Origin: Eubacteriales bacterium
GTDB taxonomy: Bacteria > Bacillota > Clostridia > Oscillospirales > CAG-272
Direction: 5' to 3'
NCBI GenBank assembly: GCA_045603085.1
Contig: JAZULL010000132.1
Span: forward strand, 10,575 to 74,574
DNA length: 64,000 nt
The position numbers and the translations under genes are program-made. Below the pieces are notes generated by a model that worked only from the letters and a program-made list of their open reading frames with translations, searched no databases and was not told the DNA's origin. Shown one piece after another: positions 1 through 64,000 of the stretch (positions are counted from its first letter, which is position 1; each line of letters begins with the position of its first letter).

Positions 1-1580
1 ACGGTCTCCAGCTTGAGCTCGTCACGCACGCGCGCACCGAATCGCAGAATATACGTCTGTATCGCCTCGGACAGCGGCGAATTTTCATGATATTTTTCCA
101 TCAGCGCTGCGGCATCCATGCAAGTAAAGTCCGCAAGCATTTCCGGGTCGCTGCGAATGCGCTCGGTCAAGGCGACCAGCTCCGAGGCACTCCCCACGCT
201 CTCCACGTCACCGCCGTTGGAGATATAGCAATTGAGCTGTTCGGCCGATATTCCCATGCGCCCTGCCCTGTCCTTGAGCATGCCGAACAGGATCATGACC
301 GCGCAATCATTGACAATGGGAACGGTGAACTCCTTGACGATATCGTTTTCAATGGTCTTGAAGGTTCTGTAAAGCTCCTCGTTTGTGCCCGAAAGGCTTT
401 TGCCGTAATAGGGCTTGACGATACGCTCAAAATTCTGTTCAAACCGATCGGACAAGGCGTCGATGCGGCACAGCTTATCAAGGAACGCCACGCCTAAGCG
501 AAGCATGTCAAAGGCGTTCATGCGCACGCGCTTGAAATCCTTGCCGGAGCTCTTGACGCCCATCATATTTTCCATATACGACGTGGATTTTTTGAACGGG
601 AATACCGAGGTGACGGCATACCAGCTGTTCATGTTGTAGTACACCTTGCCCTCGTATTGGTACAGCATTTCGGCAAGGTAGGGCGAGAGTGAGGAAATGA
701 TGCTCTCGCGGATCTTCCCGTAACGCAGGGTGGCGGTATACACGTCGCGGTATACGTCCTTGGCAAACGAAAAGGTCAGCGGCGAGGTAACGCCGAAATA
801 GGATTCAATAATATTGGCATTGTCGATCAGAAGACTGCGCCCGCGGGGACGGATATCCGCATAGGCGGCGATGGGGCGCGCCTGCAGAAAATAAACGCGA
901 TCACCCTTGACGGCAAACTCGATATCCAAAAAAGCGTCTGCCCGTGCGGCGGCCAAGGAGATCATGGAAAGGATATTTCCGAGCTGCTTTTTGCTCAGAA
1001 TATCCTCGCCCTCGACCTCGGTTTTGTCTCCGTTGATCTTATAGGTGCTGCCCGAGACCGTGCCGTCCACCAGCTTATCGCCAAGTCCCCGCGTCACCGC
1101 GATCACGGTGGTGTCGGGGTTGTCGGTCACGGGGTCAATGGTAAAGGCCACGCCTGCAAAATCGGCGTCTGCCATTTCCTGAATGATGACTGCAATGCCG
1201 ATCTTCTCGGTATCAAGGCCATTTGCGCGTCGGTAAGCCAATGCACGCTCGGAAAACGCACTTTTTTGCACCAGCGCGACGTGCGCGGGCACGTCCTCGG
1301 CCTTGACGTTCAGATAGGTATCGTGCATGCCCGCAAAGCTGGCATTGGCCGAATCCTCGTCGACAGCAGAGCTTCGCACGGCATACAGCACCCCCGGGCG
1401 CAACCATGCGTCCAGCTCACGTTGCAGCTCGTCCTTGGCAGCAGGGTCATGCTCTGCCCTTTCAAAATAAGAGATCGGCACCACGCGCAAGGGTGGCGTA
1501 TGCGGCATTTGAAATTCCAAAAGCACTTGCGCCTTGCCGCCAATCTGCGCAACACCCACGGGGCGGTCGATCAATATCAT
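1..1580 (-). CDS. PEP/pyruvate-binding (PPDK_N-type) domain protein, PEP-utilising phosphotransferase family; C-terminus runs off the window
   Basis: Missing from the ORF track because it runs off the edge. My hand translation from the ATG at 1580 is open to base 1. It reads MILIDRPVGVAQIGGKAQVLLEF...YAVRSSAVDEDSANASFAGMHDTYLNV...IAVIIQEMADADFAGVAFTIDPVT...TRGLGDKLVDGTVS...VYFLQARPI, typical of the PEP synthase/PPDK N-terminal nucleotide-binding domain. The ATG overlaps the upstream TGA (ATGA at 1577-1580). Confidence 0.8.
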   Translation of the reverse strand, partial: MILIDRPVGVAQIGGKAQVLLEFQMPHTPPLRVVPISYFERAEHDPAAKDELQRELDAWLRPGVLYAVRSSAVDEDSANASFAGMHDTYLNVKAEDVPAHVALVQKSAFSERALAYRRANGLDTEKIGIAVIIQEMADADFAGVAFTIDPVTDNPDTTVIAVTRGLGDKLVDGTVSGSTYKINGDKTEVEGEDILSKKQLGNILSMISLAAARADAFLDIEFAVKGDRVYFLQARPIAAYADIRPRGRSLLIDNANIIESYFGVTSPLTFSFAKDVYRDVYTATLRYGKIRESIISSLSPYLAEMLYQYEGKVYYNMNSWYAVTSVFPFKKSTSYMENMMGVKSSGKDFKRVRMNAFDMLRLGVAFLDKLCRIDALSDRFEQNFERIVKPYYGKSLSGTNEELYRTFKTIENDIVKEFTVPIVNDCAVMILFGMLKDRAGRMGISAEQLNCYISNGGDVESVGSASELVALTERIRSDPEMLADFTCMDAAALMEKYHENSPLSEAIQTYILRFGARVRDELKLET

Positions 1581-2065
1581 GCCCGATCTCTCCTCTCTTT
1601 TATCAATATTAAAGCGACGTCCATGGCCGCCAGCACGACAGCCGGAACAAGCACCCATGCATTGGGCGCAAAGCTGCCGTACACCAGCGCGATCACGGTC
1701 GCGGGTAAAAACAGCGGCTTGATCAGCTTATGCCACCGCGCAGGCAGCGCAAGCTGTAAAAGGATCAGCGAGAGCGGTAAAAGCATGCCGTAAAGTGCCG
1801 CCATCAGGCTCAGCACCAAGGCAGTTGCGGCAAGCAAGCAGCACAGCACGATCAGAATCCCGCGCGAAAGCGGGGCTTTGCCCAGCTCCTTATCCTTGTC
1901 ATAATCGCAGATATCATCGCAAACGCGCATCAGATATGCAAGCGCAAGCACGACGCCAAGCCCTGCACCGAAATACGGCGCAGAGCTGCCAAAAAGGGCG
2001 TATATGATGCTGTACAGCACCGCCGTCAGCACCGGCGGCATGCCGTAACGCTTGATCAGAAGCAC
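1577..2065 (-). CDS. small polytopic membrane protein (Asp-rich DDICDYDKD motif, possibly UbiA-like remnant)
   Basis: 162-aa ORF that is hydrophobic throughout. A GTG start lies 1 nt after the upstream TAA, and an alternative ATG sits at codon 9. The stop overlaps the next ATG. The function is a guess from the Asp-rich loop only. Confidence 0.55.
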   Translation of the reverse strand: MLLIKRYGMPPVLTAVLYSIIYALFGSSAPYFGAGLGVVLALAYLMRVCDDICDYDKDKELGKAPLSRGILIVLCCLLAATALVLSLMAALYGMLLPLSLILLQLALPARWHKLIKPLFLPATVIALVYGSFAPNAWVLVPAVVLAAMDVALILIKERRDRA

Positions 2066-2066
2066 G

Positions 2067-3137
2067 TTACCACCATCTTTTCGAATAAAGTTTTGCTTTG
2101 CAAATCAGCGCAGAGTAAGAGAGCCCCGCATATTCGCAAAAGGCGCGAAGCTCCTGCTCTGCTAAGTCCTTATCGATCTGCTCCCGCATTTTCTCGCAGG
2201 CTGCGGGCTTGTCCAGCACGCCCTGATTGATCATGACCGAATATTCGGGCATCAGATGCGAGCGGCGTGCGGTCAGATTTTTGAGATACAGCGCACCGTG
2301 ATGAATGGTGCAATCAAAATGCTCCTCCTCGGATTCCACTCTCCAGGAGGTGTTTTTTTCCAGAAAGTCGATCATATCACGCGAATTGTACGGGTGATAC
2401 AGAAAATATGCCAGAAAATCGCGATAGCCGCTTATGCGTGTATCGGCAAGCAGGGTCTCTTTGATCTCGCTTGACAGACGCTTGTCCACCAAAAGATCGA
2501 TCTTGGCAATAATGTCCGCGTACATGGCGTCAAGGTCAACCTCACCCGACGCAAGACCTGCATCGATAAAGGGGCGGAACACGTCGTCACGGCTGTCCGA
2601 AAGTCCTCTGAGCATCTGGTAAGGCGAGCGGCCGTGAATGCCCACGCGCGCATTGACGCGGGAGGCATAGTTGATCATGACCGCATAGCCGAGGAAGGAG
2701 CAGGCGATGCAGGGTGAGAGATAATGCGAGGTGATGTATCTGTATGTTTTTCGCAACAGCTCCATGTCGCACTCCACGTACTCATGCTCCACACCGATCT
2801 CGGCGACCAATCGGTCGATCTTTTGCCGCGCCTCTGCGGACATAAAGCCGTTATCCAGCGTATAGGCCTTGACGTGCAGGCCGTATTCCTTGACCAGCTT
2901 ATAGAGCACGTATGTGGAGTCCTTGCCGCCCGAAAATCCCAGCGCGACGTCATAGTCGTATTCCCCCGGTCTTTGCAGCTTTTGCAAAAACAGCTGCTCC
3001 AGAGCGTCATAATCGGTCAGGCGATCCTTATATTTGTCATAGCAGGTGCAATGCGAGCACAGCCCCGCGGTATCAAAGCGGATGCCCTTGACCGTTTTGT
3101 CGTTGACACAGCGCACGCAGGTCTGATTATTTCTCAT
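2067..3137 (-). CDS. PP-loop ATP pyrophosphatase, N-acetyl-sugar amidotransferase-like
   Basis: Contains the SGGKDS PP-loop (LGFSGGKDSTYVLYKL). An N-terminal Cys cluster (CVRCVNDKTVKGIRFDTAGLCSHC) is as in LPS/glycan amidotransferases. I trimmed the start to the ATG at 3137 (MRNNQTCVRC), which overlaps the upstream gene by 11 nt. Confidence 0.75.
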   Translation of the reverse strand: MRNNQTCVRCVNDKTVKGIRFDTAGLCSHCTCYDKYKDRLTDYDALEQLFLQKLQRPGEYDYDVALGFSGGKDSTYVLYKLVKEYGLHVKAYTLDNGFMSAEARQKIDRLVAEIGVEHEYVECDMELLRKTYRYITSHYLSPCIACSFLGYAVMINYASRVNARVGIHGRSPYQMLRGLSDSRDDVFRPFIDAGLASGEVDLDAMYADIIAKIDLLVDKRLSSEIKETLLADTRISGYRDFLAYFLYHPYNSRDMIDFLEKNTSWRVESEEEHFDCTIHHGALYLKNLTARRSHLMPEYSVMINQGVLDKPAACEKMREQIDKDLAEQELRAFCEYAGLSYSALICKAKLYSKRWW

Positions 3138-4590
3138 AGCCGTACCCCAACAGCGCGTAGCGCTTTTGCTTGACCGTATGATCCTTGAAAATGGCGTAGA
3201 GCGATTTTGTGCGGTCGTTCTGGAAGTGATACAGCACCTCGCCATGTCCTCTTTCCTGCATCATGCGGTAGGAATGGTCAATGACGGTAAAGATCAACCG
3301 ACGGCTTCGGTAATCCGAGCGGATCGCGGTGGTCTTGCATACGTAAAAGCGGTTTTCGGGATCGGGATAGCAGAAATTGAATGCGATGGGGGTGTCCCCG
3401 TCGTAGATGACAAGCAGATCGGGTGTGACGGCCTGCAGACCCTGCATATAGATCTCCATAAAGTCGGCACGGCTGATGGGCTCGTAAAAATCCGCCTTGG
3501 CAAAGGCCTCGAATGCGACCTCGCAGACGTCGGGCAGATATGCATAGGCGTCGGCGCCGCAGGCCTTGACAATACGATATTGCGCAGGCAGCCTTACCTT
3601 ACGCGCCATGTCCCAGATCTTATGATTGACCGTGCCCAGCGTTGAGGTATAATACTGCTTGGGCACAAGTCCGTTTTGTAACAGCACCTCCAGAACGGCG
3701 GGGTCGCTGATGCAATCGGGATAAAGCCGCCAATCAAAGCTGTCAACGGCCAATCTGTAGGAATAAAAGGTATTGCCGTTGATCGGCCCCAGCAACGGCT
3801 TTCCCCGGGCGCCTGCCAGCATTTGCTTGACGGTGGCATCAAAGCCCTGTGCATCGGCATATTGCAAATAGCCAAAATAGGCAGTTCCGTCGGAGTTGTG
3901 CATCAGCGTGACCTGATTCTCTCCCTCTGAAAAGGTGCGCCACGGCTTGCCCGCCAGCACTCTCTCCTTGGTCTGCAATGCATCAAGCACCGAGAGCAGG
4001 TCAAGCGGCTTTTGAATGCGGTAGGAATAGGCGGGGCTGTCTGTATAGCCGTATGCGGCATGGCAGAATTCCACGGCATAAGGATCGGGAATGGAAAGAT
4101 AGTCGTCGTGGCTGTCTCCCACAAACAAGATCTTCCCCTCACTCTCTTGCACAAGGCGCGCCAGCCGCTCGGATTTCTCCCCCATTTCAATGGTGTAAAT
4201 ATCCTTGAAGCAGCCCTCGGTGCCCGAGATCTGCACAAAGGCCTCGGCATAACCCCCGGGACAATTTGAGACGATATATAAATCATAGTCCCGACTCAGC
4301 GTGCGGATGAGCTCGGCAGCACCCTCGTAACAGCAATCATCGGGGTGGGCGCGCAGATATTCGATGGAATACGCCACCGCATCGTGCGCCAGTGACTGCA
4401 TATCGGTGACCGTGGGAAAGAGCGCCGGCAACAGCTTGTCCAGCTTGACACCGAGAAACGCCGTGACGTCCCCATCACTTGCAGTTGGCGCAACCGAATA
4501 TTTTTCGCACAGCTTGGCGTAGGTGTATAAGTAGGATTTGGCAGTCTGCCACAGCGTACCGTCCAAATCAAAGGCAACGGTTTTGATCAT
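3127..4590 (-). CDS. HAD-superfamily hydrolase domain fused to a C-terminal domain of unknown (possibly GNAT-like) fold
   Basis: The N-terminus MIKTVAFDLDGTLWQT carries the HAD DxDGT motif I, and VGDSHDDY resembles motif IV. The roughly 250-aa C-terminal half has no motif I can name with certainty. Confidence 0.7.
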   Translation of the reverse strand: MIKTVAFDLDGTLWQTAKSYLYTYAKLCEKYSVAPTASDGDVTAFLGVKLDKLLPALFPTVTDMQSLAHDAVAYSIEYLRAHPDDCCYEGAAELIRTLSRDYDLYIVSNCPGGYAEAFVQISGTEGCFKDIYTIEMGEKSERLARLVQESEGKILFVGDSHDDYLSIPDPYAVEFCHAAYGYTDSPAYSYRIQKPLDLLSVLDALQTKERVLAGKPWRTFSEGENQVTLMHNSDGTAYFGYLQYADAQGFDATVKQMLAGARGKPLLGPINGNTFYSYRLAVDSFDWRLYPDCISDPAVLEVLLQNGLVPKQYYTSTLGTVNHKIWDMARKVRLPAQYRIVKACGADAYAYLPDVCEVAFEAFAKADFYEPISRADFMEIYMQGLQAVTPDLLVIYDGDTPIAFNFCYPDPENRFYVCKTTAIRSDYRSRRLIFTVIDHSYRMMQERGHGEVLYHFQNDRTKSLYAIFKDHTVKQKRYALLGYGYEK

Positions 4591-4600
4591 TGATATCCTC

Positions 4601-5143
4601 TTAGTTTTTTACACAGATTTGCAGTACAGACATATCCACGTAGTCATAGATACTGTTGCGGAAGTGCGCAAAATCCCTGATGCCCCACAGCACGTGCTCC
4701 ACAGGGGCGTAGATCTGATCGGTATAGTAATCGTTATAATCGCGCAAAAACTCCACGTCCGCATGTCCCTTGATGACCACGTGCCCCGTGTTGAACAGCT
4801 TTTCCAAGGCGTTCTGGTGCAGCTCGACGGCGTCGATGCGATTGACGGTCAGGCGGGTACGGATGCGCTTGCGATTTTTACTTGAATGTCTGTAGCGCAG
4901 GAAAAAGCTTTGTTCATAGACAAAGATCCCCTGCTCCATGCGAAGCGAGTGGGGGTAGTGACTGAACAGCATGCCCACAACAGAGACAGCAAGAATGATG
5001 CCTACCATCACCGGCGCCGGCGCGGCTTCGGGGTTGGTGATCGCCACGATCAGCACGATCACGAAAATGACCGCCGATGCACAGGGATACCACCACGCCC
5101 GCTTATCCTGAATGCCCCAGAGCGGATTTAATTTGATTTCCAT
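4601..5143 (-). CDS. membrane protein with cytoplasmic PH-like (bPH_2/YdbT-like) domain, tentative
   Basis: 180-aa ORF with two N-terminal hydrophobic helices followed by a soluble domain. The ATG overlaps the upstream TAA by 1 nt (TAATG at 5141-5145). Confidence 0.55.
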   Translation of the reverse strand: MEIKLNPLWGIQDKRAWWYPCASAVIFVIVLIVAITNPEAAPAPVMVGIILAVSVVGMLFSHYPHSLRMEQGIFVYEQSFFLRYRHSSKNRKRIRTRLTVNRIDAVELHQNALEKLFNTGHVVIKGHADVEFLRDYNDYYTDQIYAPVEHVLWGIRDFAHFRNSIYDYVDMSVLQICVKN

Positions 5144-6168
5144 TACAGTACCTCGGCAAGCGCGTCAAGATCGGCTTGTGTCGTTCCCCAGCCGGTGGCA
5201 AGACGGATGACGGTATGCTCGGGGTCTGGCTTTTCCCATTCGGAAAAACGGACGTGCTTTGCCAGCTCCTCGCATTTTTGATTGTCAATGATAAAGAACT
5301 GCTGATTGGTGGGCGAATCCATGTAGGTCTTATATCCCCTTTCCAGACACATCTGCAAAAGCTTCTCTGCCATATCGATAGCGTTCTTACTGATCTCAAA
5401 ATACAGATCATCGGTAAACAGCGCGTCAAACTGCGCGCCAATCAGACGCCCCTTGGCAAGCAGAGCGCCGTTTTGCTTGATAAACGTAAAGAACCGCTTA
5501 GGGGTATTGCCGTGCGTGAACACCACAGCCTCGCCGCAAAGTGCACCCACCTTGGTGCCGCCTATGTAAAACACGTCGCAAAGATCGCAAAGGTCTCCCA
5601 ACGTCACGTCTGTGCCGTGTGCGACAAGCCCGTAGCCAAGGCGCGCGCCGTCCAGAAACAGCGGAATGTTATACTTGCGGCAGACCTCGGACAGCGCACT
5701 CAGCTCATCCTTGGTATACAGCGTGCCGTATTCGGTGGGATGTGAGACGTACAGCATACCCGGGAATACCATGTGGGTGTAGCTTGCATCGTTGTAAAAG
5801 CTCTTGATCAGCGCCTCGACCTCGTCGGCCTGCACCTTGCCCGCGTGTCCCGGAACGGTCAGCACCTTGTGCCCCGACGCCTCGATCGCGCCTGCCTCAT
5901 GGGCGGCCACGTGCCCCGTGGTGGCGGCGATCACACCCTCGGTGGGATGCAGCATGGAATCAATGACGATGCGGTTGGTTTGTGTGCCGCCCGCCAGAAA
6001 GTAGACGTCCAGCCCTTCTCTGCCGCAAGCGGCCTTGATTTTGCGCTTGGCAGATGCGGTATACTCATCCTCGCCGTATCCCGGCTGAGGTGTCATGTTG
6101 GTCTCAATCAGCTTTTGCAGCACCGCGGGGTGCGCGCCGATATTATAATCGCATTCAAAGGATAACAT
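5143..6168 (-). CDS. PLP-dependent threonine aldolase / beta-eliminating lyase family protein
   Basis: The N-terminus MLSFECDYNIGAHPAVLQKL...GYGEDEYT...FLAGGTQTN and the GGTKVG lysine motif are typical of low-specificity L-threonine aldolases. Confidence 0.8.
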   Translation of the reverse strand: MLSFECDYNIGAHPAVLQKLIETNMTPQPGYGEDEYTASAKRKIKAACGREGLDVYFLAGGTQTNRIVIDSMLHPTEGVIAATTGHVAAHEAGAIEASGHKVLTVPGHAGKVQADEVEALIKSFYNDASYTHMVFPGMLYVSHPTEYGTLYTKDELSALSEVCRKYNIPLFLDGARLGYGLVAHGTDVTLGDLCDLCDVFYIGGTKVGALCGEAVVFTHGNTPKRFFTFIKQNGALLAKGRLIGAQFDALFTDDLYFEISKNAIDMAEKLLQMCLERGYKTYMDSPTNQQFFIIDNQKCEELAKHVRFSEWEKPDPEHTVIRLATGWGTTQADLDALAEVL

Positions 6169-6188
6169 GGGAATACCTCGTTTTTTTG

Positions 6189-7487
6189 TTATTTTATCTG
6201 CGACGCGCTCAACAGCGCGACGTAACAGGGGTGTGAATCAATGGTAACGACGGCAACGTACAGGGCATCTTTGGGAACCTCTTGCAGATTCCGAAAAACC
6301 TGCAGATCAAACTGAAACCGTCTCGTTCCCTTTTGCGTAAAATAGCGGATCGGCTGCAAAGGTTCTTGCAGATCCTCGGCAGAATACTTACACAGCGTTT
6401 CATATAAAGGTCCTTGCTCAGCATCTGCGATAAAACCGATCATCAATTGACCGTCCAGCTCTGCTACGTATAATCCGTCGATCACTTCGCCCTTGACCTT
6501 AAGCTCAAAATAATCTACCTGCGAAACGGTCGCATACTCGGAAAGCGCCTTGGTAATTTCCTGCTCGGTCTTACGGTCCTCGATCTCGCCCGTGACCCAT
6601 ACGCTTGCAAGGACAAACACCAGCACACCAATAAAGTAAACCAAAAGCCCACCAACGCGCCAGATCATATACTCCTTGTTTTTGGGTAACGGGTTTGCAT
6701 CATTGGGGAAAACCTCGGGCAATTCGGCGCACGCTTTCCCTGCGTCCAGAGCTTGCAGCTCTTGCTTTGCAATGCGCACAAAGCCGAGACCCTCATTCCC
6801 CTTGGCCACCTGCCCGTAATAAGCTTGTGCCGTGTCCGCGTCTCCCAACAGGTTTTGTGCCACACGCGCCGCCATAAAGGCACTACGCAAATTATCGATC
6901 GGTGTCTCAGACCGGGGCGCGGCATCAAGCAAGCTTTGGCACTTTTCCCCGTCCCTGCTTGCATATGCCCAATAGAAATCAAAGATTCTGCCAATTCGGG
7001 CAAGGCGTGCGGCATCCTTCTCTACCGCCTTACGCGCTTCAACCGCCTTGCATACCTCTGCCAGCTTTTGTGTATCGTTCAGATCAAAATAGCAATAAGC
7101 AAGCGCGGACAGCCATTGATATTCCAATCTTCTGTTATACTTGCGCTTTTTGAGCATTTTCGTGCAATGATTGACGACAAGATCGTATTCTCCCGCCATG
7201 CTCTCGGCCAGTATATACAGTCCGCTTGTGGGATAATTGATCCCCCCATAGCGCACAAAGCTACGCAGGGCTTCAACATCCCCGCTTCCTAACAGTTTTT
7301 TCAGTTTCCTGGATTGTACGGTTCTTCTGATCAAAATCATGCTCAGCACGCCAACGAAACCGACAAGCGAGCAAAATTCTTCTTTACCAAATGCAAACAG
7401 TAAAAACATAACCGCCAGGGTCACAAATACAACAACAATGGGGAAAGCGGCATACCACCAAGCATACAGTTTGATGTTTCTTTTCAT
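6189..7487 (-). CDS. membrane protein with helical-repeat (TPR-like) central region, unknown function
   Basis: 432-aa ORF with N-terminal TM helices, an Ala/Leu-rich helical middle and one more TM segment. It is the first gene of the co-directional cluster at 1-7487. Confidence 0.55.
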   Translation of the reverse strand: MKRNIKLYAWWYAAFPIVVVFVTLAVMFLLFAFGKEEFCSLVGFVGVLSMILIRRTVQSRKLKKLLGSGDVEALRSFVRYGGINYPTSGLYILAESMAGEYDLVVNHCTKMLKKRKYNRRLEYQWLSALAYCYFDLNDTQKLAEVCKAVEARKAVEKDAARLARIGRIFDFYWAYASRDGEKCQSLLDAAPRSETPIDNLRSAFMAARVAQNLLGDADTAQAYYGQVAKGNEGLGFVRIAKQELQALDAGKACAELPEVFPNDANPLPKNKEYMIWRVGGLLVYFIGVLVFVLASVWVTGEIEDRKTEQEITKALSEYATVSQVDYFELKVKGEVIDGLYVAELDGQLMIGFIADAEQGPLYETLCKYSAEDLQEPLQPIRYFTQKGTRRFQFDLQVFRNLQEVPKDALYVAVVTIDSHPCYVALLSASQIK

Positions 7488-7711
7488 ATTGCTACCTCCC
7501 CTTGTTTGCAGTCTTTCATTACATTATACCACGAACAGACCGCTTTTGCAAGTCGCACACCCGACTTGCTCACCTATATAGTCGGATTTTTTTGTGTTCC
7601 GTTTCGCATGCAGGTAAAATTTTCATATTCCCCCACGATTGTTTAATCTTTGTTAACAAATACACATCAAATAAAATATATAATACTTAGCGGAAATATG
7701 ATGCGCCCCAT

Positions 7712-7797
7712 TATAAGGGAGTAGTCGGCACGTATCGGTGTGATGAAGTCAACAGCATGGATCTTCCTGGCTTCATCTTAAACGACGAGACTTATCT
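7712..7797 (+). promoter_or_regulatory. probable yybP-ykoY (Mn2+) riboswitch aptamer
   Basis: AUAAGGGAGUAGUC...GAUGAAGUCAACAGCAUGG...CUUCAUC...ACGAGACUUAU. The GGGAGUAG loop and the 3' ACGAGAC element flanked by a P1 helix (AUAAG/CUUAU) match my memory of the L. lactis and B. subtilis Mn2+ riboswitch consensus. The element lies in the leader of a P-type ATPase, a known context. Confidence 0.6.
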
Positions 7798-7826
7798 GTT
7801 ACAAATGCAGATAAGTCTTTTTTTTC
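7787..7826 (+). terminator. intrinsic terminator forming the riboswitch expression platform
   Basis: The stem AGACTTATCTG/CAGATAAGTCT is followed by T8. The 5' arm reuses the P1 3' strand (CUUAU), so P1 and the terminator are mutually exclusive (ON-switch logic). Confidence 0.75.
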
Positions 7827-7891
7827 GGTTTATATACATTTAATCAAGATAAAATATAATAATAACAATACATCCAACAGGAGGAAATGCA

Positions 7892-10531
7892 ATGAAGTTC
7901 TATTGCACAGACAAACAAGCGGTTCTTGAAGAGCTTGGCGCAAACGCCCAGGGCCTGTCCTCGGCAGAAGCGCAAAAGCGTCTTGAAGCTAACGGCAAAA
8001 ACAAGCTTGCCGCCGCTAAGGGCAAATCCATCATCCGCAGATTCCTGGAGCAGCTTGCTGACCCCATGATCATCATTCTGCTGGTTGCGGCCGCTATCAG
8101 CGGTGTGCTGGCAGTATTTGAGGGTGAAGGCTTTACCGACGTGATCATCATTCTTGCAGTCGTAATCATCAACGCAGTTTTGGGCGTATACCAGGAAAGC
8201 AAGGCTGAAAAAGCGATCGAGGCTCTGCAGGAAATGTCGGCCGCTACCTCTAAGGTACTGCGTGACGGCAAAGTGCAGGTCATCCACAGCGAGGATCTGG
8301 TTGTGGGCGATATCATTCTGCTTGAAGCAGGTGATGCTGTTCCCGCGGACGCGAGAATTCTTGAAAATGCATCCCTGAAGGTGGAAGAGGCAGCCCTTAC
8401 CGGTGAGTCTGTTCCCGTTACCAAGTTTATTGACGTGATCTACCTTAAGGAAGGTGAAAAGGACGTTCCTCTGGGCGATCGCAAGAACATGCTGTATATG
8501 GGCTCGACCGTGGTTTACGGCCGTGGCACCGCAGTTGTGACCGCTACCGGTATGGAAACCGAGATGGGTAAGATCGCAGGCGCGCTGTCCGAGGCAGAAG
8601 AGGGTCAGACCCCTCTGCAGCTCAAGCTCGCTCAGCTGTCCAAGATCCTGACCTGGCTGGTGCTTGGTATCTGCGTCATCGTATTTGGCGTTCAACTGAT
8701 CCGCGCAGGCAACTTCAGCTTTACCGATACCATCCTTCCCTCCTTTATGGTCGCCGTTTCTCTGGCGGTTGCCGCAATTCCCGAGGGTCTTGCCGCAGTC
8801 GTGACCGTCGTGCTTTCGATCGGTGTGACCAATATGTCCAAGCGTAACGCCATTATCCGCCGCCTGACCGCCGTTGAGACGCTGGGCTGTGCGCAGATCA
8901 TCTGCTCGGATAAGACCGGTACGCTGACCCAGAACAAGATGACCGTGGTTGACCACTTCGGCGACAACGAGGAATATATTGCCAAGGCTATGGCTCTTTG
9001 CTGTGACGCAGAGCTGGACCGTGACGGTGGCGTAACCGGTGAGCCCACCGAGGCCGCGCTGGTTGTCTGGGCCGATAAGCTGGGCATGAAGAAGTACGAC
9101 CTCAAGGCTGCCGCTCCCCGCTGTGGCGAGGCGCCCTTCGACTCCGGCAGAAAGATGATGTCCACCGTGCATACCGTGGACGGTAAGTGCATCCAGTACA
9201 CCAAGGGTGCGCCCGACGTTGTTATCGGCAAGTGCACGCATTACCTGGAGAACGGCGTAGCCGTTCCTATGACCGAGGAATACAAGAACGCTATTTTGGC
9301 CGCCAACAAGGCTATGGCAGACAAGGCTCTGCGCGTGCTGGCTTGCTCCGAGCGCGTATGGAACACCACCCCCGATAACTATGACGCAGAAAACCTTGAG
9401 ACCAACCTTTGCTTCGTTGGTCTGTGCGGTATGATCGACCCCGTCCGCCCCGAGGTCAAGGACGCCATCGTGCAGTGCCGCGGCGCCGGCATCCGTCCCA
9501 TCATGATCACGGGTGACCACGTGGACACTGCAGTTGCAATCGCTAAGGAGCTCGGCATTATCACCGAGGAGACCTATGCGATCACCGGTGCATAGCTCAA
9601 CGATATGGACGACGCCGAATTCGAGTCCAAGTTCATGAACATCAGCGTTTACGCGCGCGTTCAGCCTGAGCACAAGACCAGAATCGTTAACGCTTGGCGC
9701 AAGGCCGGCTACGTCACGGCTATGACCGGTGACGGCGTTAACGACGCTCCCTCCATCAAGTCCGCAGACATCGGCGTTGGTATGGGTATTACCGGTACCG
9801 ACGTTACCAAGAACGTTGCCGACATGGTGCTGACCGACGACAACTTTCCCACCATCGTAGGCGCAGTTGAGGAAGACCGCCGTATTTACGACAACATCCG
9901 TAAGGCAATTCAGTTCCTGCTCGGCTCCAACATGAGTGAGGTCATCTCGATCTTCACCGCGACCCTGCTCGGCTTTACCATTCTCGAGCCCGTACACCTG
10001 CTCTGGATCAACCTTGTTACCGACTGCTTCCCCGCTTTGGCGCTGGGTATGGAAAAGGCTGAGCCCGACATCATGAACCGTAAGCCCAGAGATGCTAAGG
10101 CAGGCGTTTTCGCAGGCGGCATGGGTATTGACATCCTGTATCAGGGTGTTCTGGTTTCCATTCTGACCCTGGTTTCCTACTTTATCGGTCACGCCATTGC
10201 AGGCGAAGCCGCAAACGGCGACCACGGCATGACCATGGCGTTCCTGACTATGTCCATGGCCGAGATCTTCCACAGCTTTAACATGCGTTCTCAGCGCGGC
10301 AGTATCTTCAGACTGCCCTCTCAGAACTGGACGCTCTGGATCGCAGGTGCAGGCGCTCTGCTGGCAACCACGCTGGTTTGCGAGATTCCCTTCCTTGCAA
10401 ATGCATTCGGCTTTGCATCGGTTGGCCTTGTTGAGTACGCCATCGCAATCGGCCTGGGTCTGACCATGATTCCGATCGTCGAGATCGTCAAGCTGGTTCA
10501 GAGAGCTGTTGCCAAGAAAAAGAACAAGTAA
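7892..10531 (+). pseudogene. P-type (IIA-like, Ca2+/Mn2+-type) cation-transporting ATPase interrupted by one in-frame TAG at 9593-9595
   Basis: ORFs 7892..9595 and 9605..10531 are in the same frame. Together they carry CSDKTGTLTQN, MITGDH and TGDGVNDAPSIKSADIGVGMG. The junction reads AITGA*LNDMDDAEF, where homologues have E or Q. Confidence 0.85.
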
Positions 10532-10539
10532 AAATGCAA

Positions 10540-10569
10540 AGAGACCGTCTTGCGACGGTCTCTTTTTTG
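10540..10569. terminator. bidirectional intrinsic terminator between convergent genes
   Basis: AGAGACCGTC-ttgc-GACGGTCTCT followed by TTTTTT. It sits between the ATPase stop (10531) and the stop of the minus-strand gene (10573). Confidence 0.8.
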
Positions 10570-10572
10570 ATT

Positions 10573-12687
10573 TTATTGCACGATCTGCGCACAGCTGATC
10601 ACCTTTTCGGCCAGCATGCCCTTATTATAGTAATAATGGTTGGCGGCCTCGTAGCCGATGCGGGGATTTTTTTGCATCAGGGCATACAGGGAAAGCGCGT
10701 TTTGCATTTCCTCTTTTGCGATCTCGCGCATTGTCTGCGCATCCCCTCGCTCTCTTGCAAGGATAAAGCGCACCTGCGCGTAGCAAGAAGCAAAAATTGC
10801 TTCAGCAGCCTGTGCCATTTGCTTATATTCGCAATCGGGCATACCGTCAAGGAGTGTAACGCCCCGATGCCAGCCCTCGGACAGCAATCTCCATTGCTCT
10901 GCGTACACCTCTCTTGGATAAATGGAGCGCCACGTGTCCAGATCGTCGTAGCTATAGCAGGTCATGGTTGCTACATAGCCGCTTGGCTTTGCATATAAAA
11001 GATTGGACGGACCGGGATTCTGCGGCCCGAAATACAGACTGCGCAGATCAAACGGAAATTGACGGAACGCCTCGGAAAAGGCCTTGGCAGATTGGCGAAC
11101 TATATCGGCATACTCACCGAATTCCTGCTCCAGCAGGCGCAGATAGGCTTGCTCAGAGGGGTCTTGCAGGCACTCGGAGGCTACCTTGAGATTGATCGAG
11201 GGATAGCCGCCCAAGGTCCACGACAGCATCAGGTGCTCCACGCCTGCCTCGCGCAGTCCCATCATGTGCTCGCGGATGAGATCAAACACCGGCAGATACG
11301 GCAAGGTACTGCACTCCCAGGTCACGTTGACCTGCACCTTGGCAGAGACCCCGTGTCCCTTTTTCTTAGCATACTCCCAGACTCTGCTTGCCAGCGGCGC
11401 AGGTCCGGGCACCGACATGCTGTAATCACGCACGTTTCCGCTCACACCGCCGCGTTCAAATTCCATCATGGCCTCGCTGTTGCTTTGTATGATGATCTCG
11501 GGCGGAAGCAGGTCGATACAGCTCTGCATCTGCTCCTCGGTCATATAATCGTCCCACGCCCACGTCCATGCAACGGTGCGGATGGTGGGATCAACCGCTC
11601 TTGATTCCTCGCTGATGGCAGTCAGCACCTCGGCAACCAAGCGCTCGATCGGGATATTCTTACAAGTCGGGCATTCTGTTCCCGCAAACGAGGATTTGCA
11701 ATGCGTCAGATTCTCCGAGCAGGTGATGGCGAAAAAGCCGCCCAAGCCGGGAGCACTTTTGCAAAGTGTGCGCACAGCCTGGCGCAGATAGGCCATGACG
11801 GCGGGATTCCGGGTGCACAGCGCGCTGTATTCCTCCCCCCGTCTGCCCAGCAGGTGGGGATGCTGCTCAAAAAACGCGTTTGGCATGCAACGCGGCTCGT
11901 TGAGATAGAGATAGACCTTGATGCCGTAATCGGCGGCACGCGCGATCAGCTCGCGCAGTCTTGCCATTCTGTCCTGCCATCCTATGGAATAGCTCTCGTC
12001 AAACGAAAACGGCACCAGCTGATACAGCACGGCGGGCAGCCATACCGCATTGACGCCAAGGTCGCGATACATAGCCAGCATCTCGTCGGGATAGGACAGC
12101 GAAATATCACGATCCAAGGCGGTGGCGTACAGACCGCAATAGGAATAGATCATGCGAAGTCCCCCGACTCTCGCGGTTGGTGCGGTAACTTTGGGCTGTT
12201 CTTCAAAAAAGTGAAACGGTGCTTTACCGCCAAACAGGTCAGAAAAATGCGTCTGCATCAGCTTGCGGATGCACGCAAGCTGCCCTTTTTGCGCGTCATT
12301 GAGCACAGGCAACATGATCGGCTCGCAGTACGGCTTAAAGTTTCCCAGCTTGACGCCAAAGAAATCGTCCTCCTTAAGCGCGTTGGCCAGCTGCTCCTCG
12401 CTCCAGCCAAGAAGCGGGAGCAGATTTTCATACGGCAGCACGTGCCAGGCGTTGCGGATGGTGGTGATATAGCCGCGCGTTGCCCAATCGGAAAGGTCAC
12501 CCTGCTGTGGCAGACCCATCCCGTCGGCGGCAGTCAGCACTGCACTCAGAGGCAGATCAAGTGCCTTGGCAATGCGCTTGGCTGGCACAGTTTCCCACAG
12601 ACGGAAAACAGCCGCATGAAAACGGCTTGGGAAATGCGGCAGATCTATGTGCACGTCCAATCTGACGGGGGGGAGTTTTTCGTACAT
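10573..12687 (-). CDS. large cytoplasmic protein, possible clan GH-A (TIM-barrel) glycoside hydrolase-like
   Basis: 704-aa ORF with no signal peptide. YLYLNEPRC contains the NEP acid/base-type motif of GH-A enzymes, and ITCSENLTHC is a candidate nucleophile strand. The function call is weak. Confidence 0.45.
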   Translation of the reverse strand: MYEKLPPVRLDVHIDLPHFPSRFHAAVFRLWETVPAKRIAKALDLPLSAVLTAADGMGLPQQGDLSDWATRGYITTIRNAWHVLPYENLLPLLGWSEEQLANALKEDDFFGVKLGNFKPYCEPIMLPVLNDAQKGQLACIRKLMQTHFSDLFGGKAPFHFFEEQPKVTAPTARVGGLRMIYSYCGLYATALDRDISLSYPDEMLAMYRDLGVNAVWLPAVLYQLVPFSFDESYSIGWQDRMARLRELIARAADYGIKVYLYLNEPRCMPNAFFEQHPHLLGRRGEEYSALCTRNPAVMAYLRQAVRTLCKSAPGLGGFFAITCSENLTHCKSSFAGTECPTCKNIPIERLVAEVLTAISEESRAVDPTIRTVAWTWAWDDYMTEEQMQSCIDLLPPEIIIQSNSEAMMEFERGGVSGNVRDYSMSVPGPAPLASRVWEYAKKKGHGVSAKVQVNVTWECSTLPYLPVFDLIREHMMGLREAGVEHLMLSWTLGGYPSINLKVASECLQDPSEQAYLRLLEQEFGEYADIVRQSAKAFSEAFRQFPFDLRSLYFGPQNPGPSNLLYAKPSGYVATMTCYSYDDLDTWRSIYPREVYAEQWRLLSEGWHRGVTLLDGMPDCEYKQMAQAAEAIFASCYAQVRFILARERGDAQTMREIAKEEMQNALSLYALMQKNPRIGYEAANHYYYNKGMLAEKVISCAQIVQ

Positions 12688-12800
12688 AGCGGCCTCCTTG
12701 GCTTGACGCGCCGCGGCGAGTCATCACTTCCCTTTTATTCTATCATCCCGGTGGCGCGTTGTCAAGAATTCTCAGGCAACTGATCAAAAACGCATGCGGC

Positions 12801-12836
12801 AAAACAAAATCCGCCGATCACTCGGCGGATTTTTGT
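12801..12836. terminator. bidirectional intrinsic terminator
   Basis: ATCCGCCGA-tcac-TCGGCGGAT is flanked by an A-run and a T-run. It lies just downstream of the stop of the 12845..13792 gene. Confidence 0.8.
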
Positions 12837-12844
12837 TAAATAAT

Positions 12845-13792
12845 TTACTGCTTGCCTCTCTGTATACCGTGCGTCATCTTGATGCCTCTCATATATGCGT
12901 GAGAAAGCTGGGTACAATGGTGCGAGCTATGCCAGAAGCCAAAGGTTACTTTGACATCGGACTGCGAGGGAGCTCTAACCTCTCCCTTCTTGACTCCGTT
13001 GATCACAACGCTGTAGCAACCGTCGATCACGGAAAGTACCATGTGGAATTTAGATCCCACCTGCGCCACCTGAGAGCCGTTTAACAGGAAGGTGCCGCCT
13101 TTTTCTGTGATCTGCGCGGTGATTGCTCCGAATGAAACGTAAAGATGTCCGCCCGGATGAGGGGAAATCGTAGAGGTGTCAACGTCACATTCAATCTCAA
13201 AATCGTCGTGTCCCTTTATCATATAGAACACGCCCTCGTTCATCTCACTCACGTTATATCCATGAAATTCAATATTCTCCTCGTTGGCAATCACGTGCTT
13301 TTTAGGCTCGATCAAGAGGTATTCAAGAGCGGTAGGATGCGTCTGAATGTTGTCAAAATGCGTCCATTCTACGTTGCTGAAGGTTACGATCTTGACCTCC
13401 TTGCCCTGCTCCAGAGTTACCTTATCGCCACGGATACCGGCAAGATCCGCACGGGTAGGAAGCGAATAATCCACTTCCAATTCACTACAATAAATGCAGG
13501 CAAACTGATAATCCATGCCTCGCTTGCATTGAACCATTTTTCTGGCGCAGGAGCAGCCACCTACCTTGCGATTTCCGCATATTCTGCATGCAAGCAAATT
13601 GGAATTGGTTTCAAAGCTGGGCTGTCGCACCTCCGAGGTAACAATTCTGGCTTTGTCATCGGGCAAGCTGGTCATATTGACCACTTTCCATGCAGAGCCA
13701 AACCTTTCAACATCAAGGCCATAGTAAATGCCCGTCTTTTTGCACTTAACTTTTACAAATTTTCTTTCCACTGTAGCACCGCCTTTACACAT
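12845..13792 (-). CDS. hypothetical protein with internal Cys-rich (zinc-ribbon-like) segment
   Basis: 315-aa ORF containing CRICGNRKVGGCSCARKMVQCKRGMDYQFACIYC. I recognise no family, and the start codon is uncertain because the SD is weak. Confidence 0.5.
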   Translation of the reverse strand: MCKGGATVERKFVKVKCKKTGIYYGLDVERFGSAWKVVNMTSLPDDKARIVTSEVRQPSFETNSNLLACRICGNRKVGGCSCARKMVQCKRGMDYQFACIYCSELEVDYSLPTRADLAGIRGDKVTLEQGKEVKIVTFSNVEWTHFDNIQTHPTALEYLLIEPKKHVIANEENIEFHGYNVSEMNEGVFYMIKGHDDFEIECDVDTSTISPHPGGHLYVSFGAITAQITEKGGTFLLNGSQVAQVGSKFHMVLSVIDGCYSVVINGVKKGEVRAPSQSDVKVTFGFWHSSHHCTQLSHAYMRGIKMTHGIQRGKQ

Positions 13793-13881
13793 TTATTGCA
13801 GATCGTCTGCATCTCTATTCTATTTTAACATACCTTATGTGATAAATCAAGACGGTATACGTTTATTTTTGACAAAATACG

Positions 13882-14613
13882 TCATTGTGTTCGCATCTGG
13901 CGCAAAAACAGCAGCACCGCGACTGCTGTGACCAGCACAGCATAGCCCGCAACCCAGCCCACGTGCGGCATGATGGCAGAAAAATCACCCGCAATGACCG
14001 CTCTTTCCAGCTCCACGGCATGAAGAAAAGGCAAAAGCCTTGCAATCTTTTCAAACGCGCCGCCCACCAGCTTGAGATCAAACCAGACGCCCGACAGCCA
14101 CGCCGATAGATTTGTCAGGAGTGCGCCGCATAAGCCGCCCACCTGCTTGACGTTCATGATACTGCCGCACAAAAGTCCCAGCGAAATATAAAATACCGCG
14201 ACGGGGATATTGCACAGAACAGCAAGCGGGACGTTGACCGTGACGGGAAGTCCGAGCACGATGGCCACCAGATAGCACGCGGCACTCTGCGCAAGCGCAA
14301 TGGGTAACATGGGCAGCATATAGCCGAGGATGAAATCCGCAGGGGTCATAGGCGTGGTATACAGCCTTTGCAGCAGTGCGCTTTCGCGATCCTTGGCGAT
14401 CAAGGTGGCCGAAAACAGCGTCATAAACGCCAGCCCGAACACCGAAATACCGGGGCTCAAGTGCGAAATGGCGAACAGCTCGACCGGCACGTTTGCCTGA
14501 ATGGCGCTGAGTAAAAGCAATAAAATGATCGGGAAACCAAGCCCGAAGGCCAAATTCAAGGGGTCGCGCAAGATCTCCCCTGCACATCTTTTGGAAAACG
14601 TCAACATTCTCAT
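13882..14613 (-). CDS. ABC-2 type transporter permease
   Basis: 243 aa with six predicted hydrophobic helices. The ATG overlaps the stop of the ATPase gene (ATGA). Confidence 0.75.
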   Translation of the reverse strand: MRMLTFSKRCAGEILRDPLNLAFGLGFPIILLLLLSAIQANVPVELFAISHLSPGISVFGLAFMTLFSATLIAKDRESALLQRLYTTPMTPADFILGYMLPMLPIALAQSAACYLVAIVLGLPVTVNVPLAVLCNIPVAVFYISLGLLCGSIMNVKQVGGLCGALLTNLSAWLSGVWFDLKLVGGAFEKIARLLPFLHAVELERAVIAGDFSAIMPHVGWVAGYAVLVTAVAVLLFLRQMRTQ

Positions 14614-15338
14614 ACGTCCGCCTCCTTTACGATTGCCACAAATGCATTTTCAAACCGATCCGTCCCCGTGCGCTCCATCAGCTCGCGCGCCGTGCCAAGT
14701 GCCAAAAGCTTGCCATCCTTCATAATGCCGATGCGGTCGGAGAGTGCCTCGGCCTCCTCCATATAGTGAGTGGTAAGAATGACGGTGACCGAGCCCCGCA
14801 TGGCGCGGATGATCTCCCACAGCTCGCTCCTTGCAATGACGTCCAGCCCCAGTGTGGGCTCGTCCAAAAACAGCACGCAAGGACGGCTGATCAGCGCCAT
14901 AGCGATGCTGACGCGGCGTTGCCAACCGCCCGACAGCTTGCCCGCCTTGCGCGACAGAACTCCGTCAAGCCCCAGCTTTTGTGCCAGCTCGGCAATTCTC
15001 TGCTTGCTCTCCTGCTTGTCAAGGCCGTGCAAGCCGCACATCAGCGCGAGGTTTTCCCGCACGCTCAGTCCCGGTGCGACCGCTGTTTGTTGTGGCGAAA
15101 CGCCGATCATGCGCTTGACGCGCGCGGCATCCCGAAGTATGCTGTACCCGCCCACCTGCGCGTCACCGCTCGTCGGGCGCGTCAGGCAGGACAGCATTTT
15201 GACCGTGGTGGTCTTGCCCGCACCGTTGATGCCAAGCAGCGCGAACAGCTCGCCCTGCGCGATTTCCAGATTCAAACTGTCCACCGCAACCACGTCCTTA
15301 TATTTTTTGGTTAAGTTCTCTGTTTTGATGGCTTGCAT
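14610..15338 (-). CDS. ABC transporter ATP-binding protein
   Basis: Walker A GINGAGKTTT, signature LSGGWQRR, Walker B LFLDEPTLGLD. I moved the start to the ATG at 15338 (MQAIKTENL), which has GGAGGT 4 nt upstream. Confidence 0.9.
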   Translation of the reverse strand: MQAIKTENLTKKYKDVVAVDSLNLEIAQGELFALLGINGAGKTTTVKMLSCLTRPTSGDAQVGGYSILRDAARVKRMIGVSPQQTAVAPGLSVRENLALMCGLHGLDKQESKQRIAELAQKLGLDGVLSRKAGKLSGGWQRRVSIAMALISRPCVLFLDEPTLGLDVIARSELWEIIRAMRGSVTVILTTHYMEEAEALSDRIGIMKDGKLLALGTARELMERTGTDRFENAFVAIVKEADV

Positions 15339-15370
15339 ACCTACCTCCAAATCTTGTTTTCGCTTTCATT

Positions 15371-15400
15371 ATTATAGCACCTCGGGAGCACAGATTGCAA
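15371..15400 (-). promoter_or_regulatory. sigma-70-type promoter for the ABC operon
   Basis: On the minus strand the sequence reads TTGCAA-18 nt-TATAAT. Confidence 0.45.
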
Positions 15401-15440
15401 GGACTCTTGATCCATCGGTCATCCGGGCGGTCTGAACGGC

Positions 15441-15472
15441 AAAAAGGAGAGTGAGCAATGCTCACTCTCCCC
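15441..15472 (-). terminator. intrinsic terminator after the lipoprotein gene
   Basis: GGAGAGTGAGC-aat-GCTCACTCTCC followed by TTTTT on the minus strand. Confidence 0.8.
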
Positions 15473-15492
15473 TTGTAGGTGATTATTTTTCG

Positions 15493-18400
15493 TTAACCCT
15501 CGACCTGCACCTGCTCGATGACCGTGATGATGCAAAGGCCGTCGGAATCCGAGGCGGGAACCAGCGCGAACACAACGTCCACAATCTGTCCCGCATAGGC
15601 AGACAGATCGGCAGAGACGCCCGAGGGCCTGCCCTCTGCGCCTTGGAAGACGATCTTATCGGGATTTTCCATAACGTCATAACCCGAAGCGGCAAAGAAA
15701 TTATCGGCCGCTGCGGCAATGCCCTGCCCTGCAACCAAGCCACCGAATGCGGCGGTGTTATAAAGCGAGCATTCCTGCCACGTCTTGCCGCCGTCGGCAG
15801 ACCACATATATTTGTCTATACCGCCCTCGGCGACCGCCCAGCCTGCAATGGCCAGCACGCTGCCGTCCACAGTTGTGCCACAATACTCGATCTTATCCAG
15901 CGGACTATCCGAGGCGGTGCCGCGCGAATCATACGCGCCGTTACCGTCACCCGTGCCGTTGATAAAATCGATTCTACCCATGTAGCGTACGTCGGACACG
16001 TTCCAGCCCGAGGAGAAGTCCACGTAATCGTAAACGGTATCTGCCGCACCGCCGGGATTGGCGGTCATACCGGTGGAGAAATCCAGCGCGTTGACCACGT
16101 TGCCGCCCTCGTAAAGCTCGCCCTTGCCGCTACCGTTGTGGCGGCAGATATCGGTCAGGCTGTTTGCAATGCCCACGTAGGCGATATCCACGTAGCAATC
16201 GGCGCTCATGGGGGTGTTGAAGACGTCAAAGCGGAGATACTGAGGCGCATAGTTGCCGTTGGCATCCGCTCCGAAGGTGGGCAGGCTTTGCGCGGACATA
16301 TCCACGATCAGCACGTGCCACTCGCCGTCCCGCAAAAGCTCTCTTGCATAGAAGCTTGCACCTGCCTGCGCACCGGAATGCTCGGTGCTGGAGAAGAATT
16401 CAAACTCAAATGTATCGGTATTGGCCTTGGGAATGCGATATTTGACCACAAGATACTGTCCGACCGAGGTAGAGGCAGACGCCTTGTATGCATCAAAGAA
16501 GGCTTCACCTGCGCCGTCACCGCTGCCAAAAATGCGGATATACGCGCCATCCTCCTGCACGCCCGTCTGACCAAAGCCCTTGCCTGCGGCAATGCGCTGC
16601 TGCAGCTCGGCGGGGGTGACCAGAACGTCCAGCGCAATCCGGCTTGCGGAATTGTCGCCCTCCTCCCAACCGGCAAAATCGGTATCGGCCACGATCTTGA
16701 AGGTGCGGCTCTGCGCGCCGTCCATATCGAAAGCAAATGCGTAGGAATACGTTCCGTCGCGGTCATAATACACGGTGTAGCCATCGTATGCATGCGCATT
16801 GCCCTTGAGGTCGGGGGTATTCTTGGAGCTGACCTCGTATCTGACCCACTCGCCATCGATCTTTTCATAGATGACGGGTGCGGTCAGCTTATCAAAGCCG
16901 TAAACGCGAACCACCTTATTGTTGGAAGAACCTGACACGGTAAACTCGACACTCTTGCCGTTGGTGGTACGGATCTTGGGCATATACGTGCAGGAGATCA
17001 GCTCACCGTCCGCTACAGTAGCCTGCAGGCGGTCAAGGCAGGTGTTCTTGCGGATCTTTTGCATATTGCCGTCATCGGTGGAGTCATAGAAGCCCCAAGG
17101 CGAGATGATCATGCATAGCTTGATGGTGTCCCCTGCCTTGAGCGTGACGTTGCCAAGATCCAACGACAGGCTGTACTTGGAATTCTGTCCCACCACGACA
17201 AAGCCGGCATCACTCGTCTTGCCGCCGATATTGATCTCGGAATCATAGATCACAAAGCCGATATTGACGTTATTATTGACAAAGGAGTCTGCAGTCGTTG
17301 CCAGATCGTACAGCGCTACGTAGGGGCACTGATCACCCAGCTTGATGACCTCGGGAGTGGCAGAGGCATTGACCTTGCCGCTCACGGGCTTGTTATTCTC
17401 GCCAAGATAGCCGATCTTTGTATAAGTGCCTGCATAGCCCTCAAACGAATAGAACGAGAAATCCTTGGCAAAATCCGCAACCGTGACGTCCTCAAGAATT
17501 TCATAATTGATCTCGTAGTAGGCGCGAAGCTCATCGGTCTCGGGCAGCTCTACGTGGTTGTAAGAAACCTTGATACGGCCGTCGTCCGAAATATAGTCCA
17601 TTTTGACGTCGGTGTATACGGGACCCGAGGAATCTATGTCGTTGTGATAGTTCTCGGTTGCAGAATATTTACCGTTTGCATCGGTGTACTGCAGGAAATA
17701 CTGGAAGCCGCCGTGCGTGTGCTGGGGCTGATTTCCGTATCCCGCGCCCTCGGGCAGCTCAAACCAATACGGCATGGACATGGAACGGAAGTCGGGCAGC
17801 GTCCACAGATCACGTGCGCCGTACCAAGGGGAGATACAGCTGGTTTCGGTCGTACCCAGCGAGAGGTGATAATAAGGCCAGAAATACTGGATCGAGGAGA
17901 GCTGCTTGAGCGGCACCTGACCCCAGTTCATGTAAAGGTTGAGCACCGTGACCTTGCAGGTCTCGCCTGCCTTGACGGTCAGTGGGAAATAGGTCTCGCT
18001 GTAGGACGCGTCGCCCGCATCAAAGATCGGCTCTTCGTTCTCGCCCTTGAAATTCTTGCAGATCATGGTGGGAATGGGCAAGAGCATCTGATTTTCATCC
18101 AGAATCAGCGCGTTTTCGCCGCAACCGCCCGTAAAGTAGGTGTAAACGTAGATATTTCGGTCGCTACCGTCGCCCTTGAAGGATACGTCGCAGGAATAAT
18201 GTCTGTTCTGCTCGGTAAAGAAGGGCTCGTTAAAGCCCGAGCCGCCGATCTCAAACTTGTATGCACCGCGCAGGGCATCATAGCCGAGATAGGTATCGCC
18301 ACCGACAGCCTCCAAGGGGTGTCTTTCGGCCTCTGCCGCAGCCACAAATGCGTCAAAGCTGTGGTTTTCATCAGTATAGAGGCGGTGACCCATGTAAAAA

Positions 18401-19746
18401 TCATTGACAGGGGTCTGAGAGTTGGGGGTCAGTTTGCCACCTTCGGGGCAGGAGGTCTGGGTGACGGTATAGACGCCGTCAGAGAGCGTTACCTCCAGCT
18501 TGCCGCTGGTCTCATGCGCCGGCAGGATATAGCCGAACACACCCGCATCCTTAATATCAAAGCCGACGTATTCGCAAGTGGACCAATCCACGCCGTCAAG
18601 CGAGTCGTGCGTGCCCTTTGCATCCTTGACGATCAGAGAGCTGACCGTGTCGGCAGCGATCTCGGTCACCATACCCAAGGTCTCGATGCCGCTTACCGGT
18701 GCGGTAGCAACAAAATGAAGCACCTGATTGAGCTTATCCGAATAGGTATGGAATGTTCTGTCCAGCAAAACGGCAGGAGCATCCGAGCTGACCTTGACGC
18801 CCTTGATATCCTTGATCTCAACCGTCTCACCCGACGTACCGATATCGAAGCGGAAGCCGGTGACCTTGCCTGTATAGTCGGTCACGCCGTCCAGCATCAC
18901 CGTATACGTCTGCCATTCGCCGTTAGCCGACATGCTGAATTTGACCTGCTGATCGGCATTATGAGAGGAGTACGAGCCTGCCACAAGGTACAGCTGTCCC
19001 TCGGTGGAATTGGTGCATTTGACCGAGAACTGCAATGCATTGTATTCGGTAGCCTCAAAGCTCAGTCGGGAGTTGTTTTTATCCGCAAGCAGATATACGT
19101 ATGGATCCATGCCACCTGCTACGTAGGAGATCAGACCGTCGGCAGTCGTAGTCAGACCTTCCACGTCGTTGCCACGCACGTTGCTCTTTTTATAAGAAAG
19201 CTCATGCGTTGCGCTGATCTGCGCGCCACCCATAAAATTCTGATCAAGCAGATGGATATCATAATAATAGTAGCCTAAGCGATAAATATTGGCGCGCGCC
19301 GAGGCAGTAGTATCGGAAGCATAGTAAACCTTTCCATCCTCCATTTTGATAAACGCGTCCATGGTATTTTGCAAGTAAGCATTCCCCGATGCACTTTTGA
19401 TCGCACCTACCTTGGGGCCTTGCGCGGCAGACAGCACGTAATCAAGGCTCATGTTGCCGTTGATGATGCGATATCCCGTGCGCGCGGCATCGGAATAATA
19501 CGCCTGCACCGCGCCCGCCTGCCGGTTGGCATACATGATGGAATCGGCATACGGTCCCTCGATCACGGGCTCAACCCATTCGGGATCCTGACCGGGATTT
19601 TGTTCTGTTCCCTGTTCGGTCCCATCCGTGGTATCGGTGGGATCCTTTTCGGGGTCCTGATTTCTGTTGCGGCAGGACGACAGGCCGCCGCCAACAAGCA
19701 ACAGCGACATGCAAAGTCCAAGCGTAAGGATGCGGGTGTACTTCAT
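15493..19746 (-). CDS. very large secreted lipoprotein, unknown function (one Asp-box/BNR-like motif near C-terminus)
   Basis: I trimmed the start to MKYTRILTLGLCMSLLLVGGGLSSC, a signal peptide plus lipobox (LSSC). The protein is 1417 aa. SADGGKTW matches the SxDxGxTW Asp-box. Confidence 0.75.
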   Translation of the reverse strand: MKYTRILTLGLCMSLLLVGGGLSSCRNRNQDPEKDPTDTTDGTEQGTEQNPGQDPEWVEPVIEGPYADSIMYANRQAGAVQAYYSDAARTGYRIINGNMSLDYVLSAAQGPKVGAIKSASGNAYLQNTMDAFIKMEDGKVYYASDTTASARANIYRLGYYYYDIHLLDQNFMGGAQISATHELSYKKSNVRGNDVEGLTTTADGLISYVAGGMDPYVYLLADKNNSRLSFEATEYNALQFSVKCTNSTEGQLYLVAGSYSSHNADQQVKFSMSANGEWQTYTVMLDGVTDYTGKVTGFRFDIGTSGETVEIKDIKGVKVSSDAPAVLLDRTFHTYSDKLNQVLHFVATAPVSGIETLGMVTEIAADTVSSLIVKDAKGTHDSLDGVDWSTCEYVGFDIKDAGVFGYILPAHETSGKLEVTLSDGVYTVTQTSCPEGGKLTPNSQTPVNDFYMGHRLYTDENHSFDAFVAAAEAERHPLEAVGGDTYLGYDALRGAYKFEIGGSGFNEPFFTEQNRHYSCDVSFKGDGSDRNIYVYTYFTGGCGENALILDENQMLLPIPTMICKNFKGENEEPIFDAGDASYSETYFPLTVKAGETCKVTVLNLYMNWGQVPLKQLSSIQYFWPYYHLSLGTTETSCISPWYGARDLWTLPDFRSMSMPYWFELPEGAGYGNQPQHTHGGFQYFLQYTDANGKYSATENYHNDIDSSGPVYTDVKMDYISDDGRIKVSYNHVELPETDELRAYYEINYEILEDVTVADFAKDFSFYSFEGYAGTYTKIGYLGENNKPVSGKVNASATPEVIKLGDQCPYVALYDLATTADSFVNNNVNIGFVIYDSEINIGGKTSDAGFVVVGQNSKYSLSLDLGNVTLKAGDTIKLCMIISPWGFYDSTDDGNMQKIRKNTCLDRLQATVADGELISCTYMPKIRTTNGKSVEFTVSGSSNNKVVRVYGFDKLTAPVIYEKIDGEWVRYEVSSKNTPDLKGNAHAYDGYTVYYDRDGTYSYAFAFDMDGAQSRTFKIVADTDFAGWEEGDNSASRIALDVLVTPAELQQRIAAGKGFGQTGVQEDGAYIRIFGSGDGAGEAFFDAYKASASTSVGQYLVVKYRIPKANTDTFEFEFFSSTEHSGAQAGASFYARELLRDGEWHVLIVDMSAQSLPTFGADANGNYAPQYLRFDVFNTPMSADCYVDIAYVGIANSLTDICRHNGSGKGELYEGGNVVNALDFSTGMTANPGGAADTVYDYVDFSSGWNVSDVRYMGRIDFINGTGDGNGAYDSRGTASDSPLDKIEYCGTTVDGSVLAIAGWAVAEGGIDKYMWSADGGKTWQECSLYNTAAFGGLVAGQGIAAAADNFFAASGYDVMENPDKIVFQGAEGRPSGVSADLSAYAGQIVDVVFALVPASDSDGLCIITVIEQVQVEG

Positions 19747-19894
19747 AATGGTATCCCCTTTCATAAAAATCAATGTGTTACCTATATTTTACATGATACC
19801 GCATATAAATGTCAATCGGTTATGAGGATTTCGTGCAATATCGGCGTTTTTACCAATCCCTTTTGATGCTTGGTTTTATTTCACTATGGCACTT

Positions 19895-19929
19895 CAAGAA
19901 AGCCCCACGGCCAAACGTCGGCCGTGGGG
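19895..19929 (-). terminator. probable intrinsic terminator
   Basis: A 10-bp stem CCCCACGGCC/GGCCGTGGGG is followed by CTTTCTT on the minus strand. It lies just after the oxidoreductase stop. Confidence 0.55.
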
Positions 19930-19936
19930 TATCGTA

Positions 19937-20890
19937 TTATTTGGATGCGTAGACCTCTCTGATGGTATCAATGACAGCTTCCAGCTCGCCCGGCTGAACC
20001 ATTTCGGGCATCTTGCCCTCCTTAACACAGTCAACGAAGTAGCGCAGCTCATTGTAGTAGCCGTCCGACTGCGGCACGTAGCAGCCTTCCTCGATATTGC
20101 TGGCCGTGTTCATATCCTCGCATGTCCAGTCTTCCTTGTAGATCTTAAGACCCATGCCGTTGAATTCCAGCACGGCGTGCTCAAACTGCATGCGGAAGGT
20201 GGCTGCGAACTGTACGGGGGCGTGGAACCATGCCGCCTCGCAGGCTATGCGCGCCTCGTCGAAGCGATATACCGTGTGCATATAGTCCATGCCGTGGAAA
20301 ACGTGCTCGATCTCGGGCTTGCCCATGGTATAGATCAGGAAATCCAGGTCGTGGATATGCAGATCAAAAGGAACCATGCCGCTGCGGCTGGCATCCTGCA
20401 TCCAGTTATCCCAGCTGACCGTGGGGATCGCACCGATACGCGTCATGGTACCGCTGACCAGCTTGCCAAAGCGGCCGCTGTCCATACAATCCTTGAGATA
20501 TACGTATTCCGGCCACCAGCGCAGCACCTGCGCCACCATAAAGCACTTGCCGTTGTCCTTCGCCGCGCCGTAAACGCGCGCTACGTCCTCTCTCTTAAGC
20601 GAGATCGGCTTTTCCGAGACAACGTGAATACCGCGGGAGAGTGCCTTGACCGCGTAATCGGCATGCATATACGTAGGCAGGGTGATATCCAGAATGTCGA
20701 TCTGCTCGTTTGCCAGCATCTCGTCAAAATCCGTGTATTTCTTTGCGGTGATCTGGCCGTCATAGCGGTCCATCATTTCGGGGCGAATGTCGCAGATCGC
20801 AACAAGCTCCACGTCCTCCATGCGATTCCATGCGGAAACGTGTACCGGGCTGATGCCGCCCATACCAATCTCGGCTACTTTGAGTTTCAT
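19937..20890 (-). CDS. Gfo/Idh/MocA family NAD(P)-dependent oxidoreductase
   Basis: MKLKVAEIGMGGISPVH is the Rossmann GxGxxS/G motif, and the length and layout fit the family. I trimmed the start to the ATG at 20890. Confidence 0.8.
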   Translation of the reverse strand: MKLKVAEIGMGGISPVHVSAWNRMEDVELVAICDIRPEMMDRYDGQITAKKYTDFDEMLANEQIDILDITLPTYMHADYAVKALSRGIHVVSEKPISLKREDVARVYGAAKDNGKCFMVAQVLRWWPEYVYLKDCMDSGRFGKLVSGTMTRIGAIPTVSWDNWMQDASRSGMVPFDLHIHDLDFLIYTMGKPEIEHVFHGMDYMHTVYRFDEARIACEAAWFHAPVQFAATFRMQFEHAVLEFNGMGLKIYKEDWTCEDMNTASNIEEGCYVPQSDGYYNELRYFVDCVKEGKMPEMVQPGELEAVIDTIREVYASK

Positions 20891-21056
20891 AATTGTAGTT
20901 CCTTTCCAAATTGCGGGATCAAAGCTCCGCGTTTTATTGTCAAAAAACAGTATATCACAATTTGTTTGCAATGTCAATTGATCGGACAAGTGTTCTTATA
21001 AATTTATCTCGTTTTGAATCAAATTATGCCAATTTGCATTTCGGGGTGAGTGTACC

Positions 21057-21085
21057 TTGCCATTGATTGCAGGTTGTATTATAAT
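21057..21085 (+). promoter_or_regulatory. near-consensus sigma-70 promoter
   Basis: TTGCCA-17 nt-TATAAT. Confidence 0.6.
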
Positions 21086-21090
21086 TAGTA

Positions 21091-21155
21091 GCCGTACGGG
21101 AGTCGAACCGAATTGCCCGACGGCGATGAATTTTCGCACCTTTTGGCGCGCTTTT
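21091..21155 (+). promoter_or_regulatory. structured leader: long hairpin followed by a small terminator-like hairpin
   Basis: The first hairpin is GCCGTaCGGG...CCCGACGGC (21091-21124). It is followed by CGCACC-tttt-GGCGCG plus CTTTT (21135-21155), about 60 nt before the RBS GGAGG. Confidence 0.4.
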
Positions 21156-21215
21156 ACTCGCAAGATAGTACGGAAATATGATTATCAAATTGCAAGTACA
21201 ACATGGAGGTGGATT

Positions 21216-21509
21216 ATGGCTGTAATGAAAAGTAGCGACGGAAACGATCTGATGCTGGACTGTCGCTGTGGATGCTGCAGCGGACTGAGATTCAAGATCG
21301 ATAAGTATTCTGATGACGGTTATGGATTAATCACCTATACCAGCGGAAACTTCTACACAGAGCAGGATCATACAGTCTGGGCTGTATGGAAAAAGAAGAT
21401 CAGGAAGATCTGGCGGATTCTCCGAGGCAAGGACTATTGCTATAGCGAGGTATTGCTGAGCAAGTGCGAGATGGAGGAATTCAAGGAGTATCTGCTGAGT
21501 CTGGAGTGA
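21216..21509 (+). CDS. small hypothetical protein (97 aa, CxCxCC motif)
   Basis: GGAGGTGGATT-ATG start. The protein reads MAVMKSSDGNDLMLDCRCGCCSGLRF.... I recognise no family. Confidence 0.55.
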   Translation: MAVMKSSDGNDLMLDCRCGCCSGLRFKIDKYSDDGYGLITYTSGNFYTEQDHTVWAVWKKKIRKIWRILRGKDYCYSEVLLSKCEMEEFKEYLLSLE

Positions 21510-21542
21510 TTGGACAACGGCAAAAAATACCGCTTCGTTTTT

Positions 21543-21746
21543 GGCGTGATACTCTTAACGGTGTATCACGCCAGTTCTATTCGCCTGTGGCGAGTGATAT
21601 TGCTGACGCAGTTATATTCGGCATATGCCGAGTGGTATTCGCTTCGCGAGTTTCAGGGCGAATGGAATATCACTGAAGCCGCAAGGCTTCAATATCACTA
21701 TTGCGCAAGCAATAATATCACTCTTTGCGAGAGCAAAGAATATCAC
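21543..21746 (+). repeat. array of short hairpins joined by conserved (A)ATATCAC linkers
   Basis: ATATCAC occurs at 21667, 21692, 21715 and 21740, a 23-25 nt period. Between copies lie TGAAGCC-GCAA-GGCTTCA, TATTGC-GCAA-GCAATA and TCTTTGC-GAGA-GCAAAGA. Upstream are ATTCGC...GCGAAT, CGGCATATGCCG and GGCGTGATAC...GTATCACGCC. The inverted copy GTGATAT is at 21594. Confidence 0.8.
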
Positions 21747-21753
21747 TAAAAAA

Positions 21754-21810
21754 CAGAGAAGAGAGAGTTCACGAAATTTTGTAACCGTGTTACTCTCTCT
21801 TCTGCTTTTA
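21754..21810 (+). terminator. intrinsic terminator with large loop
   Basis: CAGAGAAGAGAGAG...CTCTCTCTTCTG followed by CTTTTATT. Confidence 0.65.
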
Positions 21811-22080
21811 TTGCCAGTTTCGCATTTGTTTAACAAACGCATCGGGCGATTCCCATACCCTTATTTTATTTCTCCGATAAGGACAACAGCCATTATACGA
21901 AGCGGTATTTTTATATTCTGACCGTTGCCATTCCGTCCTCTGCATAGGCGATACGGTTGCCGCGCGCATTCAGCGCATCCACGTATGCAAGATATGCCTC
22001 CTTGGAGTCAAAGAGCGGCTTGAATAATCTTTTCCATATCCACACCAACCTTATTTATAGTATGCATTGCATTCTCTTGA

Positions 22081-22383
22081 TCAATACCTGAGCGATCTTG
22101 GCGTGATGCGGATGCGCGGCGGAATCACAACGTAATCACTGTACGGATCGATCACCACGCCCCAATAATGGGTATAAGGATTGGAATCTATCGATTGCAT
22201 CATGTCTTTCAAGGTCCCCTTGATAATGACGTGTTGCATACCGTTCAGCTCCAAATAACTCTGACACGCCTCAAGCGTGGTAAACGCAGTCTGATAATCA
22301 CCCGGAAACTGCTCGTTTTTCATCGCGTTGCTATAGCCGAAGAGAGCCGAGCTCATACGCCCTGCGGCGAGCAATTTCCGCAT
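22081..22383 (-). CDS. hypothetical protein (100 aa)
   Basis: I trimmed the start to MRKLLAAG, 13 nt after the upstream stop. The 230-aa track ORF overlaps the upstream gene out of frame. Confidence 0.5.
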   Translation of the reverse strand: MRKLLAAGRMSSALFGYSNAMKNEQFPGDYQTAFTTLEACQSYLELNGMQHVIIKGTLKDMMQSIDSNPYTHYWGVVIDPYSDYVVIPPRIRITPRSLRY

Positions 22384-22396
22384 CTTTCGGCGTGCT

Positions 22397-23314
22397 TTAG
22401 CTCGCAAGATTAGTATCTTGCTTCGCAAAATCCCACCAAAATCTATCAAAAATTGCAACGCCGGAGGGTGCTTCGCAGTTTTGAGTGAGCAAATATTTGG
22501 CAGATGCAAAGAGAATTTTTGAAGCAATATAAGATATTGCGAGAAATTTATCTGTAGCAGGTGCGAATATTTGCCTCTCAAAACCGTGTGAGTTCGACTC
22601 TCTTCGGCTATACCACTTTCCATTTTCCCTTTGTGTGAATGGCACAAAATAATACAGCGTCTTTCTGTAATTGAGGTCAACAAATTCCTGAATCCCGATC
22701 TGCTGGGAAATAGCCAGATCAATTGTTTCCGCCCAGACTTGATCGGGTGACTTAAAACGATCACGCCATCCACCGCGCTGTCGAAGGTGCAGATCCCCGC
22801 CCTCGGCCAGAGGCTTCCACTTGCGCCATATCAATTGCTCGGGATCGATCAGCGTGTTTTTGATGTAACGGATGCGGCGGTCATCCCCATCTCTCTCCAT
22901 ATCAAAAACAATTTGAAACCGCCCTCCCTCAATCTCGGTCAGGTCATACCAAAACGGTGCGCAGAAATGGAAGATTGCAAACTTTTTTGCGTCAAGATCG
23001 ATCACCAAAACAAAACGCTTGCCATAACGGTACAAGGCTTTGAGGAACAACAGCTTGCCGTCCTTGCTGAATTTGGCGTACGGTTCGAAGTTAACGTACG
23101 GAATATGCAACAGCAGCTCCGGATTTTCCTTGTTTTGAAAGATCGCGCAAAAGCCGAGATAATACATCATACTAACCTCGGTGACAGAATAAATCAAGCA
23201 TGCGCGCGACTCGTCCCCGGACTCGGTCAGATAGTCTTTACAATCCTTCATCACCTCGCGATTTTCCCATCGCGGCAAGCTTTCAAAGTCATATTCCCAA
23301 CCCGCAATATTCAT
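22397..23314 (-). CDS. hypothetical protein (305 aa), no recognisable motif
   Basis: Single long ORF expressed from the consensus promoter at 23350-23378. The Trp/Phe-rich soluble protein resembles immunity-protein-like orphans, but that is only an impression. Confidence 0.6.
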   Translation of the reverse strand: MNIAGWEYDFESLPRWENREVMKDCKDYLTESGDESRACLIYSVTEVSMMYYLGFCAIFQNKENPELLLHIPYVNFEPYAKFSKDGKLLFLKALYRYGKRFVLVIDLDAKKFAIFHFCAPFWYDLTEIEGGRFQIVFDMERDGDDRRIRYIKNTLIDPEQLIWRKWKPLAEGGDLHLRQRGGWRDRFKSPDQVWAETIDLAISQQIGIQEFVDLNYRKTLYYFVPFTQRENGKWYSRRESNSHGFERQIFAPATDKFLAISYIASKILFASAKYLLTQNCEAPSGVAIFDRFWWDFAKQDTNLAS

Positions 23315-23349
23315 AAATACTTATCCTCATCGCATCAATCATTGCTTTC

Positions 23350-23378
23350 ATTATAGCACACGCACCTCTTGCTGTCAA
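23350..23378 (-). promoter_or_regulatory. perfect consensus sigma-70 promoter
   Basis: The minus strand reads TTGACA-17 nt-TATAAT. The -35 lies inside the palindrome CTGTCAAGTTGACAG. Confidence 0.65.
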
Positions 23379-23400
23379 GTTGACAGACTAATACGCACAA

Positions 23401-23588
23401 TCACGGCGAAGGCGTGTATGGAATCCGCAGCTTGCCTGCGGTATGTAATTGCACCGAAGGTGCGTATGGAATCAAACCGCAGGTTGTCGAAATAATGCAC
23501 GCTTGCGCGTGATACCATGCGCGACTGCGTCGTATTTCCATACATTGCGCAAGCGCGCTGATGACATGCCAAGCCTGCGGCTTGGATA
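23401..23588. repeat. cluster of about 8 short GC-rich hairpins separated by AT-rich linkers (TATGGAAT/TATGTAAT)
   Basis: Hairpins include CCGCAG-cttgc-CTGCGG, GCACC-gaa-GGTGC, CACGC-ttgc-GCGTG, CGAC-tgc-GTCG, GCGCaaGCGC and CCAAGCC-tgc-GGCTTGG. TATGGAAT occurs twice, TATGTAAT once, and an inverted near-copy TTTCCATA once. Confidence 0.7.
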
Positions 23589-23589
23589 G

Positions 23590-23618
23590 AAAAAAGCAGG
23601 TCAATGACCTGCTTTTTT
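23590..23618 (-). terminator. intrinsic terminator after the 2034-aa gene (bidirectional shape)
   Basis: AAAAAA-GCAGGTC-aat-GACCTGC-TTTTTT. Confidence 0.8.
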
Positions 23619-23703
23619 CTTGGCTCTCCTTTGAGAGTGTAAGTTGAACCGCGTGATACAGTCGCTATGCAAAATAACGCTTGTTTTTGCGGTGTTATCA
23701 ATA

Positions 23704-26700
23704 TTACACCTTTTTCTTACGGATGACCAACAAATAGACCGCTACACCGCCACCGATCAGTGCTGCCGCAACGATCGCTACGATCCAGACCCACGTGTAG
23801 CTTGCGGGAGTGGGATCATTCGGATCATCGGGTACCGTATCGGGAGCAGTATCGGGTTCCGTGTCGGCGCCCGTATCGGTAGTATCGGTATCCTTCTCCA
23901 ATACGTCTTTGCAAGCACATACACCTTCGACCCAGTCATGCTCTACCGTCAGGATATAGCTTACGCTTGCCTCTAAATACTCGTCGGTCTGTGCCGCCGT
24001 GACGGTAATGGTGACCTGCCCTGCCTTGTGCGCGGTGATCCTGCCTGTCGCAGCATCTACAGACGCGATAGTGGGATCACTGCTGCTGTACGTTACAGCA
24101 CCCTTTGCACTGACCGGGCGAGCATCCAGCACCTGCGTGCAGGTTGCCTTGCGTTCTGATAGGTCGATCTCGATGGTCTGCTCCTGCTTTTCGGGAATGT
24201 CCGGAGCCTTTGCCTTGACCGTCAGCACATAGTACGCGCTGGTCTGCCCATACTCACCGATCGCTTCGACCACAGCGGCGACGGTAGTTGTTCCGGCGCC
24301 GATGATGGTGACCTTGCCGTTCTGATCAACCGTAGCCACGCTCTCATCCGAGCTGTGGTAAGTGATCCGGCTGCCCTCTACCGCGCCAGAAACAGTCATG
24401 GTAAAGTCCTCATCGCCTTCGGTCTTTTCTACCGAGGTGCTTTCAAAGGCAATGCTCTGCAGCTTCACATCCTCACCTACGCCTACGATCACGCCTGCGT
24501 TCAAGGACTCCACACTTGCCGATATCATCGCGTGCGCATTCTCATCAATGCCTGTTACAACGCCTCTTTGATCAACGCTTACGTTGCCCGAGATGCTTGT
24601 TACAGACCAAATAATGCGGTTTGCCATATAACTATCGGGATTGACGGTTATCATCTTTCCCTTACTCATCAATGCCATCGTCAACTGCTTACCCTCATGT
24701 TCCTCGGTCAGCTGCGAAATTGGCTGTCCGTCAAGCAGTATGATCGCACGCAGACCATCCTTTCCAAGAAGCTCGTTGGTCAACGTCAGGCTGATCTCGC
24801 GGCTCTCGTTGCCAAGGAAATTGGTTGCCTTGACAGTGATAGACTGATATGCTGCAGAGATATCCATATCCAGCGTAACCGTGAAGCTGCCGTTGGTGTC
24901 TGCGACAACCTTGACAGGCTCGCCTTCAAGCGTAACGGTGATCTGTGCATTCGGATCAGTGATACCGCTTACACATATCTGCTCGCCAAAGAAGCTGCCG
25001 TTGCCCGGAGAGGACAGCATCAGCACGGGAGAGGTTGCACGAACCGTAAAGGTATAGATGCAATCAAAGGCATCGCCCTGCGCATCCTCACCGCGAAGCA
25101 CCAGCTTGTGTCCGCCTTCGCTCAAACCTTCCAAGTAAATGGAATCTCCCTCAAATGCGATCCAATCATCCTCGCTTGTATTGAGATCGCCGCCGTCATC
25201 CAGCATATACTTGAGATTTTTCAGTGTTTCATCGCTTGTAATTTGAATAGTCACGTCACTCTTGCCTACGTAGTCCGCACCGTCAACGGTCACCTTGCCT
25301 TGTGCTGTCATAGACACGGTGGGTTTCACAGCCTCAAGCATCACAACGCCGTCACTCAGGATCTCCTCGGAGGGCAGATATACACCCTCTTCAACCTCTT
25401 TATAGGTGCGGATGCCTGCCACGTAGGTTTTTCCTGCCATGAGTCCATAAGTGATGGTTTGTGCTTCGAACATGGGCGCATCCGCGCCCTCTTGGGTGTA
25501 AGCATCCACCGTCGAGGTGTACTGACCGCCCAAGGTCAGCGTGGTCTGCCCCTTATCCATGAGCACGTCGCTGTACACGGTGGGAGCCAGGCTTCCATCC
25601 TCGCCAAGCTCGTATACCGTCACCAGATATCCGTCAAAATCGCCTGCAGGAGCGGTAACGGCTACGTCAACGGTGTAATCACCGCCAAGTGCGATCCCGT
25701 TCAAGGTGGGCTTTTCGGGCGTGTTGGGATTTTCGTATGCAAAGTTTTCAAGGGAGACAATGGGATTGGAGGTCATGTCGGCGGTTGAGCCTACCGCTGT
25801 GACGGTATAGCTTCCGCTCGGCATATTCTCCGGGTACACAAGGGTCACATTCCGGTTTGCCGCGCCCTCGTAGATCACGTATCTGCTGCCATCCTCGGCA
25901 ATCGCATAGATCACAAGACCGTCAAGTCCGGAAACGTCACCCACAAGCTCAGCCTCCGTGCCGTTGACGCTGATGCTGTCAAGGCCGGGCAGACGGGGCA
26001 TGCCGTATACGGTCGCATCAGAGATCAAAGTGGTCGTAACGGAAATCTCCTTATCAAAGCAATCCGCATCGGTCACAGTAAAGGAGATATACGCAGTTTG
26101 GGACTGCTCGTCGTAAGTAATTCTCGCGTTTGCGTCTGCATTGTCGGGGTGGTCAAGTGCCTTGGAGTCATCCACCCACACTAAGGGGTAGGATTCTCCA
26201 TCGCACACGACAGCAAAGCCTTCCTTTGCTTGCTGCATAGAGGATGCATAAATGCTGACGCTGATCAGCGCGTCCTCCTGCCCTGCCAGAGCGCCGTCAA
26301 GGGTAAAGGTATGCTGTGTCTGTGCTTCGTTGGTTGTGATAGCGGTATCACTCAAGCCGTTCTCGCTAGCCGCAAGCGACATGTAAAGCGTTCTGCCTGT
26401 GGCTGCATCTGTAGCCACGGCGCTGCGAAGTCTTGCATAAGGGCTGACGGTCGGCTCGGGAGCGTCGTATTTGCCAAGGCCGAACTCCACGTCACCGCCC
26501 CAATAGTAGGTAACGCCTGCGTCAATGCCTATGACGTGTATCGCGCCCCAGACGCGCTCCTGATTCACTCCCAGGTCTGCGCTACCCACGTTGGTATTGC
26601 CAATGGCGGGAATCCAAGCAGGGATCTTGATGCCCGCTGTTACGTAGCCTTCCCAGAAGAAGCCCTCGTCAAGCTCTTGCAGGATCAGAGAGCCGCTTCC

Positions 26701-29700
26701 GTAGATCACGTCCAGAATGCTGACCTGTATGCCTGCAGAGAAGCGAATGGTGGGATACCAATACAGCTCGGCATACAGCTCATCGATCACGTTAATGCCC
26801 GCTACCCCAAGATCCGAGATCGCCGCCGAAAATCCTCTTGCGGACAGCGAAAGCTCACCCGTTGCAGTCAGTGTGCCGAACAGCGCGTACTGACCCTTGA
26901 ACATAATGGTCAGCGGAGGCAGGATGGACGCGGTGAAAATGGTTTCGTAGATCTTATCCACGCCGCCACCCAGTCCGCGTATCCAAAAGATACCCATGCC
27001 GTCCACGTTGATGCCGGGGGTTACGCCACCCATAAAGAAGTAAAGCTTATCCGGAACGGGGATGCCGTTGTGGGAGCGAAGTCCAAACTCGCCCTCCATT
27101 TCGAAAATGATGAAGTCTGCCGCGCCCTTGACGTTCATCGCCCATTCCTCGCCCATGACCTTCATGTTCAGATGGCCTTCAAGCGAGGGCATGCCCTGGG
27201 TGTAGGCGGGAATGCCGATATCGACCGATGCATTAAAGCCGATAAAGCCGCCGCCAAAGAGAATGTCGTGCAGAGCGATCGAAAGCGCACCGTTTTTGTT
27301 GGCCTTCATCTTTTGGATATCCGCGCGGTTGCGCTCATTGACGTCACGGATCTCCTTGGCTACGTAGGGTCTGCCTGCCAGGCGGTTCTGCTCCTGATGG
27401 TAATCCCACTTAGCCTCCACACCCTTGTCGTAAGCAAAAGTGCTGGGAACCAGGAAATCGGGGCTGACCTCTGCCGAGAAGGCGATAACAAACTTGGACG
27501 CTCCCTCATTCTTTTCGCTCTCGTAGAACATTCTGCCAAACTCCGCATAGCGGAATTCCATGACCATGCCTGCCAGAGTCTGTGCGCCCGAAGCCGCTCC
27601 GGGCCAGCAAAGCATGATTGTATCCATATTTGCTTCACTGGTTTCCACCTTATCGTTAACATGCTTACCGATCTGATTGTACTTGGCGAGTATGGTGTCG
27701 TTTCCAATCGCAGTCAGGGCGCAAACACCGTCCCAGACCTTGCTTCTGGCACCCGTGGTATAGACCTCGCCGTCAATATCCACAAGGATCTCCTGATCTG
27801 CCGTGCCGATCTGCTCGATGCTGATCTCAAGCGTGCCGTTATCAACGTCCAGGCAGTTGCTGATATTGATCGAGTCGCCCCCTTGGATCGCAGTTGCCTT
27901 GGCAGCGATCACGGTTTTGTTGTCTGCTGCCATGGTAATGCTGAAGTCACCTCTGAATTCCATCAGGACGCTGTCCATCTTGTCCCCTGCCGAAAATTCC
28001 AGCGCATAGTCCTCTTCGCTCTCATAAGCGTACAGGATATATTTGTTGTCAGAATCGCTTTCCGAATCGTAATAGGGGTTTTGTTCGATGGTGACGATGC
28101 CGTAAACGGTATTCTTGAAGCTTGCGTTGTTGCTGACCGAGAAACGAAGCGCATCGCTTGTCGTGTCAAGCTTTGTTGCATCCTTCCAGTCAAATACGAC
28201 CTGTCTTGTTCCCGTGTCAAGATACTCGGAGATAACGATCTCTGCAGTATTATTCTCAGTATCGATGAAAACTCTCTCGGGAGGGATCTTGACGTCGGGT
28301 CTGCCGTCAGTCGAGCGCAGAAGTACGTCATACGTGCTCTTGTCGCGCAGATAAGAGAAGTTTGCACCCGAAAGATACAGACTGCGCGTGCCCGTGTAAT
28401 AGATGACGTTGGGCGTAATGCTGTTAAAGGAGAGAGAGGTGCCCGAGCCGCCCGGGCAAAGCACGTAGGAATCGCGCTCACCGATCACCTTTTCCTGCAG
28501 CAGATGGAGGTTGGTGCCATCGATATCAAAAATGCGGACACCGATCTTGCGGTATTCGGTATTGGTGTGAGGCGTTGCGGCAAAATTGACCGTGACCATT
28601 CTCTCTTCGCCCGGAATCAGATCGATGACACGAACGTAATAGGGGTCCGCCGCTGTTGCGGTTGAATTCTGAACACCCGTGAGATCATAGGAAACCAATC
28701 CTTCCTCGGGATACAGCGCGATGGCAATATCTTCAAGCGTCTCGGAGGAGATATTGGTAATTCTGAGATGCATGGCAAACGTGCCGGGCGCACCTGCGTT
28801 CTGAATGCGTACGTAGCCATCAGCGTCCGCATTGAGTTCAAGCGCCGCGGGCATCTCGAAATTGATCGCTACCTTTTCCTCTTCGCTGATATTGACATTG
28901 GAGTAGATACCGTAATACGTACCGATCGCAGTTCCCTTTCCGCCTTCGGGCGCTGTTCCCATATCGAAATACAGCGCATAAGCACTGTCGGCGGTCAGAT
29001 ACTCGTTCTGGCTGTTGGTAAAATAGACGTCCCCGGGAGTGAAATCGAAAACAGTGGATGCCAGATTGTTCCAATGTCCGAACGCGACGCGTGTGGGCTG
29101 ACAAGGCTGGTCGTTGACCGTTGCGTTGACGGTATATGCCGTCACAGAGGGCGAATATTCGTTGTCCCAAGCATAAAACGAGCTTGCGTAGGCAGAGCCC
29201 TCAAGCAGCTGCTCGCTCTCCACCGTGAGGTATTCTCCGTCAGGCTGGGTCAGCTCGTACAGGGCGTAATCCTGATAGCCAAGCGCCGTGTCCATCATGA
29301 CTCTGGCCTGGATCTGAGCGTCCTCTTTCGCGTTCTCAACCTCGTAGGTGATAAACACCATGCCGTGCTGATTTGCTGTCGTATCGAGCAGGGTCAGCGT
29401 TTGAATAAAGGTCAGTCCGTCCACGCTCCACTTGGCAACGATGCTGTTGTTTACCTTTTCTATTTCCACGTCGGAGGAAGCAAGACCCAAAAATCCGTAA
29501 TTTCTACCGAAGATATAGTCCTTGCTCTCACCGTTGCGCGTGACGCGGAACGAGGTATAGGAGGTGTCAAAATCATCGTCGGGATAGAGCAAAAATTTAT
29601 TGTCGTCCGACTTTTTGAGTTGGTCTCCTTCAACCGTATCGATCAGAAAGCCGCCGTTCTTAGCAGAGACCTTGACCGACAGATAGCCGTCGCTCAAAGC

Positions 29701-29808
29701 AAGATAATCAGGTTGGTCATCATCGGCAGCAAAGATGCTCAAGGGCAAAGCCCCCAGCAGCATTGCTACTGTCATAACGACGGCAAGCAAACGGGTAATG
29801 TTTTTCAT
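23704..29808 (-). CDS. giant membrane-anchored surface protein (2034 aa) with C-terminal Big_2-like Ig domains
   Basis: Signal peptide MKNITRLLAVVMTVAMLLGALPLSIFA. There are two Big_2-like segments (ITYHSSDESVATVDQNGKVTIIGAGTTTV and VTYSSSDPTIASVDAATGRITAHKAGQVTITVTA). The C-terminus has a TM helix plus RKKKV. Confidence 0.85.
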   Translation of the reverse strand: MKNITRLLAVVMTVAMLLGALPLSIFAADDDQPDYLALSDGYLSVKVSAKNGGFLIDTVEGDQLKKSDDNKFLLYPDDDFDTSYTSFRVTRNGESKDYIFGRNYGFLGLASSDVEIEKVNNSIVAKWSVDGLTFIQTLTLLDTTANQHGMVFITYEVENAKEDAQIQARVMMDTALGYQDYALYELTQPDGEYLTVESEQLLEGSAYASSFYAWDNEYSPSVTAYTVNATVNDQPCQPTRVAFGHWNNLASTVFDFTPGDVYFTNSQNEYLTADSAYALYFDMGTAPEGGKGTAIGTYYGIYSNVNISEEEKVAINFEMPAALELNADADGYVRIQNAGAPGTFAMHLRITNISSETLEDIAIALYPEEGLVSYDLTGVQNSTATAADPYYVRVIDLIPGEERMVTVNFAATPHTNTEYRKIGVRIFDIDGTNLHLLQEKVIGERDSYVLCPGGSGTSLSFNSITPNVIYYTGTRSLYLSGANFSYLRDKSTYDVLLRSTDGRPDVKIPPERVFIDTENNTAEIVISEYLDTGTRQVVFDWKDATKLDTTSDALRFSVSNNASFKNTVYGIVTIEQNPYYDSESDSDNKYILYAYESEEDYALEFSAGDKMDSVLMEFRGDFSITMAADNKTVIAAKATAIQGGDSINISNCLDVDNGTLEISIEQIGTADQEILVDIDGEVYTTGARSKVWDGVCALTAIGNDTILAKYNQIGKHVNDKVETSEANMDTIMLCWPGAASGAQTLAGMVMEFRYAEFGRMFYESEKNEGASKFVIAFSAEVSPDFLVPSTFAYDKGVEAKWDYHQEQNRLAGRPYVAKEIRDVNERNRADIQKMKANKNGALSIALHDILFGGGFIGFNASVDIGIPAYTQGMPSLEGHLNMKVMGEEWAMNVKGAADFIIFEMEGEFGLRSHNGIPVPDKLYFFMGGVTPGINVDGMGIFWIRGLGGGVDKIYETIFTASILPPLTIMFKGQYALFGTLTATGELSLSARGFSAAISDLGVAGINVIDELYAELYWYPTIRFSAGIQVSILDVIYGSGSLILQELDEGFFWEGYVTAGIKIPAWIPAIGNTNVGSADLGVNQERVWGAIHVIGIDAGVTYYWGGDVEFGLGKYDAPEPTVSPYARLRSAVATDAATGRTLYMSLAASENGLSDTAITTNEAQTQHTFTLDGALAGQEDALISVSIYASSMQQAKEGFAVVCDGESYPLVWVDDSKALDHPDNADANARITYDEQSQTAYISFTVTDADCFDKEISVTTTLISDATVYGMPRLPGLDSISVNGTEAELVGDVSGLDGLVIYAIAEDGSRYVIYEGAANRNVTLVYPENMPSGSYTVTAVGSTADMTSNPIVSLENFAYENPNTPEKPTLNGIALGGDYTVDVAVTAPAGDFDGYLVTVYELGEDGSLAPTVYSDVLMDKGQTTLTLGGQYTSTVDAYTQEGADAPMFEAQTITYGLMAGKTYVAGIRTYKEVEEGVYLPSEEILSDGVVMLEAVKPTVSMTAQGKVTVDGADYVGKSDVTIQITSDETLKNLKYMLDDGGDLNTSEDDWIAFEGDSIYLEGLSEGGHKLVLRGEDAQGDAFDCIYTFTVRATSPVLMLSSPGNGSFFGEQICVSGITDPNAQITVTLEGEPVKVVADTNGSFTVTLDMDISAAYQSITVKATNFLGNESREISLTLTNELLGKDGLRAIILLDGQPISQLTEEHEGKQLTMALMSKGKMITVNPDSYMANRIIWSVTSISGNVSVDQRGVVTGIDENAHAMISASVESLNAGVIVGVGEDVKLQSIAFESTSVEKTEGDEDFTMTVSGAVEGSRITYHSSDESVATVDQNGKVTIIGAGTTTVAAVVEAIGEYGQTSAYYVLTVKAKAPDIPEKQEQTIEIDLSERKATCTQVLDARPVSAKGAVTYSSSDPTIASVDAATGRITAHKAGQVTITVTAAQTDEYLEASVSYILTVEHDWVEGVCACKDVLEKDTDTTDTGADTEPDTAPDTVPDDPNDPTPASYTWVWIVAIVAAALIGGGVAVYLLVIRKKKV

Positions 29809-29992
29809 ATTGAATAACCATTCCTTTCAAAAAGTTTAGGCGAATATCATGCGGTTTTGCAAACGATTTGCTTTGATTGAAAACTTGATTGCCAAAACCG
29901 CTGACGTGAAATACCTTCACGTAATTCTCCTTTTCCCGCACCCTGCACCGAGGCTCTCCCCGGTGCAGGGTGTTGCAAGGGGTGCAGGATGA

Positions 29993-32900
29993 TTATTTTA
30001 TATAGATGGTAATGCGGTATTGGTCGTGGCTTTGGGTGGTGATGAGGATGGTGTAGTATCCGCTCTGTCCCGCAAAGGGCAAAAGGATCTCGTCATCCAC
30101 CAATTCAAGCTCGGTGGCGTGTGTCTTCATCTGCGCTGCGGTTCTGATGCCGCTCAACCACGTAAGCTCGTAGGGTTCTCCTTGCATATCCACTCTCAGA
30201 TTGAGCGCGTCTTGGCTTTCTGCAAGGTAAATGCTCTCGCGCTCAACAACATTGCCATCAATGGCAACGCCGGGCAGGACGGTTTGGTAAACCTGCAGCA
30301 TACCCGTTATCTCGGATTTGTTGCCTGCTGCATCCGTTGCAGTATAGGTCACGGGATAAGCTCCCGCTTCGGTGGGTATTTCATACGCCACATGAACCTG
30401 TACGTTACCGTCTCTGTCATCGACTGCCGCGCAGTTGGCGAGAATGCGCGCTTCCAGATCCGAAAGATCCAGCATGGATGCGTAAACCGTGTACATTACA
30501 AGCTGCATTTTGGGGGCAACCTGATCGGGATAATCAATACTTGTAAACACTGCACCGCTGACGTTGCCGTAAGCATCTCTTGCATAGATCGAGCCGCCGC
30601 TCTTGTCGCCAACCGCCAATCCAAGCCACTCATGCGCATCAACAGCGTAGCTTTCACCGTTGAAGCTGACGGTAGCCGCTCTGTCAACGCTGACGTAGAA
30701 GATGTCGCCGATAGCAACCTCTCCCAGCGCATCGGGTGTGGCAACTGCCTCGCTGCCGTCGGCATTTTTGCTGAAACTGAACGTGGGCGCGGTATCTACG
30801 ATGCCCGTGATATTTACCGTGACCGTTGCAGCGTTGCCTGCAGCGTCAACAAATACGTATTCGTAAGCACCGTTTTGGTCAAACGTACGGGTAAATGCGG
30901 TGCTGACACTGCTGCTTTCTCTGAAGCTGACCTTCTCATCCGAGGTCAAGCTGACGGTGGCTTTTCTTCCGTCTGTGCTGTAAACGGGATCACTGACCGT
31001 GATCTCGGGCGCATCCCTGTCAATATTGGTCACCGCGCCAAGCGTGATCACTTCGCTCCACTTTCCGTTTATACCACGGAAAAGCAGCTCCAGGTCACGG
31101 TAATTGTCGCTGTAACGCACCGTGACCGTGTTGCCTACCGCCTTGACCGTGACGCTGTCGGGAAGCTCCGCGGCACCAAGGGTGGTCTGCACCAGATCAA
31201 TGGGCTTGCTGAAGGTCAGCGTCACCGTCACCTCACCTCTGGTGGAAGTGCCCGCCTGTACCGACCACCGTCGGCTCAGCAGAATGGGTGCGTCGTTATC
31301 AACCTCGATGATCTCGATCTTCAATTGCTCGTCAACCGGCTCGCCCTGATACAGGTAAGAGTAGCTGATGGTGTAAATGCCGTTTTTGGTAAAGATCGCC
31401 TCGGTGGCAGGCACACCGTCCACCGCCGTGATGCGCAGGTCGGTGCCATCCGCAGGGACGGTCAGATCGACTCTGATCGCATGATCGTCGCCTACCGTAG
31501 CAGGCATCTTGGTATAGGTAGGTACGGGTGCGTTACCGACGTTGTAAAGGTTCATTCTAAAGGCTGTCACGTTCCCCATTTCATCTATGACGAAGATGGT
31601 AAACTGCGCAGGTCCCGTCACCTCAAGCGTATTTCCGAGAAGCGACACGTTTTCAACCACGTCGCTGCTTGCCGTGTAATAGCTTTCGGGGGCTGACGCG
31701 TATAAGCCGTTTTTGATGATGATACGCGTCTTGTTGAGGTCCTGCACCTCGATATTGAATCGGTATCTGCTTGCCCAGCCCAGTGCCTCGGCAAATTCCG
31801 CAGCGTCGGTATAGGCGGCATAGCCCTCGTAGGGCAAGAGCGAGGGATTGAGCAGGTCGATGTAATTCTCATCTCCGCTCTGCATTCTCTGTTCAAGATC
31901 CTCGTAAACCAGATAGCTTTCTCTGGGAACTGCCTCTTGATTTCTCATGGCGTACGGAACGATCTGTACGCTGGGAGCTCTTGTATCGATCTCGATCATG
32001 GGAGGAGGCGGAAGCTCTTTCAGCTCGACCTCCAGCGCGATGGTAAATGCACCGAGATCGCAGTATCCGTCCTCCCCCGAAAGCGCATCGATACGCAAAG
32101 TCGGGAAGGTATACTCCGTTACACCGCTTCCGTATACGAAGGTGTACGTGGGAGCCTTGCCGGTCATGGGGTCGATGATATCCCAGTTGCCGTTTTTGTC
32201 GTAAACGTAAGCGATCACGTCGCCGTACACGTAATCCTCGGGGTTCTCCCCGTAGTCCCAGCGAACTGCCAGGTCAGCAGGATGGATATTGTCGATCTCA
32301 AGATAGTAGCCCATATAAGCATCGCTTACGTCGGGCGTGAGATCCCAGTAAATCTCCACGCTGGTCGACGCCTTGAAGATCACCGTGACCGTGCTCGTAC
32401 CACTTCCCTCGATGATCACGTCATCTCCGCCACCGCTGACCCACACGGAGTCGTAAGCTGCACCGTCGGGGACTGTGACCGTAACCGTTACGGGCTGTGT
32501 CGTCTTCTCGGTGTTATCGATCTGCACGATGGGAGACTGGAACTTTGCAAAGTGGGTGGTGGTCACCGTTACGGTCTGGGTCAGACCAAAGCGGTCGGTC
32601 ACCGTGATTTGGTGATCTCCGTCCTGGAAGATGTTAAGCTTATGGTTGAAGTTGGCAGAAGTACCGCCCTGTACGTAGACCGAGGTGTTCCAGTTCAGAC
32701 GCAATCCGTCGTAGTCATCCAGCCAATACGGCTCGGGAACGGGATCCTCGTAAGTTCTGTCGGGATGTGTAACCTCAAGAACGTTGGAGCGAAGCTCTCT
32801 GCCCGTGTTTGCATCATACAGCACCAGCTGTGCCCAGACCGACTCGACGCGGTCACCAATCTGATGATTGATTCCGTCCGCCAAGGGATTTATCATCTCG

Positions 32901-35900
32901 ATCTCTACCTGATTCCCACCGCTCGTGCTGATCATTCCCATAGAATAACCAACCGCGTTGGTTCCCGAATAGTAGCCTTCGAGATAGAAGCGCTCGATCT
33001 CGTTACCGTAAGCGTCGGTAAAGATCACGTAGCTGACGCTCCGGTCAACGTACACGCCGTTAGAAATCGAAGCATACATATCAAGGGTACCGTTGCCAAT
33101 GTTGTAGCAGGGGCCGATTTGGAATTCACCCTTGAATTCCACTTGCTTGTCGGTAAGACGGTACTTGGGCTGATACCCCTCTACTACAGGCTGCGCATAC
33201 GCATCCTCGGTGGGAGCGAATTGCGGGAACACCAGCACGCAGGCACCGCTGTCGGTGATGATCATAAAGGCTCCGTTTGCTGCCTCCATGTTATTTCCCA
33301 TTTTATAGGTGACACATTCGTCAGTACCGCCATCCGCGCTCGTCATATAGGTGCGGGAGTCATCACCCTTGAGTCTGATGATCGCATCCGGCTCAACCGA
33401 ATAAAGATTGTAATAATACACCGACGACTGATAATAGAGTCTGTGTCTGGTATCGGAAACCTGATTGCCGTTTGCATCGTAACAGTACCCGTAGCTGGCG
33501 TTATACATCACGAAATCTCTGTACGTCCACTGTGGGTAATATCCGCTGTTGAGATCGTTCAACGTATTGCTTCGCGTATATTTGTACTCTTGATATTGTT
33601 CGACAAGGCTACCGTCATCCCCCTCGGTGTAGGTCAAAAGCCCCATGGCATCCTTGGTCAGATAATAAGTACCCACGATACCTGCCGACGTAAACACATT
33701 CTGAAGACTGATATCTGCACCGGCTATATTGATGGGCTCTCCTTCGGCAGAAAGGTTGAGCTTTTCCTCCAAAACGTCGGTATCAAGCCCTGCGGAAGGG
33801 GTTTCGGTGTTGGCGTAAACCGTGAACTGCTCCACGGGGCTCTCAAGGCCGTTTTCCATGACGACCTGATAGCAGATGACGTTGTTTCCGTCGGTAAGAC
33901 CGATCAGCCGGGCCATGGTGTAAATACCATCGGCGTTCTTATTCAGCGTACTCTTTCCGATGCCCGTGATCTCATCGTAGGTCCAGGTGTCGTGATCGAT
34001 CGCGTTTTCACTGTGGAAGGTGAACACGTAGCCGTCTGTGGTAACCAGCCCCTGCTCGCGGCTTTGGTGGATCGCGGGATTCCAGACGTATATCGCCGCA
34101 ATCTTACCCACCGTAAATCCCTGTAAAGTCTGCTCGGCGGATTCTGCCGTGACAGAAAAGCCGAAGTTTAATACGCCGCCCACCTCGTTGGTGTAGGTGC
34201 CCGTACGAATTGTTTCGCTCTGCCCCGCCATGCTGACGGTCATGTGTTCGATATATCCGTCGGTGGCTGTGTTGCGAATGACAAAGGTTGAGGTGTCATA
34301 CAGGTTAAGCGCTGAATTGACCGACTGTCCTTCAGCCAGATAGGGCTTTCCGTTCTCGTCAAATCGGATCAGCGACGGCATACTGCTGTGGCTGGAGATC
34401 GGAATATTGGGTGTGATATAGGTTTCGGTGACACCCGCCCGAACTACGGTATTATCAAGTACAAGCCGTTCGGCTGCCGTGACGGTCATGACCTGACCGT
34501 CCTTCATTGCCACCGTGACCTGCACCGTATATACTCCGGTTGACAGCTCGACCCGCGGTATGGTCAGGCGTTGCAGCACCGCCATGCTCCAAGGGATAGT
34601 AATAACAGGCTGTCCAAGGCTGCCATCCGCGTTGACCTTTACGATGCTGACAAAGGTATCGTTCTCATCCACGTCACGCACGCCAAGCTCGGGCCAATAC
34701 GTATTCTGCAAGGTCAGGTCGAAGCTGACTCCGGCAAGCGTCTGATAGAACATTTTGTTCCCCTCAAAGCTCTCTCCCTGCGCATCGGCAAAATTGAAAA
34801 ATTCCACCTCGAATACGTTCTGTATATCACAGCTGACAAGGAAAACGATCTCGTCCTCTGCCTGAATGTAAGAGCCGTCTGTCACCTGTGCGCTCAGCAA
34901 GCCGTTTTGCGGAATCAGAACATTGTCTGCAACGGTTGCATTGTCGTCATACGCAAGGTCAAACGTCACGCGTACGTCACCGTACCAACCAGCAAGCAGG
35001 TCGTCAAACGACTGCATGGTGAGTGTGCTGACACTTGTAAAGGTAGCGTTGTCATTCTCGTCCGTTCCCATCACGACTCTGTATACGTCGCGGCTCGAAA
35101 TGCCCGACTGTGTCAGGGGGAAGACGTCGATGCTCTGCGCTGCTTCAAGATCTGCGGAGCTGAGAATGAAAACGTAGGTGTAGGAATACGCATCGTCCTT
35201 CCCCTCGGGAGATACGAAGCTGACAAACGCGCGCAAGTATCCGTCCTTGTCTGCCGACAAGCCCTGCGCTACCGAAAGATTGAGCGAAGGTTCTTTTGTG
35301 GGGACGGCGGGATCTCCCTTGAGATTTGCCGAGTAATTGGGCTTATCCAGCAGAACTTGGACGGTTTTCGAAGCCATCTCGCTCTTGTTTCCGCTCTTAT
35401 CCACCGCGTACACCCAAAGCGTAAGCGTGGTATCGGTTTCGCTGTCAAATGCGGGATATCCTTCCTCGGGCAGCAACCATGCAAAGCCCTCTGCCTGCTT
35501 GCCTGCGCTCATCCAGCCTGCGCTATAATCGGCAGGCTTGGTCTCTCTCCACTGATAATAGGTGGTAATGCCATCGTCCCCGCTGAAGTCGGATGCCGAC
35601 CATTGTGCCGTTACGTACGCGCCCGTGTTGGTGTAGTGTACCGATGCCGAAAGGTCACTGACCTTCGGAGGCGTCTCGTCATAAGTGTAGCCCGGCTCGA
35701 CTCTCGAAGCATCCGTCGTATTTCTGTTTCCTGCCCAGTCGGGAAGGCTGTATTCCACCTTAAGCTCATCTACGGTAATAGAGCTTGCTTCTCCAACGAG
35801 CTTGATGTGGATATATCTCGTGCCGCTGTAGAGCGGAATGGTCTGCCATGAAACCTCATTCGCCCTGAATGCGCCCGAATAAGTATAGGCGCTGTCATCC

Positions 35901-37606
35901 GGAATGGTCATGGTGTCGGTGATTGCCATTTGGTAGTTCACCGTTCCCTCGGTCTTGGCAGACAGACCGATCTGACCGCTAAGCCCGATGAATCCCGAAC
36001 CGACGTCACTCATGGTCAGCTGAATCGAAATATCTCTCGTTCCATTTCCGCTGTAAAGCGATGCGCTGACCGAAGGGGCTGTTGCATCAAGATATATCTT
36101 TTGCGCCGAGGTCTTGACGTCGCCTGTGATGTAGTTCCAAGAGGTATCTGCATAGGTTCCGCTCATTCCGATAACCCGGATCGGGTTGTTTTCATGTCCC
36201 GGTGCCATGGTCATACCGGCACTTACCGTAAACGGACCGTACCGTGCCACGGTGCAGGTATCTCCATTGGCATTGACTGACGTAGAAAGCGTGGGATTGC
36301 TCAGCGTGACGTTCACACCGTTCGCAAGGACGTTGAGCGTAACGCTCCCCACTTGTTTCATCTTTTCTGTGAAATACACGTCAAAGTAAAGGAAGTCGCC
36401 ATCCGTTCCCGCCCAAACCGAGGAAAAGTCGGTCAGCTCCGGCCAACTCTCCTTATCGGTTTCATTGAGCTTGGGGCTCATGCTGCCAGTCATAGTAATT
36501 TTTTCAATTTCGGGCGATTTGTTGTCTATAAGGATATTGTAGTCTATGAGATCCCACTTATTGGGAAGCGTCAGCGCATTACCCGCAAGGTCGGTCACGG
36601 GTGCCCTGCCCTCAACAGCGTCTATAAATCTGAGCGGATTGTCCTCATAAACCAGCGTATGCTGATCGGTGTATTTGTCATAGGCTACACTGTAAGCGTA
36701 GACCTGACCGATTCCGAACACGTCGAACGTTTCGTCGTCTGCTCCGTTTGAAGAACCGACAATGGCAAGAACCAGATATTCCCCTTCCTCGGGAGCTGCG
36801 CCGCCCGAGATCCGGAAGGTCATGCGGTTATTCTCAAAGGATTCTGCGCGATAGGTGAGCCGACCGACCTCCACACCGCTGTTGGCTTTTGCATACGAAA
36901 GGGTCACGGTGTATTCGTCAAGAGAGATCTCTCCGTTGGCAGGACGAAGGGTTTCACTGAAGGTCAGCGTAAAGGATGAAAAGTCATCCATCTCGATCCC
37001 CGTGATCCCGGGCTTTTTGTTATCAATCGCTACCGCATAGGGCGTGGACAGATTGGCTTGGGTCTGGAGCTTATCAACCTTGTAATAATCCACGTCCATG
37101 TATCCCTTTTTCACAGTTCCAAGAGACGCACCGTCTCTGTCAAGTGCCTGCATCGAGCCACCGCTGTAGGAAATCGCGCCAATTCTCATCACGGTTTCAC
37201 TGCTGAAAACACCGTAGTATCGGCTGCCGTAGTAATCCCACGTGCCCGTGCCCTCATACACGACCTTGGTTCCCGTGATCATGTTGTATATGCCACCGTG
37301 GGCATATCCCCAAGCCATCTGGGTGTGGGGGTGCTCATTTGTTCTGAACAGCGGGCCGATGCTCATCGTCGTGGATGTACGTGCATACTCGTACTTGATC
37401 CATTCCGCCTTGAGCTCGTTATAGATCTCGTCGTTGTAAACCGGAGCGACCGTATAATCTCTCAGATCGATGGTGGAGGTATAGGGCTCCTCTTCCGCCC
37501 GAACCTCAATCACCGCTGTATCAAAAACGATCTGCGGCGCCAGTGGCAAAAGCACCGCGAGCGTCAGAAGCAGTGCCGCCAGCTTCTTGAATATGGTTTT
37601 GTTCAT
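29993..37606 (-). CDS. giant secreted protein (2537 aa) with many Ig-like domain boundaries
   Basis: I trimmed the start to MNKTIFKKLAALLLTLAVLLPLAP (signal peptide). The motif D-x-x-[AKSP]-P-x-[IV] recurs (DNKKPGITGI, DNKSPEIEKI, DATAPSVSAS, DETPPKVSDL, DTRAPSVQIV, DNDAPILLSR, DRDAPEITVS, DQVAPKMQLV), as at the starts of bacterial Ig-like domains. There is no anchor motif. Confidence 0.85.
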   Translation of the reverse strand: MNKTIFKKLAALLLTLAVLLPLAPQIVFDTAVIEVRAEEEPYTSTIDLRDYTVAPVYNDEIYNELKAEWIKYEYARTSTTMSIGPLFRTNEHPHTQMAWGYAHGGIYNMITGTKVVYEGTGTWDYYGSRYYGVFSSETVMRIGAISYSGGSMQALDRDGASLGTVKKGYMDVDYYKVDKLQTQANLSTPYAVAIDNKKPGITGIEMDDFSSFTLTFSETLRPANGEISLDEYTVTLSYAKANSGVEVGRLTYRAESFENNRMTFRISGGAAPEEGEYLVLAIVGSSNGADDETFDVFGIGQVYAYSVAYDKYTDQHTLVYEDNPLRFIDAVEGRAPVTDLAGNALTLPNKWDLIDYNILIDNKSPEIEKITMTGSMSPKLNETDKESWPELTDFSSVWAGTDGDFLYFDVYFTEKMKQVGSVTLNVLANGVNVTLSNPTLSTSVNANGDTCTVARYGPFTVSAGMTMAPGHENNPIRVIGMSGTYADTSWNYITGDVKTSAQKIYLDATAPSVSASLYSGNGTRDISIQLTMSDVGSGFIGLSGQIGLSAKTEGTVNYQMAITDTMTIPDDSAYTYSGAFRANEVSWQTIPLYSGTRYIHIKLVGEASSITVDELKVEYSLPDWAGNRNTTDASRVEPGYTYDETPPKVSDLSASVHYTNTGAYVTAQWSASDFSGDDGITTYYQWRETKPADYSAGWMSAGKQAEGFAWLLPEEGYPAFDSETDTTLTLWVYAVDKSGNKSEMASKTVQVLLDKPNYSANLKGDPAVPTKEPSLNLSVAQGLSADKDGYLRAFVSFVSPEGKDDAYSYTYVFILSSADLEAAQSIDVFPLTQSGISSRDVYRVVMGTDENDNATFTSVSTLTMQSFDDLLAGWYGDVRVTFDLAYDDNATVADNVLIPQNGLLSAQVTDGSYIQAEDEIVFLVSCDIQNVFEVEFFNFADAQGESFEGNKMFYQTLAGVSFDLTLQNTYWPELGVRDVDENDTFVSIVKVNADGSLGQPVITIPWSMAVLQRLTIPRVELSTGVYTVQVTVAMKDGQVMTVTAAERLVLDNTVVRAGVTETYITPNIPISSHSSMPSLIRFDENGKPYLAEGQSVNSALNLYDTSTFVIRNTATDGYIEHMTVSMAGQSETIRTGTYTNEVGGVLNFGFSVTAESAEQTLQGFTVGKIAAIYVWNPAIHQSREQGLVTTDGYVFTFHSENAIDHDTWTYDEITGIGKSTLNKNADGIYTMARLIGLTDGNNVICYQVVMENGLESPVEQFTVYANTETPSAGLDTDVLEEKLNLSAEGEPINIAGADISLQNVFTSAGIVGTYYLTKDAMGLLTYTEGDDGSLVEQYQEYKYTRSNTLNDLNSGYYPQWTYRDFVMYNASYGYCYDANGNQVSDTRHRLYYQSSVYYYNLYSVEPDAIIRLKGDDSRTYMTSADGGTDECVTYKMGNNMEAANGAFMIITDSGACVLVFPQFAPTEDAYAQPVVEGYQPKYRLTDKQVEFKGEFQIGPCYNIGNGTLDMYASISNGVYVDRSVSYVIFTDAYGNEIERFYLEGYYSGTNAVGYSMGMISTSGGNQVEIEMINPLADGINHQIGDRVESVWAQLVLYDANTGRELRSNVLEVTHPDRTYEDPVPEPYWLDDYDGLRLNWNTSVYVQGGTSANFNHKLNIFQDGDHQITVTDRFGLTQTVTVTTTHFAKFQSPIVQIDNTEKTTQPVTVTVTVPDGAAYDSVWVSGGGDDVIIEGSGTSTVTVIFKASTSVEIYWDLTPDVSDAYMGYYLEIDNIHPADLAVRWDYGENPEDYVYGDVIAYVYDKNGNWDIIDPMTGKAPTYTFVYGSGVTEYTFPTLRIDALSGEDGYCDLGAFTIALEVELKELPPPPMIEIDTRAPSVQIVPYAMRNQEAVPRESYLVYEDLEQRMQSGDENYIDLLNPSLLPYEGYAAYTDAAEFAEALGWASRYRFNIEVQDLNKTRIIIKNGLYASAPESYYTASSDVVENVSLLGNTLEVTGPAQFTIFVIDEMGNVTAFRMNLYNVGNAPVPTYTKMPATVGDDHAIRVDLTVPADGTDLRITAVDGVPATEAIFTKNGIYTISYSYLYQGEPVDEQLKIEIIEVDNDAPILLSRRWSVQAGTSTRGEVTVTLTFSKPIDLVQTTLGAAELPDSVTVKAVGNTVTVRYSDNYRDLELLFRGINGKWSEVITLGAVTNIDRDAPEITVSDPVYSTDGRKATVSLTSDEKVSFRESSSVSTAFTRTFDQNGAYEYVFVDAAGNAATVTVNITGIVDTAPTFSFSKNADGSEAVATPDALGEVAIGDIFYVSVDRAATVSFNGESYAVDAHEWLGLAVGDKSGGSIYARDAYGNVSGAVFTSIDYPDQVAPKMQLVMYTVYASMLDLSDLEARILANCAAVDDRDGNVQVHVAYEIPTEAGAYPVTYTATDAAGNKSEITGMLQVYQTVLPGVAIDGNVVERESIYLAESQDALNLRVDMQGEPYELTWLSGIRTAAQMKTHATELELVDDEILLPFAGQSGYYTILITTQSHDQYRITIYIK

Positions 37607-37631
37607 AGTGGGTTTCCTTTCATTATGTAAA

Positions 37632-37943
37632 TCATGCTGTCGTCTTTCTGTTCTGCTCACACATGCAAATGCCAATCAGGTCGTCGCCGTGGCAATAATG
37701 TGCGCAATCCACACAACAGCCCTCTATGAAGCGACTGGTACCGTATCGGCACAGCTCCTGCATCTGTGTTACGAAGGGGCGACCGTCGTCTGTGTACAGA
37801 GGGTTTAACTTGAAATCGGGATAAATGGGTATCGGAGCGCCTTGGGCTCTTTCAAATTCCTCGTAGTACCCGTACCGCAATTCGAATTGCTTTCCAAACA
37901 CCGTCAACATCTTAAAAACGTCGCCGTCTCTTATCTGATTCAT
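37632..37943 (-). CDS. small Cys/His-rich protein (103 aa), first gene of the giant-protein operon
   Basis: GGAGA RBS. The C-terminus reads CRYGTSRFIEGCCVDCAHYCHGDDLIGICMC. The stop is 25 nt before the 2537-aa gene. Confidence 0.6.
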   Translation of the reverse strand: MNQIRDGDVFKMLTVFGKQFELRYGYYEEFERAQGAPIPIYPDFKLNPLYTDDGRPFVTQMQELCRYGTSRFIEGCCVDCAHYCHGDDLIGICMCEQNRKTTA

Positions 37944-37969
37944 TCTTCATCGTCTCCTTTCGGGGGCAA

Positions 37970-38010
37970 GAAAAAATCCTGCATACTTTTCTTTAACAGT
38001 ATACAGGATT
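37970..38010 (-). terminator. intrinsic terminator after the LuxR-type gene
   Basis: AATCCTGTATAC...GTATGCAGGATT followed by TTTTTT on the minus strand. Confidence 0.7.
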
Positions 38011-38078
38011 TATATGTGATTTTGTACCACCCAATGCAGCAAATAAAGCACATTTATTTTTATACCTTACAGGGGGGA

Positions 38079-39299
38079 TTATAGGATGCTTGGGAATTCC
38101 GACCTGTCCTTTACGCCGGTTTTTTGGACGACTCGAAGTACGGTCTGCTTTACCGTGGATTCGGATATGTAGAGCATCGCTGCAATCTCCTTGGAAGTAA
38201 AACCAAAGGTTGCCAGCTTTGCCACTTCCCTTTCTCTGGCTGTCAGGTTTATTGCAATATTTCGGTTACGCACGATACCGCTGAGCTTTGACCAGCCAAC
38301 GTTATAAGTTCTGTACAGCTCCAGCACGCGATCAACCGCCCCGGGATCTTGAAGCGCGATTCGCTCTTCCAACAGTCCGTCGAAGTGACGGACGTATTCG
38401 GCAAGCACACCGAAAAAACGGTCAGCTAACGCCAAGCTGATTGCTCTATCCATGTGTCGTATCGCGGATTCATTGTCTCCGCCATTGTGATAGGAGACGG
38501 CGCAGGATAGTCTTAAAAACATTTCCGGAAGAATCGTTTCGTCTACAACCGCTTGTGAGATCATCGGCTCAACGGTATATGGCATCATTCTCATCATAGC
38601 CAAGCCGTGAACCCCCTCGAACTCAAGCTGTTTTGCAGCGATTGAATATGCTTTCATATACAAGTATTTGGTGTAAAAGACCTTTGCGGCAGGATGCGCC
38701 TCAGGCGGCAAGGGTTCAAAGCAGCCCGTAGTAAACCATGAGGGAAAATCCTTATTATCATAAAGTGAGCTGTCTGCAATAGCAAGCGAAAGCGAGATGA
38801 TCTCTCTTTGCGTTTCGCTCTCACAAGGAGCTTCAAAGATGTGTCTTTTGGCTTCCTTCCACAGCTCATAGTCGCCTCTCCAGATGGCACATTGTGCCAG
38901 CAGCATACCGCCACCCAAAATAGCATAAAATCCGGAATGTGCTGATAAAAAATATCTTGCGCGGTCATATACCTTATCAATTTCTCCCCGTCGATATGCG
39001 ATCTGCGCTTCAAAAAGCGTCATCGCCTCCGGATTGTTCTCCAACATTGCGACACAACCGTCCGCATTCCCAACCTGATTGTATAGATCGGTCATATCAA
39101 GGAAGGGGCTTTTTCTGGGCATAGGCATATGAGGAACCTCCCCCTTTGCGGCACTGGGCAATACCGCATGTGCCGGGATCATCCAGGTGCGTTCCCATCT
39201 CACAGCACCCTTGATCTTCCCTTCCTTGCAAAGTCCTTGCACTCTGCGAGGGGTCACACCCCATTTTTCCGCTGCTTGCTTTACCGTGATCAGATCCAT
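38079..39299 (-). CDS. transcriptional regulator with N-terminal MerR/excisionase-type HTH and C-terminal LuxR/GerE HTH
   Basis: The N-terminus is MDLITVKQAAEKWGVTPRRVQGLCKEGKIKGA. The C-terminus is LTAREREVAKLATFGFTSKEIAAMLYISESTVKQTVLRVVQKTG. I trimmed the start to the ATG at 39299, which has a GGAG RBS. Confidence 0.8.
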   Translation of the reverse strand: MDLITVKQAAEKWGVTPRRVQGLCKEGKIKGAVRWERTWMIPAHAVLPSAAKGEVPHMPMPRKSPFLDMTDLYNQVGNADGCVAMLENNPEAMTLFEAQIAYRRGEIDKVYDRARYFLSAHSGFYAILGGGMLLAQCAIWRGDYELWKEAKRHIFEAPCESETQREIISLSLAIADSSLYDNKDFPSWFTTGCFEPLPPEAHPAAKVFYTKYLYMKAYSIAAKQLEFEGVHGLAMMRMMPYTVEPMISQAVVDETILPEMFLRLSCAVSYHNGGDNESAIRHMDRAISLALADRFFGVLAEYVRHFDGLLEERIALQDPGAVDRVLELYRTYNVGWSKLSGIVRNRNIAINLTAREREVAKLATFGFTSKEIAAMLYISESTVKQTVLRVVQKTGVKDRSEFPSIL

Positions 39300-39360
39300 A
39301 AATTCTCCTTTATCATATATGTACATATATGCTTAAACTACATTGTACGCATACCGCCGC

Positions 39361-39439
39361 TTCGTTTGAACGAATTTTGTTTACGTCGATTTTTCGTTCT
39401 AACGAAACTCCTGCTTCTATTATACTTCGTTCTAACGAA
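39361..39439. promoter_or_regulatory. three phased 14-bp palindromic operators TTCGTT-NN-AACGAA
   Basis: Perfect copies lie at 39361-39374, 39393-39406 and 39426-39439, spaced 32-33 bp apart. Copy 1 overlaps a putative -35 (TTCAAA-17-TACAAT) for the regulator gene. Confidence 0.65.
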
Positions 39440-39493
39440 ATTGTCAACACTTTTGGGGAAAATAATGCCATCATTTTTGTATTTACGATAGAA

Positions 39494-39527
39494 GGTGTCA
39501 CCGGTTCAAGTCCAGTAGGGGGAGCCA
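39494..39527 (+). other. tRNA 3'-end remnant (T-arm, acceptor 3' strand, CCA), putative att-site scar
   Basis: ACCGG-TTCAAGT-CCAGT-AGGGGGA-G-CCA. No complementary 5' acceptor strand (TCCCCCT) exists upstream, so this is not an intact tRNA. It sits at the GC-to-AT compositional break. Confidence 0.55.
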
Positions 39528-39530
39528 ACG

Positions 39531-39554
39531 AAAAAAGCAGGCCGAGTGGCCTGC
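39531..39554 (-). terminator. intrinsic terminator (minus-strand orientation)
   Basis: GCAGGCC-actc-GGCCTGC followed by TTTTTT on the minus strand. Confidence 0.65.
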
Positions 39555-39620
39555 TTCGTTGTGCTCGTAGGACAAAATTGCAACTCAAGCGATATAATGT
39601 TATTCTTAAAAAGAGACTTC

Positions 39621-39690
39621 TATAAAGGCTTTTAGAAACCAAAAATACCTGGCATCTAAACTACAACAGTTCGGATCACAAGGTCTTTTC
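39621..39690 (-). repeat. cassette-boundary repeat, copy A (short form, hairpin-terminator core)
   Basis: TATAAAGGCTTTTAGAAACCAAAAATACCTGGCATCTAAACTACAACAGTTCGGATCACAAGGTCTTTTC aligns with copies B and C. It lies immediately 3' of the RloC-like gene. Confidence 0.7.
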
Positions 39691-39702
39691 CAAATACGAT
39701 TA

Positions 39703-42270
39703 CTAGACACCCATGCGTTTGTTGTATTCTGTCACCCAAACGCGAAAAGCTTCTACATCTTTTTTGAAATCTTCAATATCTACAATGACCGGAGCTGAAT
39801 CCTGAGGTTGAGAGTGCTCAAAATATGAATACTTCGTCATCATACTTTCGATAATCTCGCAATCTTCAACCCTGATATTAGCTAGTTTTTTGATGATTCC
39901 TTGCGTTCTTATTTGCTTATCAAATCTTTGAACAGATTTTAGAATCAAAACATCTTCCACAGAACGTTCAACCAGTATTCTAAATCTTTTGTATTCGGTG
40001 TCTATAGCATGTTGATATTCTTCAGAATCTTCATCTTTTTTCTTAATTTGAGCTATTGCATCCAAAATGCCACTCAACTGACTTTTTATTTTTCCATGAT
40101 ATAAATCCTCAAAATCTGGAAGTCCCTTGTATTTTGAACCCGCACGAATGTGGCACTCTTTAAAAGCAACTGACATTTCCTTACAACATGTCGAAAGGCC
40201 AACCAATAAAGAAATCCTATGCGTAAATACAATGACCTGTCGTGTTTGAGACATTTCAACAATTCTTTTGGTCGCATATTCTTCGTAATTGCAATCAAGC
40301 GATGATATAGGATCGTCAATGATAACAGGACTCAAGGCATCTCGTCCTGTAGCATCAGCAAAAAAAGCCGCTAAAGCTACAATTCTTTGCTCACCTTCGC
40401 TCAGAATGTCCTCAGGTTTTGCGCTTGTTTCATCAGTAATAAGCTTTATTCTGTAAGGCGACTTACCTTTCGTAGATGGCGCTTTCTCCAATTGAACCTT
40501 CAACCTGGGAGCCATTCTTTTTAGTTCGGCAGCAAAGCGTTCAATATATGATTCTGTGATCAGTATATCTGCTAGTTCATTGCTTTGACTGGTTATTTTA
40601 TTCGTTTTTACTAAAGTTAGTGAATCATCTAAAACTTTCATTTCAGATTTGTTAGAGATCACCCTTTTTATATTCTCTTGATTGTCTGCAATCCATTTAT
40701 GACACTCTAAGCATTCAAGTTCGCTACGTAAAATCTCTTGCGCCCCATCCTTTAAAGTATCTGTAAGATTTTTATACTCTTTTTCAAGATAGCACTTAAC
40801 AGAAACGAGTTCTTTTACGGCTGTGTCAACATCAATTTTTTGCAAAGAAATATAGCATTCTTCAGCTGTTTTTATATCTGAAAATTCTATACTCTTTTTA
40901 TAAAAATCAAATGTAGCATTGAACGAAAATCCTTCAATGTATTTACCTAGAGCATGCTCCACTCTATTAAAATTGAAATCTCGTTTTGCAAGTAATTTGC
41001 ATAAAGCAAAAAATTTGTTTTCTTTTTTTTCAAGATTTTCACTACATTGCCCATTGACATAATTATCGATAGAAGAAAATCTTTTCAAAGCATCGTCGGA
41101 TAATTGTTGATTGCAAAGAGGACATATTGAACCGCTGCCCGCGTATTCGATTCCAGTCTTGGGCTGAAGAGTTGAAACATAATACTGTTTGGCATATTTC
41201 CACAGTTCCCTCCAAGCAACCAACTTAACACTGCAATTATCATTTTCGTTTGCAGCTTCGCTAAACATTTTTTGGGATAAACCATACGCCTCTTTTGCTT
41301 CAACGTACTCTTTATACATTTCACAAATATCATGTTTGTTGTATACTGTCTGTGCAGTCACGAGATCTTCTAAAATTTGAGTAACTTCGCCGAGTCGTTC
41401 ACTTATTGTTTTGATTTTCTGATCAATAAACTCACGGTTTAATACTGCCGAAATTTCAGATAATCTATTTTCTTGTTGCTCTGTCCAATTCAAATACTTA
41501 TCATCAAACACGGTATTGCTTTCAATGCTTTTTACCCACTGTATGTTTGAATACGACCCAATTGAAGAAGGCACTTGTATAGTAATCTTTTCGAGAGCTT
41601 TTTTTCGAGATAAAATTTTAGCTTTTATTCTTTCAGCTATATTTGCTAATTCAGTTAATACAGAAAACACAAAAGGCTCGTAAGAAACCTTGTTAGATGA
41701 TGTAACGTATGCTCCAGATATTTTAGTATCGAATACATCGCAAGATGTGAGTGCCGGGTGCTTTTCTTCCTTCGACAAATCGCAAGTTATAGTTTTGGTT
41801 TCTCCGTTTTGCGAAACTTCAATTTTGCATGTCGGTTTTCCCGAACCACTTTTTTCAAACACATTTGCTTGTATAAGATCCGCATACGGTGTTCCGCTTA
41901 CTCTTTTAAACATTCGCATAAAGCTCGATTTACCTGTGCCATTAGCTCCATATACAACCGTTACGCCTTTTTCCGCAAAAGAAAGCTGAGCTTTCGAATC
42001 AAGGGCGTTTACACCACATATATCAAATATTTTAAGTATAGATAACTGTTCTAAAACCGTGCTTGGCAAGGTTTCTTGGCTTTTAAGTTCTTTATAATCA
42101 ACGATTTCTTTTTTTGTTTGCTTAATGCACATATCTGCATATGCTTCAATTTGTGCATCCTCGATAGGTTGGGAGTTGTATATTCTCCATACAGCATCCC
42201 TAAGCCAGTACGGTTGATTATGCATCCATTTTTCAAACTTACCATACATTGCATTTGCACTCTCAGTCAT
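39703..42270 (-). CDS. RloC/PrrC-like AAA_13 ABC-type ATPase with coiled-coil CxxC hook (candidate anticodon nuclease / abortive-infection protein)
   Basis: - Walker A: YGANGTGKSSF.
- CxxC motif mid-protein, within a long helical region: GSICPLCNQQL.
- Signature-like: SEGEQRIVALAAFFA.
- Walker B: VIIDDPISSLD.
- H-loop: VIVFTHR.
- C-terminal R-x-x-x-E (RILVE) plus FEHSQ, reminiscent of the PrrC nuclease triad.
- Start trimmed to the ATG at 42270, which has a GGAG RBS. Confidence 0.65.
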   Translation of the reverse strand: MTESANAMYGKFEKWMHNQPYWLRDAVWRIYNSQPIEDAQIEAYADMCIKQTKKEIVDYKELKSQETLPSTVLEQLSILKIFDICGVNALDSKAQLSFAEKGVTVVYGANGTGKSSFMRMFKRVSGTPYADLIQANVFEKSGSGKPTCKIEVSQNGETKTITCDLSKEEKHPALTSCDVFDTKISGAYVTSSNKVSYEPFVFSVLTELANIAERIKAKILSRKKALEKITIQVPSSIGSYSNIQWVKSIESNTVFDDKYLNWTEQQENRLSEISAVLNREFIDQKIKTISERLGEVTQILEDLVTAQTVYNKHDICEMYKEYVEAKEAYGLSQKMFSEAANENDNCSVKLVAWRELWKYAKQYYVSTLQPKTGIEYAGSGSICPLCNQQLSDDALKRFSSIDNYVNGQCSENLEKKENKFFALCKLLAKRDFNFNRVEHALGKYIEGFSFNATFDFYKKSIEFSDIKTAEECYISLQKIDVDTAVKELVSVKCYLEKEYKNLTDTLKDGAQEILRSELECLECHKWIADNQENIKRVISNKSEMKVLDDSLTLVKTNKITSQSNELADILITESYIERFAAELKRMAPRLKVQLEKAPSTKGKSPYRIKLITDETSAKPEDILSEGEQRIVALAAFFADATGRDALSPVIIDDPISSLDCNYEEYATKRIVEMSQTRQVIVFTHRISLLVGLSTCCKEMSVAFKECHIRAGSKYKGLPDFEDLYHGKIKSQLSGILDAIAQIKKKDEDSEEYQHAIDTEYKRFRILVERSVEDVLILKSVQRFDKQIRTQGIIKKLANIRVEDCEIIESMMTKYSYFEHSQPQDSAPVIVDIEDFKKDVEAFRVWVTEYNKRMGV

Positions 42271-42666
42271 TTTCTCCACTCCTTCACAAAACGTTCTGCT
42301 CGTTAATTAATTATAGCACTATTTAAGCGTAAATTCAATCAATTTTACAAAAAAAACACGTTTCTCGCGGCACTACTAACTAGTTGTGTGAGTGGATTTA
42401 TCCTCTATTTTACAGAATGCATTTACTACAATCTTCCCGTATATACCATTAGATTTTTACTTTCTTACATTTGGAGGCGTTATTAGAAAAACCACACCTG
42501 CCAAAAACGAATGAAAAGTGATAGAATCTATCCGAGCCTATCTTCTCACTTTTTAGTTAACGTTTCAATTGTGATTCTAATACCGAGTTTGATTGCGTAG
42601 CAGAATATTACACAATCACCATGACTTGCATACTTGCTCCAGCTTTCCCAAAGAAACGCTGTCCCC

Positions 42667-42858
42667 AAATCCTGAACAGCTTGATTCATATAATTGAAGA
42701 TGTTTTTATTTGCAAATCGATTTTGAGTAATTTTCAAAATTTTTTATTGGACACATCCATTGGCAGAATCCGTGAAAAAACATTGAAATATAAGGCTTTC
42801 GGGCACAAAAAAAGACCTTGCATCTAAACCGTAATGGTTCGGATTACAAGGTCTTTTC
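42667..42858 (-). repeat. cassette-boundary repeat, copy B (about 190 bp)
   Basis: Aligns over its full length with 46978-47167, including the hairpin AGACCTTG...CAAGGTCT plus T-run (minus strand) and the start of a mini-ORF (MNQAVQDL...). Confidence 0.75.
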
Positions 42859-42900
42859 ATTTTTCTGGCTCCCCATTATCAACCTAAATTGAACTGAACA

Positions 42901-45900
42901 TTAGTCCTCCTCATCTCTTTGCTTCATTCTTTGCATGTACTGGTGCTCCTTAATATGATGCATCGCTTCGTTTGTATAACTATCTGCGATATCACGCAAT
43001 GCTTCAGCGTATTTTGCGTACCCCATAGACTCGACCTTTTCGGCCATTTCGTTATATTTCTGTGCCAATTGCAATTCGGGTTTTCCTTCGGGATCTACTC
43101 TCACAACTCCTCTTTGATTAAATACTCCGATACAATACCCCCTTCTCATTTCATCATTTTCTACTTTGTTTAATTCGTTGATAATAAACTCGTCAATCAA
43201 ACCGTTTTCAAGCTTTTTCGCATGTGAAAGACCGCGCCCTATAGTTTGGAGGACGACTTCTTCTCGATCTTCTTCTTTCCCCCACTTTTTACAATATGTC
43301 ATCCAGGTTGAAAATATTTCTTCGTGATAGCATCCATTCCAATCTGTTCCTGGCACAACACAGAATTCGAATATCAGATGATATAGACGCTTTACGTCAT
43401 ATTCAGAAAGTTGTTCTTCATGAGTATCTGAATGCTTTTTTCTATAAACAAGCTTAATAAGTTCGCAGAAAAATTCAGGTTCGTTTGCAAGTCTATAACG
43501 CGTTGCCAATGGTTTCACCGAAGAATGATCATCAAGCCACAACAAATAAATCATCTCAATATCTGAAATTTCTTTTATACTTATGCTTCTCTCTTGCTGA
43601 AGCAAGCCAATTAAATTTATAACTGCATCTGGATCCAATTCGTCGTTGCTTTCGGTAGTAGCAGCTTTAATCAAAACTGTATATATCTCAGTATGAGAAA
43701 TATTACAATTTTCAACGGTATTTCCATACAAATTGACCGCTGCTGCGTATCGCTCTACTTTCACTAGGTTTTTCCAAACAATATCCGACTCAACACTATC
43801 GTCTAAACCAAAGCGGGGTATAAGAATAGCACGCCAAAACAAATCAAAGTTTTCTTGTAAGAGTTGCTCAGCGATTTCAAATAACCGCATTGACAACCTT
43901 GGTCTCGACAATACCCATGCTACGTAATTTGCGTCATAAGTATTAAACTTTGCTGAAGATAACGCCTCCGGACCGTTTACTATAACAAACCCATAGATGA
44001 CCGTAGCAAAAAAGGTTTTATCTATTTTATTTTCATAACAGAGTTGTACAAGCCTGAAAAATTCCTCCTCGTTTAATTTCATTCCTAAATGTTGAGCAAT
44101 CCAAGTTGGTTGACTCAGAGCCGTTCCAAATTCGACAACTGAATCTATACCAAATGTCGTAAATATCTCGTAAACTGCATTTTCCTGCTTATTTCGTTTA
44201 GCTTGCCATTTTGTCTCGAATTGATCATCTTCATCATAATCGATATACCCTGATTCATACAACAACCGATAACTATATCGAATATCAGTCGGAGCAGTCA
44301 ATGCAATACTGGAATCCAATATTTCTATCATAGATGAATCTATCTCATCTTCCGAGTGGTGTGTTATCCATTGTTTTTCAAAACAAAAAGCTTTCCAAAA
44401 CGGATATTTTTGAGAATCACCCCAATTTGCTGCTTTCACATTGACTAAAGAAAGGAATTCAATCATGGTTTCACGTCCCATATGATCAAAGTCGGATAAC
44501 AGGTCTTTCATTTTTTCATAATTTTCTTTAGCAAGAGACAAGGCTAATTGAGAGTAGTACTGGTATAAAGATGCAATGTCTTGATTCGAAAGTTTAATCT
44601 CCTTAGGCAAATTAGGTAGAATATATCGAGGACGATGTGTTCCCCCTGTCATGCGAGTAGCATGAGGAAGCAGTTGTGTGATGATCATCCAAGCAATTTC
44701 CGGACATTCGCGTTGTAACGCCATGAGTGCTGACTTCTGTTTTTCGACTGATGCCATTGTTTGTATATGCCATGGAAGCAAGATACTAACAATTGAATTT
44801 GTTGGCGTGTTTGAATAATTGGTTTTCTCATATTTTAAATTCGCTAACAGTCCCAATATTCTGATGCACTTAATCAAATGATCCTTATCCCAAGCCAATC
44901 CTTCAACTGACCATAATACTGAACAAATAGTATTTCGAGAGAATATTGGGTTGTCATTAGCCTTGGGAAATAATGCTTCGATACTTTGAGGAGATGTTAC
45001 GATTTGTTTCTCTAAACATTCTAAAAAAGTTTCTGGGCTTATTTCTGCAATCACAGGCAAATGCGATTCTAAACTTATCCAGACGGTTTTATCTGCATCA
45101 GTAAAAACTGCACGGATTAATTCTCTTGCCTTTGAGGCAATAAAATTCGATGAACATGATGTCTGCATTCCAATATTACAGATAATCGCTAAGCCGTGAA
45201 TCAATCCATTCCTAAGCGCATCAGAATGATCAAATGCACCGCCTTCCGGAGTCAGCCAATCAATATCACCGTTTTCTTTAATGCGTTTATCCTTTTCTTC
45301 TAAGACCGCTTTCGAGACCTCAAAGGCTTTTTTGATAATATCGTCAAAATAAGTTTTTGAACAAGATTGGATTATAGAACGTCTATGATTTATATGCCAT
45401 ATACCATCCATGAACGAAACATTGGGATCAGGCTGCAGAGAATCTTCTTGGAGTTTTCGTCGGATATCCGAATAATTCGTTTCCAATAAAGTTGCCAATA
45501 ACTCTTTATCATTACTATTCTTTTCATTCCATTCTCCCACCAAAGCGATCTTTGCCCAAAAGGAGTCATCAGAATAATCATGAGGTAGTTCTTTTGTCTC
45601 AACCAAATCAATTACACTGATAAATTTTTCTTTAATAAAATCCGGTATACTGCTTATCGTAACATACTTAGCGCTTCTATCATATCTGCTTGCCCAATCT
45701 ACGAGCAATGCCCACACTGACATTGCATCATCTTTACAATTAGACGCTATTAAGGATCGGATCAAAAAATCATTGATGCTACTTTCGTAGTCCAAATCAA
45801 AAATGAGAATTGTGAATATCTTGCAGAACGCCCATAGTTGCTCGTCTGTAATGTCCTGATTATTATTAGCCTGTGATAAGTGTTTTTTTATTATATCTAG

Positions 45901-46416
45901 TTTTTCTCTATTGGTATCACTGGAGTAATGAGGAGTTTGAATTCTATTTAAAAAGTCTCTGGCACTCGATGCACCATTAGCTTGATCATGAATAAAACGG
46001 AGCGAATCTTCATTGGCTACTGAACCTGAAATCAAAACGATTTTATCAGTGTTTGGATCAAATGTTTCTTTGTTAAAATCGCTCCAAGCAGCGGCAATTA
46101 CTTCTTTGAAAGCCGGATTGTCACCTATAGTTATTCCATGTTTTATTTGGCACAGCAGATTTGCTGAACGTGATTCTGCAGAAGCTGTCACAACAATATC
46201 ATCGATATCTTTACCAAGTCTTTTGGCTTGAAAATCTAGTGATGTTACAGGTAAGTCTAGTAAAGGAGAAAAACCTTTTACCAAAAGAGCAAGAATAAAT
46301 GTAGCTTGAACGCGGTGCTCAAAATCTACGCCACCTCCACCGGTAGAAAAAGGATTGCTAAGTTTTTTTACTGTTAGTCTATCTAAACTCTCGCCTCTCT
46401 GTGTTTGAGATGTCAT
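42901..46416 (-). CDS. 1171-aa protein: N-terminal PD-(D/E)xK-like (Cap4/DUF4297-style) nuclease motif, then about 1000 aa of helical repeats
   Basis: GGAGG RBS and ATG at 46416. The N-terminus reads STGGGGVDFEHRVQATFILALL...LDFQAKRLGKDIDDIVV...LLCQIKHG, giving an (E/Q)...DD...QxK pattern. There is no Walker A motif. The remainder is Leu/Ile/Glu-rich and helical. Confidence 0.5.
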   Translation of the reverse strand: MTSQTQRGESLDRLTVKKLSNPFSTGGGGVDFEHRVQATFILALLVKGFSPLLDLPVTSLDFQAKRLGKDIDDIVVTASAESRSANLLCQIKHGITIGDNPAFKEVIAAAWSDFNKETFDPNTDKIVLISGSVANEDSLRFIHDQANGASSARDFLNRIQTPHYSSDTNREKLDIIKKHLSQANNNQDITDEQLWAFCKIFTILIFDLDYESSINDFLIRSLIASNCKDDAMSVWALLVDWASRYDRSAKYVTISSIPDFIKEKFISVIDLVETKELPHDYSDDSFWAKIALVGEWNEKNSNDKELLATLLETNYSDIRRKLQEDSLQPDPNVSFMDGIWHINHRRSIIQSCSKTYFDDIIKKAFEVSKAVLEEKDKRIKENGDIDWLTPEGGAFDHSDALRNGLIHGLAIICNIGMQTSCSSNFIASKARELIRAVFTDADKTVWISLESHLPVIAEISPETFLECLEKQIVTSPQSIEALFPKANDNPIFSRNTICSVLWSVEGLAWDKDHLIKCIRILGLLANLKYEKTNYSNTPTNSIVSILLPWHIQTMASVEKQKSALMALQRECPEIAWMIITQLLPHATRMTGGTHRPRYILPNLPKEIKLSNQDIASLYQYYSQLALSLAKENYEKMKDLLSDFDHMGRETMIEFLSLVNVKAANWGDSQKYPFWKAFCFEKQWITHHSEDEIDSSMIEILDSSIALTAPTDIRYSYRLLYESGYIDYDEDDQFETKWQAKRNKQENAVYEIFTTFGIDSVVEFGTALSQPTWIAQHLGMKLNEEEFFRLVQLCYENKIDKTFFATVIYGFVIVNGPEALSSAKFNTYDANYVAWVLSRPRLSMRLFEIAEQLLQENFDLFWRAILIPRFGLDDSVESDIVWKNLVKVERYAAAVNLYGNTVENCNISHTEIYTVLIKAATTESNDELDPDAVINLIGLLQQERSISIKEISDIEMIYLLWLDDHSSVKPLATRYRLANEPEFFCELIKLVYRKKHSDTHEEQLSEYDVKRLYHLIFEFCVVPGTDWNGCYHEEIFSTWMTYCKKWGKEEDREEVVLQTIGRGLSHAKKLENGLIDEFIINELNKVENDEMRRGYCIGVFNQRGVVRVDPEGKPELQLAQKYNEMAEKVESMGYAKYAEALRDIADSYTNEAMHHIKEHQYMQRMKQRDEED

Positions 46417-46485
46417 ATGTTGCCTCCTATCTGTCTTATCATGTCCTTTTTTGAATCGATTCTTTACAACATTATCTGACACCTT

Positions 46486-46514
46486 ATTATACCATATAAC
46501 TATAAATTGCACAA
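46486..46514 (-). promoter_or_regulatory. sigma-70 promoter with extended -10
   Basis: The minus strand reads TTGTGC-17 nt-TGGTATAAT, about 65 nt upstream of the ATG at 46416. Confidence 0.45.
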
Positions 46515-46977
46515 TAGTTAATGTATGCATTATTATATATTATCCGCGGGCTCCCCCCTTCAGCCATGTTCAATGCAGCACAGATCTCTTAGATGTAAAT
46601 ATAAAAAATATCACTGAGAAATGAAATAGCAGTTCAAAGGCAGGTATCGATTGAAAATCTGCGCCAAGACTAATTCTCCACTCAGACAACAAGACAAATC
46701 TCACTTATTATACTTGCACAACATGTCTGAAAGAGTTCAGTGCCAAGCAATCACTTTCCCATGCGCAGAACTCCTACAACTATTTCGCTTGCGAATCATG
46801 TTCCAAGACTCTCAAGCAAGATTGAATATTCAGAAAAGACTTTCGTTCTGAAAAAATATGTTCCGTTCTATCACGTGATTTATGGAGTTTTAAAATAATG
46901 ATCGCCCACACTCAATGAACGGGTACTGAACACCAAATAAATGTGACGCTGACTACCATAAAAGAAAAGCCGTCCGG

Positions 46978-47167
46978 AAATCTTGAACAGCTTGATTCAT
47001 AGTATGAAGCGATATTTATTTCCCAACAAGATTTGAGCAGATCTCAAAAAGTATTATTAGACAAATCTAAAGGGAGAAAACGCGAAAAAGCATTGATACA
47101 TAAGGCTTTTTGTTACAAAAAGGGCTTGCATCTAAACCGTAATGGTTCGAAATGCAAGGTCCTTTTG
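46978..47167 (-). repeat. cassette-boundary repeat, copy C (about 190 bp)
   Basis: See copy B. Here the mini-ORF is truncated (MNQAVQDFRTAFLLW*). Confidence 0.75.
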
Positions 47168-47179
47168 TCTCTATAACAT

Positions 47180-47740
47180 TCACTTTATACCTATGCAAGA
47201 ATCAAACCGTGACAAAAACCAACTACGCAAAGCACAAACAACAGCCTCATCTTTTACTAATACTGCTACATAACTACTATTAGTAGGTAACGCAACAACA
47301 GCCTCCTTGGTAGATAGTCCTTGTATTCTAATATCATTATCCTTCCGTAGGCGTATTTCAGCATTGAGAATTGTGAACAATTCTTTCAACTCTTCTTTAG
47401 CGTTTGCTGCTTTACTGATATCTGAATTAAATATCATCTGAAATTTTACCCCACGAGCTGCGGCAGTAGCAATTTTTCCATTTACATCACCATATATATT
47501 TCCCGAAACGCTTTGTCCCCAAATAATCTCATCCTTTTTTGCCCGTGTATACATAGAGTGAAGGTGTACTAACATTGCATCACGTGAAGTAAAAACAGTT
47601 AATTTATCATTAACTTTCAATTTATTTTCTGTCTTTGCTGCATATTCCTTGCGCTTGTAATGAACAGCCACACATACAGATACAATATTTGTTATTAATA
47701 AAGCGAACGATATAATTATTGGAATAAATACTTCTGCCAT
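47180..47740 (-). CDS. membrane-anchored hypothetical protein (186 aa)
   Basis: I trimmed the start to MAEVFIPIIISFALLITNIVSVCVAV, an N-terminal TM helix, followed by a soluble domain of unknown family. GGAGG RBS lies inside the upstream gene. Confidence 0.6.
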   Translation of the reverse strand: MAEVFIPIIISFALLITNIVSVCVAVHYKRKEYAAKTENKLKVNDKLTVFTSRDAMLVHLHSMYTRAKKDEIIWGQSVSGNIYGDVNGKIATAAARGVKFQMIFNSDISKAANAKEELKELFTILNAEIRLRKDNDIRIQGLSTKEAVVALPTNSSYVAVLVKDEAVVCALRSWFLSRFDSCIGIK

Positions 47741-47741
47741 A

Positions 47742-48560
47742 TTAAACATCCTCCTTATTGATCTCCATATATTCACAAGCACCACACAATATAGAATTTT
47801 GTGTACAGGCATATCGATAATATGTCATAATAAAATCATCATATTTCTCACATATTCTACTTCGAATTGGATTTTGATAGTTTACATCAACATCAAATAA
47901 ATCCACTGCTCTTTGGTTAGTTATAGAACCAGAACACAAACTATTGACCCACGATTCATTGAATGACTTTTCTACACTTTTAGTTAGATTTATGCCATCA
48001 CAACAAAATTTAATAGTAACTGCTTTTTTATCTCTTGTTAAAACAGAAAAAATCCCGTGAGTAACATCATTTTTTACAATAACACCCCATCCCCATTTAT
48101 CTAAAAACTGTTGTATAGGTAATTCCCCAAATTGTTTATCCTGATAAACAATAGCCGATGCGGCATAAATATTATTTTTATATAGAATTCTTCCTTGAAA
48201 TATACCATGTGGGATTATTACATTCCACGCGGAAAAACAATCGATAGAATTCTCATATAAATTTTGTTCAATAGTTTCACAACAACAAGTAAATGAAATC
48301 GCTCCATCAACTTCTATAAATCCTTTTTTTAGATGTACTCGCAATATATCACCGTCTAAGAAAAATGGGGAATCGCTACATGATAACAAATAACGTTCAT
48401 GCCCTTTCTTTCCATCGATTGTATAATATGATACCGACATATATGATGAATGCTCATATCCAAACATATCAGTCTGATGTAAAATCACATTAATAAAAAT
48501 ACTATCAGAAACAAATTGAGTATACAGCCATTCAAAATTATACGAAGTAGCATTTTTCAT
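47742..48560 (-). CDS. hypothetical protein (272 aa)
   Basis: GGAG RBS. The stop is 1 nt before the next ATG. The protein looks Cys- and aromatic-rich with predicted beta-rich sequence, and I recognise no motif. Confidence 0.6.
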   Translation of the reverse strand: MKNATSYNFEWLYTQFVSDSIFINVILHQTDMFGYEHSSYMSVSYYTIDGKKGHERYLLSCSDSPFFLDGDILRVHLKKGFIEVDGAISFTCCCETIEQNLYENSIDCFSAWNVIIPHGIFQGRILYKNNIYAASAIVYQDKQFGELPIQQFLDKWGWGVIVKNDVTHGIFSVLTRDKKAVTIKFCCDGINLTKSVEKSFNESWVNSLCSGSITNQRAVDLFDVDVNYQNPIRSRICEKYDDFIMTYYRYACTQNSILCGACEYMEINKEDV

Positions 48561-48818
48561 TATTCTGCTCCTATTACAGTCAAAGCATATAAGCCCTCAG
48601 TTTATTATACTACAATTGTTGCATTTTTCAATACATGAAACGCCTAACAAAAATTGATGTAAATGATATAACAAATATATATTCACATATCTACGCAAAA
48701 CAAGTTTTTTTGTTATAAACCTTTTAACCAAAAAACACCTAAAGTCAAACTGGCAGTTAAAATGAAGATGTTCAAAAATAAAGCCAAAAAAACCACATTG
48801 TGTCAATACTTAATCTAA

Positions 48819-49421
48819 TTAGTATATTGAGAAAATTCCAAAAAAAATAGTAAATAGCAAACCCACAACAGATAGTAACGTAGCAATCGTGTTAGTTTTT
48901 TCTTGCTTTTTTAATCTAAATTCTTTATTCATTATTTCCTCAGACAATTGTTGCAGCACCATTTCTCCCAACTCAACATTCCCATGAACTAACGCTTCGC
49001 TAATATTATTAAGCAATGTAGCCTCTTTAGTGGGAAGATTGGAAAATGGTGTCTTTTCTGTAACATATGTATGTAATATCAGACACATTGTACGTACATT
49101 CTCGTTCTTCTTTTCGTGAAAAACACTTTTAAAATTAGCATCTGTATATGCATCATATCGAAATAAAATTTGTTCGAGTATATCTAAGTATGATGTTTGT
49201 TTTTTAGATGATAAACCTTGATATATTTTGTTATAATTCATCATCGACCGATCATAAATTTCCTCAATTGAACTTTTATTATCAGAAACAATGGATTTTA
49301 TAGCACAATGAAAGCGTCTTAATTTAACTTGTTCTTGAAATTTATTAAGATAAAAAAAACAAAAAGCGCATATATACAACAACATAAGAAAAATAACAAG
49401 CACATACTGAAAAACATCCAT
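48819..49421 (-). CDS. hypothetical membrane protein with TM helices at both termini (200 aa)
   Basis: GGGGAGG RBS. N-terminal helix MDVFQYVLVIFLMLLYICAFCFFYL and C-terminal helix LLSVVGLLFTIFFGIFSIY. Confidence 0.6.
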   Translation of the reverse strand: MDVFQYVLVIFLMLLYICAFCFFYLNKFQEQVKLRRFHCAIKSIVSDNKSSIEEIYDRSMMNYNKIYQGLSSKKQTSYLDILEQILFRYDAYTDANFKSVFHEKKNENVRTMCLILHTYVTEKTPFSNLPTKEATLLNNISEALVHGNVELGEMVLQQLSEEIMNKEFRLKKQEKTNTIATLLSVVGLLFTIFFGIFSIY

Positions 49422-49834
49422 ATTATTACCTCCCCTAGTTTTTAAATACATTTATATTATGTCGAAAACAGAAGTATTTTTTAATATATTATCAAAAAAA
49501 CTACGTAATCATTCAGTAAAATTATCCCCTGCAGAAAAATTCCTTAGTGAGTTGATTTTTCAATCACTCTATTACAACTATATATAAAAATCACTTAATA
49601 GGATTTATTGAAAATCTTATGTTATACTATACTTTCTTCGTCTAACAATTTATGACACTCAAGTGTTTTAAGAAGATTAATTGAATAACCCATTTCCTAA
49701 TTGTAGACAAGCACTGTAATACTCCTTTATCTACGTCTGAAATACAATTAATGATTTCACAAATTCCCATCTCACTAATTAAAAATCCTTTATGAGACAG
49801 ATTATAACAAATATCGACAATATATTCAATATTC

Positions 49835-49894
49835 AGGGATAATTAACAATTTATAGGGATAAATAACATTTTATAAGGATAAAAGCATTTTGTA
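49835..49894. repeat. three tandem 20-bp direct repeats (iteron-like)
   Basis: AGGGATAATTAACAATTTAT, AGGGATAAATAACATTTTAT and AAGGATAAAAGCATTTTGTA start at 49835, 49855 and 49875. They lie 30 bp from the 3' end of the recombinase gene. Confidence 0.75.
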
Positions 49895-49924
49895 AACCAA
49901 GATGTGTTTTTCGGATATTTAAAG

Positions 49925-51568
49925 TTATTTATGTCTTTTCCTCCTTTTCAATTCTTCCTCAGCTCGATACCCACCTTTGAGAGTTATGACAATTTTTTTG
50001 TTTCCGCAGACTTGGACGCACTCAACCAACCTGCGAACAGTAACGTCATCAAACTCCGTAAAGTTCATATTCGTCTGTTTGAGAATATCCATTATTCTTG
50101 CAATCTCTGCATTAACAGACTCACTCTGTGCTGCTTGACTCTTGGCAAGGTCGAGTTTACCGCGAAGCACAACCAACTGATCGAACATCTTTTTCAGTTC
50201 GACCTCATATCTTTCGGGATCACCCTCGGTTCTTGCCGCAAGTTCGGTCATTTGCTGAATATCTTCCTTCAGCTCGTTCATCTGCCTTTCGATGGAAAAG
50301 ACATCAAGTGCTGCATTGTTTCCCGAGACCGCATAGGAAAGATTGCTTTGAATAAGGCTGAACACTTCCCCGCTGTTTGCCATCATCTTGGATAAGCAAC
50401 GACAAATGGCTTCGTGAAGCATCTGCTCCTCTATCCCTGCCGAGTCCTTGCAATATGTTCTACCGTGTTCGATACGGCTCACACATCTCCAATAGTAAGT
50501 AGTCTTGCCTTTGGCACTTTTGGAGGTTCTACGAAAAGAACCACCGCAAGACCCGCACACAAGCAATTCTGTAAGGGCATATTTCGCACTGTACTTTCCC
50601 TGCTCGGTAACAGCAGAATCGAGTTTCTTTCTCTTATTGTTTCTTCGTGCAAGCTCAGCTTGTACCAAGTTGAAGGTATCACGGTCAATAATCGCAGGGT
50701 GATTGTTGGAGATCAGATATCTCGTTACTTCACCGCGATTGACCTTTGCCTTTTTACTGATACAATCGGTACGGAAGGTCTTTTGATAAAGAACGTCACC
50801 GACATACTTTTCATTGGAAAGCATATATCGAATAACCGAGATTGACCACACATCCTTCCCTTCCGGTGTTTTGATATTATTAGACTCAAGGAACTCCTTT
50901 AACTGTCCGAGACTTGCTCCATCGAGGATCATTCGGAAAAGTGCTCTCACGACCTCGGCTTCATCTGCAACAATATACGGATTTCCATCGTCACCCTTCC
51001 TCAGACCAAGCATTTTGAAGCGGAGAGAGTAAGTTCCGTTCTTCATTCTCTTTTGGATACCCCACTTGACGTTGGCGCTGATACTCTCACTCTCGGATTG
51101 TGCCATAACGCTGAAGAAGCCAAGTAAGGTTTCATTCTCTGCTTTCAAGGAGTCGAGGTTCTGTTCCTCAAAGTACACGCCGATACCCATAGCGCGGAGT
51201 TTTCTGATCCAAGTCAAGCTGTCGACCGTGTTTCTCGCAAAACGGGTGGTGGATTTGGTCAGTATCATATCGACCTTCCCTTTTTCACAATCGCGCATCA
51301 GTTTAAGGAACTTCTCACGCTTGTCTGTTCGGGTTCCCGTGATACCTTCGTCTGCGTAGATACCTGCCATCGTCCAATTCGGGTTTTCAGCGATCTTCCC
51401 GGTATAGTATTTCACCTGCGTATCCAAGCTGTTAAGCTGATCTTCTTCATCGGTGGAAACACGGCAATAAGCCGCCACTCTCATTCTTCTGTATTCATCC
51501 TTCCTGCTTGTGAGTGCAGGATTGGCTTCTATCTTTGTTATTGTTCTTACGGGTGCGTATTCGCTCAT
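49925..51568 (-). CDS. large serine recombinase
   Basis: Catalytic motif VAAYCRVSTDEEDQLNSLDTQ, a recombinase domain, a Cys zinc-ribbon (CGSCGGSFRR...YYWRC) and a C-terminal coiled coil. Confidence 0.9.
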   Translation of the reverse strand: MSEYAPVRTITKIEANPALTSRKDEYRRMRVAAYCRVSTDEEDQLNSLDTQVKYYTGKIAENPNWTMAGIYADEGITGTRTDKREKFLKLMRDCEKGKVDMILTKSTTRFARNTVDSLTWIRKLRAMGIGVYFEEQNLDSLKAENETLLGFFSVMAQSESESISANVKWGIQKRMKNGTYSLRFKMLGLRKGDDGNPYIVADEAEVVRALFRMILDGASLGQLKEFLESNNIKTPEGKDVWSISVIRYMLSNEKYVGDVLYQKTFRTDCISKKAKVNRGEVTRYLISNNHPAIIDRDTFNLVQAELARRNNKRKKLDSAVTEQGKYSAKYALTELLVCGSCGGSFRRTSKSAKGKTTYYWRCVSRIEHGRTYCKDSAGIEEQMLHEAICRCLSKMMANSGEVFSLIQSNLSYAVSGNNAALDVFSIERQMNELKEDIQQMTELAARTEGDPERYEVELKKMFDQLVVLRGKLDLAKSQAAQSESVNAEIARIMDILKQTNMNFTEFDDVTVRRLVECVQVCGNKKIVITLKGGYRAEEELKRRKRHK

Positions 51569-52437
51569 GCCGTTTTATCCTCCGTTTCTATGTTCGTTAC
51601 CTCTGCGTGATTGATAAATGTGACGGTCAGCGTTCCGTCTCTGTTGACCGCTATCTTCTGTACCGTTTCCCGTATCAGCATTATGTCAAGTTCGGTGATA
51701 ATCGGCAGATTGCGATACTTGTCCATCAGAGCTTCGGTCATTCCTCTGCTTCTGTCAAGAGGGCAGCACTCATATTTGTGTTCAACACATTTGAGTATCA
51801 TCTTGGAAAGAACACCAAACTCAACGTCCGTCTGTTCCTTGACTCTCTCAATCTCCTTGTTCTGTCGTATAACCTCCATCGAGGGAGAATACTCAATGTT
51901 GGAAGTATTCAATCGCAAAAGCTCGGGATTGTTTCGCACCCGATTCAAGATAATGAGCATGGCTGTAAAGATCTCTCTGTCACCCAAGTATATATCCACC
52001 TTACAACCGCTTGGGCAAAGCCATTTTTCTCGGCTTCTCCACTTGTTGCGGCGCCCCATATTCTGACCGCAGCAGGAACACACTAATTTACTTTTGATAA
52101 GTGTGGTAATCTCGGGGAGCTCGGTCTGTGTGCCACCCATATCCGACTTTCTTTTGTTGGCGAGATCAAAATCGGTCTGCGATATGATGGCGGGATAACC
52201 GTCTGCCCCTGCGTATTTCGGATTTGCTATGATACGGGAGATCAAGTTTTTCGTCCACACAGATTTATCAAGATAGTAGATAACTCCCTGCTCTGTCAGT
52301 TCGGCGGCAATAGCCATTAATGACTTACCGCCTATGTAATCTGCGAAGATGTCGCGGACTACTTTGGCTTCAAATTCAAGAATAACGGGCTTGCCGTTCT
52401 TGACTTCATATCCGTAAAGTATGGTTCTTAAACTCAT
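51565..52437 (-). CDS. recombinase-domain/zinc-ribbon protein lacking the N-terminal resolvase catalytic domain
   Basis: The protein starts directly with YGYEVKNGKPVILEFEAKVVRDIF (recombinase domain), followed by CSCCGQNMGRR...WLCPSGC. There is no RVST catalytic serine motif. ATGA overlaps occur on both sides. Confidence 0.8.
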   Translation of the reverse strand: MSLRTILYGYEVKNGKPVILEFEAKVVRDIFADYIGGKSLMAIAAELTEQGVIYYLDKSVWTKNLISRIIANPKYAGADGYPAIISQTDFDLANKRKSDMGGTQTELPEITTLIKSKLVCSCCGQNMGRRNKWRSREKWLCPSGCKVDIYLGDREIFTAMLIILNRVRNNPELLRLNTSNIEYSPSMEVIRQNKEIERVKEQTDVEFGVLSKMILKCVEHKYECCPLDRSRGMTEALMDKYRNLPIITELDIMLIRETVQKIAVNRDGTLTVTFINHAEVTNIETEDKTA

Positions 52438-54002
52438 GCCGCGACACCTACGCTTTCTTTCAAATTCAGACCACCTTTAAGTACAAAGGTGATGGTTCCG
52501 TTATCGTCCGCCTTAATTCTTTCAACGATTGATGTAAAGAGGTTTTCATCAAAGGAAAGAATGGCGGGAGGATAACTCTGCAACAGTTCTTTGAGGAATC
52601 GGAGATCTTCAATGTAGTGAGTATCCTCATCTTCACTAATCAGCTTCAAACGGCGGTTGCGGAGTGTTGTGATTCTGTTTTGCAGTTCCGCCGTTTGCTC
52701 TGCGTATGAGACCTCATCCATAATGTTCTTCGCACGAAATTTAGAGTACATATCGTTCTGTGACCAGAGCTTTGCGATCTCCGCATCTATCTGTGCAATC
52801 TCTTGGCTACCCGAGACAAGCCTTGTGCGAATGTCGATGAGCTGTGTCAGCGTGTTATCGACAAGCAAGGTCTCATATTGGCGTAAGCGATTATACATTA
52901 TAATAAAGGAAGAAAAGATCTCGCTTTCAAGGAGGTTCTTCCCTCCGCACTCATGCCCGGAATTACCTTTTCGGGAGCAGACCCAATAGGTAATACCGTT
53001 CTGCACTCTACGCTTATACGCCCATCCGCACTCATCGCAATAAATCATTCGGGTAAGCAAATACTGTTGCTTGGGGTTCTTTGGCGCATACTGTTCTCTC
53101 TCCTTGAGTCTCTGCTGCGCTACTTCAAAGACTTCTCTGCTGATAATGGCAGGGTGAGAGTTGGTAACATAGAACTTGTCCTTTTCTCCGTTGTTCTTGC
53201 GGTTACGCAAGGGTAAGATCTCGGGAGTAAAGGTCTTTTGGAGAAGTGCGTCACCGATATATTTTTCATTGGAGAGGATATATCGGATGTGCGCCTTGTT
53301 CCATTTACCTTCGCGCGAGGGTACGCCTTCACGGTTCAAGATTGCCGAGATCTGCCCCATTCCTTTCCCTGCGAGGTACATATCGAAGATACGGACAACG
53401 ATTACCGCTTCTTCCTCAACAATGACAAGAGAACCGTTTTCAAGTCGATAACCGTATGGAGCGCAGTAGGTAATGAAGTTACCCTCCTCCATCTTCATTC
53501 GGTACGACATTGCCATTCTCTTGGAGAAGTTCAAGGAATCGTTTTGAGCAAAGGCGCTCTTGATATATAGGATCATTTCAGAACTCATCGACCTTGTGTC
53601 GATCCTATCACTCTCAAAGTAAACGCTTGCTCCGTAGTCTGCGAGTTTTCGCACCGACTCCAAACATTCAAGAGAGTTTCTTGCGAAACGCTGAACGCTC
53701 TTAACATAGATACGGTCGATCTTGCCGAGCCTTGCATCGTTCAACATTCGCTTAAAATCGTCTCTTTTATCCAAGCTCGTTCCCGTTATGCCCTCATCGG
53801 CGTAAATATCGACAAGCTCCATCTTGTCTGATGTGCGGATGAAATCGGTGTAGTACCTCACTTGGTTCAGAAAGGAATTAACTTGGTCGTCGGAATCGGT
53901 ACTTACACGACAGTATGCCGCAACTCTTTGGACTCTCGCATTTGCGGAGTATTCCGCAAGCGGACGTATGATTTGTACTTGTTTTTCTGTGGCTACATTC
54001 AT
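52434..54002 (-). CDS. large serine recombinase
   Basis: Catalytic motif VAAYCRVSTDSDDQVNSFLNQ, a recombinase domain, CDECGWAYKRR...YWVC, and a coiled-coil tail. Confidence 0.9.
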   Translation of the reverse strand: MNVATEKQVQIIRPLAEYSANARVQRVAAYCRVSTDSDDQVNSFLNQVRYYTDFIRTSDKMELVDIYADEGITGTSLDKRDDFKRMLNDARLGKIDRIYVKSVQRFARNSLECLESVRKLADYGASVYFESDRIDTRSMSSEMILYIKSAFAQNDSLNFSKRMAMSYRMKMEEGNFITYCAPYGYRLENGSLVIVEEEAVIVVRIFDMYLAGKGMGQISAILNREGVPSREGKWNKAHIRYILSNEKYIGDALLQKTFTPEILPLRNRKNNGEKDKFYVTNSHPAIISREVFEVAQQRLKEREQYAPKNPKQQYLLTRMIYCDECGWAYKRRVQNGITYWVCSRKGNSGHECGGKNLLESEIFSSFIIMYNRLRQYETLLVDNTLTQLIDIRTRLVSGSQEIAQIDAEIAKLWSQNDMYSKFRAKNIMDEVSYAEQTAELQNRITTLRNRRLKLISEDEDTHYIEDLRFLKELLQSYPPAILSFDENLFTSIVERIKADDNGTITFVLKGGLNLKESVGVAA

Positions 54003-54068
54003 ATTCGTGTCGCCCTCCTTTCGACCATGATTATACTGATTTTTGAGAATCCCGCAAGGATGCGATTA

Positions 54069-54224
54069 TTATGCGATTTCTACCGCTGTGCATCCCATTG
54101 TTTCTGCGTTTTTCTTGTTAAGTCTATCAATGACTTTTCGTTCTACCTTTCCCGATCTGAGCAATCTGCGAAGCACATCGACAGATGCGAGGTAGATCAT
54201 TTGTTTTCTTACTGCTTCACTCAT
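54069..54224 (-). CDS. small hypothetical protein (51 aa) abutting the MazF stop
   Basis: My hand translation gives MSEAVRKQMIYLASVDVLRRLLRSGKVERKVIDRLNKKNAETMGCTAVEIA*. The ATG directly follows the mazF-like TAA (TAAATG). It is below the ORF-track length cutoff. Confidence 0.45.
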   Translation of the reverse strand: MSEAVRKQMIYLASVDVLRRLLRSGKVERKVIDRLNKKNAETMGCTAVEIA

Positions 54225-54572
54225 TTACTCTACCCCCATACTGGTTTTCAGTGCTTGATCGACAGCCGCCATCGACTCTTTACTCGCCCGTCCAACGTAG
54301 TGGATGAGCCTTGACTTATCTACGGTTCGCACCTGCTCGGCAAGTACAATCGACCTCATAGGAAGATCACTACTCTCAATAGGAATATGCGTAGGCATAA
54401 ACTTTTTCTTTTGACAGCGACTTGTAATGGCAAGCACTATAACCGTTGGGCTATGCGTGTTTCCTGCGTTATTTTGAATGACCAACACGGGGCGCTCTCC
54501 GCCCTGCTCTGACCCTACCACGGGATCGAGGTTAGCGATGTAAATCTCACCGCGTCTGATTTTTCTTTCCAT
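54225..54572 (-). CDS. MazF/PemK-family endoribonuclease toxin
   Basis: RGEIYIANLDPVVGSEQGGERPVLVIQNN...VIVLAITS...IVLAEQVRTVDKSRL is the canonical PemK/MazF pattern. I trimmed the start to the ATG at 54572, which has a GGAGG RBS. Confidence 0.85.
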   Translation of the reverse strand: MERKIRRGEIYIANLDPVVGSEQGGERPVLVIQNNAGNTHSPTVIVLAITSRCQKKKFMPTHIPIESSDLPMRSIVLAEQVRTVDKSRLIHYVGRASKESMAAVDQALKTSMGVE

Positions 54573-54885
54573 AAATATGAACCTCCTTTGAATTGCCACA
54601 ATCGGCTATGTATGAGGAGAACCGCCTCAATAATCGGGCGGTTCTCTTGTCATGAAATGAAAGGAATATACTGCTTCAGTTTCACATTCGAAGAGCAATT
54701 CAAGAGTGCTGTATTTGCTCCGAGGATGCTTTTGCGATACTAACTAGTACCTATGGTGCCCGTGCATGATTACACCGCAACACGCCCTAATCGAATCTGT
54801 AATTCTCTAATCCTCAAGATTCTTTTTTCAAACTATGCAAACGCGTCTTCGGTCAGCAGCGGGATAATTTATCCAAACTTGAAAG

Positions 54886-55269
54886 TTACTTCACATTAGA
54901 CTCCGCCCAGCAAGTAGCTTTGCTTCTCAAAACAAGATACAGAAGATAATCTCTAAATTCCTCGCAAATCTGCTGATTGGTATTGATTCTGTAGCAAAAC
55001 ACAAGGAAGTAAAAGATCGCTTCTCTGTCATCACCGATACAAACCTCAATCTTGTTGCCTGCCTTTTCGCTTGTGTAAACGCAAGGCTTTCCGTTCAACC
55101 AACGGCGAATGTTCCGATCCTGATCCTTGAATATCTTTTCAAGTTTGCGCAGCGCCCACTTGCCGTTGTTGGTGAATGTGATCTCTGCCTGCTCGTCAAG
55201 GTGGTTATGTTGCGCGTCGATTGCGTTCATTACCGCGTTCATGTAGTTGTTAAATGCTCTGAAGTTCAT
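54886..55269 (-). CDS. hypothetical protein (127 aa), small mobile-element-associated protein
   Basis: GGAGG RBS and start MNFRAFNNYMNAV. I cannot assign a family with confidence; it may be TnpV-like. Confidence 0.55.
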   Translation of the reverse strand: MNFRAFNNYMNAVMNAIDAQHNHLDEQAEITFTNNGKWALRKLEKIFKDQDRNIRRWLNGKPCVYTSEKAGNKIEVCIGDDREAIFYFLVFCYRINTNQQICEEFRDYLLYLVLRSKATCWAESNVK

Positions 55270-55299
55270 TTTTCTTTCCTCCGTTTTTCTTTTGATAGC

Positions 55300-55660
55300 A
55301 TAATTAAATACCCACAACCATATGGTTCTTCCCATCAAAGGTACGGGTATGTATCCGAGCCGCCGCAGGCAGACCTATGTGGAAATTGTTCTGCCGTTTT
55401 ACCTTTGGCTCTTAACACACCTATTTGTCCTCGACACCCCAGTGTGACCGAACTATGTTCAGCGTAGGAAGTCATCAAGCGTCCGATTACGAGTCGGCTA
55501 CATAGGAATCTCACCTCCCCCGGGTACTCCGCGGGCAGCGCCTTTCGGCTACTGAAGTATCATTATCCCTCACGTTTGTCATCGCCCTCTGTCGGTGGTA
55601 ATCCGACTTCACTCAAAGTATCGTTTGATCGCTCCCTCCTTGAAGGGAGATCTTGGCGCA
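55300..55660 (-). ncRNA. candidate structured RNA / long structured leader (unclassified)
   Basis: About 360 nt with no credible ORF on the gene strand, and visibly more GC-rich than its flanks. The region is dense in helices: CUCCCU/AGGGAG, UGAAGU/ACUUCA, CGG/CCG, GCC-GAAA-GGC, CUAUGU/ACAUAG, CCGA/UCGG, CACAC/GUGUG, GGCAGA/UCUGCC and AUACCC/GGGUAU. It begins GUGCGCC. Confidence 0.4.
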
Positions 55661-55753
55661 CCTTTTGAGCTTGGCTTGTTTACTCATCGCAAAACTAACG
55701 TGGGTAAAGTGCTTAATGAATGGTATTCAATTGTCGTTTTTTCTGCTTCTCCT

Positions 55754-56086
55754 TTACTTACTGGCAATCGGATTGGAATACTTTTTGATGATGCCTTGTA
55801 AAATAGCAAGTTCCTCTCCTGCTACCGTTTCGGATAACCGCTTCAGCAAGTCGATCTGCACAGGACTCATGTATTTGAGACCGAGAGAATACCCCTCTGC
55901 AATCCGTACACCGCCGCCTGTGCCTCTCGACGTTTCAATGGGGTATGAACACATGAGGATCTGCAAATCGCGATCCACGGTATTTTTTGACACTTTGAAC
56001 TCCTGCATCAGTTTCGATCTCGTAGTTGATCTGACTTCACACAGATATTCAAGCATCAGCTGACGTCTTTCGGTCGCAGCCTGCAT
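55754..56086 (-). CDS. HTH (DeoR/HTH_11-like) DNA-binding protein (110 aa)
   Basis: GGAGG RBS. MQAATERRQLMLEYLCEVRSTTRSKLMQEFKVSKNTVDRDLQIL is a winged-helix DeoR-type N-terminus. Confidence 0.65.
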   Translation of the reverse strand: MQAATERRQLMLEYLCEVRSTTRSKLMQEFKVSKNTVDRDLQILMCSYPIETSRGTGGGVRIAEGYSLGLKYMSPVQIDLLKRLSETVAGEELAILQGIIKKYSNPIASK

Positions 56087-56280
56087 GTATTCACACCTCC
56101 TTTCTTTGCTTTGTGGCAATATTTTACAAGGACAACTCCCCACCTAATGGGGAGTTAGAAAAAACATTTTCGTTTTTTAGAGCTTTTTTGCGGTTATTGG
56201 CATTTTATCAGCTAAGCCAACTGAAATTCAATGAAATTTACTGAATTATACTGAAAATAACTGTTGATTGCGAACCAACG

Positions 56281-56357
56281 AAAACGAAAAGAAGCCGCCG
56301 ACGCGACAGATCATCCTATGGATATTCCATAAGACTTTCTATCGTATCGGCGGCTTC
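56281..56357 (-). terminator. terminator-like long hairpin with nested palindrome
   Basis: An 11-bp stem GAAGCCGCCGA/TCGGCGGCTTC encloses a 45-nt loop that contains TATGGA-TAT-TCCATA. It is followed by TTTTCGTTTT on the minus strand. Confidence 0.5.
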
Positions 56358-56519
56358 ACATCATTGTTTTCGCAGTCCTGGCATTGCCAACCAATTGTAA
56401 AGTGAGATCCATCAGACGGCTTATGTAAGCTCTGTTTCGGCTCGGCGTCTTGAACTATTCACCTTTTCATATTCAATTCAATAGATGTAACCGTTTGGCG
56501 TAAATTAAGACAGTATGTA

Positions 56520-56720
56520 TCATTCTTTCTCTTGCTTCTTTCCTTTCGGCACGATCAACTCTATCGTATTATGCCGACGGCTATGGTGTGACCGTACCAT
56601 CATGACTCGGCAATTATCACACCGAAAATGGTGTTCGCCATTCTCAAGCGTTTGCCCAATGTTTAAAGTTCCACAGTTCGGGCAATAGATCTGAATAATC
56701 GATAAATCTGTTTTTGACAT
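56520..56720 (-). CDS. small zinc-ribbon protein (66 aa)
   Basis: CPNCGTLN...FRCDNCRV gives two CxxC pairs. This is a common small ORF type in Firmicutes mobile elements. Confidence 0.6.
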   Translation of the reverse strand: MSKTDLSIIQIYCPNCGTLNIGQTLENGEHHFRCDNCRVMMVRSHHSRRHNTIELIVPKGKKQEKE

Positions 56721-57044
56721 CTTTTTTCCTCCTGTAATTTCTAAAGCAAAAAAACAAGCCTAAAACACCTATTCGAACAAATAAGTGTTTTAGGCTGTAT
56801 TTATGTATGTGTCACGAAGCGTGAGTTCACTCTCGAAAGTATAGATTACCTCATACAGAGCAAGACTTTTTTTAACCGCAGTTTGATTTTATTCATACTA
56901 TAATCCTCCGTGCATAATGATAATGTGAACTATTTGTGTAAGTCAGTTGATGTGTCGTCTCCTTTAACTATTTCAAAGTGAACTGTATAATGTTGGCAAG
57001 TGAAATATTACTTCACTTTCAATATTAGAAAGGATAGCACCCAG

Positions 57045-57377
57045 ATGGAAAACAATTGCTTTAAGGAAATTGGTCTGGCTATTAAAGCCGAGAGAAAAAA
57101 GGCGGGGTTAACACGTGAACAGTTGGCTGAAACAATCCACGTATCCACAAGGTATTTGATTGCCATTGAAAATGATGGGCAGGCTCCAAGTTTTCAAGTA
57201 CTGTATATGCTTGTACGAACACTTAACATATCTATTGACCAGTATATACACGAGGATTCTTTACCTACTCAGAGCACATTAAGACGAAATGTACTCGCTT
57301 TACTCGAGAAAATTGATGAAAATGATTTGGTTATTATAGAAAGCACAATATATGGTATAATGAGCAGGAGTAAATAA
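57045..57377 (+). CDS. XRE-family HTH transcriptional regulator
   Basis: AGLTREQLAETIHVSTRYLIAIENDGQAPSFQVLYMLVRTL. I trimmed the start to the ATG at 57045. Confidence 0.8.
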   Translation: MENNCFKEIGLAIKAERKKAGLTREQLAETIHVSTRYLIAIENDGQAPSFQVLYMLVRTLNISIDQYIHEDSLPTQSTLRRNVLALLEKIDENDLVIIESTIYGIMSRSK

Positions 57378-57647
57378 TTATTGATTCAACCAACCATTTA
57401 TCAACGAAGTATCTCTCAGTAGCATGCAGGGGCTATACACCTCCATTTCAGCAGATTAACGAATCAAAAACGTCCCACTGGCCAGGGGATAAAAAAGATC
57501 TTAGGTTTGAGACATTTTTACATTACACACCACATGAATGTACGCCGCATTATTTTATTGGGCAAATTCATTTCGCGCCCTATCACCTTAAGCCCCTTTT
57601 CACAATAAAACGTCTGCTGCACTTAATATTATTTATAGAACTTACCA

Positions 57648-59402
57648 TCAAGAGGCATTATCCTTAAACACTCTCATATACAATATATTGGGAATGTCAA
57701 ATCCATTTTCGCTTCTAATCCTCTTAGTGAATTTCACCTTGAACTTTTCGCTTGTAATTGTGTCAAATTTCACTGTAATAATCTGCCGGCCATCTAATTG
57801 CTTTAGAGTAGAAATGACCTTCCATCCTTCATCTACCCATGCTTCAATCTGAATCTCCGCCACTCTTCTCTCAACATAGTGTTGAATAACAACTAAGGTG
57901 TCCACAATAGTGGGAATTTCAAAGTGAAGCTCCACAAATGGTTCCGGATCATTCACATCCGGACACCAAAAATTATCCGCATGTTCTCCGAGGTTATCCG
58001 CCTTAATAAATGGAGGGGCAGTTGGATATGTTGTTGATGGTATATACTTAATGGTGCTCGACCAGCTTTTAACGACATACATCATGGCGTCTCCATCATC
58101 TTGCATTGGCAAAGACGGGTGCCAAATGCACTTTGAAACTTTTTGGTATATCGGATAATAGTACACATTCCCTGCGCGTGTATCATCAATCCGGATCGTG
58201 TTTTCATCAATAGTTAGTGTTCCCTTAAATATCCTATCACAAGCATACAATACAATCCCATCAATATAACAGCCATCATTACAAAAAACAAAATCTCCGC
58301 ATTGATCTGGCATCGCCTTTTGAATATTCTTGTGAGCAAAACTTTCACTCATGTGCAGTCCTGCCAACTCTCGCAAAATCTTTTTCAACACGCATCGCTC
58401 TTGCCCTATCAACTCATATAGCATCGATTGTAACTTGCGTGCCGTTTTCTCACTATAATTTATGTCATATAAGTTGTGATTCTCTGAAATTGATTTTTTC
58501 ATGGCTAACAAACGGGCTTTTTCATATTTGTCAACAATTTGCTCATATTCATCTACACATTGACTAAAAACACTAATATTAAAGTACGCGTATCTCGCGG
58601 TAATATATTTTAAGCGTTTAAGTATGTTCTTTTTGTTTTCACATACCATATGTAACACACGATAATCAAAACATCTCAGGTGTCTAGCCACCAATCCATC
58701 CGCAAGCAATTCGGTCACTTTCAATCCATAACAAGATAAATCATAATGATATTTGGAATCGACAATGTGTTCGCCTTTAAAAAAGTAAGCACCTTTATGC
58801 TTTCCTCTTCCTGTAGCATAATCATTTAATTCACTCACAAATGATTCTAACGAAAACTCACATGTTATATCATTGCGAACTTTGAAAATGCAAAATACAT
58901 CGTCGTCATTAATATGCATATCAACTTCTGCAGCTTTTACCAAAGCTTGATGATATTCACTCATCACTACATCAGCACTATATACGCCTCGCTCAATAGA
59001 AAAGCATTTACAATGATATACTGATCTTTTCGAATCACAGCCATAAACCAAAATTGGATGAATATCATGCTTTATTTCATAAAAAGGTGTAGCAGAAATA
59101 TAATACTGATCCACCCAAGCATAGATATATTTATTCGAAGAAATGCATTCCGTGAAAAAATCTATTGTGTTGAAGCACAGAGCTGTCGAATATGTAAACG
59201 TATCTATGTCCATTACCCCTGAATAAAAACATTTATAATCAGTATAATCATAAAACGAGGGATATTCATAGCGATAAAAAATATTTATAAAATTGTTCAT
59301 GTACCACCCCTCTGTTTTCGGGCTAATAAACGGTATTAGCAATGGCAAAGAGTGATGTGTATATAGCGTCATATCGGCTTTATCATTAATTAATAATTTC
59401 AT
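57648..59402 (-). CDS. hypothetical protein (584 aa) with C-terminal discoidin/F5-8-type-C-like domain (tentative)
   Basis: GGGGG RBS and start MKLLINDKADM. The C-terminal 130 aa (FWCPDVNDPEPFVELHF...IQIEAWVDEGWKVI...) look like a galactose-binding-like jelly roll. The N-terminal part may be BtrH/DUF4872-like, but I cannot verify that. Confidence 0.5.
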   Translation of the reverse strand: MKLLINDKADMTLYTHHSLPLLIPFISPKTEGWYMNNFINIFYRYEYPSFYDYTDYKCFYSGVMDIDTFTYSTALCFNTIDFFTECISSNKYIYAWVDQYYISATPFYEIKHDIHPILVYGCDSKRSVYHCKCFSIERGVYSADVVMSEYHQALVKAAEVDMHINDDDVFCIFKVRNDITCEFSLESFVSELNDYATGRGKHKGAYFFKGEHIVDSKYHYDLSCYGLKVTELLADGLVARHLRCFDYRVLHMVCENKKNILKRLKYITARYAYFNISVFSQCVDEYEQIVDKYEKARLLAMKKSISENHNLYDINYSEKTARKLQSMLYELIGQERCVLKKILRELAGLHMSESFAHKNIQKAMPDQCGDFVFCNDGCYIDGIVLYACDRIFKGTLTIDENTIRIDDTRAGNVYYYPIYQKVSKCIWHPSLPMQDDGDAMMYVVKSWSSTIKYIPSTTYPTAPPFIKADNLGEHADNFWCPDVNDPEPFVELHFEIPTIVDTLVVIQHYVERRVAEIQIEAWVDEGWKVISTLKQLDGRQIITVKFDTITSEKFKVKFTKRIRSENGFDIPNILYMRVFKDNAS

Positions 59403-59826
59403 ATTTTGAATTCCCCCTCTTATACACAATTCAGTTACCTTGATTTAAGGAAATAATGATGCAAACGTAATAGTCTTGTTGTATAAACTTGATTTCATCC
59501 TCTTTAAATTGGTTTTTTATAGATACTACCAAAATCGAGGGCTGTAATTGACAATTGTAGTGACACAGCCCATTAGGATTTTTCCCTTACTATCATCTAA
59601 CCGAATGACATATGCGCAACATTAGGGGTACACAACAAGTAGGATAAGGGGTAATTCCGTGTCAGGTTGATATCGACACACGGCATGATTGGTTCAATAC
59701 TGATCGATGCATTTTTTTGCCTCAACACATTTCAATTCACCACAAATTTGCGCATATACTACATCATCAACTTAGAAAAAACACATAGCCTTGCCTGTCT
59801 ATTCGAAATGACAAATCTATATATAA

Positions 59827-61150
59827 CTATTCACCCAAGCAAAGAGTTCTCTTCTCAAGATCGAAGAAAATCGCCTCAAAGGCAGAGAAGCCTTGCTTGC
59901 ATGCGGTGGATAAATAGGCAAGTATGTCAAAGTACGCGACAGTCACCGGTTTGGTGCAGAAGCCCTTTGAGGCCTTCCATTTCGCCGTGGCAAAACGAAT
60001 GTCCCACTCTGCTTGGTTGTTATCAAAGGGTACGGAAAAATCCTCCGCAAACAGGCAAATATTAGCCTTGAATTTACGAAGACGATTCAAAAACGAACCC
60101 GTTTCGATTGCCCGTTTTTAGTTTGAGGAGGACATTCGAGATGTTCTTGGTATCCCTCATTCAGAATTGAGTCATACTCCAGGGTAGGTCGCAGAATTTC
60201 AGAGTCCATTTATCTCCGTAATTCTCCTCAATTCCGTTCAGTTTCCGCAAGAAATGAACGCCAACAGAGGGCATGACGGGACTGTTCGTACTTGAAAAAT
60301 GAATCCCTCCGTCATGGATCACCATTCCCGTGAAGTACGGCATGCCCTTGCCTATTTGACTCCAGAGCCTCCTCTGAGCTCCTGTTTCGAGAATTAGGTG
60401 ATTTTCCGTCAGATGCGCGATATGGAGCTAGTAAAGAGTCTTATACAGATGGAGGCTGGTCTCGTCGCAGTGACAAACATCCAGATTGTTAACTTTTTCG
60501 TGAATTCGCCCAATATCCTCTTGGATGTTGTCATAGCAGCGACATACGAAATTGGCGATGGTTCCATCACTCATGGGAACCTTCAAAACATTCTTCAAAA
60601 GCTCGTGAGTGCGAGCCATACTCATCATGCCATGCACATAGAGAGTCATCGCCAAGGCGCCCCCCGACTGATGTATTGAATGGTTGATTTAATTATGTAT
60701 CTGCATGGTTCTAGTCATACAATACCCCAGGCGCATTAGGCATTACAATGCTGCGGCGGCATGAGCAATTGCCTTGCGGCTGATCTCTACGTCCACCTCG
60801 TACTTTGTTTGGATCTTTTTCGCATTTGCCAAGCATTTGGCCCGATGAGGGAACCCTGCACACCTGGTATAAAAGCAAAAAAATTTCTTCTGTGATACCT
60901 TCTTTTTTTGATCTGAGCTGTCCTTCCCCTGTGCCCCTTTTGTTCCCGCTGCTTTCTCAGAGGCTCTTAGGTGAGGGCTTCTTATATCCGTCCTCGACGG
61001 GTATTGAGAACGGTTCCCGCTATTACGGTTGATCTGCTCCAGCAATTCTTGGATGAGTCAGCTCTGCTCTTCAATCATCTTTTAAAGCCTTTCATTTTGC
61101 CCCAGCAGATACTTCTTCAACTCTATCGCTTCTCCCCATCGTTTTCTTAT
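59827..61150 (-). mobile_element. IS66-family transposase pseudogene (split into at least 4 fragments by frameshifts and stops)
   Basis: - 60743..61045: Lys-rich N-terminal region plus a Cys region.
- 60428..60655: contains ...CHCDETSLHLY.
- 60161..60343: contains GMVIHDGGIHF.
- 59827..60090: contains VPFDNNQAEWDIRF...KGF, the IS66 C-terminal motif (compare PxDNNxAERxxR). Confidence 0.75.
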
Positions 61151-61287
61151 CTCTAATTTCACCACCTTTCGCTTTAAGCGTCAATATGACATCTTTTTTC
61201 AAACCGGCATCTTGACGGCTGAATAAGCTACATCTACAGTTTCTGTATTATTTATGAGGCATTCAATCGCTATACAACCTCAAACGA

Positions 61288-61548
61288 TTAATTTGCATTA
61301 ATATGGTCAACAAGAGCTATACAAAAGTCATTAAGCGTAAGATCCGTTATTGTTAATAACAGCTCATCTGGTACTTCGATTTGAAATTTTTCTTCAATCA
61401 TAATAACAAATGTCACGTGAGATAGAGAGTCCGATAATAAATCAACCATTGCGAAATTGTCAATCACATCATTTGTTTCTGTACGCTGGATCAATTGGCT
61501 TATTTGTAACAGTTCAAATACAGCTTCTTTGCATGTAACCAACTCCAT
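61288..61548 (-). CDS. acyl/peptidyl carrier protein
   Basis: GGAGGG RBS. The sequence DLLSDSLSHVTFVIMIEEKFQIEVPDE contains the DSL phosphopantetheine-attachment serine. Confidence 0.75.
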   Translation of the reverse strand: MELVTCKEAVFELLQISQLIQRTETNDVIDNFAMVDLLSDSLSHVTFVIMIEEKFQIEVPDELLLTITDLTLNDFCIALVDHINAN

Positions 61549-61574
61549 TTCCCTTTTCCCTCCAAATATTATAC

Positions 61575-63332
61575 TCAACCCACATACCATTCAAGCTGTG
61601 ATTCGTACATTCTCATATACTTACCATTCTCTAAGTGCATCAATTCATCGTGTGTCCCCACTTCACAGATATTACCATTATCAAAAACAATAATTCTATC
61701 TGCATGTTTTGCGAATCCCAAACGATGAGAAATAAAGAATACCAATCTATCTTCTGCCAGCGACAATATATACTCGTACATTTTGATTTCAGAAATAGGA
61801 TCAAGAAATGCTGTAGGCTCATCTAAAATCCAAATTTTTGCTTCATTATTTGCCAACATACGTGCTAAAGCAATACGCTGAAACTGACCTTTTGAAAATT
61901 CCACACCATTTTCAAGTTGACCTATGTGTGTATAGATTCCGTCTGGTAATTCTTTTATATAGTCATACATATCGACTTGCTTTAGTATATTCCAAACTTC
62001 CTCATCATCCATATATTCTCCACCTCGCCCCAACTCCACATTTTCCTTTATTGTAAATTGGTAAGATTGGAAGTCCTGCATAATGGCAACCGCCTTCCCA
62101 ACTTGATTGTAACACATCCCAGAGTTTTCATTTAAAAGCCTGAGCAAAATTTGCACAAATGTTGTTTTTCCACTTCCATTAACACCAACCAACGCTATTT
62201 TTTCTCCCTTTTCAAAAACACAGGATACCCCCCTGAGTGCATTACTTGATGCCTGTGGATATTGATAAAACACATCCTTTACTGATAGAACTCCATTCAA
62301 TGTATCTGGATTTTCGGTATCGATCTCTGGCATAGCCATTATTTCATAGTAGGTTTGGATAGATTTCATATATTCTTTTTCAGAAAAAATATATCCCGTT
62401 AAGCTCTTAAAAAGCATAAATAATTGCACCATCAGAGATGTCATAAGAGTATAGGAACCCAGAGATCGATTCCCTTTTACAATACTGTTAGCAGTAACTA
62501 ACAATATAACTAACATCATAAAGAAAAAGAAACCGGACATTGCAAGTTCTGTAAAAAAAGATAATAGATTCATTTTCAATCGATACTTGCGTTCCATATC
62601 AGAATGCTCCTCATACCTTTGTGCAAAAAATGGGAGTTGTCTGTTTATTTGCATAGTGCTATGATTAACACGATTTGATAAAACACTCTCAAAGTATGCG
62701 CTCATTCTTTCTTCGGGTGCCAATAGTGCATCATAATAGCAGCTCCATTTCTTACCATTCCGTTTTTGAACAATGAAATAAAGCAAAAATGCAATAGCTA
62801 GAACCCCCAAGAGGGAGAGATGTATTTGAACCAACATAATGCTGTACACCAAAAAATACACAAAGATATTAAACAAGGACGTGATATATGAAATAGATTG
62901 TGCGTATTGATCGGGAGCTTTGCACGATAGCCATATTTTATAATTAGAATCCGCACTTTCGAAATGCTCATAAGAAATCTTGCTGATTTTTTTCATCAGA
63001 TCATAATTCTTTTGCATAACAATCTTTTGGGTAAAGCGAATATTAAACAAACTGAACAGCCATCTTCCTATAATGAACAGCAGAAGACTAAACAGAACAA
63101 GCAGTATATGAAACATGACCCTCTCAACTGCTTGATTATTCATTAGATTTTGTTGATTAATAGAATCAATAATATCTTCACTAAATTTCAGTTCAACTAC
63201 ACTCGCAAGTGGAAGGATGAGCGAAATAATGAGTATTGTCACAAAACCGATTTTATTTGCTCGAAACAAATCCTTCGCTATCTGTACATAAAAGTGAACA
63301 TTTTCTTTTAGTTTTACGAAGCATCCACGCAT
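61575..63332 (-). CDS. ABC exporter, fused permease/ATP-binding protein
   Basis: Six N-terminal TM helices. Walker A GVNGSGKTTF, signature-like FSKGQFQRIALARML, Walker B IWILDEPTAFLD, H-loop FISHRL. Confidence 0.9.
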   Translation of the reverse strand: MRGCFVKLKENVHFYVQIAKDLFRANKIGFVTILIISLILPLASVVELKFSEDIIDSINQQNLMNNQAVERVMFHILLVLFSLLLFIIGRWLFSLFNIRFTQKIVMQKNYDLMKKISKISYEHFESADSNYKIWLSCKAPDQYAQSISYITSLFNIFVYFLVYSIMLVQIHLSLLGVLAIAFLLYFIVQKRNGKKWSCYYDALLAPEERMSAYFESVLSNRVNHSTMQINRQLPFFAQRYEEHSDMERKYRLKMNLLSFFTELAMSGFFFFMMLVILLVTANSIVKGNRSLGSYTLMTSLMVQLFMLFKSLTGYIFSEKEYMKSIQTYYEIMAMPEIDTENPDTLNGVLSVKDVFYQYPQASSNALRGVSCVFEKGEKIALVGVNGSGKTTFVQILLRLLNENSGMCYNQVGKAVAIMQDFQSYQFTIKENVELGRGGEYMDDEEVWNILKQVDMYDYIKELPDGIYTHIGQLENGVEFSKGQFQRIALARMLANNEAKIWILDEPTAFLDPISEIKMYEYILSLAEDRLVFFISHRLGFAKHADRIIVFDNGNICEVGTHDELMHLENGKYMRMYESQLEWYVG

Positions 63333-63343
63333 AATCTTCTCCC

Positions 63344-64000
63344 TTAATGATACAGTTCCTTCTGCATATTAAACATTTCTGCATAACAACCATTTTGATC
63401 AATTAATTCTTGATGTGTTCCAGTTTCTATAATTTTCCCCTTCTCCATTACCACGATTTTATCTGCTAGACGTGCAAACCCTATGCGGTGCGAAATCAGT
63501 ATAGCTGTTTTCCCATTTAATACGGTTCTAAAATTGTTCAACAATTCGATTTCTTTCATAGGATCTATAGAAGCCGTGGGTTCATCCAGAATTAATATTT
63601 CCGGTTCTCCCATATAGGCAGAGGCAATCACTAATTTTTGCATCTCTCCGCCTGAAACATCTATACCTTCGGGGTCATATGATTTGCCAATAATTGTTTC
63701 ATCCTTTTTGGGGAACTGATTGAAGAATTTTTCAACATTAGCCTTCTCATATGCAGATTGAACAGCTTCTTTCTCGTACATCATTTCAATTCTTCCAAGA
63801 CCCACAAATTCTTTCATACTCACCGAAAACGTTGAATACTCTTGCGGAGCAGTACCAAAATAACAAAACACATCGTTTTTAGAGAATTCTTCTATAGGAT
63901 GTCCATTAATAAATATAGTGCCATCATCGGGTGTATAGGCACCACATAAGAGTTTTGATAGTGTGGTTTTACCGCTTCCATTGTAGCCAAGTATACTAAC
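63344..64000 (-). CDS. ABC exporter ATP-binding domain (N-terminal part beyond window end)
   Basis: The reading frame stays open upstream of the track ORF to base 64000 (VSILGYNGSGKTTLSKLLCG, Walker A). It also carries VSGGEMQKL, ILILDEPTASID and ILISHRIG. Confidence 0.85.
   Translation of the reverse strand, partial: VSILGYNGSGKTTLSKLLCGAYTPDDGTIFINGHPIEEFSKNDVFCYFGTAPQEYSTFSVSMKEFVGLGRIEMMYEKEAVQSAYEKANVEKFFNQFPKKDETIIGKSYDPEGIDVSGGEMQKLVIASAYMGEPEILILDEPTASIDPMKEIELLNNFRTVLNGKTAILISHRIGFARLADKIVVMEKGKIIETGTHQELIDQNGCYAEMFNMQKELYH

Follow-up and report, generated by a model that had tools for sequence, protein, structure and literature searches.

What occupies the long gap inside a mobile element between a small regulator gene and the toxin and recombinase genes that follow it? 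The gap (55270–55753, minus strand) lies in a 64 kb stretch of DNA, referred to here as the window, in which the order is HTH gene, RNA, 127-aa gene, PemK, 51-aa ORF and serine recombinases. The genes concerned are:

55754–56086, minus strand: upstream regulator gene of the HTH_DeoR/HTH_11 type (Pfam PF08220, E 4e-8; PF08279, E 8e-8), 110 aa from its ATG, stop codon at 55754–55756
54886–55269, minus strand: first downstream gene, 127 aa, ATG at 55269
54225–54572, minus strand: PemK/MazF-type toxin gene, likely start ATG at 54572, ribosome-binding site AAAGGAGG at 54589–54582
49925–54224, minus strand: remaining operon, a 51-aa ORF (54069–54224) followed by large serine recombinase genes
52434–54002, 51565–52437 and 49925–51568, minus strand: the large serine recombinase genes (Pfam Resolvase, Recombinase and Zn_ribbon_recom)

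Upstream of the regulator gene, scans returned sigma-70-type promoter-like sites at 56274–56245 and 56231–56202 and a terminator-like site at 56309–56295. The 127-aa protein belongs to no Pfam or NCBIfam family, and its homologues are present in loci L001, L002 and L003. PemK, encoded by the second gene downstream of the RNA, matches PF02452 (E 7e-36); among solved structures, its nearest relatives are 4HKE (B. anthracis PemK), 4MZM (S. aureus MazF) and 4MDX (B. subtilis EndoA), each at E ~1e-30.

A pemK family RNA in the gap

An earlier sequence-only reading of the window had estimated the gap at about 480 nt, seen no credible ORF on its gene strand, and proposed a novel large leader or ncRNA, or an intron relic. 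Measured from the stop codon of the HTH gene (55754–55756) to the ATG at 55269, the gap is 484 nt. The only ORFs on the gene strand are of 32, 33 and 59 aa, and we regard them as not conserved because homologues differ by hairpin-sized indels. The core was also described correctly as GC-richer than its surroundings, with a GC content of 0.50–0.58 across 55350–55600 vs 0.35–0.41 in the flanks.

When the window was searched with cmscan, the pemK RNA (RF02913) was the sole Rfam family found in the whole 64 kb. The match, at 55500–55566 on the minus strand, scores 70.1 bits vs a gathering score of 34.8 (E 1.4e-10) and extends over model positions 1–61 of 61. In the cmscan alignment, the family's features are all present, namely the 5' AUAAUGAUACUUC, the three adjacent hairpins and the U-A closure, and the gathering score was passed by 18/18 homologous loci tested. 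The claim of novelty thus falls. We take pemK RNAs to be expected in Firmicutes upstream of, and codirectional with, pemK or DNA-binding protein genes, and the window fits this context, as a codirectional PemK gene is the second downstream. The motif originates as a candidate cis-regulatory RNA in the survey of Weinberg et al. 2017 (PMC5737381), though pemK is not mentioned in that survey's main text. Rfam gives the family the type 'Cis-reg', and no functional study of the motif was found in the literature searched.

A covarying fold of about 245 nt

BLAST of the gap produced one partial match in plasmids and one in phages; these served as seeds but were not numerous enough for a family comparison. 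A genome scan with the 127-aa protein returned two loci only; both are near-identical in the gap and so hold no covariation information. When the gap was compared with the fetched loci using nhmmer, matches began at gap position 95/96, which is window position 55659; GUGCGCCAAGAU at 55660, where the sequence-only reading had placed the start of its element, is indeed the onset of homology to approximately 45 other loci. The family profile gave 148 matches in 204 loci, 106 of them full length, and 36 clusters at 90% identity. The homologous loci, approximately 100, are gut Clostridia mobile elements, derived from Eubacteriales MAGs and Subdoligranulum.

Alignments A2 and A3 were made with MAFFT L-INS-i, and a structure of 52 pairs was tested on 37 non-redundant sequences against 500 shuffles and slid controls. 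In the 37 sequences, 83.7% of cells are paired vs 65.2% in the shuffles, and the covariation score of 0.470 (0.173 in the shuffles) was reached by 0/500 shuffles; slid controls scored no higher than 0.117. Folded as a single sequence, the gap has an MFE of −138.3 kcal/mol with a z of only −1.73, 4/100 shuffles folding equally well, and single-sequence folding was therefore discounted as evidence. Thus, the region that had been called helix-dense by eye is structured on comparative evidence, but its single-sequence fold is not clearly beyond chance. The folded domain is 96.3% identical to its counterpart in L002, whereas identity is 87% in the 3' spacer and in coding DNA nearby. The many G.U pairs on the gene strand, in conserved helices, identify the gene strand as the folded strand and favour RNA over DNA. 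The homologous gaps are conserved in sequence and structure, with covariation, and do not resemble a decayed gene; the suggestion of a large leader or ncRNA is correct, the gap specifying a leader or intercistronic RNA that is non-coding, structured and conserved. Its elements, from 5' to 3', are:

55703–55737, minus strand: conserved promoter-like or operator block ACGACAATTGAATACCATTCATTAAGCACTTTACC, found in the upstream flanks of 36 cluster representatives
55673–55690, minus strand: conserved 5' leader segment GCGAUGAG...AGCC, immediately 5' of the folded domain
55416–55661, minus strand: whole conserved folded RNA domain, ~245 nt, from the profile, alignments and structure test
55635–55650, minus strand: hairpin P2 (UCUCC/GGAGG), RNAalifold pairs with compensatory changes
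55591–55607, minus strand: hairpin P3 (GUCGG/CCGAC), 87% paired, 5/5 pairs changing on both sides
55500–55566, minus strand: pemK RNA motif core (RF02913), invariant AUAAUGAUACUUC and then hairpins Pa, Pb and Pc
55554–55536, 55535–55518 and 55516–55504, minus strand: core hairpins Pa, Pb and Pc, respectively, abutting, Pc being T-loop-like
55482–55498, minus strand: hairpin P7 (GCCGA/UCGGA), 96.6% paired, 5/5 pairs compensatory
55448–55478, minus strand: conserved UUGAUGACUUCC (55478–55467) and then the variable hairpin P8 (55462–55448)
55416–55446, minus strand: hairpin Px (CACACU/GGUGUG), 91.7% paired, 6/6 pairs compensatory

The domain itself begins with CGCC and continues with P2, GAGCGA, P3, GGCGAUGAC, the pemK core, P7, UUGAUGACUUCC, P8 and Px with its 19-nt loop. 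Conserved leader sequence extends upstream of it to approximately 55737. The family consensus of the promoter-like block is CCTTGAMAAnTGAATAnnCATTCATCAGGTACATTCC, and the (C)UGAUGA-N-AGCC pattern of the leader segment recurs in L003, L052, L024, L102, L166, L200 and others. A scan predicted no canonical sigma-70 promoter inside the gap. The internal UAUAAU/GAUAAU string was considered as part of such a promoter and rejected, as there is no correctly spaced −35 in the window and the gap scan returned none.

Conserved GAGCGA (55634–55629) lies directly 3' of P2. In A3, 4/5 P2 pairs show changes on both sides, with only 66% of cells paired because the loop region aligns poorly. The P3 loop, UUAC (55601–55598), is the 5' half of a kissing loop and pairs with the P7 loop, GUAA (55490–55487). 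This P3–P7 helix, first noticed among the top long-range covarying pairs, is 92.6% paired, and 4/4 of its pairs change on both sides (for example, UA 19/AU 8/GC 6 and CG 30/UA 5). The junction of the core is closed by the U-A pair 55555–55503, which also covaries (UA 25/CG 11). The Pc loop fits U-K-N-R-A-N-Y, with GGUUCGAUUCC in L153, a T-loop reading made by eye in A3. Resemblance to a T arm is confined to this third core hairpin; no tRNA-like element was indicated, with no ARAGORN gene in 54000–57000 and no Rfam tRNA match.

In the 3' part of the domain, the string UGAUGAYUUCC is conserved in A3. P8 is present but length-variable and poorly aligned, with 52% of cells paired, and a U-to-C change in L002 replaces a U.G with a C-G pair there. 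Px encloses the near-invariant 19-nt loop GGGGUGUCGAGGACAAAUA (55440–55422), and an 18-mer of this loop alone found 81 viral-contig stretches vs ~5 estimated by chance; every Px-18-mer locus that was subsequently scanned has a pemK match. Bases 55438–55435 of the loop may form a candidate helix, P1, with the 5' CGCC (55658–55655; GGYG partner). P1 is 93.9% paired, but we keep it as unproven because its changes are one-sided only, some 5' variants break the pairing and Tn916 (see below) has the CGCC without the loop.

Some of the pieces picked out in the sequence-only reading can be placed in this fold. Its GCC-GAAA-GGC hairpin forms the apex of hairpin 1 of the Rfam motif, and the strings it had likened to intron domain I prove to be strands of helices in the pemK-type fold, ACCCGGGGGAGGU lying within hairpins 2 and 3 of the motif and AUAGGUGUGUUAAG containing the 3' strand of the strongly covarying helix Px. 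Other pairings drawn by eye were lost on comparison. The closest homologue, L002, disrupts the long-range CUAUGU/ACAUAG pair (CUAUGG/ACAAUG); CUUUG/CAAAG falls in the 3' spacer, where conservation is poor, and finds no comparative support; and the two-partner UGAAGUC 'switch' is not conserved.

Homology to canT and the probable role of the RNA

The Tn916 element canT is an orientation-specific, cis-acting, processive antiterminator, most likely an RNA (Wirachman and Grossman 2024, PMC11658703). It acts on heterologous terminators and a lacZ reporter, needs no Tn916 gene, leaves excision unaffected and works from a chromosomal reporter with no transfer needed (PMC11658703). Less than 5% of reporter read-through is left in both canT(S3), an ATA-to-TGC change that begins 283 nt beyond the orf8 stop, and canT(delta162), which comprises +229 to +390, while mutating the start or stop codon of orf5 in Tn916 is without phenotype (PMC11658703). 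The canT paper mentions neither Rfam nor pemK and calls its own structure predictions uninterpretable (PMC11658703).

In Tn916, the order is orf7 (sigma), orf8 (HTH), the canT spacer, xis and int. RF02913 matches the orf8–xis spacer (L205:2323–2423, 55.0 bits, E 5.9e-9), and an extended profile built from the window and its homologues matches L205:2226–2423 (E 3.8e-15), covering the 5' domain and core. The canT(S3) site, L205 2323–2325, is the AUA that opens the invariant AUAAUGAUAC, and the same AUA is found in the window at 55566–55564. The deletion in canT(delta162), L205 2269–2430, removes P3 and the entire core. Upstream of the Tn916 canT core there is also the CTTTGAAAACTGAATA block. As the pemK motif falls on nucleotides whose mutation inactivates canT, it acquires a testable function. 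Conversely, more than 100 homologues give canT a covariation-supported model, in which a three-hairpin core is accompanied by a 5' domain, a T-loop-like arm and a kissing loop.

Because its core is the catalogued pemK motif, related to canT, the window RNA adds another copy to a known RNA family and is no relic of a group II intron. Our preferred reading, which we consider probable, is that the region encodes a structured leader RNA acting in cis within a Clostridial integrative mobile element, and that this canT-homologous member of the pemK family (RF02913) is a canT-type antiterminator. Antitermination by the window copy is what we infer from the homology to canT. Transcription would start either at the conserved promoter-like block or at the promoter or promoters of the regulator gene upstream, and the RNA would fold cotranscriptionally into a compact domain comprising the three-hairpin core, the T-loop-like arm and the P3–P7 kissing-loop clamp, with the invariant 19-nt loop displayed by the 3' hairpin. 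It would then remain bound to its own RNA polymerase and make it terminator-resistant, such that only transcripts from the element's own regulated promoter would reach the PemK and recombinase genes and, after circularisation of the element, the sequence beyond them.

The gene neighbourhood is conserved across the family. A small HTH or sigma-like regulator gene precedes the RNA, the protein being sigma-70 region-4-like in 61/106 loci and an XRE HTH protein in 20/106. The orientation of the RNA is always that of the downstream genes, which include those for PemK toxin, DUF6870, ParA/B and recombinase. The first gene encodes PemK in 49/106 loci and DUF6870 in 40/106; overall, PemK is found downstream of the RNA in 61/106 loci and is absent within 4.5 kb downstream in 45/106, and recombinase genes are downstream in 74/106. 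U-tailed hairpins of −15 kcal/mol or lower were found within 120 nt 3' of the RNA in 11/35 representatives vs 0/34 in the control, coding DNA 1.2 kb downstream, and these terminator-like hairpins are indirect support for canT-type read-through. Two observations count against the antiterminator reading. The gene strand of the window has no strong predicted intrinsic terminator between the RNA and the last recombinase gene, and in some homologues a ribosome-binding site lies ~25–35 nt 3' of the domain, which would suit translational or stability control too.

The RNA is followed in the window by two copies of a short box:

55348–55353, minus strand: UACAUA box 1, in the spacer that separates the 127-aa gene from the folded domain
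54607–54646, minus strand: 10-bp GC-rich hairpin (54646–54617) and UACAUA box 2 (54612–54607), read from the sequence

Box 2 is directly ahead of the pemK ribosome-binding site and its hairpin has no U tract; most family loci have this module of hairpin, UACAUA and ribosome-binding site ahead of pemK or the first gene. In 5.8 kb of representative spacers, UACAUA was counted 24 times vs a uniform expectation of 1.4, the same-strand locus background being 0.31 per kb, and the enrichment between the RNA and the first gene is ~13-fold. B. subtilis MazF/EndoA cuts strictly at this hexamer (bioRxiv 10.64898/2026.08.06.743204). Among cluster representatives, the 2x2 table for box and PemK (14/8/8/6) reveals a weak link. 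UACAUA was also considered as a −10 or −35 element and rejected, as no consistent partner hexamer was seen by eye. A broader proposal, which strikes us as quite unlikely as a whole, is that all pemK RNAs are canT-class, polymerase-riding antiterminators with a ~250-nt tertiary fold and that in the PemK subfamily, the window included, PemK, an EndoA-type enzyme with relatives that cut U^ACAUA, would gate read-through into the recombinase and transfer genes by cutting the UACAUA box 3' of the fold, severing the RNA from the polymerase. Where there is no recognisable protein antitoxin, the RNA might also be a toxin decoy.

Two alternatives place the action of the RNA elsewhere. It could be a cis-regulatory leader that controls translation or mRNA stability of the next gene rather than the polymerase, with a ligand or protein binding the conserved unpaired stretches or the 19-nt loop, in the manner of a riboswitch, and exposing or hiding a ribosome-binding site or processing site. 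The large complex fold with strongly conserved unpaired nucleotides has aptamer-like complexity, a start codon lies no more than 34 nt from the Px loop in a quarter of loci, and the Cis-reg type given by Rfam is in keeping with such a role. The domain also contains SD-like (GGAGGUGA and GAGGA) and anti-SD-like (ACUUCC) strings, and by eye GGAGGU has two covarying candidate partners, a near one (UCCU/UCCC) and a distal one (ACUUCC/AUUCCC), the latter pairing being used by the sub-threshold dinG model. However, the first gene (PemK, DUF6870, ParA, ParB-like or the 127-aa protein), its distance from the RNA (4 to >300 nt) and the spacer all vary, which makes a fixed RBS-sequestering platform unlikely, the gene context suggests no ligand, and the Tn916 homologue acts on heterologous terminators and lacZ with no Tn916 gene needed (PMC11658703). 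We regard a leader of this kind as rather unlikely. Very unlikely, in our view, is an RNA partner of PemK, which would either serve as an antitoxin (type III-like) or decoy, or be a substrate, its cleavage at UACAUA setting toxin and recombinase levels. In its favour, in the 49 loci with pemK directly after it, the RNA sits in the usual MazE/PemI antitoxin slot, where no antitoxin gene was recognised by eye (only some neighbours were run against Pfam). The cut site of the closely related B. subtilis MazF is also enriched ahead of the first gene and, in the window, stands at 55353–55348 and again at 54612–54607, just before the ribosome-binding site of pemK, whose product matches B. anthracis PemK, EndoA and the MazF of S. 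aureus. Against it are the 45 loci in which the RNA is followed by no PemK for 4.5 kb, the Tn916 stretch examined, which has the RNA and likewise no PemK, the weak association of box and PemK among representatives, and the lack of tandem repeats of the type III antitoxin kind in 55200–55800 (Tandem Repeats Finder, minimum score 30).

Given the mobile-element context, the UAUAAU/GAUAAU string and a GAGCGA string that we take to resemble the ssoA CS-6 box, the region could instead act as structured single-stranded DNA, for example as a single-strand origin or promoter of a conjugative element. This is most improbable, as the frequent sense-strand G.U pairs of the conserved helices would be C.A mismatches in a Frpo-type element folding from the template strand, the orientation follows the downstream genes without exception, and the Tn916 homologue is active from a chromosomal reporter without transfer. 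A decayed protein-coding gene or unannotated small ORF is scarcely credible: there are ORFs of 32–59 aa on the gene strand, and the Tn916 counterpart has long been annotated as 'orf5', but homologues differ by hairpin-length indels and paired compensatory substitutions rather than third-position changes, and orf5 start- and stop-codon mutants lack a phenotype (PMC11658703). The group II intron relic, a domain I fragment, arose from an impression gained from short GC-rich strings only, and its probability is negligible. No RF00029, D1D4 or other intron family was found by cmscan in 55100–55900 even at E≤10, none reaches gathering level in the whole window, and there is no domain V, reverse-transcriptase ORF or other intron-encoded protein, the neighbouring ORFs being those for the HTH, 127-aa and PemK proteins. 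The region is fully explained by another, well-scoring family with covarying helices, and the 96.3% identity to L002 across the domain indicates a sequence under constraint; at the level that model scans can reach, the relic is refuted.

Comparison with known systems

As a member of a catalogued RNA family the window copy is unremarkable, and the link between pemK and canT and the larger fold are useful by-products of the analysis. The RNA heads toxin and recombinase operons in many gut Clostridia mobile elements and, if it is an antiterminator, it would help to keep excision and transfer genes silent until the element's own promoter fires. The UACAUA boxes beside an EndoA-like toxin with no evident antitoxin are a separate testable lead.

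In keeping with the pemK RNA as catalogued, the window copy matches the full model, has the invariant AUAAUGAUACUUC and three abutting hairpins, and lies ahead of a pemK gene within a mobile element of a Firmicute. However, the Rfam model has 61 positions (67 nt here), whereas the conserved covarying unit is ~245 nt and adds P2, GAGCGA, P3, P7, the P3–P7 kissing loop and the 3' hairpin with the invariant 19-nt loop. The dinG RNA (RF03082) gave a sub-threshold overlapping match at 55467–55564 (26 bits vs a gathering score of 46.9). It shares the 5' AAUGAUACUUC and the two following hairpins with the window RNA but has a longer hairpin in place of the T-loop-like third, and its Rfam type is sRNA. 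The dinG RNA is probably a related family, of which the window RNA is not itself a member.

The put elements of phage HK022, EAR of the B. subtilis eps operon and conAn2 of plasmid pLS20 are likewise cis-acting structured leaders, and are said to confer terminator resistance on RNA polymerase. conAn2 also heads a mobile-element operon, but conAn differs in requiring a protein partner, ConAn1. No sequence or structure relationship of the window RNA to put, EAR or conAn2 was found, nor any Rfam EAR match in the window, and we consider these three to be analogues rather than relatives.

Tn916 canT differs from the window RNA in several respects. Antitermination is an experimental finding for Tn916 only, made in B. 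subtilis. Tn916 canT precedes xis and a tyrosine integrase, whereas the window RNA precedes PemK and serine recombinases, and neither a UACAUA box nor PemK was seen in the Tn916 stretch examined. Tn916 canT also has the 5' CGCC without the Px loop, and no P7-to-Px 3' domain or 19-nt loop is recognisable in it, so the two RNAs could differ in mechanism or partner. Nonetheless, both belong to the RF02913 family and have the 5' domain and core in common, and the long Pa insert of Tn916 canT is nearly identical to that of family member L200. Both also occupy the same slot, after sigma/HTH regulator genes and before excision/integration genes on the same strand.

An RNA family in the gap

All genes of this neighbourhood lie on the minus strand, and the gap between the first two is followed by a toxin gene and recombinase genes:

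56086-55754, minus strand: HTH_DeoR/HTH_11 gene
55753-55270, minus strand: gap of 484 nt
55269-54886, minus strand: gene for a 127-aa protein, family unknown
54572-54225, minus strand: PemK/MazF toxin gene (PF02452, E 7e-36)
54069-54224, minus strand: 51-aa ORF without a known family
54002-49925, minus strand: three ORFs with large-serine-recombinase domains

The sequence-only reading had described the gap as GC-enriched and free of credible ORFs, and both descriptions hold: the gene strand has just 32-59-aa ORFs, and the GC content is 0.50-0.58 over 55350-55600 versus 0.35-0.41 on either side. Folded as a single sequence, the gap reaches -138.3 kcal/mol (z = -1.73), which is unconvincing by itself. 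As single-sequence folding is weak, the original observation rested on composition and ORF absence, and evidence for structure had to come from a comparison of homologues.

When all 64 kb were scanned with Rfam at the gathering threshold, exactly one family was returned, pemK RNA (RF02913), which matches 55500-55566 (minus strand) over the full model with 70.1 bits (cut-off 34.8). The proposal of a large leader RNA was correct, but this RNA is not novel and belongs to a family already known. A GCC-GAAA-GGC hairpin picked out by eye is real and caps the first hairpin of the pemK motif. A group II intron relic had also been suggested; this reading is wrong and was dropped, because a permissive Rfam scan of 55100-55900 gave no group II intron family. 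The permissive scan added only a chance THF-II fragment and, at 55467-55564 (minus strand) and overlapping the pemK match, a sub-threshold match to the dinG RNA motif (RF03082, 26 bits). AAUGAUACUUC is common to dinG RNA and the window RNA, and in the dinG model GGAGGU pairs with a distal ACUUCC, where pemK RNA would instead form the local T-loop-like hairpin. The two Rfam families look related.

A promoter scan placed sigma-70-type promoter-like sites at 56274-56245 and 56231-56202, upstream of the HTH gene, and predicted none inside the gap. Also upstream of the HTH gene is a 66-aa Zn-ribbon ORF (56520-56720, minus strand) with weak Com-like and Zn-ribbon Pfam matches. Loci of the L017/L056 type encode similar small CxxC...CxxC proteins at the equivalent position, adjoining genes for an ImmA/IrrE-like protease and a divergent XRE protein. 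The middle recombinase ORF (51565-52437, minus strand; 290 aa) shares 4 nt with the end of the 522-aa recombinase gene. Its only domain is 'Recombinase', the catalytic resolvase domain being absent, and the ORF, flanked by two complete large serine recombinases, may have arisen by truncation or splitting of a gene. Downstream of the recombinases, at 29993-46530 (minus strand), giant ORFs of 2560 aa (29993-37675) and 1209 aa (42901-46530) without a Pfam family and an 858-aa AAA_13/SMC-like ORF (39703-42279) may represent cargo or a defence system.

Extent and fold of the conserved RNA

The nearest homologue, in a Eubacteriales MAG (L002), shares 96.3% identity with the window across 55661-55416; identity drops to 87% over the 3' spacer and to 87-91% over the coding flanks, and the two 127-aa proteins are 68% identical. 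Further loci were gathered by a viral-contig scan with the core pattern, and in nhmmer approximately 45 of these align from gap position 95/96 (window 55659) to positions 270-330. The same position, 55659, coincides with GUGCGCCAAGAU, where the sequence-only reading had the feature begin. The 3' end of the conserved unit is the 18-mer GGGGYGTCGAGGACAAAT, which when used alone as a query found 81 stretches versus approximately 5 estimated by chance. Re-scanning homologous loci, including ones recovered solely via this 18-mer, returned a pemK match at the expected place in 18/18 (42.8-72.9 bits). The family profile has 148 matches in 204 loci, 106 of them full length, which form 36 clusters at 90% identity. 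The pemK motif is the core of a larger conserved unit with a fold of approximately 245 nt:

55658-55655, minus strand: 5' CGCC, candidate strand of the long-range helix P1
55650-55635, minus strand: hairpin P2 (66% paired, loop poorly aligned; 4/5 pairs compensatory)
55634-55629, minus strand: conserved string GAGCGA
55607-55591, minus strand: hairpin P3 (87% paired; 5/5 compensatory)
about 55586-55578, minus strand: conserved string GGCGAUGAC
55566-55500, minus strand: pemK core, closing U-A pair covaries (UA 25 / CG 11)
55498-55482, minus strand: hairpin P7 (96.6% paired; 5/5 compensatory)
55478-55467, minus strand: conserved string UUGAUGACUUCC
55462-55448, minus strand: variable hairpin P8 (52% paired, poor alignment)
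55446-55416, minus strand: hairpin Px with loop GGGGUGUCGAGGACAAAUA (91.7% paired; 6/6 compensatory)

Covariation across homologous gaps, the check that had been proposed, came out in favour of this structure. For its 52 pairs in 37 non-redundant sequences, 83.7% of cells were paired versus 65.2% in shuffles, and the covariation score was 0.470 versus 0.173, a value reached by 0/500 shuffles; slid controls gave at most 0.117. The feature in the gap is real and beyond chance. The CUAUGU/ACAUAG, CUUUG/CAAAG and UGAAGUC pairings seen by eye found no comparative support.

The most informative element of the fold is the kissing-loop interaction of the P3 loop UUAC (55601-55598) with the P7 loop GUAA (55490-55487), which bridges the 5' and 3' sides of the Rfam motif. 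It is 92.6% paired, with both-sided changes in 4/4 pairs (consensus UUGC/GCAA; alternatives UGGU/ACCR and CAGC/GCUG). P1, in which the 5' CGCC would pair with GGYG of the Px loop, is compatible (93.9% paired) and is left unproven as its changes are one-sided only. By eye, the 7-nt loop of the third core hairpin is T-loop-like (U-K-N-R-A-N-Y; GGUUCGAUUCC in L153). As G.U pairs are frequent in helices on the gene strand, this is the folded strand, and RNA is favoured over DNA.

Neighbouring genes and UACAUA boxes

Among the 106 full-length loci, the gene before the RNA encodes a sigma-70 region-4-like protein in 61 and an XRE HTH protein in 20. The first gene after it encodes PemK (49 loci) or DUF6870 (40 loci; PF21757, E 5e-28) and, more rarely, ParA (4), the 127-aa protein (3), a ParB-like protein (2) or a tyrosine integrase (1). 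Within 4.5 kb downstream, 74/106 loci have recombinase genes. Upstream-flank comparison revealed a promoter-like block (consensus CCTTGAMAAnTGAATAnnCATTCATCAGGTACATTCC) in almost all clusters, which also precedes the Tn916 RNA (2165-2180 in L205, the Tn916-family copy on pCF10). No canonical -10 is found 16-18 nt from its -35-like TTGAMA, and the block could be recognised by the sigma-region-4-like proteins whose genes lie immediately upstream. In the ParA/ParB-type element L102, a tRNA gene (6065-6138, minus strand, locus coordinates) lies approximately 0.9 kb from the RNA beside a tyrosine integrase gene, a possible sign of the integration site at the element end. The block and two UACAUA boxes lie in the window as follows:

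55737-55703, minus strand: conserved promoter-like/operator block
55353-55348, minus strand: UACAUA box 1
54612-54607, minus strand: UACAUA box 2, directly after a 10-bp hairpin and just ahead of the pemK ribosome-binding site

In most loci, the spacer that separates the folded domain from the first gene contains UACAUA or a close variant of it, usually directly after a stable hairpin. There are 24 copies in 5.8 kb of spacer, where 1.4 are expected under uniformity and the same-strand background is 0.31 per kb, an enrichment of approximately 13-fold. A conserved module of hairpin, UACAUA and ribosome-binding site (window 54607-54646) precedes pemK or the first gene (L107, L003, L052, L024, L102, L166, L133, L194, L148, L130, L153, L200, L138 and others). 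Bacillus subtilis MazF/EndoA cuts strictly at UACAUA, a site common to the Listeria and Staphylococcus aureus enzymes (bioRxiv 10.64898/2026.08.06.743204). Against EndoA, S. aureus MazF and Bacillus anthracis PemK, the PemK of the window scores E values of about 1e-30. In the 49 loci, pemK directly follows the RNA, at the usual slot of an antitoxin gene. By eye, and with part of the neighbouring ORFs run against Pfam, no MazE/PemI-type antitoxin gene was recognised upstream of pemK (window 54225-54572; L194, L157, L158, L177, L190, L128, L196, L138, L141 and L176); the 127-aa (54886-55269) and 51-aa (54069-54224) products are candidate antitoxins in the window. In L138 the toxin carries a fused Zn-ribbon-like tail, whose counterpart in L177 is a 66-aa ORF of its own.

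Together, the boxes, the EndoA-like PemK and the lack of a recognised antitoxin gene suggest either that PemK cuts the leader ahead of its own gene or that the RNA has an effect on PemK. Against such interplay, the RNA occurs without PemK within 4.5 kb downstream in 45/106 loci and in the stretch of Tn916 covered, and the association of box and PemK is weak among cluster representatives.

Probable antitermination and the relation to canT of Tn916

The gene order of Tn916, orf7 (sigma), orf8 (HTH), a spacer, xis and int, matches the family layout, and the spacer is canT. This is an orientation-specific, cis-acting, processive antiterminator, most likely an RNA, and both read-through at terminator T1 and conjugation depend on it (Wirachman and Grossman 2024, PMC11658703). 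Judged by homology, the window RNA is more probably than not a terminator-resistance leader of the canT type, acting on polymerase. It would fold on the nascent transcript and bind the transcribing polymerase, making it terminator-resistant, so that a transcript would extend to PemK, the recombinases and anything past them only if it began at the regulated promoter of the element itself. At the family level, antitermination is supported by the terminator-like hairpins (U-rich tail, -15 kcal/mol or stronger) that follow the RNA within 120 nt in 11/35 representatives, versus 0/34 in coding DNA 1.2 kb downstream. Two observations count against it for the window copy: no strong terminator is predicted from the RNA to the last recombinase gene, and the window RNA has a 3' domain (P7 to Px) that is not recognisable in the Tn916 RNA. 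Control of translation or stability instead is unlikely, and other alternatives have a small share.

Beyond the Rfam match itself, the analysis yielded as by-products the link between pemK RNA and canT, the fold of approximately 245 nt, including the kissing loop, and the UACAUA boxes. The canT paper declared secondary-structure predictions uninterpretable and mentions neither Rfam nor pemK (PMC11658703), and our literature search found no later work linking the two. The pCF10 record continues to list the canT region (L205 2266-2517) as a CDS for a 'hypothetical protein' on the opposite strand, an example of this RNA mis-annotated as coding. RF02913 matches L205 at 2323-2423 (55.0 bits, E 5.9e-9), and the extended family profile aligns to 2226-2423 (E 3.8e-15), taking in CGCCAUGAC, P2, GAGCGA, P3 and the core. 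The first core hairpin, Pa, carries in Tn916 a long insert nearly identical to that of L200. The canT(S3) change of ATA to TGC, 283 nt past the orf8 stop (PMC11658703), maps to L205 2323-2325, the AUA that opens the invariant AUAAUGAUAC, and canT(delta162), which spans +229 to +390 (PMC11658703), corresponds to L205 2269-2430 and deletes P3 and the entire core. Reporter activity was <5% in both mutants (PMC11658703).
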